Notes: a model not told the origin generated them from the sequence alone. A DNA stretch of 34,359 nt from Opitutales bacterium (GCA_049599475.1 JBMYOQ010000047.1:1-34359); one strand, 5' to 3'; counted from the first letter of the stretch, positions 1 to 34,359 are shown. Made by a program: numbers and translations.

Positions 1-274
1 ACTGGGGTCATGCTGGCACTTTTGCCTCATGGCCCCAATCTTTGAGGAAGAACGCATTTTCGACTCGGTTATAAACGGCCGAGTTTTTTTGTGCCCAGTT
101 GCGAAGGGAGACGATGAGTCTCACCACGGTGGTCCGGTTTCTTACGATAAATCGAAAGAATCGGTCTTGTCGGATTCTAAGAATCCCTAGGATGCGCCTA
201 AGGGCCCTCAAGACCTGCTCATTTTTTTGAAGTAAAGCCTTGTGCTTCGATCCACATATGGGAGGCTGAGAGGC

Positions 275-1117
275 ATGTTTTTCCAGTCAATGAGCCGTTC
301 ATGGGAGTTCGCTAAGCTGAGCTATCGCACCCTTTTCGGAAATCCGCATTTGCTGATTTTTCCATTCATTTCAGGCATTGCCTCAATTCTCGTTGTCGTA
401 AGCTTTTTCATCCCACTGGAAATGACAGGCACTTTGGACCGCTGGATTGCCGCCGTTGACTCTGCTGAGGGGATGCCCGAGGACCTAGCTTTATATCTGA
501 CCACATTTGCATTCTACTTCTGCAGTTACTTCACGATTATTTTCTTCAACACGGCCCTGATCGCTTCAGTGATGGACATTATTGATGGCCGAAACGGATC
601 ACTTGGAATGGGGTTGCGTTTTGCCTTTAAACGGCTTCCTGCAATATTCGCATGGTCGCTCGTTTCCGCTGCGATCGGCATGCTCTTAAAATCTCTCGAA
701 CGTAATGAAAAAATCGGACGTTTTGTTGCAGGCTTATTGGGATCGGCTTGGTCCGCCCTCACATTTTTCGTAATTCCTGTCATTGTGACGGAAGGCTCAG
801 GGCCCTACAAAGCTTTCACACGCTCTACAAAGATCCTGCGAGACACTTGGGGCACAGCCCTTATGGGTAATTTTTCTCTGGGTACCTTCGGATTCCTTCT
901 GATGCTTCCCATCATCCTGATTGGTGTTCTCTTAGGGTCTACTTTCGGTCTCACAGTGGCTCTCGCTGTCTCAATCCCCCTCGCATTGCTCGCCATTCTC
1001 CTAAACACCGCAGCGGACAGTGTTTTCAAAGCCTACCTTTTTGCATACGCAACGGGAGAGGCTCTGCCCAATAGCGTCGATGCATCCGAGATGAGTGAAG
1101 CTTTTGTACAACGCTAA
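275..1117 (+). CDS. Multi-pass membrane protein, DUF6159-like
   Basis: About six hydrophobic segments and motifs such as 'FFNTAL', 'RLPAIFAWSL' and 'SAWSALTFFVIPVIV...LRDTWG' that I associate with DUF6159. ATG at 275, preceded by GGAGG (261-265), is preferred over the ORF-track GTG at 242. Confidence 0.7.
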   Translation: MFFQSMSRSWEFAKLSYRTLFGNPHLLIFPFISGIASILVVVSFFIPLEMTGTLDRWIAAVDSAEGMPEDLALYLTTFAFYFCSYFTIIFFNTALIASVMDIIDGRNGSLGMGLRFAFKRLPAIFAWSLVSAAIGMLLKSLERNEKIGRFVAGLLGSAWSALTFFVIPVIVTEGSGPYKAFTRSTKILRDTWGTALMGNFSLGTFGFLLMLPIILIGVLLGSTFGLTVALAVSIPLALLAILLNTAADSVFKAYLFAYATGEALPNSVDASEMSEAFVQR

Positions 1118-1210
1118 AATTGCAAAAGTGCGATACTGAGGGGCCCTTAAATCGGTTGACTCGATTGCATTCTCTCGGTCCAGCGTAGCTCGCTCAAAAA
1201 ATAGACCACG

Positions 1211-1305
1211 GGCTTAAATTCTGCGTCACCGGGACGGTTCGCCCCACCACTCCTGTCCTTCGAAAGTGTGGAACTATCAGAATAAGCGAAAATACTTTTG
1301 AGAAA
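1211..1305. repeat. Dispersed repeat: degenerate REP unit plus TTTCTCAAAAGTATTTTCG-type end motif
   Basis: 1211-1295 aligns collinearly with the reverse complement of 29178-29264. The reverse complement of 1281-1305 matches 34314-34338 and 4844-4868. Confidence 0.75.
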
Positions 1306-1474
1306 ACGAATAAACAGCTAGGGCGTATCATCCATTTTGCTAAGAGTGGAAATCGCCTTCGTTTCTGGCAGCGGCGTTACTCAGCAAACTTGATCAGAAA
1401 GCCTAGAATGGCGTAATGACGCAGCCTATATGGGCGGCTGACACTCTCAGCAAGGCCAGTCTCGGAACCCATAT

Positions 1475-1504
1475 AAAAGGGACTCCGATTACCGAAGTCC
1501 CTTT
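1475..1504 (-). terminator. Rho-independent terminator of the SSS transporter gene
   Basis: Minus strand reads AAAGGGACTTCGGTAATCGGAGTCCCTTTTATAT, a GC stem followed by a T-tract, about 30 nt after the stop at 1534. Confidence 0.75.
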
Positions 1505-1533
1505 GGTTCAAAATACCTGAAGCCCTTTAATTT

Positions 1534-3237
1534 TTACCAGAAGACTGCGTAAAGCGCGATAGTCGCGATCACAACGCCGACTCCAAACATTTTCGCGACG
1601 GGCGAAGACTCCAGCTCTATTTGGTCATTTACGGGCATCTTCACCGGCTCTGCCATCGGGCGAACGATGGTAAGGATAATACCAATAACTATGACCGAGA
1701 AGACTGTGATCGCCATGCGATTCAAGAATGCGATATCTCCCGCAAACAGGAGTAAGCCCCCGTAGACTGCGACACTGGAAAGAATTCCGACCACACCAAA
1801 ATAACGTGGCGTTTTTGGGGAGAAGAAGCCGAAGAGGAAGACCGAGAGTATTCCGGGTGAAATGAAGCCTTGGAACTCCTGGATAAAGGCAAAGATACTA
1901 TCAAATTTATCCAGCGAAGGAGCTACGAGGACTGCGAGTAGAACGAAAACTAAAACGAGTCCCTTGCCCACCTTGACCAGCTTCTTGGCGTCTTTCTCTT
2001 TGGTGAATTTGGCGTAGAGATCCATGGTGGTCATGGTAGATGCTGAGTTTAGCATCGATGCCAGCGAGCTGATCACTGCTCCAAGCAGGGCTGCAAGGAT
2101 AAACCATGAGATCATTGGCGTCGGTTGTATGAGATTTCGCACCAAAACCGGGAATGCAGCATCGTAATCGTATTCTCCAGTCACCGCATTGAAGAGATCT
2201 TCGCTAAAGAGGTTGAATGCCAGTATCCCCGGAAACACTACGAGGAACGGAATCAAGAGTTTCATGAAGGCGGCAAACACGATCCCCTTTTGACCTTCGG
2301 CCAGCGACTTGGATCCGAGCGTTCTCTGCACGATGAATTGGTTAAGCCCCCAGTAGAAGAAATTCGGTATCCAAATACCTATGAGAAGCGCAGTCCATGG
2401 CATATCTGGATCGTCCGCTGGGCGCACCATGTGCAATTTCCCACCGTCGCCATTTTCTCCAACAACGGCGGCGGCTTCGCCGTCAACACCGTCGTTTAGC
2501 AACTTAAACCGCTCCCAAGCACCTGCCTGTTCGATGTCTTCTACGGTGGCGTTCGAGTTAGCAACCTTTGTGAGAATGAGTTCTTCGGCTGGCTTTTCAG
2601 CGAGCGTATTGAAGGCAAGGAACATCACAATGCCACCCCCAACGATAAGAGAGGCGCCCCAAACCAGGTCGGTCCAGGCACATGCTTTGAGGCCCCCGAC
2701 AAATACATAGACCGCGGCCAAAGTAGCGATGATCCAGCACATCGTCGTAAGATCACCGAGAACTGGGACCTCGTTATAGTATTCCGAGACAAACTTAGCA
2801 CCTGAGTAAATGACAGTCGCCGTATTTACGAAAATAAGTGTCAGGATGGCGGGAATCGACATCGCAAGCCGCGCAAACCCGTCAAAGCGGTGTTCCAAAA
2901 ATTCAGGGATCGTATAGATGCCACACTTGAGAAATTTCGGCAGGAACCAAAACGCAACGACTACAAGCGTAATAGCCGCTACCCATTCCCAAGAGGCAAC
3001 CGCCAGTCCTTGACGACCTGCAGCCGCGCCAGACATCCCTACGAATTGCTCCGTCGAAATATTTGCTGCAATCAGGGAAAAACCGACGAGCCACCAGGTC
3101 AATCCACGACCGGCCAAGAAATAATCACTGGCCTCACCATCGGAGTCGGATTTTTCACCGGCTTTACTCTTCCAAATGCCAAGAGCTATCACGCCGATAA
3201 CAGCGACAGAGAACAGGGTAACTTCTAAAAATACCAT
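1534..3237 (-). CDS. Sodium:solute symporter (SSS), vSGLT-like galactose/glucose transporter
   Basis: Signatures 'DYFLAGRGLTWW', 'AANISTEQFVGMSG', 'NFFYWGLNQFIVQRTLG' and 'SSLASMLNSAST'. vSGLT sugar-site equivalents are recognisable (EQ, WEW, YW, K, F..IQ). Adjacent to galM/K/T. Confidence 0.9.
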   Translation of the reverse strand: MVFLEVTLFSVAVIGVIALGIWKSKAGEKSDSDGEASDYFLAGRGLTWWLVGFSLIAANISTEQFVGMSGAAAGRQGLAVASWEWVAAITLVVVAFWFLPKFLKCGIYTIPEFLEHRFDGFARLAMSIPAILTLIFVNTATVIYSGAKFVSEYYNEVPVLGDLTTMCWIIATLAAVYVFVGGLKACAWTDLVWGASLIVGGGIVMFLAFNTLAEKPAEELILTKVANSNATVEDIEQAGAWERFKLLNDGVDGEAAAVVGENGDGGKLHMVRPADDPDMPWTALLIGIWIPNFFYWGLNQFIVQRTLGSKSLAEGQKGIVFAAFMKLLIPFLVVFPGILAFNLFSEDLFNAVTGEYDYDAAFPVLVRNLIQPTPMISWFILAALLGAVISSLASMLNSASTMTTMDLYAKFTKEKDAKKLVKVGKGLVLVFVLLAVLVAPSLDKFDSIFAFIQEFQGFISPGILSVFLFGFFSPKTPRYFGVVGILSSVAVYGGLLLFAGDIAFLNRMAITVFSVIVIGIILTIVRPMAEPVKMPVNDQIELESSPVAKMFGVGVVIATIALYAVFW

Positions 3238-3342
3238 AGGAGAAACAAAAGAGATTATTTGAGTAATGGAGCCGTGATCACTAACGGCTGGTGACAGAAT
3301 ATACTAATTTGTCTTGCGTCATAAGACCCATTCGAACTAGTT

Positions 3343-3361
3343 TTTTAAGATATTAGGTCAG
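3343..3361 (-). promoter_or_regulatory. Candidate operator TTTTAAGA-N5-GGTCAG (copy 1)
   Basis: The same 8+6 nt motif with identical spacing occurs at 8409-8427 upstream of galT, in the same orientation relative to the downstream minus-strand gene. Confidence 0.45.
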
Positions 3362-3366
3362 TAAAT

Positions 3367-4494
3367 ATGAAGCGAATCGCCATTCTTGTTGAAACATCTC
3401 TTGCATCTGGTCGCCATATTTTAACGGGGATAGCGAGCTATGTTCGAGAGAGAAATGACTGGTCAATCTACAAACAAAGCGGACATTTAGGTGCATTTGA
3501 GCCGGACAGTATTAGAAATTGGAAGGGCGACGGTATTATCGCGCGTTTGGCCTCAAAGGAAGTCCTAGAAGCAGTAGAATCCCTTAAAATCCCTGTGGTC
3601 GACGTTCTTGGCAACATGGAGAACACACCTCACCCCGTTGTCCGACCCGATCATGCGCGTATTGGAGAAATGGCTGCCGTTCATTTCCTGCAGAAGGGAT
3701 TCCGAAGTCTCGCATTTTATGGCGCACAATACGAGCAGTGGTCGCACATGCGATGCGAAGCCTTCTTAAAATGCGGCGAAGATGTCGGGGCCAGTTGTCA
3801 CATAAAGCTCGATTCCGATCGCCGGACTCGAGGAGCCGCTTGGTTTCGCGAATTGGGCGAATGGCTCAAAACGCTCCAGCGTCCAACCGGTCTACTCATC
3901 GCAAGTGACCAGTATGCTCCGGAAGTTTTCGAAGCAGCGCATCAAGCCGGCATCAAAATCCCAGAAGAACTCAGTATTGTAGGCGTCGATAACGACCCGC
4001 CTTTCTGCGATCTCTGCAATCCACCGTTGAGCAGTATCGACCCCAATCACCCCAAAGTAGGCTACGAAGCTGCGCGCCTCCTGAATGAAGCGATCGAGAC
4101 GGGTTCGATGCCAAGGAGTGACGTCGCGATCAGCCCAATACAAATTTTCCAAAGGCGCTCGAGTAGCCTGAATGCTGTCAACGATCCGGCCCTAGCGACA
4201 GCAATGCACTTTATCAGCGAAAATGCATGCTCAGGAATTTCAGTTGATGAGGTTGCCCGGGCATCTGGCGTATCGAGAAGCGTATTGCAGCGAAAGTTTA
4301 AATCCGACCTCAATCGGACCGTCGCGGAGTCTATTCTCGATGAAAAACTCCGACGTGCTCAGGAACTCCTGCGATTCACCAATCATTCGATTACGCGCGT
4401 AGCAGAGCTATCCGGATTTAACTGCCAAGAATACCTCAACTACATTTTCCGTAAGCACCTCAAAACAACACCTCGAAAAGTCAGGACGGGATGA
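3367..4494 (+). CDS. XylR-type transcriptional regulator (LacI-like sugar-binding domain plus C-terminal AraC HTH)
   Basis: 'WKGDGIIAR', 'IPEELSIVGVDND...PPLSSI' and the C-terminal 'ISVDEVARASGVSRSVLQRKF...ITRVAELSGF....YLNYIFRKHLKTTP'. Confidence 0.9.
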   Translation: MKRIAILVETSLASGRHILTGIASYVRERNDWSIYKQSGHLGAFEPDSIRNWKGDGIIARLASKEVLEAVESLKIPVVDVLGNMENTPHPVVRPDHARIGEMAAVHFLQKGFRSLAFYGAQYEQWSHMRCEAFLKCGEDVGASCHIKLDSDRRTRGAAWFRELGEWLKTLQRPTGLLIASDQYAPEVFEAAHQAGIKIPEELSIVGVDNDPPFCDLCNPPLSSIDPNHPKVGYEAARLLNEAIETGSMPRSDVAISPIQIFQRRSSSLNAVNDPALATAMHFISENACSGISVDEVARASGVSRSVLQRKFKSDLNRTVAESILDEKLRRAQELLRFTNHSITRVAELSGFNCQEYLNYIFRKHLKTTPRKVRTG

Positions 4495-4534
4495 AGTTCG
4501 GAGAACCGCGCGAGTTTGCTCAATAACCTTGTAC

Positions 4535-4703
4535 TGAATGGCACTACCTTGATGCTAATCTTAGAGAGCAGTAAGGTCGTGAACGGGTAGCGGCGGACGA
4601 CCCCGGCTGCCATAACTCGGCTTAGCCGCTGAAACTGACACGGCCATGACCGCCCAGAGGTCGGTCGCTACCTCTTAAATGATGCCAAAGGTAGTGACAT
4701 TCA
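4535..4703. mobile_element. MITE-like element: 16-bp terminal inverted repeats enclosing a REP doublet (4586-4672)
   Basis: TGAATGGCACTACCTT (4535-4550) and AAGGTAGTGACATTCA (4688-4703) match 15/16 as an inverted pair. The internal GGTAGCG...CGCTACC pair shares the spacer CATRACTCGG(C)YTTAGCCGC with the 17.1 kb and 29.3 kb copies. Confidence 0.6.
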
Positions 4704-4843
4704 AGGACACGCAGCACTACCCTATGGTAATAATTTCAATCCTGATTTACCCCAAAGACAGCGCCATTCGCCCCCTACCAAGCCCTTTACCTTCCTACCG
4801 GAGTTGCAACGAAGCGGTGTAAAATACCCCAGCCATTCAATCC

Positions 4844-4895
4844 TTTCTCAGAAGTAATTTTGCTAATTCCTGGGAGCGCCGACGTCCTCGTCGGC
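4844..4895 (+). repeat. End motif (TTTCTCAGAAGTAATTTTGCTAATT) followed by a GGGAG-type REP hairpin
   Basis: 21/25 match to the reverse complement of 1281-1305. Perfect 7-bp stem GCCGACG-TCCT-CGTCGGC at 4878-4895. Confidence 0.6.
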
Positions 4896-4940
4896 ATCTG
4901 AGCCTGAATGCAAACCGAATTATAAGATAAAATAGATAGA

Positions 4941-5987
4941 TTACCTGCGAACCGAGAACTTATAAACTGTTTTCGATTCGAACGTCTCCTCAGGTCGCAG
5001 AATTGTATTGGGAAATTCGGGCTGGTTTGGGCTGTCTGGAAAATGCTGAGTCTCTAAGCATGCAGCAGACCTATGCTGATAGGGTTTGCCAGATTTACCT
5101 TTGAGGCTCCCATCCAGAAAATTGGAGGTATAGACCTGAACGCCGGGCTCAGTCGTATACACTTCTAGAAAGCGTCCACTCTCGGGATCATAAAGCGTCG
5201 CCGCTGCGTCCTCAGAATCTCCAGAATGTTGCTTCGATAACACCCAGGTATGATCGTAACCACCTCCATGCTTCAGTTGCTCGTGTGGACTATCAATATG
5301 GAGCCCAAGGGCTTTGGGGACTCGGAAGTCAAAAGGCGTATTCTCAACCGGATCGAGAGATCCCGTAGGTATCAAATTTGGCAGGACAGGTAGCATCTCT
5401 TCAGCGTTAACCTGCAACACGTGGTTCAACACAGTCTCCGTCCCCTCCCCAGCCAAGTTCAGATATACGTGATTCGTCAGATTCAAGGGCGTCGCCTTAT
5501 CAGAAGTCGCCTCATAGCTCAGTTCAAGAGCGCCGTCGTTCGACAAAGTGTAAGTGACCGAGATTTTCACATTCCCCGGAAAACCATTATCACCATCAGG
5601 CGAATTGTGCGAAAAGCGGATACCATTCTCGAGGGGCTCACTGTACCAATCTTTCTTATCAATCCCAGACAGCCCACCATGCAGGCAATTTGAACCATCA
5701 TTACAAGGAAGCTGATACGCCACTCCATCCAATGAAAAACGGCCGCGGTCGATACGGCCTGCATATCGCCCCACAGTGGATCCAAAACAGGGATCGGCAC
5801 CAGGCTCTAAATATTTTTTCACAGAATTGTATCCCAGAACCACATCCGCCAACTTCCCGTTTCTATCTGGGACTCGTATAGCTATTATGCGTGCGCCGTA
5901 CGGAGAGAGCACCACCTCCATTCCCGATTCATTGGAAATGGCAATCAGTTTATAGGGATTTCGGCTGAGGGATACCTTGACGCTCAT
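4941..5987 (-). CDS. galM: Aldose 1-epimerase (galactose mutarotase)
   Basis: 'GRYAGRI', 'LHGG', 'NLTNHVYLNL', 'GYDH' and 'CLETQHFPDSPN' motifs. Confidence 0.95.
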   Translation of the reverse strand: MSVKVSLSRNPYKLIAISNESGMEVVLSPYGARIIAIRVPDRNGKLADVVLGYNSVKKYLEPGADPCFGSTVGRYAGRIDRGRFSLDGVAYQLPCNDGSNCLHGGLSGIDKKDWYSEPLENGIRFSHNSPDGDNGFPGNVKISVTYTLSNDGALELSYEATSDKATPLNLTNHVYLNLAGEGTETVLNHVLQVNAEEMLPVLPNLIPTGSLDPVENTPFDFRVPKALGLHIDSPHEQLKHGGGYDHTWVLSKQHSGDSEDAAATLYDPESGRFLEVYTTEPGVQVYTSNFLDGSLKGKSGKPYQHRSAACLETQHFPDSPNQPEFPNTILRPEETFESKTVYKFSVRR

Positions 5988-5999
5988 TCTAAATAGGTC

Positions 6000-7226
6000 C
6001 TATAGATCTGAGCATGTAATACCGTCAACCATTTTGCACGCATGCAAGGCCCATAGCTCCGAGTACTCGGGGCACATCTTGGGATATGATTCCGTGACGG
6101 CTTCTTTTAAGACATCAAATGCGTCAGGAGCGATCAATGCACCGCTCGCACCTTTATCACCACCACCGAGCATACGCTCTCCATAGACCCCATCGACGGT
6201 CCTAGCGATATCACACATTGCCTCAAGCTCTACCCCACTTATTTGATAATCGTCGCGCAGTCCAAATCCATCTGCACGGAAGTTTATGCCGACTGTTTTA
6301 ATGTCTCCAGCACGCCATGCATCCAAGGTTCTGATAAAACGTTTCTGCGCCTCGTATAGATATTTCAATACACGCGCACCCTCTAGTCCACGCGCTTCAA
6401 TCAGAGCTTGAGCTTTTTGATACATCTCTTCGGTTTTGATATCACCCAAGGCTTGAATACCTAAAGGTTCAGAAAGTTCCTTTGCGAGTGCATCACATTG
6501 TTCTTTTCGAATTTTATAGGTGGACTTCTCAAGACCGGGACGCTTGGTCCCTGTATCCATACTCACAATACGGAAGGAATTAGAATCGCACCCCAGAGGA
6601 ATATGCACGATCGAATTGTCCTTCGGATTAAAAAAGGTCCCCATACCCGCACGTGCGAAATAGATCATAATTTGGTCGAGCTTACCACAGGGAGAGCCGA
6701 TGTAGTCATTCTCCACCATCTGAGCAAGATCGACAATCCGCATACCTTTGATCCCACTGACGTCATTCACCTCGAAAAATGTCTCAATCAGATTTAAAGA
6801 CAATGAGGCAGACCGAGACATGCCGCCGCCTGGAATATTCCCAAACAGGACAGCGTCAAACCCTGTGTTCATCTCATAGCCCTCACGCTTCAGCACATAA
6901 CTGACTCCATGTGGAAAACGCGCCCAACTATCCTTAAAACGACCCGGTTCATAGGGATCTTTGACGGAAAACTCTACGACCCCATCCTCAGGAAAGTTAT
7001 CACTGAAAATACGAATTTTCCCAGAGTCATTTGGCTTAAACGCCAACCAAATGAATCGATCTGTTCCGATCCCGAACAACTCCGTACCATTATAATCACC
7101 GTGCTCAATCCCAAAACAAAACCGGGATGAGCTTCTACGTATGCGTCCTCCAGCGATGTCCAAGTCGTTCACTTCGGCCACTTTCATCAATCGCTCGATT
7201 ACTTCAGTATCTGTATCAATCAACAT
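6000..7226 (-). CDS. galK: Galactokinase-like GHMP kinase (divergent)
   Basis: 'EHGDYNG', 'IPGGGMSRSAS', 'ENDYIGSPCGKLDQ', 'LRDDYQIS..EL' and 'GERMLGGG'. Lies between galT and galM. Confidence 0.8.
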   Translation of the reverse strand: MLIDTDTEVIERLMKVAEVNDLDIAGGRIRRSSSRFCFGIEHGDYNGTELFGIGTDRFIWLAFKPNDSGKIRIFSDNFPEDGVVEFSVKDPYEPGRFKDSWARFPHGVSYVLKREGYEMNTGFDAVLFGNIPGGGMSRSASLSLNLIETFFEVNDVSGIKGMRIVDLAQMVENDYIGSPCGKLDQIMIYFARAGMGTFFNPKDNSIVHIPLGCDSNSFRIVSMDTGTKRPGLEKSTYKIRKEQCDALAKELSEPLGIQALGDIKTEEMYQKAQALIEARGLEGARVLKYLYEAQKRFIRTLDAWRAGDIKTVGINFRADGFGLRDDYQISGVELEAMCDIARTVDGVYGERMLGGGDKGASGALIAPDAFDVLKEAVTESYPKMCPEYSELWALHACKMVDGITCSDL

Positions 7227-7298
7227 ATGTATTTCTGTTAAAAATTATAACCGAATGCCCCTCAACAAAGCACCCGCTGATCGTGCCGATCTCACTCC

Positions 7299-8354
7299 TT
7301 ACACCTCACAGGGTAATTTAGTTTTGTAGTGGATTTCCGACAGTGCCGCTAAGCGCTGAGCCGCCTGTTCCGCAGTCAAGTCCCGCTGAGCATTGGCCAG
7401 CATCTCGTATCCAACCATAAATTTCTTTACAGTGGCCGATCGCAGCAAAGGCGGATAGAAATGCGCATGGAGTAACCAATGGTCTTGATCCCCTTCGATA
7501 AAAGGTGCGCCGTGCCAGCCCATTGAATACGGGAAGGACGTTTCGAATAAATTATCATATCGGGTCAACATGCGTTTTAAGACCTGGGCCAACGACTCTC
7601 TTTGAGCACCATTCAGTTCGGTCAGTCTTCTAGCCGGAAATTTCGGCAGCAACAGAGTCTCAAATGGCCAGGTCGCCCAGTAAGGAACGAGAGTCACCCA
7701 GTCATCATTTTGGCAGACGATACGTTCATTCAGTTCGAGCTCACGCTCGACATAGTCGACCAGTAAATTGCGCCCTTTCGATTCTCGATATGCCTTGAGG
7801 TTCTTGTCCTCTTTATAGACTTCATTCGGGAGAAAATCACTCGCCCAAATCTGACCATGTGGATGCGGATTGGAGCACCCCATGGCACTCCCTTTGTTTT
7901 CAAAAATCTGCACCCAGCTGTATTTGGCTCCGAGCTCCTCAGTCTGAGAAGCCCAGACATCTACAACATCCTGAATAGCCGACTCCCCCATCTCAGGAAG
8001 GCTCAAGTCATGACGTGGCGAGAAACAAATTACCCGGCACTCACCGGCTACCTGCTCGGCCCTAAACAGCGGATCTTCGCCCGCCTGCTCATCTGCCGAT
8101 GGCGTATCGAGGAGCGCAGCGAAATCATTCTTAAAAACGAAAGGCTTCGTGTAATTTGGATTCCTCTCGCCCCCTACTCGCTCATTTCCGGGACACAGAT
8201 AGCACTTCGGATCATATTCCGGACGATCATCCGAAACGGTTTCCTGAGCCCCTTGCCATGGGCGTTTCGCTCTATGCGGAGATACTAATATCCATTCGCC
8301 TGTGAGTGGATTAAACCTGCGGTGCGGAGATTCTAAGATATCAGAAGGTGCCAT
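7299..8354 (-). CDS. galT: Galactose-1-phosphate uridylyltransferase
   Basis: '[25 protein letters not shown]', 'CYLCPGN' and the catalytic '[21 protein letters not shown]'. Confidence 0.97.
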
Positions 8355-8408
8355 TCACCCCATACTACAGGACCTAGGCTGTTACTTTTAGATCTCTTTA
8401 ACCCTGTA

Positions 8409-8427
8409 TTTTAAGAAAACGGGTCAG
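8409..8427 (-). promoter_or_regulatory. Candidate operator TTTTAAGA-N5-GGTCAG (copy 2), upstream of galTKM
   Basis: Matches 3343-3361. Confidence 0.45.
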
Positions 8428-8450
8428 ACCTCTATCGTCTTCTGAACGGT

Positions 8451-9101
8451 CTAAAAGACAAGACTCCCTGACAGCGCGAGCACGTGCTTATGGGACCAGT
8501 CGCCGTTTCCTCGCTTAGAAGAAGCGATTTGATAGCCCAGCGAACCTTTAAAAAAGTCCGCAGGCTCAAAGTTCAGCTTTACGGGCATTAGCCAGTTCCC
8601 GCTAATCCTCGAAGCGTCTAAATCGTAAAACACCTCATTAGACACACCAAAGCTCTTAAGTCCTGGAAGCCAATCACCTTTCCAGCTAAGAGCCGTTCTG
8701 TGGCGTGCGCGATTGAAGAGCTCCGAACCTTGACCCTCAAACCAGCGAAGCTCGAAACGATTCCGCATACTAACAGTCATATTGCCTACTTTGAATTTCG
8801 GATTCGCCTCAAAATCCAGCCGTCTACGATGACTCCATTCGCCGTTCTCACTGCGCCGAGATTCGTTATGCACCGGGTGCAGACCCAAAGTCCAAGTGTC
8901 ATCAACCTTATAGAAAAATTTTTGACTCAGGCGATAATACCGAACGTAAGCATCTTCGGCGAACCTCCAATGAGTATGCGTCCGAGTAGAGAACGCGCCT
9001 TTTGAAATAGTGGGAAAATCAAAACTCATCCACAGCTCGTTTTCAGCCCTCAATCCTAGACAGGTGAAAAAGAGGAGAAACCAAACTACGCATCGTTTCA
9101 T
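8451..9101 (-). CDS. Outer-membrane beta-barrel protein, DUF2490-like
   Basis: Signal peptide (MKRCVVWFLLFFTCLGLRA), alternating amphipathic strands, 'R.R.ELRW', 'RARHR', 'SNEVFY' and a C-terminal Phe. Start at 9101 is preferred over 9125. Confidence 0.7.
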   Translation of the reverse strand: MKRCVVWFLLFFTCLGLRAENELWMSFDFPTISKGAFSTRTHTHWRFAEDAYVRYYRLSQKFFYKVDDTWTLGLHPVHNESRRSENGEWSHRRRLDFEANPKFKVGNMTVSMRNRFELRWFEGQGSELFNRARHRTALSWKGDWLPGLKSFGVSNEVFYDLDASRISGNWLMPVKLNFEPADFFKGSLGYQIASSKRGNGDWSHKHVLALSGSLVF

Positions 9102-9138
9102 AACCTTAAAATCCATTCCAAGCACCGAGTAGATGCCC

Positions 9139-9393
9139 TTACGCGCTTCCCTTAGACATGATCACGGATGGTAGCGCACCGATCCCAAGAAGCACCAAGG
9201 AGGTAATGAGCAGGCCTAATCCATCAATAACCTCAGGGAAAAAGCGATCCTTGAACGGTTGTAGAACGCCTCCGATTCCAGGTATCAGTCCCAGGAGATC
9301 GACAGCGATCACCAAAAAACCGCAGGCCGACAGCCCATAAAAGAAAGCTTGGAAAAGAAAAAGAGAACTAGAGGTCTTTGATGAATCGGCCAT
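9139..9393 (-). CDS. Small two-TM membrane protein, unknown function
   Basis: Two hydrophobic segments. Fills the gap co-directionally with the barrel gene. ATG at 9393 is preceded by a TATCAT -10-like hexamer. Confidence 0.5.
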   Translation of the reverse strand: MADSSKTSSSLFLFQAFFYGLSACGFLVIAVDLLGLIPGIGGVLQPFKDRFFPEVIDGLGLLITSLVLLGIGALPSVIMSKGSA

Positions 9394-9583
9394 GAGGGAA
9401 TGATAAAGAATTCGCGAAGAAATCAAGAAACTCAGTGCATCTAATCAACTCAAGCAAAAGTCAGCCGATCTTACACTCAAAACATCTGTTCTAACTACGA
9501 TACAATTAGCTTCCAGCAAGAAGTATGCACAATTCGAATTCTCTACTTGCCCGAAGCTTCAGAATAAACCAGTAATCTTACCA

Positions 9584-10570
9584 GTGCCGCAAATTAAACA
9601 TATTTTCAGCGAGATGCATTACCAGATCACCCGCACCATTGCGGAGGGCGGCATGGGAGTGGTCTACGAGGGCTTAGAGCGTGGATCTGGAGGATTTCGT
9701 AAACGCATTGCTATCAAGCTGATACGTGAAGAATACTCGCAATTTGAGGAGTTTCAAAACAACTTCATTGGAGAGGCAAAATTAGTCGCCGATTTGATCC
9801 ATACAAACATCGTTCAGACCTATCATTTGGGCGAAATCAACAAGCAGTACTACATGACTATGGAGTACGTAAACGGGATCAATCTAGAGGAATTTTTATT
9901 AAAACACATCAACACCAACCAACGCGTTCCCGTTGATCTAGCTGTTTTTATTACCTCCCGCGTATGTCGAGGTCTTGCCTACGCGCACACCAAAACAGAC
10001 ATCGAAGGGCGTCCATTAGGCATCGTTCACCGCGATGTGAACCCCAAAAACATCATGATCGCCTATGAGGGCGATGTGAAGTTGACGGACTTCGGCATCG
10101 CGAAGGCACTTGACCTGATGTACAACGTCGAGGGCGAAGTGATTGCCGGCAAGGATGAATACCTGTCCCCGGAGCAGGCCAATCGCGAGATCACCGATGC
10201 GCGCGCTGACCTATTCGGCACCGCGATCGTCATGGTAGAATGTCTTTTGGGTTATAACATTTTCGAAGCAGACACCCCGGAAGAAACCCGCGAAAATATC
10301 CAGAGTCTGCCGATTCCGGACTTCCGAAAATTGCGAAATGGTATTGACGACCGCTTGAACGATATTTTGCACAGCGCTTTCAAACGCCCTCGCGAGGAGC
10401 GTTATCAAAGCGCGAATGAAATGCTCAACGCCCTCGAGCTTTACATGTATGGCGATGGCTACGGGCCGACCAACGAGAAGCTCGCCCTCTATGTAAAAGA
10501 CCTCATGGGCGACGACGGTGGACTTGCCAGCGAACGCTGGGCCACCGGCCAAACCCCAGGCCTCATCTAA
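9584..10570 (+). CDS. Hanks-type Ser/Thr protein kinase, soluble (kinase domain only)
   Basis: '[10 protein letters not shown]', 'IAIK', '[10 protein letters not shown]', 'DFGIAK', 'YLSPEQ', 'ADLF' and 'REERY'. No TM segment. Confidence 0.92.
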
Positions 10571-10645
10571 ACTTTTAGCGTAACCCCAGCTCTCACCCAG
10601 AATAACTTCTCCACACTTCTCCTAAACAACATCTGATCTCTCTGT

Positions 10646-12100
10646 ATGAGCCAAGGATTACAACAAGTCCAGAAGCAGACTCAAACGCTGATTCTGGCAC
10701 CACAACTAAGACAGTCTCTTAAAATCCTCCAAGCACCAGCGCTGGAGCTGCGCAGCGCAATTCTTGAAGAACTCCAGAGCAATCCTCTTCTTGAAGAGAT
10801 GCCCATGGATGGCGTGAGTATCGAAGAAAAAACAAGCGACAACGAGCGCGATGATACTCCAGACACCACCGGCGAAGAATCCAAAGAGATGGATTTCACC
10901 GAAGATTTTCAAATCCTCAACCAGCTTTCCGAAGACTGGAAGGAGCACTTTGCACAGGAGAATAATAACAACGTCTACACATCTGAAGACGCCGAACGCC
11001 GCCAGCATTTCTTCGATTCCCTCGTTTCTGAAACCTCCCTTCAGCAGCACCTTATGGAGCAAGCAGAGCTGCTAGAAATGGATGAAGACACCTTTCAAGC
11101 CCTCGAATATCTCATTGGATCTATTGACGACAAGGGCTTCCTGACGGCGAAACCTGGCGATATCGCCCTGATGGCAAATCTCCCTTTCCGCACAGTCGTC
11201 AAGGCACACGAACTCCTAAAGACTTTTGACCCTCCAGGTATCGGGTGCAGCAACCTCCAGGACTGCCTGATTCAACAGCTCAAGCTGAAAGGCCGCGGTG
11301 AATCGCTAACGGTAAAGATCATCAAAAAATACTATGATCTTTTGCTGCGTCGCCGCATTCCGGACCTGGCTCGCAAGCTGAACGCCACGATCGATGAAAT
11401 TCAGCGCTCGATCGAAGAAATTGCCAATTTGGATCCAGCCCCTGGTCGACGTTTCAGCGAGGATAACAATCGCGTCATTACGCCCGATGTAAAGGTCTTC
11501 AGAGACGACGAAGAGTTCCAGATCATACTCAATTCGGATTACATTCCGAAACTGCGCCTCAGCAACGCCTACAAAGAGCTCATCGCCAAGGGCACGCTCA
11601 GCGCAAAGGAAAAAGAGTATGTCCAAGACAAAATGCGCTCTGGAAAATTTTTGATCAACTCCATCGAGCAGCGCCAGCAGACTATCGAGCGTATCACCCG
11701 TGAGATACTGAAGCACCAGGCCGAGTTTTTCGAAGAAGGCGTATCTAAATTGCGCCCCCTTACGATGAACCAGATTGCTCAGGAAGTCGGCGTCCATGAA
11801 ACCACGGTTTCTCGAGCCATCGCCAACAAATACATTGAAACGCCCTTCGGCGTCTTTGACTTCAAGTATTTCTTCACCCCGGGCTATAAGTCCAAGGACG
11901 GAAAGAGTGTCTCCAACACCAGCATCAAAGAGATTATTGCAAACCTCATTGACAGCGAAGACAGCTCCAAACCTCTGAGCGACCAAGAAATCGTGAATAT
12001 TCTGGCGAAACAAGATTTCAAAATTGCACGTCGCACCGTCGCCAAATACCGCGAGGAGCTCGGTATCCTACCCACGAATCTGCGCCGCAGATACAAGTAA
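10646..12100 (+). CDS. rpoN: RNA polymerase sigma-54 factor
   Basis: Gln/Leu-rich region I ('PQLRQSLKILQ...NPLLE'), 'HETTVSRA' HTH and the RpoN box 'ARRTVAKYRE'. Confidence 0.98.
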   Translation: MSQGLQQVQKQTQTLILAPQLRQSLKILQAPALELRSAILEELQSNPLLEEMPMDGVSIEEKTSDNERDDTPDTTGEESKEMDFTEDFQILNQLSEDWKEHFAQENNNNVYTSEDAERRQHFFDSLVSETSLQQHLMEQAELLEMDEDTFQALEYLIGSIDDKGFLTAKPGDIALMANLPFRTVVKAHELLKTFDPPGIGCSNLQDCLIQQLKLKGRGESLTVKIIKKYYDLLLRRRIPDLARKLNATIDEIQRSIEEIANLDPAPGRRFSEDNNRVITPDVKVFRDDEEFQIILNSDYIPKLRLSNAYKELIAKGTLSAKEKEYVQDKMRSGKFLINSIEQRQQTIERITREILKHQAEFFEEGVSKLRPLTMNQIAQEVGVHETTVSRAIANKYIETPFGVFDFKYFFTPGYKSKDGKSVSNTSIKEIIANLIDSEDSSKPLSDQEIVNILAKQDFKIARRTVAKYREELGILPTNLRRRYK

Positions 12101-12112
12101 GCTATCGCTACC

Positions 12113-12682
12113 GTGCGCCTCACAGAACGCGTGCATCAGGCACTTTCGGAGCTGCTGGCCCCGGGAGACTGCGCTATCGATGCGACCATGGGGAATGGCT
12201 ATGACACACTGTTTCTGGCGAATTCCGTGGGGCCAAAGGGAAAAGTCTGGGCATTCGATATACAAGAAGCGGCTCTAGAGAGCACACGTAAACGGCTGAT
12301 CGACGGAGAGTCGGATCATGTAACCCTGGTCCACTCCGGCCATGAGACGATGAAAGCTCATTTACCCGAAGATGCTTACGGACAAATCAAAGCCATCGTT
12401 TTTAACCTCGGATACCTTCCTGGGACCGACAAATCCGTCACTACCCACGCTGAGTCCACCCTATCGGCCATCGAAGCAGGCCTCGAGCTACTCTCACCAA
12501 CAGGCGCGATTCACATACTCTGCTACACAGGCCATTCCGAGGGATACAGCGAGTGGCAGCAGCTACAGGAATGGATGAGTCAACAGGCCCCAGAAAAAGC
12601 CCATATACGCCTCATGAGCTCATTCGATGAAGAACGACGCCCACCTGTTTGGATCGAGCTAAGCAGGCGACTCCCTGCGTAG
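12113..12682 (+). CDS. mnmM: Class I SAM methyltransferase, YtqB/MnmM family (tRNA mnm5(s2)U34 methyltransferase)
   Basis: 'DATMGNGYDTLFLA', 'AFDIQ..A', 'GHE', 'FNLGYLPG.DK...T' and 'Y.GH..G..E'. Confidence 0.8.
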   Translation: MRLTERVHQALSELLAPGDCAIDATMGNGYDTLFLANSVGPKGKVWAFDIQEAALESTRKRLIDGESDHVTLVHSGHETMKAHLPEDAYGQIKAIVFNLGYLPGTDKSVTTHAESTLSAIEAGLELLSPTGAIHILCYTGHSEGYSEWQQLQEWMSQQAPEKAHIRLMSSFDEERRPPVWIELSRRLPA

Positions 12683-12689
12683 CCTAAAC

Positions 12690-12720
12690 TTGATTTTCCA
12701 GCTCGGATCACCTATAAAAT
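12690..12720 (+). promoter_or_regulatory. Putative sigma70-type promoter of trhO
   Basis: TTGATT (12690-12695), 17-nt spacer, TATAAA(AT). The ATG follows within 7-9 nt and there is no Shine-Dalgarno. Confidence 0.45.
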
Positions 12721-12727
12721 CCTCGCT

Positions 12728-13636
12728 ATGCCTGAAATCGTAATCCGAGCTTTCTACAAATTCGTACACTTGCCAGACTTTGAAGAGGTCCGCGAGCGCC
12801 TCTTGAAGGTCGCCACAGAGCAGGAAATCAAAGGCACAATCCTCCTCGCAGAGGAAGGCATCAACGGAACCGTTGCCGGATTGCGTGAGCAAATGGATGC
12901 CCTGTTCGCGGCAATTCGCGAAGACTCACGCTTAGAAAGCCTGAGCTACAAAGAGTCGATTTCAGAAGAACAACCTTTCTACCGCATCAAGGTCCGCCTG
13001 AAAAAGGAGATCGTCACAATGGGTGTCCCCCATATCGACCCCAATCAAACGGTCGGCACCTACATTAAAGGCGAGGAATGGAATCAACTCATTTCCGATC
13101 CAGATACCATCGTCGTGGACACCCGCAACGATTACGAAGTCGCCATTGGCACCTTCAAGAATGCTGTAAATCCAAATACGCAGTCGTTTCGAGAATTCCC
13201 ACAATGGGTCGAGGACAATAAAGAGAACCTCGAAGGGAAGAAGATTGCGATGTTCTGCACCGGTGGCATTCGCTGTGAGAAATCTACGGCGTTTATGAAA
13301 GAGAGCGGCTACAAGGATGTCTATCACCTCGACGGCGGTATTCTCCAGTATCTCGAAGACATGCCAAAAGAGAAAAGTCTCTGGGATGGCGAATGCTTCG
13401 TCTTCGACAATAGAGTCGCGGTAAACCACGACCTTGAGCCCGGCTCCTATGATATGTGCCACGCCTGCCGTATGCCACTTTCAGAAGAGGACATGAAGTC
13501 TGAACTCTTCGTCCAGGGCGTATCTTGCCCTCATTGTCACGACAAGCATTCAGAAGAACGCAAGGCCGCCTTCGAGATGCGACAAAAACAAATCGAGCTA
13601 GCCAAACAACGCGGAACCTGCCACATCGGCAGTTAG
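12728..13636 (+). CDS. trhO: Oxygen-dependent tRNA uridine(34) hydroxylase TrhO (YceA/UPF0176 rhodanese family)
   Basis: 'FYKFV', '[13 protein letters not shown]', '[12 protein letters not shown]', '[11 protein letters not shown]', 'GGILQYLE', '[10 protein letters not shown]' and the C-terminal 'CHACR...SCPHC'. Confidence 0.93.
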
Positions 13637-13736
13637 AGCCTTTCTCAAAATTGTTTAGGTATTCAAATGGTAGGGCTAACCGTCGATGGTGTGGATCTAC
13701 CAAAATAAACGAGAATACCTTTGAGAAACCGTCTAA
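13633..13736. mobile_element. MITE-like element with IS5/IS1182-style ends enclosing a collapsed GGTAG...CTACC pair
   Basis: TTAGAGCCTTTCTCAAA and TTTGAGAAACCGTCTAA match 14/17 as an inverted pair, with TA at both ends. The reverse complement of 13696-13731 closely matches 34312-34346. Confidence 0.6.
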
Positions 13737-13760
13737 GCCGAATCCCAAGCTAAAGAAGCG

Positions 13761-13786
13761 GTTGCGTGAGGACACGCAACGCTACC
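13761..13786 (-). repeat. REP-like hairpin GGTAGC-GTTGCGTG-TCCT-CACGCAAC
   Basis: Perfect 8-bp stem with a GGTAG foot. Related partial copies lie at 4704-4721 and 20901-20927. Confidence 0.65.
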
Positions 13787-13874
13787 TTTTCGTCAAGATT
13801 TTGATCCCAATCTATCGATCTATGCGGTTGCGCTCGCTGAGCTACAACCGCATCTCAGAAGAAAATTCTGCGCC

Positions 13875-15254
13875 TCAGATCAGTCCTTCACCAAATTCCC
13901 ATCCCTTGCGGACCGGTTCTTTGACGTAGGCATTCAACGACGAATCTTTGAAAGTCATCGTCTCAGGCAAGTATTCGACCATCTTTTGCGAGCGATTTGC
14001 AATCGTTCCGAGAATCACGCTCTCGGTGAGAGGCACGGCGTAGTCAAAATTTGATCCAGGTTTCTCGATCTCTCCGCGAATGGCTCCTATCACTTCCCGA
14101 ATCGGACCTCCGATGGCGCGCGGAATCGTCTTCGGTGGAAGCTGGCGACGCATTTCCAACCAGTTTTCAGTCAAGCGTGGGCTCGTTGGGCGCATACCCG
14201 GCGAATAGATAGTATTGTCGTTTCCGACAAGGAGACAGCCCCCTGCCCGCTCATACTTGATCTCACCCGTCTTTTCGTCGCGCATCGACTCCGGGAATTT
14301 CGGCAAGCGTCCCCCTTCATACCAGTAGACCTTCACAGGCGGTTGATCCCCCACAGCTCCAAATTCATAGACATAGGTTGCCGAATCAGAACTTGGTTTC
14401 TTAGCCCCGACATCGCTACTGAAATCGAGATCACTCATGTAGACCTTTTCCGGGTATCCTAATTGCATCGCGTAGATCGGGATATCGAGCGTATGGCAGC
14501 CAATATCGCCCAAGCCACCTAAACCGAATTCCCAATACCAGCGCCAGCCCTTCGGCGCATATGCCGAATTGTAATCGCGCATCTCAGCGGGCCCGAGCCA
14601 AAGATCCCAATCCAGGGTAGACGGTATCGGTTGGGCGGCTGGACGCGGAGCTGCCGCGTTGGAATTATTCTTAGTAGTGCGGTTTGTCCACGCATGCACT
14701 TCGCGGACCGTCCCGAGGAGGCCTGCCTCATACCATTCACGGATGTAGCGCATCCCTTGCATGGTATGCCCTTGATTCCCCATAACCGTCTGCACATTAA
14801 ATTTGTGTGCTGCGGCCTGGAGCGTGCGCGCTTCCCAGATATTGTGGGTCAATGGTTTCTGAGTCTGCACCGCAATCCCCTTTTCCATGGCTGCATAGGT
14901 GGCGGCAAAGTGGGTGTGATCTGGCGTGCTGATGATTACCAAATCGAGCTCCTTGTAATGCACGTCGAGCATTTTTCGGAAGTCCTTGTAGCGCTTAGCA
15001 TTCGGGAAAGCCTCATAGCCAATCGCGCCCTGCACGTCGTCGACCTCCGCGATGGCAACTACGTTGTGATCGCGACAATCCTTAAAGGCGGTCTTGGCTA
15101 TCCCTCCACTGCCGACTAGGGCGATATTCACTTTGGAGTTCGCAGTCAGACCGGGTCTTCCAATTGCAAATGGGGATAAGATAGCTGTGCCTCCTAGGGC
15201 CGCGCTTGCCTTTAGGATGTCTCTACGGGATAGGTTCGTTGTGATCATACTCAA
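13875..15254 (-). CDS. Tat-exported Gfo/Idh/MocA-family NAD(P)-dependent oxidoreductase
   Basis: Twin-arginine 'SRRDILK' plus hydrophobic stretch, Rossmann 'IALVGSGG', 'ISTPDHTH', 'QKPLTH', 'LDWDLWLGPA' and 'GDIGCHTLD'. Confidence 0.9.
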   Translation of the reverse strand: MSMITTNLSRRDILKASAALGGTAILSPFAIGRPGLTANSKVNIALVGSGGIAKTAFKDCRDHNVVAIAEVDDVQGAIGYEAFPNAKRYKDFRKMLDVHYKELDLVIISTPDHTHFAATYAAMEKGIAVQTQKPLTHNIWEARTLQAAAHKFNVQTVMGNQGHTMQGMRYIREWYEAGLLGTVREVHAWTNRTTKNNSNAAAPRPAAQPIPSTLDWDLWLGPAEMRDYNSAYAPKGWRWYWEFGLGGLGDIGCHTLDIPIYAMQLGYPEKVYMSDLDFSSDVGAKKPSSDSATYVYEFGAVGDQPPVKVYWYEGGRLPKFPESMRDEKTGEIKYERAGGCLLVGNDNTIYSPGMRPTSPRLTENWLEMRRQLPPKTIPRAIGGPIREVIGAIRGEIEKPGSNFDYAVPLTESVILGTIANRSQKMVEYLPETMTFKDSSLNAYVKEPVRKGWEFGEGLI

Positions 15255-15324
15255 ATTGTCTCCTTTTCTAATATTAAATCGGCCGGATACGGATCTTGGA
15301 TTAGGCCTTTTTCATTAATCAGTG

Positions 15325-16749
15325 CTATTTCCTCTTATTGCGGTGGGCATGCACGTATGGCAGCATCTCAAACTCAGGGAGTTGGGCACTGAGCTTTTCC
15401 ACGACCGCGCTGTATTCAGGATTCGAGGCTAAGTTCGTCCATTCGTTCGGATCTTTGGTGGAATCATATAATTCCATCTCACCGTCTCCGTATCGAATCA
15501 ACCGATACTCTTCTGTCCGGATTGCGATGTGATCGCGATATGCCGAGAAAACAGGGTAATCGTGCGGCGTATCGATATCTTTCAACAAAGGAACCAAGGA
15601 GCGTCCATCAACATGCTCGGGTATGTCCATACCTGTAAGTTCCATTAGTGTAGGATACAAATCGAGGAGCGAAACCGGAGTCTTGGAGACTTGCATCGGC
15701 TTTGTAACGCCAGGTGCCCGCACCATGAACAAAACATTCGTGCCGTCTTCCCAGAGAGTTCCTTTTTGCCAGTGCTCTTTCTCGCCTACATGGAAACCGT
15801 GATCACTGATAAGCACGACAATTGTATTATCCTTGTAAGGACTTGCCTCAAGTGCATCGAGCACGCGCCCCATCTGGGCATCCGCGAAGGTTGTCGTGCC
15901 TAGATAAGCCTGAACGCCACTGCGATAAGACCCAACATCCATAGCCTTCTTATAGGATCCACTAATCAGATCGCGTCCCTGTTCGGGGACGTCGGATAAA
16001 TCACCATCCTTAAATGGCGGCAAGGTGATTGAATCCAAGGGATACATATCGAGGTATTTCTGTGGAATCCACCAGGCCATGTGCGGGAGAAAAAGGCCGC
16101 AGGTGATGACAAACGGCTTGTCGTGATCCATTTGCAAGGCTTTGACCGCGGTATCCGCCTTCAAATAGTCATTCATCTCTGTCTCATCCAAATGAGTAGG
16201 CCCCCAATCAGTCTCGGGCACCTTCTCGCCTCGACGCGTCACAACGCCCGCGAAAGGAGCATTCGGCGGAGCTGGGTCTCGGCGATGCCTGAAACTTATG
16301 TCGGCATCGATACCGATATCATAGCCATGGCTCACCTTTCCGGATTGGACCATAAAATAGCCTGCATCCTGAAACTCCTTTAAAAAAGTCGTGGACTTTG
16401 CTAACGCCGGATTCTTCTTGATATCCAGTGCGTTGTCAGTGTGACCAGATACCCACGGAGCCACGCCATTCAAGAAAGCAGTGCGCGACGGGGAACACTT
16501 CGGGCTAGCGGTATAAGCCCGCTTAAAATTCACACCGCTTTCGGCAAAAGCGCTGATGTTCGGAGTCGTTACTTTACCTGCATAACGTCCAGCGCGCTCC
16601 AACTGCCAAGTATTCAAATCATCAATGATTAGAAGCAAGATATTGGGAGCATCTCCTTGCTTGAGGCCAAATGCTGAATTTACGGTAAGTGCGGATACGG
16701 TGAAAAACGCCAGAAGTCGGCGTATTTTCTGTGATAGAGGGAGTTTCAT
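15325..16749 (-). CDS. Formylglycine-dependent (S1) sulfatase, secreted
   Basis: 'PNILLLIIDDL', CxPxR motif 'CSPSRTAFLNG', 'GKVSH', 'SDHGFHVGEKEHWQK' and 'ELYD...DPNEWTNLA'. N-terminal signal peptide. Confidence 0.93.
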   Translation of the reverse strand: MKLPLSQKIRRLLAFFTVSALTVNSAFGLKQGDAPNILLLIIDDLNTWQLERAGRYAGKVTTPNISAFAESGVNFKRAYTASPKCSPSRTAFLNGVAPWVSGHTDNALDIKKNPALAKSTTFLKEFQDAGYFMVQSGKVSHGYDIGIDADISFRHRRDPAPPNAPFAGVVTRRGEKVPETDWGPTHLDETEMNDYLKADTAVKALQMDHDKPFVITCGLFLPHMAWWIPQKYLDMYPLDSITLPPFKDGDLSDVPEQGRDLISGSYKKAMDVGSYRSGVQAYLGTTTFADAQMGRVLDALEASPYKDNTIVVLISDHGFHVGEKEHWQKGTLWEDGTNVLFMVRAPGVTKPMQVSKTPVSLLDLYPTLMELTGMDIPEHVDGRSLVPLLKDIDTPHDYPVFSAYRDHIAIRTEEYRLIRYGDGEMELYDSTKDPNEWTNLASNPEYSAVVEKLSAQLPEFEMLPYVHAHRNKRK

Positions 16750-16998
16750 GAATTTTTGGATTCGTTGGGTGCGGTAATTCAGGCCGTGGTGTGCCTAACC
16801 AAGCTCAGTGATAAAATCTCTACGCATGCATGGGAAAACAAATCGAACGCGCTCAAGTTGCGTAATCATTTCCACTGGAGAGGCGGCCTAGGAATGTTTT
16901 TTATGGAATTCTGGATATGGTCCGCATTGAAAGGTCGGGGTTATGGAATTGCGAAACCTGATATCATAGAGTTTTTACACATAATTACCATTCTATCA

Positions 16999-17020
16999 TT
17001 ACCCCACTTATAGTGGGTAA
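16999..17020. promoter_or_regulatory. Pseudo-palindrome TACCCCA-N7-TGGGTAA (copy 1)
   Basis: TTACCCCACTTATAGTGGGTAA. The same arms and spacing occur at 23131-23152. Confidence 0.45.
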
Positions 17021-17095
17021 GCAGCAGCTCCACACAAGTGCTGCTGCTCCTTAAACCCTTTCTCAAAATAAATTTCGCCAACCTGGGCGGGCATA

Positions 17096-17254
17096 GTCCT
17101 CAGTCTGTCTCAAAACTCGGATAAATCTCTATTTAGCTAGCGCTCGCTCACCGAGCGAACATGACTCGGCCTTAGCCGCGCTAGTCGTTTGGGCTAACGC
17201 GCTCATGCCGGATACGGTGATCCGGCGCCACCACTTGTGAGACAAACTGAGGAC
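17096..17254. mobile_element. MITE-like element: 20-bp terminal inverted repeats enclosing a 110-bp REPIN-like doublet
   Basis: GTCCTCAGTCTGTCTCAAAA and TTGTGAGACAAACTGAGGAC match 18/20 as an inverted pair. The core 17125-17234 is nearly identical to the reverse complement of 29315-29428. Confidence 0.75.
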
Positions 17255-17338
17255 AGCACCTCTCCCGGATAACTCACGATCATAATCTGGGCTCAATGCG
17301 AACGGACCTTCGAGAATGGGTATAAACTGGCACTTAAA

Positions 17339-19567
17339 TCAATCGCGCGGAGCGAGAGTGCTGCCAGCTTTGCTTACATCGATGGCCTCTATTCCAAGTT
17401 TCTCAGCAGGAGATCCAGGTAAGAACCTAAATATGCGTTGCTTCATCGCCTCTTTATCGAACATCGGATCGACGAATAACATTCCCACTTCCGCGTCTCC
17501 TCGGTGACCATCGGCCATGATTTCTTGCCCTTCGGTGAATTCTTCACTTCGGCCTTCTACATAAAAAAGGGAATTAGAAACCGCTTTAAAAGCCTCTGTT
17601 TGCTTGATGCCAGAAGACTCATCCCAAATCTCCTTATTCATAAGTCCAGCCTTTGGATTCCTACTATAGAATACAACTTTATCCAAGGGTGCTGGGTACC
17701 ACTCTTTGTTGGTAATTTGGATAGCGTCGATGCAGAAGTTATTCGTGTATTCACCATCCCATTTCATCACGAGCATCATTCGTCCTCGTTCGAAGACATT
17801 GTTGCGAATGTATGTGTAGCCGGAATTGTCGTCTAAGCGGATAAAACCACGATTATTAGCGACATCATAAATGTAGTTATATTCCGCGACATTGCCCTCA
17901 CCCATTCCGGAGAAGTAAATGGCATTACCATCATTGAGTTCCTGCATCACGCGGTAGATCTCATTGTAAGCAATCCGGTTTTTGCGCGCATGCAGTAAGT
18001 CTTCGAAAAGGCTGACATCCGAGTTGAGCCATTGCTTTTCCAGCACTTCCTTAATGCCTTCCACGTAGGGAATAATCTCTTCAACACGAAGGCTATTCAC
18101 CCACTCGCGTCGGTTTTTCAGAGTATCATAAAGGGCCAGCTCATGTGGACGCACCCCACTGATCACCATCGCGTTATACGCGAGATCATGGATCGTGTTG
18201 TGAGTGATTTCATTATGGCCGCTCTGAGCAATGAAAATGCCCGCAGAGTGTCGGTAGAGAGTCCCAACATGGTGTATGTAGTTGTTGTGTATGGTGTTGA
18301 ATTTGTTCTCATCCTTGAGACCTGGAGCGTAGCCGCTCAACAAGATCCCCGTTCCCCCAAGGTATGAGAAACGGCTGTCAGACACAGTGTTGTGCTGGCT
18401 ATACATGTCCAATCGGACACCGGTGCCACTACTGGCTTCAAAGACACACCTTTTGATCACGCAGTGCTCGGCGTGGCGTAGCCGAATAACCGCATTGCCC
18501 TTATCATACATTTCCCAGTCATGCTGAAGCGCTTTATCTCCGGGCAGCCATGTATCACGCAGACCGTGACGAAACGTAAGCCCTTCGAATCTTAGAAAAC
18601 GTGCGCGTTCCGAGTCCTCTATTCCTTCGACACGAATAAATTCCTGCAAGTAAGGTGCACGGATATCAGCATTTGCCAATGAGCTTTCCGGCCAGATGTA
18701 TACCCGTCCTTCGAGGCTATTAAACACCCATTCACCGGGCTCATCGAGAAAGTCGATTGCATTGTCGACCTTATATTTATCCTTTGTCTTATTTCCAGGT
18801 TTGCCCGAAAATCCGTAAGTCGGCTCGATAGTAAAGGTCGCTTTATTGTTCGCAATATCGATACTCTCAAGGGGCAAGATGTTGATGAGCCAGTGATGTT
18901 TCGGGCTCATGAAAATTTCGATATCTTGGATATTTTCCCAATCGCGCAAATCTCCCTCATTGAAGGTAAGCTTGCGGCTAAAGACGACGGGCGGATCTCC
19001 AAAAGTCAGCGCTCTACGCGTATCCTTCGGCTGAGCATTTGCAATATCCTGAACATGCTTTTCAGAGACTTCGAAATAGTCCGAACGAGACCGCGTCAGC
19101 AACTCCAGACCATCATACAGCGACGTAATTTTCCAATCACTGGAACTATTTGGAATATCTGTATACCACAATTTACCTTTGGCGCTCGCCGATGTTCCTT
19201 TTGGGTCGTTTTCAACGGGTTTCCAATCAGAGAGTTTCTTAGCTCCTGTAAAAACGGGAACTTCATCCTCATACGCTTTATAAGTAATCGGAAATGCGTC
19301 GGTCCCGGAGTCTTCATAAGAGAAGACGACTGTTGTATCCATCTCATATTCTCCGTCGCGAAAATAGACGACTACGGGTTCAGACAAGCCCTTCTCAATC
19401 TCCTCACGTACCTTGAGGCGAGCTCCTTCTAGCGAAGCCAGAGGACGACTCTTTGAGCCAGTCCAAGCATCATTGCCCGACGGTGAGACATAAAAAGAAG
19501 TATCCGCGAAGATACAGAACGGAGCAAGAGCACTGAGGCTCGCAAGTAGGTAGATGGAGTGTTTCAT
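17339..19567 (-). CDS. Right-handed beta-helix glycoside hydrolase, GH141-like (putative fucosidase/fucoidanase)
   Basis: Signal peptide from MKHSIY (ATG 19567). 'FYVSPSGND..TGS..RPLASL..AR', 'EDSGT...PITYKAY..E.PV', 'LDEPGEW', Asn-ladder beta-helix repeats, and acidic motifs 'DGNAIY' and 'IRLDD'. Confidence 0.75.
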   Translation of the reverse strand: MKHSIYLLASLSALAPFCIFADTSFYVSPSGNDAWTGSKSRPLASLEGARLKVREEIEKGLSEPVVVYFRDGEYEMDTTVVFSYEDSGTDAFPITYKAYEDEVPVFTGAKKLSDWKPVENDPKGTSASAKGKLWYTDIPNSSSDWKITSLYDGLELLTRSRSDYFEVSEKHVQDIANAQPKDTRRALTFGDPPVVFSRKLTFNEGDLRDWENIQDIEIFMSPKHHWLINILPLESIDIANNKATFTIEPTYGFSGKPGNKTKDKYKVDNAIDFLDEPGEWVFNSLEGRVYIWPESSLANADIRAPYLQEFIRVEGIEDSERARFLRFEGLTFRHGLRDTWLPGDKALQHDWEMYDKGNAVIRLRHAEHCVIKRCVFEASSGTGVRLDMYSQHNTVSDSRFSYLGGTGILLSGYAPGLKDENKFNTIHNNYIHHVGTLYRHSAGIFIAQSGHNEITHNTIHDLAYNAMVISGVRPHELALYDTLKNRREWVNSLRVEEIIPYVEGIKEVLEKQWLNSDVSLFEDLLHARKNRIAYNEIYRVMQELNDGNAIYFSGMGEGNVAEYNYIYDVANNRGFIRLDDNSGYTYIRNNVFERGRMMLVMKWDGEYTNNFCIDAIQITNKEWYPAPLDKVVFYSRNPKAGLMNKEIWDESSGIKQTEAFKAVSNSLFYVEGRSEEFTEGQEIMADGHRGDAEVGMLFVDPMFDKEAMKQRIFRFLPGSPAEKLGIEAIDVSKAGSTLAPRD

Positions 19568-19689
19568 AGAGGTGATTTTTTGAAATTCTAATATTTTGAT
19601 CCCAGAAAAATAGGCGATTTGGACTGATCGTAATCCGCTCCGTGTTCTCCACAACTTTGAGCGAATGCTGAATTCGAACCCAATACCGT

Positions 19690-20823
19690 TTACTTCTTCC
19701 CGGTGCGCTTAATGCCTGGGGTTTCCGAAATCTGCGGAACGTTCTTTACGATGGGTTGCGCCTCAATGAGTTTCGCTGTCTCGCGCAGAATTGAGTATGC
19801 CTGGTCCTGGACAACTCCATTGCCATCTGGACCAACATTAAGCAACAGGCTGCCGCCCTTCTCATTGATGTCTTTCAGCTTATTGTAGACGGTCTCTGGT
19901 GACTTCCAGGCGTCGTCTCCTTTCTTATAACCCCAAGATTTATTCATGGTGTAACAACCTTCCCAATACTTGGCGAAGGCATTACCAAAGTGTTTTTGCT
20001 CTTGGGTAACAAAATCCAGTTCGAAATCTTTTCGTTTAGCGACACGATTATTCACGATAACACTCGGACTCGCCCCTCGTATTGCATTATATAGCTCTAT
20101 GCCGTCTTCCAAAGTCCACCATTTGACCCAGTCACCATCGAACCACAGGACTTCTGGATCATATTTTTCAATGAGTTCCAGCACCTGATTCCTCTGAAAA
20201 TCAACATATTCCTGCTTGCGATTATCAACGATAAGACTCTGTCCCGCGGGCCCCTTCTGGTTCAATTCATGCGGGCATGCCTGGCTTGGATGATGCCAAT
20301 CTAAGATACTATAGTAAATGCCAAATCGAACACCGTGGCGATCGCAAGCGTCTTTTAACTCCTGCAGGATATCGCGCCCCTTGAACGGGGTGCTCGCGAC
20401 ATCAAAATCTGTATATTCGCTATCCCAAAGACAGAAACCCTCATGATGCTTTGAGGTGACCACCATGTAAGTCATACCCGCATCCTTAGCAGCCGATATT
20501 AGCTTTTCAGCATCGAATTCAGTGGGATTAAATTCATTTACAAGTTCAGCATAATCTTCGCGCGGAATTTTCAAAGTGCCCATAATCCACTCAGAGTAGA
20601 TTCGCCCGCCTTTTCCCTTAACAGGGATTCGCTCACCTTCCCATTCACCTCCCAACATTGAATAAAGGCCGAAATGGATAAATAAGCCGTATTGTGCGTC
20701 GGCAAACCACTGCGTGCGTGCCTTGTAGTCTTCGAAAGACTCCTGCGGAAGCGCCCCTTTTGCATGCAGAAAGGGGGACAAGCCTAATAATAAACATAAG
20801 AGGGTGATGTGATGGTGATTCAT
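19690..20823 (-). CDS. GH29 alpha-L-fucosidase, secreted
   Basis: 'WF.DAQYGLFIHFGLYS', 'TSKHHEGFCLWDS', 'YYSILDW', nucleophile motif 'LWFDG', 'SWGY' and 'LLLNVGP'. Confidence 0.93.
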   Translation of the reverse strand: MNHHHITLLCLLLGLSPFLHAKGALPQESFEDYKARTQWFADAQYGLFIHFGLYSMLGGEWEGERIPVKGKGGRIYSEWIMGTLKIPREDYAELVNEFNPTEFDAEKLISAAKDAGMTYMVVTSKHHEGFCLWDSEYTDFDVASTPFKGRDILQELKDACDRHGVRFGIYYSILDWHHPSQACPHELNQKGPAGQSLIVDNRKQEYVDFQRNQVLELIEKYDPEVLWFDGDWVKWWTLEDGIELYNAIRGASPSVIVNNRVAKRKDFELDFVTQEQKHFGNAFAKYWEGCYTMNKSWGYKKGDDAWKSPETVYNKLKDINEKGGSLLLNVGPDGNGVVQDQAYSILRETAKLIEAQPIVKNVPQISETPGIKRTGKK

Positions 20824-21073
20824 TAGATTCTAATACCCGAAATCGGCTGGATTAGGACATTTATCTTCGAAATGTAAAAGGATCAAAATTGTAACGAAAA
20901 GTTAGATCGGCGTGTCCTCACCCAGCCCCTCTGTTGCTTGGAATGCGACTTGAACGCTGCGATTTTCTCGGACTTGCAGCCCCACATCAATGCAGCCTCC
21001 TTAATGCTTAACACGATTCCTCTATAAATAAATTTGAGAACAGGACTAACGCATGACTTAGGCGCAAGTTCCA

Positions 21074-22012
21074 CTACTTTACCCGCGGTAAGTTCCTTGT
21101 TATTTTAGCCGTCCATTCCGCAACTGAATCCTCGCCAGTTAGATAGCCATATTTAACCAAGAACGCGTCCGTCTTGACCAGGGTCGCTTCAAACATTTCG
21201 CGACCACCCTTACTAATATTCATGAATCCGTGCCCCTGTCCTTCAAAGAAGTAAGTCTCACATTCATTACCGGCAGCCCGCATTTTTTCCTGAAACACCT
21301 CAGCTGTTGAAACAGGAATCAAGCGATCATTCGTCCCCAGAAGAACTAAGGTAGGCGGTAGCCCTGGCCGGATATTATGAAGCGGCGAAATGTCCTCCCA
21401 ATATTTCTTTACACGACCATGGCCATAGCCATCTGGGCCATTATCGTAAACCGCATTATATAAAATCAGCCCATTGGGCACTGGAGAGATAGGCGATGCG
21501 GTATTTGAATCAATCTTTGGACAAAACGCAGCAGCCGCAGCGACATGCCCTCCCGCAGAACCGCCGCCAGCAATGATTCTTTCCGGATCAATTCCCAATT
21601 CACTGGAATGCTCACGTATATATCGAATTGCCTCTTTGGCATCTTCTGCAGCGACCTGAGGGGGTGTTCCATATCGTTTCTTCACGCGGTATTCCGCAGA
21701 AATAGCCACCATGCCCCGCGACGCCAAATATCCACACTGCCCATAGAATTGCTCTGCAGTGCCGCCATTCCATCCACCGCCGAAAAAGAGCACGACACAC
21801 GGATACTTGAGCTCTTCAGAATACCCTTCTGGCATAAAAACGTGGAGCTTTAATGGCTGTCCCTCTTCCGGATTGAGAAATTCAATCTGTTTACTCGGAG
21901 TTAGGCCAAGTTTCGATGAATACCTTTCCACCGGCTGCGCAATAGCCACCGTTAGGCTCATCAAAAGACTAATACACAGAGCGATTCCAGTAAGTTTTCT
22001 TCTCATATTCAT
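21074..22012 (-). CDS. Secreted alpha/beta-hydrolase (HSL/BD-FAE-like carbohydrate esterase)
   Basis: 'FFGGGW' oxyanion motif, GxSxG 'GGSAGGH', 'GTNDRLIP' and 'GQGHGF'. Signal peptide. Confidence 0.88.
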   Translation of the reverse strand: MNMRRKLTGIALCISLLMSLTVAIAQPVERYSSKLGLTPSKQIEFLNPEEGQPLKLHVFMPEGYSEELKYPCVVLFFGGGWNGGTAEQFYGQCGYLASRGMVAISAEYRVKKRYGTPPQVAAEDAKEAIRYIREHSSELGIDPERIIAGGGSAGGHVAAAAAFCPKIDSNTASPISPVPNGLILYNAVYDNGPDGYGHGRVKKYWEDISPLHNIRPGLPPTLVLLGTNDRLIPVSTAEVFQEKMRAAGNECETYFFEGQGHGFMNISKGGREMFEATLVKTDAFLVKYGYLTGEDSVAEWTAKITRNLPRVK

Positions 22013-22173
22013 AGTGGGCGTCAGAATGTAAAACGACTATGTCCACGAAAGTTTACATAATTCCTCGGACGTGTCCACGGATCTTGCATGCGGTATGAAT
22101 CCGCTCCACCCTAATACCAAATCCCGAAAATATTGATCAAATCAAGATTTTCGAGATTCGGTATTACCAGAGC

Positions 22174-22207
22174 AAAAAAAACTCCCGCCCAAAATGGGCG
22201 AGAGTTT
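22174..22207 (-). terminator. Rho-independent terminator of the PEP-CTERM gene
   Basis: Minus strand reads AAACTCTCGCCCA-TTT-TGGGCGGGAGTTTTTTTT. Confidence 0.85.
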
Positions 22208-22231
22208 ATCAGTAAGTTTTTAAATACGATC

Positions 22232-22987
22232 TTACGCCTGCTTCTTGCGACGTGCCGCCACGACTCCGAATGCAATCGCAGCGATAAGAATTCCGTAGGT
22301 GCTCGGCTCTGGAACTGCAACGATATCGAGAGTCAAGAGACCCAGCTGGTTTCTATTTGCAGGGTTATTCGCAACATATGCAAATGTGTCCCCGTCCCCT
22401 AAGACTAGCGGAGAAGTGAAAAACGCGTCGTTTGATGAGCCAACGAGAGATCCAGTGCTATCGAATATAGAGGCGTCTGGGCCGTTCGAAGAAGTATCGA
22501 AATCATTGAGGCTCAGCAACTGAAGTTGAAAACCGGAATCGAGAAAATCCTGATCCAAATCTACTGTGAAGATGATAGCCTCTGGAGACCTCAAGCGATT
22601 GTCTCCGACCCCGAGACCAGAAGTTCCATTCCGGGCGCCTCGGACCAAATCGGTACCGGTCGTGTAAGCGCCTCCATTGTAGTCTGAAGTTGCCTCCATT
22701 GTAATGGTGAACGAACCACTAGGAGCCGTATAAAGGTCAAACGAGTCAAGTGTTGAGTCCAAAACACCGATAGCCTGAGTCTCTACTCCGTTCGTTGCTG
22801 AAGGAGCAGTGAAAGTGATTCCATCAGAAGACAGATCGCTAAATCCAAGAGCGACAGAGTCTCCATAGTTGATATTGCTGGAAGTGTCCCGGCCTTCGTA
22901 AAAGCCAATTTCTACAGTTCCGAAAGCAGGACCACTGCATAATGCAGCGAGACATAGCCCGAGCGAAGCATAACTTATTTTATTCAT
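22232..22987 (-). CDS. PEP-CTERM sorting-domain surface protein
   Basis: Signal peptide and C-terminal 'AVPEPSTYGILIAAIAFGVVAARRKKQA' (VPEP, TM helix, basic tail). Confidence 0.93.
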   Translation of the reverse strand: MNKISYASLGLCLAALCSGPAFGTVEIGFYEGRDTSSNINYGDSVALGFSDLSSDGITFTAPSATNGVETQAIGVLDSTLDSFDLYTAPSGSFTITMEATSDYNGGAYTTGTDLVRGARNGTSGLGVGDNRLRSPEAIIFTVDLDQDFLDSGFQLQLLSLNDFDTSSNGPDASIFDSTGSLVGSSNDAFFTSPLVLGDGDTFAYVANNPANRNQLGLLTLDIVAVPEPSTYGILIAAIAFGVVAARRKKQA

Positions 22988-23130
22988 AGAGAGGGTGAAC
23001 GAATTGGTGATTGGTTAACGACTATATGAAACCTTTTCAAAACCATCCGATCAACCACTCCACTACCCATCGTTTGCATAGTAGCATAGATTCCAATTCT
23101 TCCCGATAGTGCATGGTTATTAACAAAACA

Positions 23131-23152
23131 ATACCCCATAAACGATGGGTAA
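23131..23152. promoter_or_regulatory. Pseudo-palindrome TACCCCA-N7-TGGGTAA (copy 2) in the divergent promoter region
   Basis: ATACCCCATAAACGATGGGTAA, with extra TTACCCC half-sites at about 23198 and 23273. Confidence 0.45.
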
Positions 23153-23326
23153 CGGAGCTATTGCCCGCGCGTAGCAGGTAAAAATGATAATGGCATATTA
23201 CCCCACTGTGGCCGAAGCTCATCGAGCACACGCCTCTTATCTACGTTCAAAACCTATTATCCGTTCAAGGTATTACCCCCATGAGCGCACCCCCACAAAG
23301 CTCAATCATCACCTAACCCCATTAAC

Positions 23327-26300
23327 GTGTTGCCAGCTACCCTTAAGTGCCTATCGATAGCCGTAGGTTCAGTCCTACTGTATCATTCTACCTCAGCCCA
23401 GGTCTCATTCCGCTCAGACACGAGCGCAGCCACTCCCACCAAGTCATTCTTCTACAACTGGAACGGTTTCGAAGTCCAGTGGTATGGTCCCAGTATCGGA
23501 TTCGTAGACGGAGACGAATTTAACGGTGCTCCTGTCGGCGGGCGGTCTTTTACGCAGCCCTACAGCCAGAACTCTTTTGCCTACGAAATCTCAGCGGTTA
23601 TGTCTTGGGATACGGCAACAGCTGTTCAATCCATTGTCGATCCTGACAGCCTCCCGGGTATCAACTCGTTTCTAGACTACTTAGCAGGCTTGACCCCCGC
23701 AGAGGTCAACAAACATGGCGGAAGCCAATATGGTCTGGGTGTTGAAAATAACAATAATCACGACGCAGACGGAAACCAGATTGACGCCAACCGCCGCGAC
23801 AAAATTGACGATGTGGGCGAGGCCTTGGTCATCCAATTCGATCTCCAAGGCTCCCTAGCCATGCCCGATCCCGCGAATGCCGACGAGACCCAAGGCGAAT
23901 CCTACACATTTGGACCCGACGACTCATACACCTTCGAAAACACGGGGCTGAACGAATATGCAGCGCTCACACTTGAGGAACTATATATCAAGAAATACAG
24001 CACAGCGAACAACCCTACCAACGCTCGCATCGATTTCCTATTCTACGACGTCAGCGAAAATACTTTTGTTCAGGACAGCCTAGATGGAGACGCCTTTTAT
24101 GAATACCTCAATCTGGACGCATCAAACTTCATTCTAACCGGTCCCTGGACTATCGAACACGGCGACATTCTTATACTCGCTCACCCGACCAACGAAGCCA
24201 ATAATTTGAGCATGCTCAGCAACGAGCTCTGGAGCATGACATTTGATCTGGATTTCAATCCACCTCCAGCACCGACTATCGAAATACCTGCAGATCCCGC
24301 AGATTTTCCACAGCATCCCTACACTCCAGGTTTCCAAAACATCTGGCGTGAAGACGGCGAGACCGTGGCGATGTATCGGACTGAGCAAAACAACGATACG
24401 ACTCGGACCGTTGTCATGGACTTTCACCGAGGTTATCTACTCACCGAGAATCGCGGCACATCCGATGGCAATAAGGGCACGCGTATCGTTTTCGACATTT
24501 CAGGCACCTCCGCTCCTCTTAACGAAGGCGAAGACCCGAACACCCGTTTCCCCTCCGAGTTTTATAGAGATATCAACGCTGATGCGGGCCAACACAATGC
24601 ATGGATGTATGCCCCCGACCATCGCATAAATCGCTCTCAGTGGGCTGATGTATCCGATATGTCAGACGTTCACAATGTCGGCTTCCCAGACGGGTATGTC
24701 GGTGTAGGCTCAAACGGACTACGCAGTGCCTATGTGCTCCCTTACCACTACTCTTCACCCATTAATTCAGGGTTCGCCGTCTGGGACGCACGTACCAATA
24801 CACAGCTCTCCCTTGCAAACGATCACGGCTTCGGCGGCATGGTGATGCCCGTGGGTAATATCATGCTTATCTCTCAACTACGTGCTGGAGAAAAGGCAGT
24901 CGCCACCTACGATATCAGCGATCCAAGCGCGCCTGTTCTTCTCGATGTTCTCCGAGGTGAGAATCCTCAATGGCGCAATACCGCAGCGGGGTCCTATGAG
25001 CCGTCAGTATACAACCACTATATGGTCATTCCTGCATCGGTTAATGGAGGGAGCGTCACCTTTGTCGATTACTCCGACCCGGCAAATCTGCGCGTGCATG
25101 AAATAGTCAAGCCCGTCGAAGGCTCTGAGCGCTACATCCAGTTTAAAGACCACCGCATGTTCGCGGGCACCGAGGTAATCGACATAACACACCTCGACGG
25201 CGGCATCGTCTCCCGAGAGCATAATTTCCCAGGGCACAAAGGTGAATACATGCTCCCTCTGGGCAATCTCGTCGTGTGTGCAGAGAATTCCGAACAAGGA
25301 GCCGAAAACATGGGGGCTATTTTCGCATTTCAGGCCGAGCCCGACGTTGTCGCACCGAAGGTGACATACCACATACCGGCGGCCGGAGCGGAACACCAAC
25401 GAGTCACCAGTCGTATTGGTTTGATGATACACGAAACTCTGGACCTAACCAGCCTCAACGAGAATACCCTCAAAGTCTTCCCTGTCAGCGATCTGACTGA
25501 AACGAGTATCGACGGCACTCGCACCGCGAGCGACAAAGATATCATCACCTTCACGCCCAATGCCCCACTCTCTCCAGAGACCACCTACCGCGTAGTCGCC
25601 GAAGGTATAAAAGATATTGTGGGCAATCCTATGGAGCGTTTCACATTCGACTTTACTACAGAGGGTCCTGATTCGCTGTGGTATCCCATCGTAAACAATT
25701 TTGGCTTTACCAATACAGACGATCTACTCGTCAACCAGCCCGTCTATTTCTCCTTCGATGCAAGCCCAGACAACGGCGAGGATCCCTCTACCCTCGAATA
25801 CCAATGGGATTTCGGCGATGGGAAGACGACAGCCTGGAGTAATGAGAATCAGTCAATCAGCCACAGCTACACTACGGAAGGCCTTTTCCGGATCAAAGCT
25901 AAGGTGCGGAGTGTAAATGCACCCAGTCTTTCCGTGGCCCGCAGTATCCAAGTTTCCATTATTCAAAAGGCAGCAGGCGAAGACGGGTTTGAGCCGCGTC
26001 TCGAAGCGGAAAACATGACCAACTCCAGTATTGGCGAATCGGAAAGTGCTTCTAATGGAGCATACTCTCGAGCCGGAAGTGTTCCATTCACATTCAACGC
26101 AGTTCCCGGAGTCTACGATTTCGTACTGCGCTTTTCTCACGATAAAAACAATGGATCTCACCGTGAGTATGACATTTTCTTTAGCAAAGGAACGCTCAAC
26201 GAAGATGGATCCTACAGCTATACCGAAATTCAGGAATGGCCATCATTGATCCCAGCGAATACGACCTGGGAAGAGAGCGTAAATGCCGTATACATCACAG

Positions 26301-29122
26301 AAGCGGGCCGGTATCGAGTAGAGGCTCGAGGAAACGAAGACGGCGCCAGACGACCGCGCCTGGACTACCTAGACATCCTAATTGGCGATCAAAACATGCG
26401 CCTAGAGGCAGAAAACGTGCCCCTAGAAAATATTGTAAACGGCACTATCACCGCATCCGAGGACGCTTCAGCAGGCGCATATGTGAAAAGGAGCGGCGGC
26501 TTCAGCATCACCTGGGAATTTGATGCAGGCCCCGAGGGCGGACTCTTCGATGCAGCCTTCGGTGTCGCGTCAAACAGAGAAAATAGCAACATGCGCAGAT
26601 TGGATGTCATCCTAAACGGAAATCTCTTGCCCACTCAACTCGAGCGAAACGTTAAGAGCTTCGAGCCTCCCATACCCTATCCCCTCGAACTAGTCGCAGG
26701 AGTAAACACCATTGAACTGAGTGATCCTAGCAATGGCCGCGCCCTCGAGGTCGACTATATGGATATATTAATCCCCGAGTATATTCCACCAGAAGTGTTG
26801 ATGCCGCAGAGCAGCGGACAGATGGCCCTGGATAGCACCAATCGACTAATTATCTCGATAAATCCCGACAACGATACCATCACAGCAATCAATGCGGATA
26901 CACTCGCAAAGGAATGGGAAAAGGCCGTAGCCACCAATCCACGCAGCTTAGCCATCGATGCAAATGGCCTCATCTGGGTCGCTTGCCATGAGGGCGATAC
27001 TATCAGCATTATCGATCCGATCAACCCCGCAAACGATCAAGAACTGGCACTGAATTATGGCTCTGGGCCACACGACATTGTTTTTAACCAAGATAAGACC
27101 ATAGCGTATATTTCACTATACACTGCCGGCCAGGTGATTCAATTGGATGCCACCCTGATCAATGATCCCCAAGCGGACCTATTGATCGACACAGTAGATG
27201 TGGGACCCTTCCCTGCGGCCCTTGCGCTCAATCCTGGAGGCTCCGAGCTATATGCGACTCGCTTCATTTCTCCGACCGACAATGGAGAGCTCTATGTCGT
27301 AGCGATCGATGCCGAGACTGGTGTCATGACGGCTCAGCCGACAATTTCACTCGCGAAAGAGGTCGACGTAGAAGACGGAAATAATCAAGGCCGCGGCGTT
27401 CCCAATTACCTTTCCAGCATCGTTATCAATGCGGACGGAACTAGGGCCTTTGTAGCGTCACAGAAAGTGAATACACTTGCAGGCGAGCTCGTTGATCCTA
27501 CAGGCACAATCCTCAATCACGATTCTACAGTTCGCAGTATCCTGTCTAAAGTTGATCTCGCTTCGAAAACGGAAGACTTCGAGGGCCGCCACGATTTCGA
27601 CAGTGGCTCGCAGCCATCAGCCCTTACCTTCTCCTCCCGAGGAGACTACATCTTCGTCGCGATGCAAGGCAACAATCACATCCGCGTGATCAATACTGTG
27701 CTCGATGCCGAGGTATTAGAATTGGAAACAGACTTGGCCCCGCAAGGTTTGATTTTCGACGAAGCGACCAACCGCCTCTTCGTGAAAAACTTTATGGGCC
27801 GCACGATCACCGTCCACGAGCTTAACCAGGCGATGACTACCGGTGACTTCACGAACACGACCCCTCAGGACATTAGCACGGTGGCCAATGAGGTCCTCCC
27901 AGATAATATTCTCCTTGGTAAACAGATCTTCTACAATGCGGACGACCTACGCATGAGTGATGAGAGTTACATGTCCTGCGCCTCCTGTCACCAAAACGGT
28001 GGGCACGACGGCGTGGTGTGGGACTTCACTCAACGCGGTGAAGGCCTGCGTAATACCACGGACTTACGGGGTCGCGCAGGCATGGGTCACGGCAACGTGC
28101 ACTGGTCGGCAAATTTCGATGAAATTCAAGATTTCGAACTCGACATTGTAAACGAATTCGACGGCAACGGCTTTATTGAAAACGGCACGCCCCATCCATC
28201 CATGGGCACGCCCAATGCAGGACGTAGTGACGATCTGGATGCACTGGCGGCCTATGTAGCCTCCCTGGCTCAAGAGACGATTCCTGCAAGTCCGAACCGG
28301 CAAGCAGATGGCACCCTCACGCCTGATGCCCTCCATGGAAAACGACTTTTCGAAGGCCAGCTCACATTGGCTTCCGGAAATACCCTAAACTGCATAGAGT
28401 GTCACGTATCTGAATTTCAATTCACCAATAGCGTAATCTCCAACGATAGCTTTGGGGCCCCGAATCTACACGATATAGGTACGCTCAAAAGCAGCTCAGG
28501 TGGACGTCTGGACGGCAGCCTTACCGGTATCGACACTCCCACACTTTGGGGACTCCATGACGGCGGTCCTTATCTGCACGATGGCAGCGCGGCTACAATT
28601 GAGGCAGTCTTCGATCAATTCGATGCCAACGCCGCAATAGGCGAAGATGGCGCTGCACACAACTTGGGAGCTACGGGCTACAACCTCACTCTAGAGGAGA
28701 AGGCAAGCCTCTTAGCCTATCTCTACCAAATCGACGGCACGGACCTTCAGCAAATGAACGCCAACACCTGGATGGCTTCCTGGGGCCCCAACCCACTCGA
28801 TCCAAATGCCGACATCGATGGCGATACACTCAACAATTTCTCAGAATACATTTTTGGCGGAAATCCATTCATCGCCAATGGTCCAGACATCCTACCACGA
28901 ATCGTATCAGAAAACGGAGAATTCAAATTCCGCCTAAACTGGCGCTCCAATGATCCAGATATCCAATACGCAGTGCAGAACTCTCTGGACTTGGAAACAT
29001 GGACTGAAGCCTCCCTATCCGTATCCTCAGTAGAAGCGCTGAGTGATTACATAGACTCAATCGACTTCTCAATCCCAATGGACACCGCAGAAAAATTTTT
29101 CCGCCTCTCGGCATCGGACTAA
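23327..29122 (+). CDS. Giant secreted multidomain di-heme c protein: N-terminal beta domain, LVIVD-like propeller, Ig-like (Big_5), PKD, two CBM35/CBM6-like modules, YVTN propeller, bCcP/MauG-type di-heme domain, C-terminal tail domain
   Basis: Signal peptide. 'YDISDPSAP' repeats, 'YQWDFGDG' PKD, two 'RLEAEN...(L/V)DY.DI' modules. CASCH (27977-27991), CIECH (28391-28405), 'RNTTDLRG', 'HWSANFDEIQDFE' and 'DTPTLWGL...PYLHDGSA'. Confidence 0.85.
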   Translation: MLPATLKCLSIAVGSVLLYHSTSAQVSFRSDTSAATPTKSFFYNWNGFEVQWYGPSIGFVDGDEFNGAPVGGRSFTQPYSQNSFAYEISAVMSWDTATAVQSIVDPDSLPGINSFLDYLAGLTPAEVNKHGGSQYGLGVENNNNHDADGNQIDANRRDKIDDVGEALVIQFDLQGSLAMPDPANADETQGESYTFGPDDSYTFENTGLNEYAALTLEELYIKKYSTANNPTNARIDFLFYDVSENTFVQDSLDGDAFYEYLNLDASNFILTGPWTIEHGDILILAHPTNEANNLSMLSNELWSMTFDLDFNPPPAPTIEIPADPADFPQHPYTPGFQNIWREDGETVAMYRTEQNNDTTRTVVMDFHRGYLLTENRGTSDGNKGTRIVFDISGTSAPLNEGEDPNTRFPSEFYRDINADAGQHNAWMYAPDHRINRSQWADVSDMSDVHNVGFPDGYVGVGSNGLRSAYVLPYHYSSPINSGFAVWDARTNTQLSLANDHGFGGMVMPVGNIMLISQLRAGEKAVATYDISDPSAPVLLDVLRGENPQWRNTAAGSYEPSVYNHYMVIPASVNGGSVTFVDYSDPANLRVHEIVKPVEGSERYIQFKDHRMFAGTEVIDITHLDGGIVSREHNFPGHKGEYMLPLGNLVVCAENSEQGAENMGAIFAFQAEPDVVAPKVTYHIPAAGAEHQRVTSRIGLMIHETLDLTSLNENTLKVFPVSDLTETSIDGTRTASDKDIITFTPNAPLSPETTYRVVAEGIKDIVGNPMERFTFDFTTEGPDSLWYPIVNNFGFTNTDDLLVNQPVYFSFDASPDNGEDPSTLEYQWDFGDGKTTAWSNENQSISHSYTTEGLFRIKAKVRSVNAPSLSVARSIQVSIIQKAAGEDGFEPRLEAENMTNSSIGESESASNGAYSRAGSVPFTFNAVPGVYDFVLRFSHDKNNGSHREYDIFFSKGTLNEDGSYSYTEIQEWPSLIPANTTWEESVNAVYITEAGRYRVEARGNEDGARRPRLDYLDILIGDQNMRLEAENVPLENIVNGTITASEDASAGAYVKRSGGFSITWEFDAGPEGGLFDAAFGVASNRENSNMRRLDVILNGNLLPTQLERNVKSFEPPIPYPLELVAGVNTIELSDPSNGRALEVDYMDILIPEYIPPEVLMPQSSGQMALDSTNRLIISINPDNDTITAINADTLAKEWEKAVATNPRSLAIDANGLIWVACHEGDTISIIDPINPANDQELALNYGSGPHDIVFNQDKTIAYISLYTAGQVIQLDATLINDPQADLLIDTVDVGPFPAALALNPGGSELYATRFISPTDNGELYVVAIDAETGVMTAQPTISLAKEVDVEDGNNQGRGVPNYLSSIVINADGTRAFVASQKVNTLAGELVDPTGTILNHDSTVRSILSKVDLASKTEDFEGRHDFDSGSQPSALTFSSRGDYIFVAMQGNNHIRVINTVLDAEVLELETDLAPQGLIFDEATNRLFVKNFMGRTITVHELNQAMTTGDFTNTTPQDISTVANEVLPDNILLGKQIFYNADDLRMSDESYMSCASCHQNGGHDGVVWDFTQRGEGLRNTTDLRGRAGMGHGNVHWSANFDEIQDFELDIVNEFDGNGFIENGTPHPSMGTPNAGRSDDLDALAAYVASLAQETIPASPNRQADGTLTPDALHGKRLFEGQLTLASGNTLNCIECHVSEFQFTNSVISNDSFGAPNLHDIGTLKSSSGGRLDGSLTGIDTPTLWGLHDGGPYLHDGSAATIEAVFDQFDANAAIGEDGAAHNLGATGYNLTLEEKASLLAYLYQIDGTDLQQMNANTWMASWGPNPLDPNADIDGDTLNNFSEYIFGGNPFIANGPDILPRIVSENGEFKFRLNWRSNDPDIQYAVQNSLDLETWTEASLSVSSVEALSDYIDSIDFSIPMDTAEKFFRLSASD

Positions 29123-29177
29123 AGGTAGATATTTCATTCGGATAGGCACCCACATCTAACGTGGCCCTCGACCCCAC

Positions 29178-29264
29178 GTGTTTTCGTTTATTCTGCTTGA
29201 TCCACTCCTCCAAGATCCGGAGTGGTAAGGCGAAGCGTCCCTGATGAGCCGCGGCATTTAAGCC
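29178..29264. repeat. Dispersed repeat, inverted homolog of 1211-1295
   Basis: Collinear match including GGCTTAAAT, GGGACG.TTCGCC..ACCACTCC and CAGAATAA.CGAAAA.AC. Confidence 0.75.
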
Positions 29265-29314
29265 TATATTAGCTCTCAGGGAGCCCGGTCAACCTAGGAG
29301 AGGCGGTTTCTAAG

Positions 29315-29428
29315 GTGGTGGCGCCGGATCACCGCACCCGGCATGAGCGCGTTAGCAACAGCCAACAGTCTAAGCGGCTAAAGCCGAGTCATGCTCGCTC
29401 GGTGAGCGAGCGCTACCTAAATAGAGAT
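29315..29428. repeat. REPIN-like doublet, inverted copy of 17125-17234
   Basis: About 5 mismatches across the two arms, with a variable middle. Two inward-facing GGTRG-CGC hairpin units. Confidence 0.85.
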
Positions 29429-29731
29429 CCCACCCAAGAATCTGAAATTTATTCGGGGTTAAGTCGAAACGGTCCAAGCCACAAAAAGGCCGCAATTTTT
29501 CGTTAAAATGCGACAACGGGCTAGGCAGGTTCATCTCCGAAAATAAAGGGGCTTGAATTTATTTATTCAACCGTTATCGATCACAACTCAGGTTCATAGA
29601 CCCACATTACCCCCCGGCGCTCACACCACCCTGCGCCTGCTCTACTCACCCTCTATTAACTTCCATTCTTCGCTCTTGGTTTCAAATCAGCGATTTCGGC
29701 AGTTAAAAATCACCATCACCACACACCACAA

Positions 29732-32700
29732 ATGTTCCCCCTGCCTTGCTCTTTTGCTCGGAGGAATCGGCTTTTGTATGCCCTTTTCTCGCTCTTAATA
29801 AGCACCCTTTCAATCCACGCCCAAATCCCAGGTTTAATTGAAGCCGAAGACTTCGACCCCGGCGGCCCAGGAGTGGCCTATTTCGATACCACTGCTGGTA
29901 ACAACGGAGACAGTTACCGGGCTGAAGATGTAGATATTCAAACAGCGGATGATGTGCTCGGTGGAGGGTTCAATATCGGCTGGACGACGACTGGCGAGTG
30001 GCTGCAATACACCGTCAGCGATATCACGCCAGGCGATTATTATTTTATGCTTCGCGTAGCTCGGAGACCCAGCGGAACCTCGGATATCGAAATTAGTATC
30101 GATGGTGAAATCGTCGATACAATCTCCGCATTGTCCACAGGCGACTGGCAAACATATGTAACGCTCAACACTGCAGAGCAAATCACCTTCGATGGTAGCC
30201 CTGTCGTCATCCGCATCACGTTCCTCGAAGGCAATGTAAATCTGAATTGGATTGAGACGACAGACACCCTACCCGAAAACGACCTGGGCTTCCCGAACGT
30301 CCCACAGACTGAAGGAGCTATTCTTGGAAGCGCCTACGTAAATGGAGCCAGCGACGACGTTCGCACCGTCGTGATGACGTATTTCGATAAATACCTCTTC
30401 ATGGAATCACGCAGCGTACCAGCTGACGGCGAAGGCGGCGCCACTCAAGTATGGGATATTTCCAATCCAACAAGCCCAGTCGAAGTCACTCGAATCGGCC
30501 AAGACCGAATCATGCACACCTCCTTCGTCCACATTACCGCAGCCGGCGAATATTATCTAATCAACTCCACACGCAACAATCGTCCCGGCAAAAATTTCGT
30601 CAACATCACCAACCCGCTCAACCCGGTCCGCGAGATTCCCCCAGGCCACAATCCGGATGATTTCGGCACGCGCGGTGCCCACCTCCTGCCCTACCAATAT
30701 AGCGGAGGTTCAACGATAAGAATCTACAACACACTAACGGGTGAAAGAAAAGAGGTCTCTGATCATGGCTTCGAAGGGCAACCCACGCTTATCGGCAACC
30801 TTATGGTAGTTATGGGGGTGCGCGGGCAAAGCCGCCAAATTGCCACCTACGACGTCGGCGACCCCATGAACCCTGAATTTAAAAGCGTATTGAATCTGTC
30901 CAGCAACACCGCGCAAGATCCCGACTCAAACCCAGCCTACGAGCCTGCTATCTGGAAACATTACGCGGTGTTTCCCAACGTACTCTCAGGTAGCAACGCA
31001 GACGACGTAGCCTTCATCGATTTTTCCGATCCGATGGGGCTAGAGCATGTCGTGTATTCCAATGGCGACGGCACTTACGGCACAGGACTCCCCGGAAGAA
31101 CACGGTATGCACAATTTCAGGACAACTTCATGTTTGTCGGTTCCGGAAAATATAACCTCACCCCGATAGAAGACGGCGGTGAACCCGTGCTCGATCTGGC
31201 CTTTCTAGAACAAAACGGTGAATACCTCCTCCCAATGGGTAACCTTCTGATGAGCGCCGAGAACACAGAACAAGGGAGTATACCCGACGCCGCAGGTCCT
31301 TACCCATTTCAAATAATCGCTCACCAAACCGCGCCCGACGAGACTCCTCCAACAATTGCCTACCACATTCCCCGAGACGGTGAAGGCAACCAACACATCA
31401 AAAGCCGTATCGGCGTCGTCATTCACGAGACACTAAACTTAAAAACCATCAACGCCACCACTTTCCGCGTCTTTCCGACAAGTGGCGGTGCCGACGTGCC
31501 AGGCAGCTGGAACGTTCACGATAAAGACATTCTTACCTTCACCCCTGACAGCGACCTAGAAGAAGCCACTGAATACACCGTGCTCCTTGAAGGCATTGAA
31601 GATGTTGCAGGGAACGCGATGCTAGCCGATTCCTTTACATTTACCACATCTGGTGCCGGTGGATTCCCTCCGATAGTCCTCGCAGACTTCAACTATACAG
31701 GATACCCCGCCCCCGTAGGAGCACCCACCCCGTTCTCAGTAAGCGCTAGCGGAGGCGATGGCACCTTCGAATACCGCTGGAGCTTCGGTGACGGAACCAT
31801 TTTAGACTGGGCAGCCAACAATGCTTCTCCCAGCCACACATACGCCTCGGAAGGTCACTACACCGCGCAGGTATTCGTACGGGACAGCAGCGGAAACGAT
31901 CGCTCTTCAAGCCCCCTAAAAGTCACCGCGACCAATGCCACCGTGCCCGCGACCCCTCCTATCGCAAGCAGCCAGATTATCCTCAATTCCACTGAAGACA
32001 CGGTCTGGACCGTTTTCCCAGACAACAACCGCGTCCTCGCTATCGATACAGCAACCCACTCCATCGCGCACAATATAGACCTCGGCCTCAACTCCGACCC
32101 ACGCAGCGTAGCTGAAGATGGAAACGGACAAATCTGGGTAACGTGCATCGATGGTGACCGCATCGATATCCTCAGCGGCACCACCGGGCTTCTCGTCGAC
32201 TCAATCGCCACACCCATAGGTTCACGCCCGCACGACATTATCTTCGACGCTGCGAAGACCTTCGCATACGTCAGCCTCAAAGGCTCTGGACAAATGCTCC
32301 GCATCGATCCGGCCTCCCATGATCTCGTCTTCCTCGATGCCGGCCCCACCCCCACTGCGCTCGCCATAGACCCATCCAGCGACCGCCTCTTCGTCTCACG
32401 ATTCATTTCCCCAGACACTCACGGCGAAGTGCGCGCATATTCAATCAATAATGAATTTGTGCTCGACCACACCTTCACCCTTCAAAAAGACACCATATCC
32501 GCTGAAAACGGCCAGATCGGGCGGGGACTCCCCAACTACCTAGCCGGCGTCGTCATCAGCCCCGATTCTCAATACGCCTATGTGAGCTCCAAGAAGGACA
32601 ACATCGACCGCGGCGAATCCACCGTGCGCTCCGGCGATCCCTTCACGTTCGAGACCACCTCACGGCCCATTCTCTCCAAACTCGATCTGGTAAATGACAC

Positions 32701-34246
32701 CGAAATTTTCAACGAACAGTTCGATTTCGACAATTCTTCCCAGCCAACCGCCATAGTATTCTCCCCACTCGGCGACTACGCATTCACAGCCCTCCAGGGA
32801 AATAATCGTATTATGATCGTGGATACATACAGCCACACCTTAGCAGGCAATATACCGAGTGGCTTCGCCCCCCAAGGCCTACTGCTCACCCCCTCCACAT
32901 ACCACCTTTATATAAAAAATCTCAATGACCGCTCAGTCACCGTTTATGACCTCACGGATGGTCTAATCCGTGGAGACTTCAGCGCACCGCCAATAGCAAC
33001 AATAAATCTCGGGAGTGAGATCATGGATCCCGATGTTCTCGCGGGGAAAATTGTCTTCTACAACGCCAGTATAGAAATGACGCAGGACGAATACATCAGC
33101 TGCGCACTCTGCCACCAGGATGGCGATCATGACGGCCGCACTTGGGACTTCACAGATCGCGGGGAAGGCCTCCGCAACACCACCAACCTCCGCGGGCGCT
33201 CAGGCCTGGCCCATGGCAATGTCCACTGGAGCGCAAATTTCGACGAAATCCAAGACTTCGAGCACGACATCATTGGCCCCTTCGGCGGCGATGGCTTTAT
33301 TCCAGGAGGCCCCAATCCTCCTTTAGGCAACTCAAATGCCGGCCTCAGCGATGCACTCGATGACCTCGCAGCCTACGTCACTTCTCTTGGATTGTCCTCG
33401 GTAGAAACAAGCCCTTACCGGGATGCCGATCGCTCCCTCTCCGCCCAAGGTAATGAGGGTAAACGTCTCTTTGAAGGCCAGCTCATTCCTGCCGCCGGCA
33501 CTCCACTAAATTGCATCGATTGCCACACGCCCGAATCCGATCGATACACCGACAGCACACTCGGCACAAATTTCACACTTCACGATGTAGGGACCCTCCG
33601 CAGCAGCTCCGGGAATCGCTTAGGCGGCGACCTTGACGGTATCGACACGCCTACGCTGCTCGGATTACACGCTTCGGCCCCGTACTTCCACGATGGCAAT
33701 GCAGCGACCCTAGAAGAGGTCTTCGATCCATCTCGGGTAAGTGCGACTCCTGGCGAGACAGGCAATGTGCATGATTTGACAGCAACAGGCTTCAATCTAA
33801 ACACCCGCGAACGAGAAAGCCTAATAGCCTACCTCAAGCAGATCGACGGACGTGCAATTGGCAGCACCAGCCTCAGCGAATGGCTCCTGACTTGGGGCCA
33901 AGACTTGGGAGGCGGCACTGTCGATCTTGATGGCGACCAATTCACAAGCGAAGCTGAGTATTTCTACGGAGGTAATCCAGTCCTAGCCGATGCGGGAGAA
34001 CAAATCCCCTACTTCTTCATGGACGGCGATGACATGAAGTTCAGCTTCATCCGCCGCATCAACGATCCGACACTCATATACACCATCTGGAGCTCTGCAG
34101 ATTTAGAAGAATGGATGGAAGAAACAAGCTTACCCACCCCAGAAACCAACGATCTCAACGAAGCGCTGCAGGAAGCCATCTACACCATACCACCCACTCA
34201 GCAAAACATGTTCTTCAAAGTAAGCGCCACCAACAGCGTTTTCTAA
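29732..34246 (+). CDS. Paralogous giant secreted di-heme c protein: CBM6, LVIVD-like propeller, Big_5, PKD, YVTN propeller, di-heme domain, C-terminal tail domain
   Basis: Signal peptide. CBM6 'IEAEDFD...NIGWTTTGEWLQYTV...TGDWQTY...NVNLNWI', 'YRWSFGDG'. CALCH (33101-33115), CIDCH (33512-33526), 'HWSANFDEIQDFE' and 'DTPTLLGL...APYFHDG'. Confidence 0.87.
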   Translation: MFPLPCSFARRNRLLYALFSLLISTLSIHAQIPGLIEAEDFDPGGPGVAYFDTTAGNNGDSYRAEDVDIQTADDVLGGGFNIGWTTTGEWLQYTVSDITPGDYYFMLRVARRPSGTSDIEISIDGEIVDTISALSTGDWQTYVTLNTAEQITFDGSPVVIRITFLEGNVNLNWIETTDTLPENDLGFPNVPQTEGAILGSAYVNGASDDVRTVVMTYFDKYLFMESRSVPADGEGGATQVWDISNPTSPVEVTRIGQDRIMHTSFVHITAAGEYYLINSTRNNRPGKNFVNITNPLNPVREIPPGHNPDDFGTRGAHLLPYQYSGGSTIRIYNTLTGERKEVSDHGFEGQPTLIGNLMVVMGVRGQSRQIATYDVGDPMNPEFKSVLNLSSNTAQDPDSNPAYEPAIWKHYAVFPNVLSGSNADDVAFIDFSDPMGLEHVVYSNGDGTYGTGLPGRTRYAQFQDNFMFVGSGKYNLTPIEDGGEPVLDLAFLEQNGEYLLPMGNLLMSAENTEQGSIPDAAGPYPFQIIAHQTAPDETPPTIAYHIPRDGEGNQHIKSRIGVVIHETLNLKTINATTFRVFPTSGGADVPGSWNVHDKDILTFTPDSDLEEATEYTVLLEGIEDVAGNAMLADSFTFTTSGAGGFPPIVLADFNYTGYPAPVGAPTPFSVSASGGDGTFEYRWSFGDGTILDWAANNASPSHTYASEGHYTAQVFVRDSSGNDRSSSPLKVTATNATVPATPPIASSQIILNSTEDTVWTVFPDNNRVLAIDTATHSIAHNIDLGLNSDPRSVAEDGNGQIWVTCIDGDRIDILSGTTGLLVDSIATPIGSRPHDIIFDAAKTFAYVSLKGSGQMLRIDPASHDLVFLDAGPTPTALAIDPSSDRLFVSRFISPDTHGEVRAYSINNEFVLDHTFTLQKDTISAENGQIGRGLPNYLAGVVISPDSQYAYVSSKKDNIDRGESTVRSGDPFTFETTSRPILSKLDLVNDTEIFNEQFDFDNSSQPTAIVFSPLGDYAFTALQGNNRIMIVDTYSHTLAGNIPSGFAPQGLLLTPSTYHLYIKNLNDRSVTVYDLTDGLIRGDFSAPPIATINLGSEIMDPDVLAGKIVFYNASIEMTQDEYISCALCHQDGDHDGRTWDFTDRGEGLRNTTNLRGRSGLAHGNVHWSANFDEIQDFEHDIIGPFGGDGFIPGGPNPPLGNSNAGLSDALDDLAAYVTSLGLSSVETSPYRDADRSLSAQGNEGKRLFEGQLIPAAGTPLNCIDCHTPESDRYTDSTLGTNFTLHDVGTLRSSSGNRLGGDLDGIDTPTLLGLHASAPYFHDGNAATLEEVFDPSRVSATPGETGNVHDLTATGFNLNTRERESLIAYLKQIDGRAIGSTSLSEWLLTWGQDLGGGTVDLDGDQFTSEAEYFYGGNPVLADAGEQIPYFFMDGDDMKFSFIRRINDPTLIYTIWSSADLEEWMEETSLPTPETNDLNEALQEAIYTIPPTQQNMFFKVSATNSVF

Positions 34247-34311
34247 TACCTACGACACATAAAGGCGAATAGTCTCGATGAGCGGCTGAGGGCTTTACGG
34301 AAGTCTTATAT

Positions 34312-34359
34312 CGGTTCTCAAAAGTGTTTTCGTTTATTTTGGTAGAAGCCGACGACCCC
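34312..34359 (+). repeat. Start of another end-motif plus GGTAG REP element (truncated by the window edge)
   Basis: CGGTTCTCAAAAGTGTTTTCGTTTATTTTGGTAGA matches the reverse complement of 13696-13731. GGTAG....GACGACCCC matches 4586-4604. Confidence 0.7.

Follow-up and report, generated by a model that had tools for sequence, protein, structure and literature searches.

Hydrazine synthase of Kuenenia stuttgartiensis (PDB 5C2V; beta and gamma are fused in Scalindua) joins a seven-bladed, cofactor-free propeller to a di-heme domain, in a module that works reductively, with electrons entering via heme gamma-II (PMC12607021). Distant fused beta-gamma homologs are described as prevalent in environmental bacteria, with no function given for them (PMC12758564). 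The bCcPs (3O5C, 1IQC) are periplasmic proteins of about 320 aa with two CxxCH motifs, the RNT, Trp, TPTL and PYxHDG elements and the Pfam domain CCP_MauG. MauG, MbnH and BthA, of the same superfamily, carry out long-range protein oxidation (PMC6405878), and RoxA, RoxB and RoxC, also of this superfamily, are extracellular di-heme enzymes that attack polymers, RoxA having neither propellers nor carbohydrate-binding modules (CBMs). Large extracellular proteins of polysaccharide degraders that combine c-type heme with CBMs are described in Cellvibrio japonicus (Cbp2D, Cbp2E) and Teredinibacter turnerae (TERTU_3803/2913) (PMC10916295, PMC8981238, PMC12542752). Fungal Hybrid B heme peroxidases with WSC domains likewise join a peroxidase to a carbohydrate-binding domain (PMC5571214), but they are eukaryotic b-type heme proteins of another peroxidase superfamily. 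In Streptomyces GlxA-DtpA and in fungal AlcOx with its tandem peroxidase, peroxidases mature or activate copper radical oxidases (PMC4736821, PMC9770985, PMC12951238); these partners are of DyP or class II type, not di-heme c-type.

We analysed two genes, P0001 and P0002, in the window, that is, the whole stretch of 34,359 nucleotides from Opitutales bacterium (GCA_049599475.1 JBMYOQ010000047.1:1-34359). Two ORFs of 1931 and 1504 aa were found where the preliminary description had placed them, and public annotation places the starts of the two proteins 1 and 14 codons downstream. Their features, and that of one neighbour, are as follows.

22232-22987: PEP-CTERM gene between P0001 and the fucoidan-type genes, with its own terminator-like hairpin
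23327..29122, + strand: P0001 gene, 1931 aa, GTG start (ORF list and translation)
23402..24316, + strand: P0001 N-terminal domain, fold unassigned, residues about 26-330, present in five of nine paralogs
24317..25336, + strand: P0001 first propeller (LVIVD-like), by homology to the modelled P0002 region and a sub-threshold LVIVD match
25343..25909, + strand: P0001 Big_5 (residues 673-778) and PKD (802-861), Ig-like; Pfam 52.6 and 38.8 bits
25958..26722, + strand: P0001 two repeated, divergent CBM6/35-like modules, residues 878-1132; weak assignment
26804..27826, + strand: P0001 YVTN/lactonase-type propeller; Pfam Lactonase, SGL and NHL matches
27869..28816, + strand: P0001 di-heme domain, by CxxCH motifs, Pfam and PDB profile match
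27977-27991 and 28391-28405, + strand: P0001 heme motifs CASCH and CIECH
28100-28108 and 28568-28585, + strand: P0001 HWS and PYLHDG
28817..29119, + strand: P0001 C-terminal domain, about 100 aa, also in other large ORFs of the genome
29732..34246, + strand: P0002 gene, 1504 aa (ORF list and translation)
29837..30271, + strand: P0002 CBM6/CBM35 module, residues 36-180; Pfam CBM_35_2 57.8 and CBM_6 53.2 bits
30284..31336, + strand: P0002 first propeller (LVIVD-like); AlphaFold model ma2051cdd77cd
31337..31927, + strand: P0002 Big_5 (residues 536-639) and PKD (658-732); Pfam 58.8 and 50.4 bits
31964..33016, + strand: P0002 seven-bladed YVTN propeller; model m23f5e619329e, hydrazine synthase beta closest
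33017..33886, + strand: P0002 di-heme domain, by PDB sequence match to 5c2v_C and residues invariant in the family
33101-33115 and 33512-33526, + strand: P0002 heme motifs CALCH and CIDCH
33224-33232 and 33680-33697, + strand: P0002 HWS and PYFHDG
33887..34243, + strand: P0002 C-terminal domain, about 120 aa, also in further large ORFs, three of them long sulfatases

Both are giant proteins, predicted to be secreted, with signal-like N-termini that were judged by eye from the translations. The architecture runs from this N-terminus through a variable lectin or CBM part, an LVIVD-like propeller, Big_5, PKD, a YVTN propeller and the di-heme domain to a C-terminal domain. Exactly two CxxCH motifs occur in each protein (residues 1551 and 1689 of P0001, 1124 and 1261 of P0002), whereas shuffled P0001 and P0002 sequences gave a mean of 0.0002-0.0006 and never two. 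RNT, HWS, TPTL and PY(L/F)HDG are present in one copy apiece in the di-heme region, with an extra RNT at P0001 residue 550. The motif set, the two propellers per protein, the export-like N-termini and membership of the bCcP/MauG superfamily thus all bear out what had first been reported. As read from the motifs, each protein has two canonical c-type heme sites, and heme attachment is feasible since the genome has two Cytochrom_C_asm genes.

The CBM assignment differs in strength between the proteins. Residues 36-180 of P0002 are clearly assigned by sequence as CBM6/35, with both Pfam scores above their cut-offs and a match to PDB 2y8k/5la2 at E 1.7e-23. In P0001, Pfam returned Big_5, PKD, Lactonase/SGL and CCP_MauG (35.0 bits, cut-off 25.6), and residues 878-1132, an internal repeat of about-125-aa modules with 35% identity that is conserved in paralogs, had no match in Pfam or in a single-sequence PDB search. 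These modules may be CBM6/35-like, a weak assignment to which hhalign against the P0002 CBM6 (probability 78%), a PDB profile search whose top matches were CBM35-bearing chains (E 1.2e-3 and weaker) and protein-atlas features relative to CBM6/35 clusters (0.90-0.92) all point; a module of this type in one paralog scored 26.8 bits for CBM_35, below the cut-off of 28. CBM-type modules, which had been claimed for both proteins, are therefore supported in both, firmly for P0002 and weakly for P0001. The P0001 N-terminal domain, with 40-51% identity to paralogs on C14, C40, C54 and C107, gave no match in Pfam, NCBIfam or PDB sequence searches.

The closest solved relatives of the conserved core are hydrazine synthase beta for the propeller and gamma for the di-heme domain, the best solved match to both halves. 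In the AlphaFold model of P0002 residues 740-1400 (pLDDT 82.6, two-domain pTM 0.86), the YVTN propeller matched 5c2v_B by Foldseek at E 9.6e-16 and by VIA-align with Z 35.0 (rmsd 2.1, 304 aligned), a tie with 1l0q at Z 34.4; structure searches with the core model are dominated by the propellers, and the models are without heme. The model of residues 185-745 is a propeller (pLDDT 81.5) with sub-threshold LVIVD and choice_anch_B matches, for which the fold search returned generic propeller plus Ig matches only. Both P0001 propellers were inferred from alignment to P0002 and Pfam, the YVTN-propeller region being 47% identical to P0002 residues 743-1392. The predicted di-heme fold was tested at sequence level with a paralog profile, which matched 5c2v_C over the whole domain at E 5.1e-19, followed by MbnH 6e1c (E 8.7e-13) and the bCcPs 3o5c (1.2e-8) and 1iqc (8.2e-8); the P0002 domain as a single sequence matched 5c2v_C at E 2.6e-10, and its CCP_MauG score of 24.8 bits lies slightly below the 25.6 cut-off. 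MauG and RoxA, which the preliminary description had named among the members of the rightly identified superfamily, are more distant: the same profile gave E 0.13 for MauG and E 0.68 for 4b2n, a 662-residue chain titled '70 kDa protein' that we take to be RoxA. RoxA-like_Cyt-c was sub-threshold (23.6 versus 26.7 bits), RoxB/RoxC reached 14-17 bits against cut-offs of 900, and the MbnH/MauG NCBIfam models 27-43 bits against 363-444, with no dedicated partner gene. P0001 and P0002 differ from hydrazine synthase in their predicted secretion, in the CBM and Ig-like modules and second propeller that they add, and in coming from an organism that is not an anammox bacterium, from bCcP in being 1500-1900 aa and multidomain, and from the Cbp2D/Cbp2E/TERTU proteins, likened here by their descriptions, in having a bCcP-type di-heme domain with propellers where those have single-heme X183 with X122/X132/X158.

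Across 123 of 123 family members, 28 residues are invariant against an overall identity of about 42-60%, and they are grouped around heme 1. In P0002 numbering the set includes Y..C..CH, D1134, D1139-F1140, R1143, E1145-G1146 and R1148, and further H1165-W1166, N1169-F1170 and D1175-F1176; hydrazine synthase gamma has His144 near this invariant His-Trp pair. A surround so constant across phyla suggests a catalytic site rather than a plain electron carrier. The loop after PYxHDG contains a His in 102 of the 123 members and no conserved Met in the 123. In bCcP the high-potential heme has His/Met ligands, with the Met expected after PYxHDG.

We propose, with a probability of roughly 45%, that the family comprises H2O2-dependent di-heme oxidoreductases whose CBM6/35-type modules keep them at glycan surfaces. 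H2O2 would be met at heme 1, which would have a His and an open or water-occupied site like gamma-I of hydrazine synthase and the peroxidatic heme of bCcP. Six-coordination is expected for heme 2, the His after PYxHDG being the candidate sixth ligand, as in bis-His gamma-II. Oxidising equivalents would pass through the invariant inter-heme Trp, as in the long-range di-heme/Trp oxidation of MauG, MbnH and BthA, and the oxidised di-heme could in turn draw electrons from a substrate on or close to the bound polysaccharide: phenolics, a partner redox enzyme or the glycan itself. With no recognisable cofactor site, the Ig-like domains and both propellers would provide scaffolding and a surface for binding. 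A link to peroxide is suggested by the galactose/glyoxal-oxidase-like module, of a peroxide-making enzyme class, that is fused or adjacent to some family members (see below). Peroxide-driven chemistry would, on this proposal, take place at polysaccharide surfaces, with the direction of electron flow uncertain because the homologous hydrazine synthase module runs reductively. No source of extracellular H2O2 or electrons was identified.

It is unlikely, though worth weighing, that these are plain peroxide-scavenging peroxidases like canonical bCcP, turning H2O2 to water at or near algal or plant polysaccharide and so shielding the cell, and the enzymes it secretes, from the oxidative burst of a host or from oxidase-made peroxide. 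The bCcP motifs and the profile match to 3o5c/1iqc fit this, as does the peroxide stress gene YaaA directly downstream at one of 21 surveyed loci (L034), and copper-oxidase fusions would make peroxide needing removal. However, bCcP depends on a periplasmic cytochrome or cupredoxin for its electrons, and no such extracellular supply is evident; the His/Met pair of the canonical high-potential heme is not conserved, a His standing where the Met is expected; and detoxification alone hardly accounts for nine copies that are large, multi-domain and fitted with differing binding modules.

An extracellular electron-transfer module serving redox enzymes such as copper radical oxidases, PQQ or sugar dehydrogenases or LPMOs is a slightly smaller prospect. 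Its precedent is the reduction of LPMOs by Cbp2D/Cbp2E (PMC8981238, PMC10916295), and the candidate bis-His heme 2 resembles heme gamma-II, the electron-entry heme of hydrazine synthase. In P0118 and P0122 a galactose/glyoxal-oxidase-like (copper-radical-oxidase-like) module stands in place of the N-terminal propeller and Big_5, and such a module adjoins a family gene at two of the 21 loci (L043, L095); in P0001 and P0002 the LVIVD-like propeller occupies that place. At L039 the next gene downstream encodes GSDH plus NPCBM, and at L041 a PQQ dehydrogenase is encoded nearby. Against these stand the lack of any match to LPMO_10 or a GO-like E-set domain in the genome (96.6% complete; the E-set control search matched in no genome), the invariance of the heme-1 pocket across phyla, which suggests catalysis rather than shuttling, and heterogeneous neighbourhoods without a conserved partner gene at the surveyed loci.

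We consider it highly improbable that the di-heme is a maturase in cis like MauG or MbnH, using H2O2 to oxidise a residue of its own propeller or of a partner to a protein-derived cofactor that would be the real catalytic centre. MbnH is the second-best PDB relative, the inter-heme Trp is invariant and the di-heme is permanently fused to a propeller, but MauG itself is remote, a MauG-type Tyr ligand was not identified, the first propeller's invariant residues are of the repeated D-x-S-x-P structural type with no invariant Cys or Trp, and the homologous beta propeller of hydrazine synthase is described as lacking a cofactor (PMC12607021). Nitrogen-oxide chemistry as in hydrazine synthase gamma, for example NO to hydroxylamine, is the most remote of all despite the best PDB and NCBIfam similarity being to gamma and fused beta-gamma, with beta for the propeller: Phe and Gly occupy the positions of gamma Cys165, which makes the third covalent heme link, and Asp168; NCBIfam scores reach 38-53 bits where the cut-offs are 625-1250; no alpha-subunit-like gene lies near P0001/P0002; secretion is predicted for both proteins; some members have CBMs; and such homologs are reported to lack key residues (PMC12758564).

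The GH29, sulfatase, BD-FAE esterase and GH141-like genes (the last encoding a beta-helix protein with a match to 5mqp, the founder of GH141, at E 6.4e-12) are indeed nearby. All lie on the strand opposite to P0001/P0002, divergently and with the PEP-CTERM gene between. Of the nine paralogs, three have a sulfatase at a distance of 10 kb or less, compared with 24% under random placement (P 0.38), and a glycoside hydrolase or sulfatase occurs at only 5/21 surveyed family loci in other genomes. In favour of the glycan-surface reading, one Aquimarina locus has a family member with CBM3 set among GH9/GH48, GH5 and CBM6 genes. The proposed tie to a fucoidan-type locus, and with it a functional link between P0001/P0002 and the fucosidase and sulfatase neighbours, is not supported.

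Nor is the picture of a special local system supported: the genome has nine genes of this type, and the YVTN propeller plus di-heme core occurs in at least 1166 protein clusters from many phyla. P0001 and P0002 belong to different subfamilies and are not a recent tandem duplication. The family is large, bacterial and uncharacterised; in line with the earlier statement that no characterised member with CBMs is known, our searches returned no characterised enzyme of this architecture and no paper characterising the family. Modules were counted by hand from the precomputed Pfam column for the 120 best relatives. Among these, 19 have a CAZy-type CBM (CBM2, 3, 5/12, 6, 10, 35, ricin), 33 (about a quarter) a CBM or lectin once LamG, PA14 and GH115_C are added, and 10 a T9SS sorting domain. 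Predicted glycan targeting is therefore frequent in the family and not defining, since the column names no CBM or lectin module for 87/120.

The P0001 C-terminal domain has no Pfam match; its presence in other large ORFs of the genome is seen in their alignment to residues 377-500 of the query. The P0002-type C-terminal domain is found in sulfatase ORFs on C66 (1217 aa), C30 (1139 aa) and C114 (1048 aa).

Two ORFs of the window, which is contig C47 of a marine genome of 4.68 Mb in 146 contigs (96.6% complete), encode large proteins of the same general plan, here called P0001 and P0002.

23327-29122, + strand: ORF of P0001, 1931 aa
23402-24316, + strand: N-terminal domain of P0001, ~300 aa
28817-29119, + strand: C-terminal domain of P0001
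29732-34246, + strand: ORF of P0002, 1504 aa
33887-34243, + strand: C-terminal domain of P0002, shared with P0001 (~100-120 aa)

As stated in the preliminary description, each protein has exactly two CxxCH motifs (residues 1551 and 1689 in P0001, 1124 and 1261 in P0002), some 135-140 residues apart; shuffles of the same proteins gave a mean of 0.0002-0.0006 CxxCH motifs and never reached two. The RNT, HWS, TPTL and PY(L/F)HDG elements it had listed were likewise all found, within the C-terminal 300 residues of both proteins. A hydrophobic, signal-like N-terminal stretch ending in AQ, judged by eye, suggests export of both, and besides the heme motifs the mature proteins hold one cysteine in P0002 and two in P0001. 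Pfam recognizes Big_5 and PKD Ig-like domains and a lactonase/SGL/YVTN-type propeller in both, and the di-heme profile CCP_MauG (PF03150) scores 35.0 bits on P0001 and 24.8 bits on P0002, the latter slightly below the cut-off of 25.6. From the paired heme motifs, these scores and the matches to solved members given below we assign both proteins to the bCcP/MauG di-heme superfamily. The curated rubber oxygenase models were not matched, with 17.4 bits for RoxC and 14.5 for RoxB against a cut-off of 900, and 23.6 bits for RoxA-like_Cyt-c against 26.7.

Two propellers had been proposed for each protein, and AlphaFold models of P0002 contain both. The second, modeled over residues 740-1400 with 25 homologs, has seven blades packed on a helical di-heme domain (pLDDT 82.6, pTM 0.86); this pairing of YVTN propeller and di-heme domain is the family core. 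The first (residues 185-745, pLDDT 81.5) is followed by two Ig-like domains and matches LVIVD and choice-of-anchor-B profiles at sub-threshold level only. A fold search with it returned generic propeller and Ig-like matches and none that was specific, the best being 1l0q (E 7e-9, TMq 0.17) and galactose oxidase 2wq8 (TMq 0.39, rmsd 10), and its protein-atlas features scored 0.82 or less. Its invariant residues, over 30 sequences, are repeated positions of the D-x-S-x-P type, with no obvious metal or catalytic set among them.

The remaining parts of the two proteins are less readily placed. The N-terminal domain of P0001 is common to five of the nine family copies in the genome (40-51% identity) and has no match in Pfam, NCBIfam or the PDB (single sequence or profile), nor to CBM-like modules. 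The C-terminal domain that ends both proteins has no match in Pfam or NCBIfam, and closes at least seven further large ORFs of the genome (on contigs C66, C30, C114, C54, C2, C46 and C49); three ORFs carrying it are unusually long sulfatases of 1217, 1139 and 1048 aa. Because it closes these other large ORFs, sulfatases included, it may serve anchoring or export, perhaps as a lineage-specific sorting or anchoring domain.

Carbohydrate-binding modules had been attributed to both proteins. The attribution stands for P0002, where residues 36-180 score 57.8 bits against CBM_35_2 (cut-off 23) and 53.2 bits against CBM_6 (cut-off 28.9) and align with the CBM6 of PDB 2y8k at E 1.7e-23, a clear CBM6/CBM35 module for which we predict glycan binding. 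In P0001 the assignment is weak: residues 878-1132 form two repeated modules of ~125 aa each with no Pfam match, related to CBM6/35 by an hhalign probability of 78%, a PDB profile E of 1.2e-3 and protein-atlas scores of 0.90-0.92, and the equivalent module of a paralog scores 26.8 bits, below the cut-off of 28. These weak but consistent matches point to what are probably divergent CBM6/35 modules.

In a tally made by hand from a precomputed Pfam column, and covering the 120 best relatives among at least 1520 found, 19 of 120 carry a CAZy-type CBM (CBM2, 3, 5/12, 6, 10, 35 or ricin) and 33 of 120 do so when LamG, PA14 and GH115_C are added, leaving 87 of 120 with none of the listed binding modules; a T9SS sorting domain is present in 10 of 120. 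Direct checks found CBM3 in the Flavivirga eckloniae protein, CBM2 and CBM10 in the relative P0039, and CBM5/12, ricin and CBM6/35 in the relative P0117. Accessory modules also vary over the nine copies of our genome (CBM35, LamG, He_PIG, GH115_C, lactonase propeller and a weak ulvan-lyase-type beta-trefoil). Judged by such domain matches, predicted binding modules are frequent in the family and are swapped between members. It is possible that others go unrecognized, as in P0001 or in the unmatched C-terminal domain of core forms; the C-terminal 139 aa of P0047, a 1322-aa core-form relative, have no Pfam match and no PDB sequence match.

The family is large and widely spread. Of 7995 candidates scored in a word-indexed protein search, 1520 reached E 0.001 or better, and HMMER, run exhaustively over 1.84 billion cluster representatives, gave 1166 at E 1e-30 or better; the best 150 of the 1166 share 42-60% identity over the matched stretches, nearly all covering most of the 661-residue query (P0002 residues 740-1400). 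In a scan of genomes, the family was located in at least 588 stretches. The phyla among the matches listed include Verrucomicrobiota, Planctomycetota, Bacteroidota (Aquimarina, Flammeovirga, Chitinophaga), Pseudomonadota, Myxococcota, Acidobacteriota, Fibrobacterota and KSB1. Aquimarina spp., Flavivirga eckloniae, Luteolibacter marinus, Polaromonas and Rhizobacter are carriers that can be cultivated. Member lengths run from ~630-930 aa (PKD, YVTN and di-heme) to more than 3000 aa, with a common form of ~1320 aa that has the first propeller and Big_5 as well. In a myxobacterial-type assembly (L062:7788-12052) the first propeller and Big_5 lie in one ORF and PKD, YVTN and di-heme in another, a split due either to a frameshift or to a genuine two-gene arrangement.

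Within the order of this genome the family is present in only 3 of 30 relatives, and our genome has nine copies. Besides P0001 and P0002 these are:

C14:3128-10123, family paralog
C18:1478-6181, family paralog
C40:11516-18679, family paralog
C40:27876-33788, family paralog
C41:4084-11940, family paralog
C54:10796-17413, family paralog
C107:106-5970, family paralog

All seven share this core and differ in their accessory modules. For most of them a contig end is only a few kb away, a pattern suggesting that the paralogs break the assembly. In a FastTree phylogeny of 123 rows (the 9 own copies and 114 database proteins, five database duplicates of own copies having been removed), one clade (support 100) unites six of the own copies, P0001 among them, with three proteins of other Verrucomicrobiota assemblies; P0002 has a different database protein as its sister (support 99), and the C18 copy falls on another major branch. 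A recent tandem duplication of P0001 and P0002 is ruled out, and they are old paralogs, because they fall in different supported clades.

A connection to peroxide comes from relatives in which an oxidase-like module stands beside or within the protein. Two of them, P0118 and P0122, have a galactose/glyoxal-oxidase-like module (Kelch propeller and GO E-set) in place of the first propeller and Big_5, and a gene of this type adjoins the family gene in two of the loci surveyed elsewhere (L043, L095). Copper radical oxidases of this kind are H2O2 producers that peroxidases mature or activate (PMC4736821, PMC9770985, PMC12951238). With the copper-oxidase-like module fused or adjacent in some members, a link to peroxide chemistry follows for at least part of the family. 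In our genome GO-like_E_set was not found, a weak negative as the control rang in no genome. The idea of an LPMO partner in this organism was rejected, as a search of the 96.6% complete genome gave no LPMO_10 match. Cytochrome c assembly genes are present. In a Verrucomicrobiales assembly, one of 21 loci surveyed, the next gene downstream of a member encodes the peroxide-stress protein YaaA (L034:14073-14879).

The core has a recognizable set of relatives. Its di-heme domain is closest to the gamma subunit of hydrazine synthase (5c2v_C; E 2.6e-10 with a single sequence and 5.1e-19, over the full domain, with a profile of the nine paralogs), followed in the profile search by MbnH (6e1c, 8.7e-13) and the bCcPs 3o5c (1.2e-8) and 1iqc (~1e-8), a comparison made on sequence, since propellers fill the hits of the 661-residue model in both Foldseek and VIA-align. 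The YVTN propeller matches the beta subunit (5c2v_B; Foldseek E 9.6e-16; VIA-align Z 35.0, rmsd 2.1 Å over 304 residues), in a tie with the archaeal YVTN propeller 1l0q (Z 34.4). Because the di-heme domain is nearest to gamma and the propeller nearest to beta, we view the core as a fused beta-gamma-like unit; as in hydrazine synthase beta-gamma, a seven-bladed propeller and a di-heme domain form a single unit. Across the 123 sequences (9 own and 114 database) 28 residues are invariant, clustering at the first heme motif and the next 60 residues (pattern Y..C..CH, D, DF, R.EG.R, HW, NF, DF, G.G), with further ones in the second CxxCH, the P of TPTL and the H.G of PYxHDG. The His-Trp pair at P0002 residues 1165-1166 is invariant in 123/123 and, by sequence, is a candidate for the inter-heme Trp.

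Our reading of P0001 and P0002 is that they may be glycan-anchored, H2O2-dependent di-heme oxidoreductases, substrate unspecified, and we tentatively give it a probability of about 0.45. The alternative that survives best, itself unlikely, is plain peroxide scavenging, with bCcPs among the profile matches of the di-heme domain. In canonical bCcP the C-terminal high-potential heme is ligated by His and Met, whereas this family has no conserved Met after PYxHDG among the 123 sequences and a His in the loop there in 102 of 123, in two alignment registers. In hydrazine synthase (PMC12607021) the beta propeller is free of cofactors, electrons enter at heme gamma-II, which has bis-His ligation, and catalysis takes place at heme gamma-I (His plus water or hydroxide). 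For our family we infer that heme 1 is catalytic and heme 2 six-coordinate, perhaps bis-His; these ligands are predictions, as is the direction of electron flow.

Electron transfer to other redox enzymes, as with Cbp2D/E, is distinctly unlikely; Cbp2D and Cbp2E have an X183-type single-heme cytochrome domain, and by the description in PMC10916295 their domain types differ from those here. MauG-like maturation in cis is very improbable. MbnH is the second-best profile match, and MauG itself gives E 0.13. MauG/BthA have a Tyr sixth ligand and a dedicated substrate-protein gene; from sequence, no conserved Tyr was assigned in the family, and no conserved neighbor gene was seen at the loci surveyed. 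Hydrazine-synthase-like nitrogen chemistry, for all the likeness of the core, is extremely improbable and was rejected because Cys165 of gamma (the third covalent heme link) and Asp168 are missing, being Phe and Gly in the family profile; the NCBIfam models hydrazine_gamma and hydrazine_BC, with cut-offs of 625 and 1250 bits, give 38-53 bits, and there is no alpha-subunit-like gene or any heme protein among the window neighbors.

No characterized enzyme of this architecture was found in the literature searches, in line with the preliminary description; the one paper touching on the family is a 2025 homolog survey (PMC12758564), which reports distant fused beta-gamma homologs as highly prevalent in environmental bacteria and lacking key residues, and gives no function. 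A broader proposal, improbable as a whole, is that the family forms a new class of extracellular, substrate-anchored di-heme peroxygenases or peroxidases that would, like LPMOs but with heme, attack polysaccharides or the phenolics cross-linked to them directly by means of H2O2, with binding modules swapped to suit cellulose, chitin, hemicellulose or sulfated algal glycans and, in some lineages, fusion to their own peroxide-making copper oxidase. Should the activity we propose exist, microbial glycan turnover would have, in a secreted protein very common among polymer degraders, a heme-based oxidative tool beside the copper-based LPMOs, and the non-anammox relatives of hydrazine synthase beta-gamma, in the literature only prevalent and with no role assigned, would gain a function. 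With nine copies that differ in their binding modules, this 4.7-Mb marine genome offers a natural panel for target specificity.

The genes neighboring P0001 are, as claimed, a BD-FAE esterase, a GH29, a GH141-like beta-helix protein and a sulfatase, together with a GFO/IDH/MocA oxidoreductase, all on the minus strand.

17339-19654, - strand: beta-helix protein, 771 aa, matching 9rx2 'Parallel beta-helix repeat protein' at E 8.7e-112
22232-22987, - strand: PEP-CTERM protein gene, 251 aa, followed by a strong terminator-like hairpin at 22207-22179

Against the GH141 founder BT_1002 (5mqp) the beta-helix protein gives E 6.4e-12. The idea that the di-heme genes are part of this fucoidan-type locus was not upheld: they lie on the opposite strand, and the PEP-CTERM gene and hairpin separate them from the esterase, GH29, GH141-like and sulfatase genes. 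A promoter and terminator scan of 22000-34359 gave counts at shuffle level. Among the sequencing runs listed there was no RNA run, only DNA runs from seawater or marine metagenomes. Pfam finds 109 sulfatases in the 4.68-Mb genome, frequently in runs (e.g. contigs C2, C62, C81, C93), a density at which any gene is likely to have one nearby; with 77 sulfatase loci located by tblastn, a distance of 10 kb or less separates 3 of the 9 paralogs from such a locus, against 24% of random 6.5 kb placements (P 0.38), and the expected enrichment is not seen. The other paralogs adjoin unrelated genes, and two are near CBM96 or GH10 genes. These findings do not establish a fucoidan-specific system.

Elsewhere, 22 loci were picked and one was dropped (no family ORF called), and the remaining 21 contributed 220 ORFs (170 aa or longer) to the scan, with 8 distal ones left out. 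A GH or sulfatase gene occurs in 5 of 21 loci, a raw count that does not bear out the anticipated CAZyme and sulfatase enrichment; the five are Aquimarina (GH9/GH48, GH5 and CBM6) and single cases of GH3, GH43, sulfatase and GH29. The clearest CAZyme context is that of Aquimarina sp. (L049:110-19391), where a 2352-aa member lies between a GH9/GH48 cellulase, a GH5 cellulase and a CBM6/CBM96/GH115_C protein, both cellulases carrying T9SS tails. No conserved partner gene was found over the 21 loci and nine paralogs. Genes for ECF sigma factors, FecR or Ser/Thr kinases recur in 5 of 21 loci and at two paralogs of our genome (cases at L012:5081-7622 and 14144-16201; L014:4907-6648; L100:12362-14775; L090:5574-7238; L043:12636-14177), and are possibly regulators of family members. 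The window also holds, at 1534-8354, a galactose (Leloir-type) set with a sodium:solute symporter, a XylR/AraC-type regulator, an aldose 1-epimerase, a GHMP kinase and a galactose-1-phosphate uridylyltransferase.
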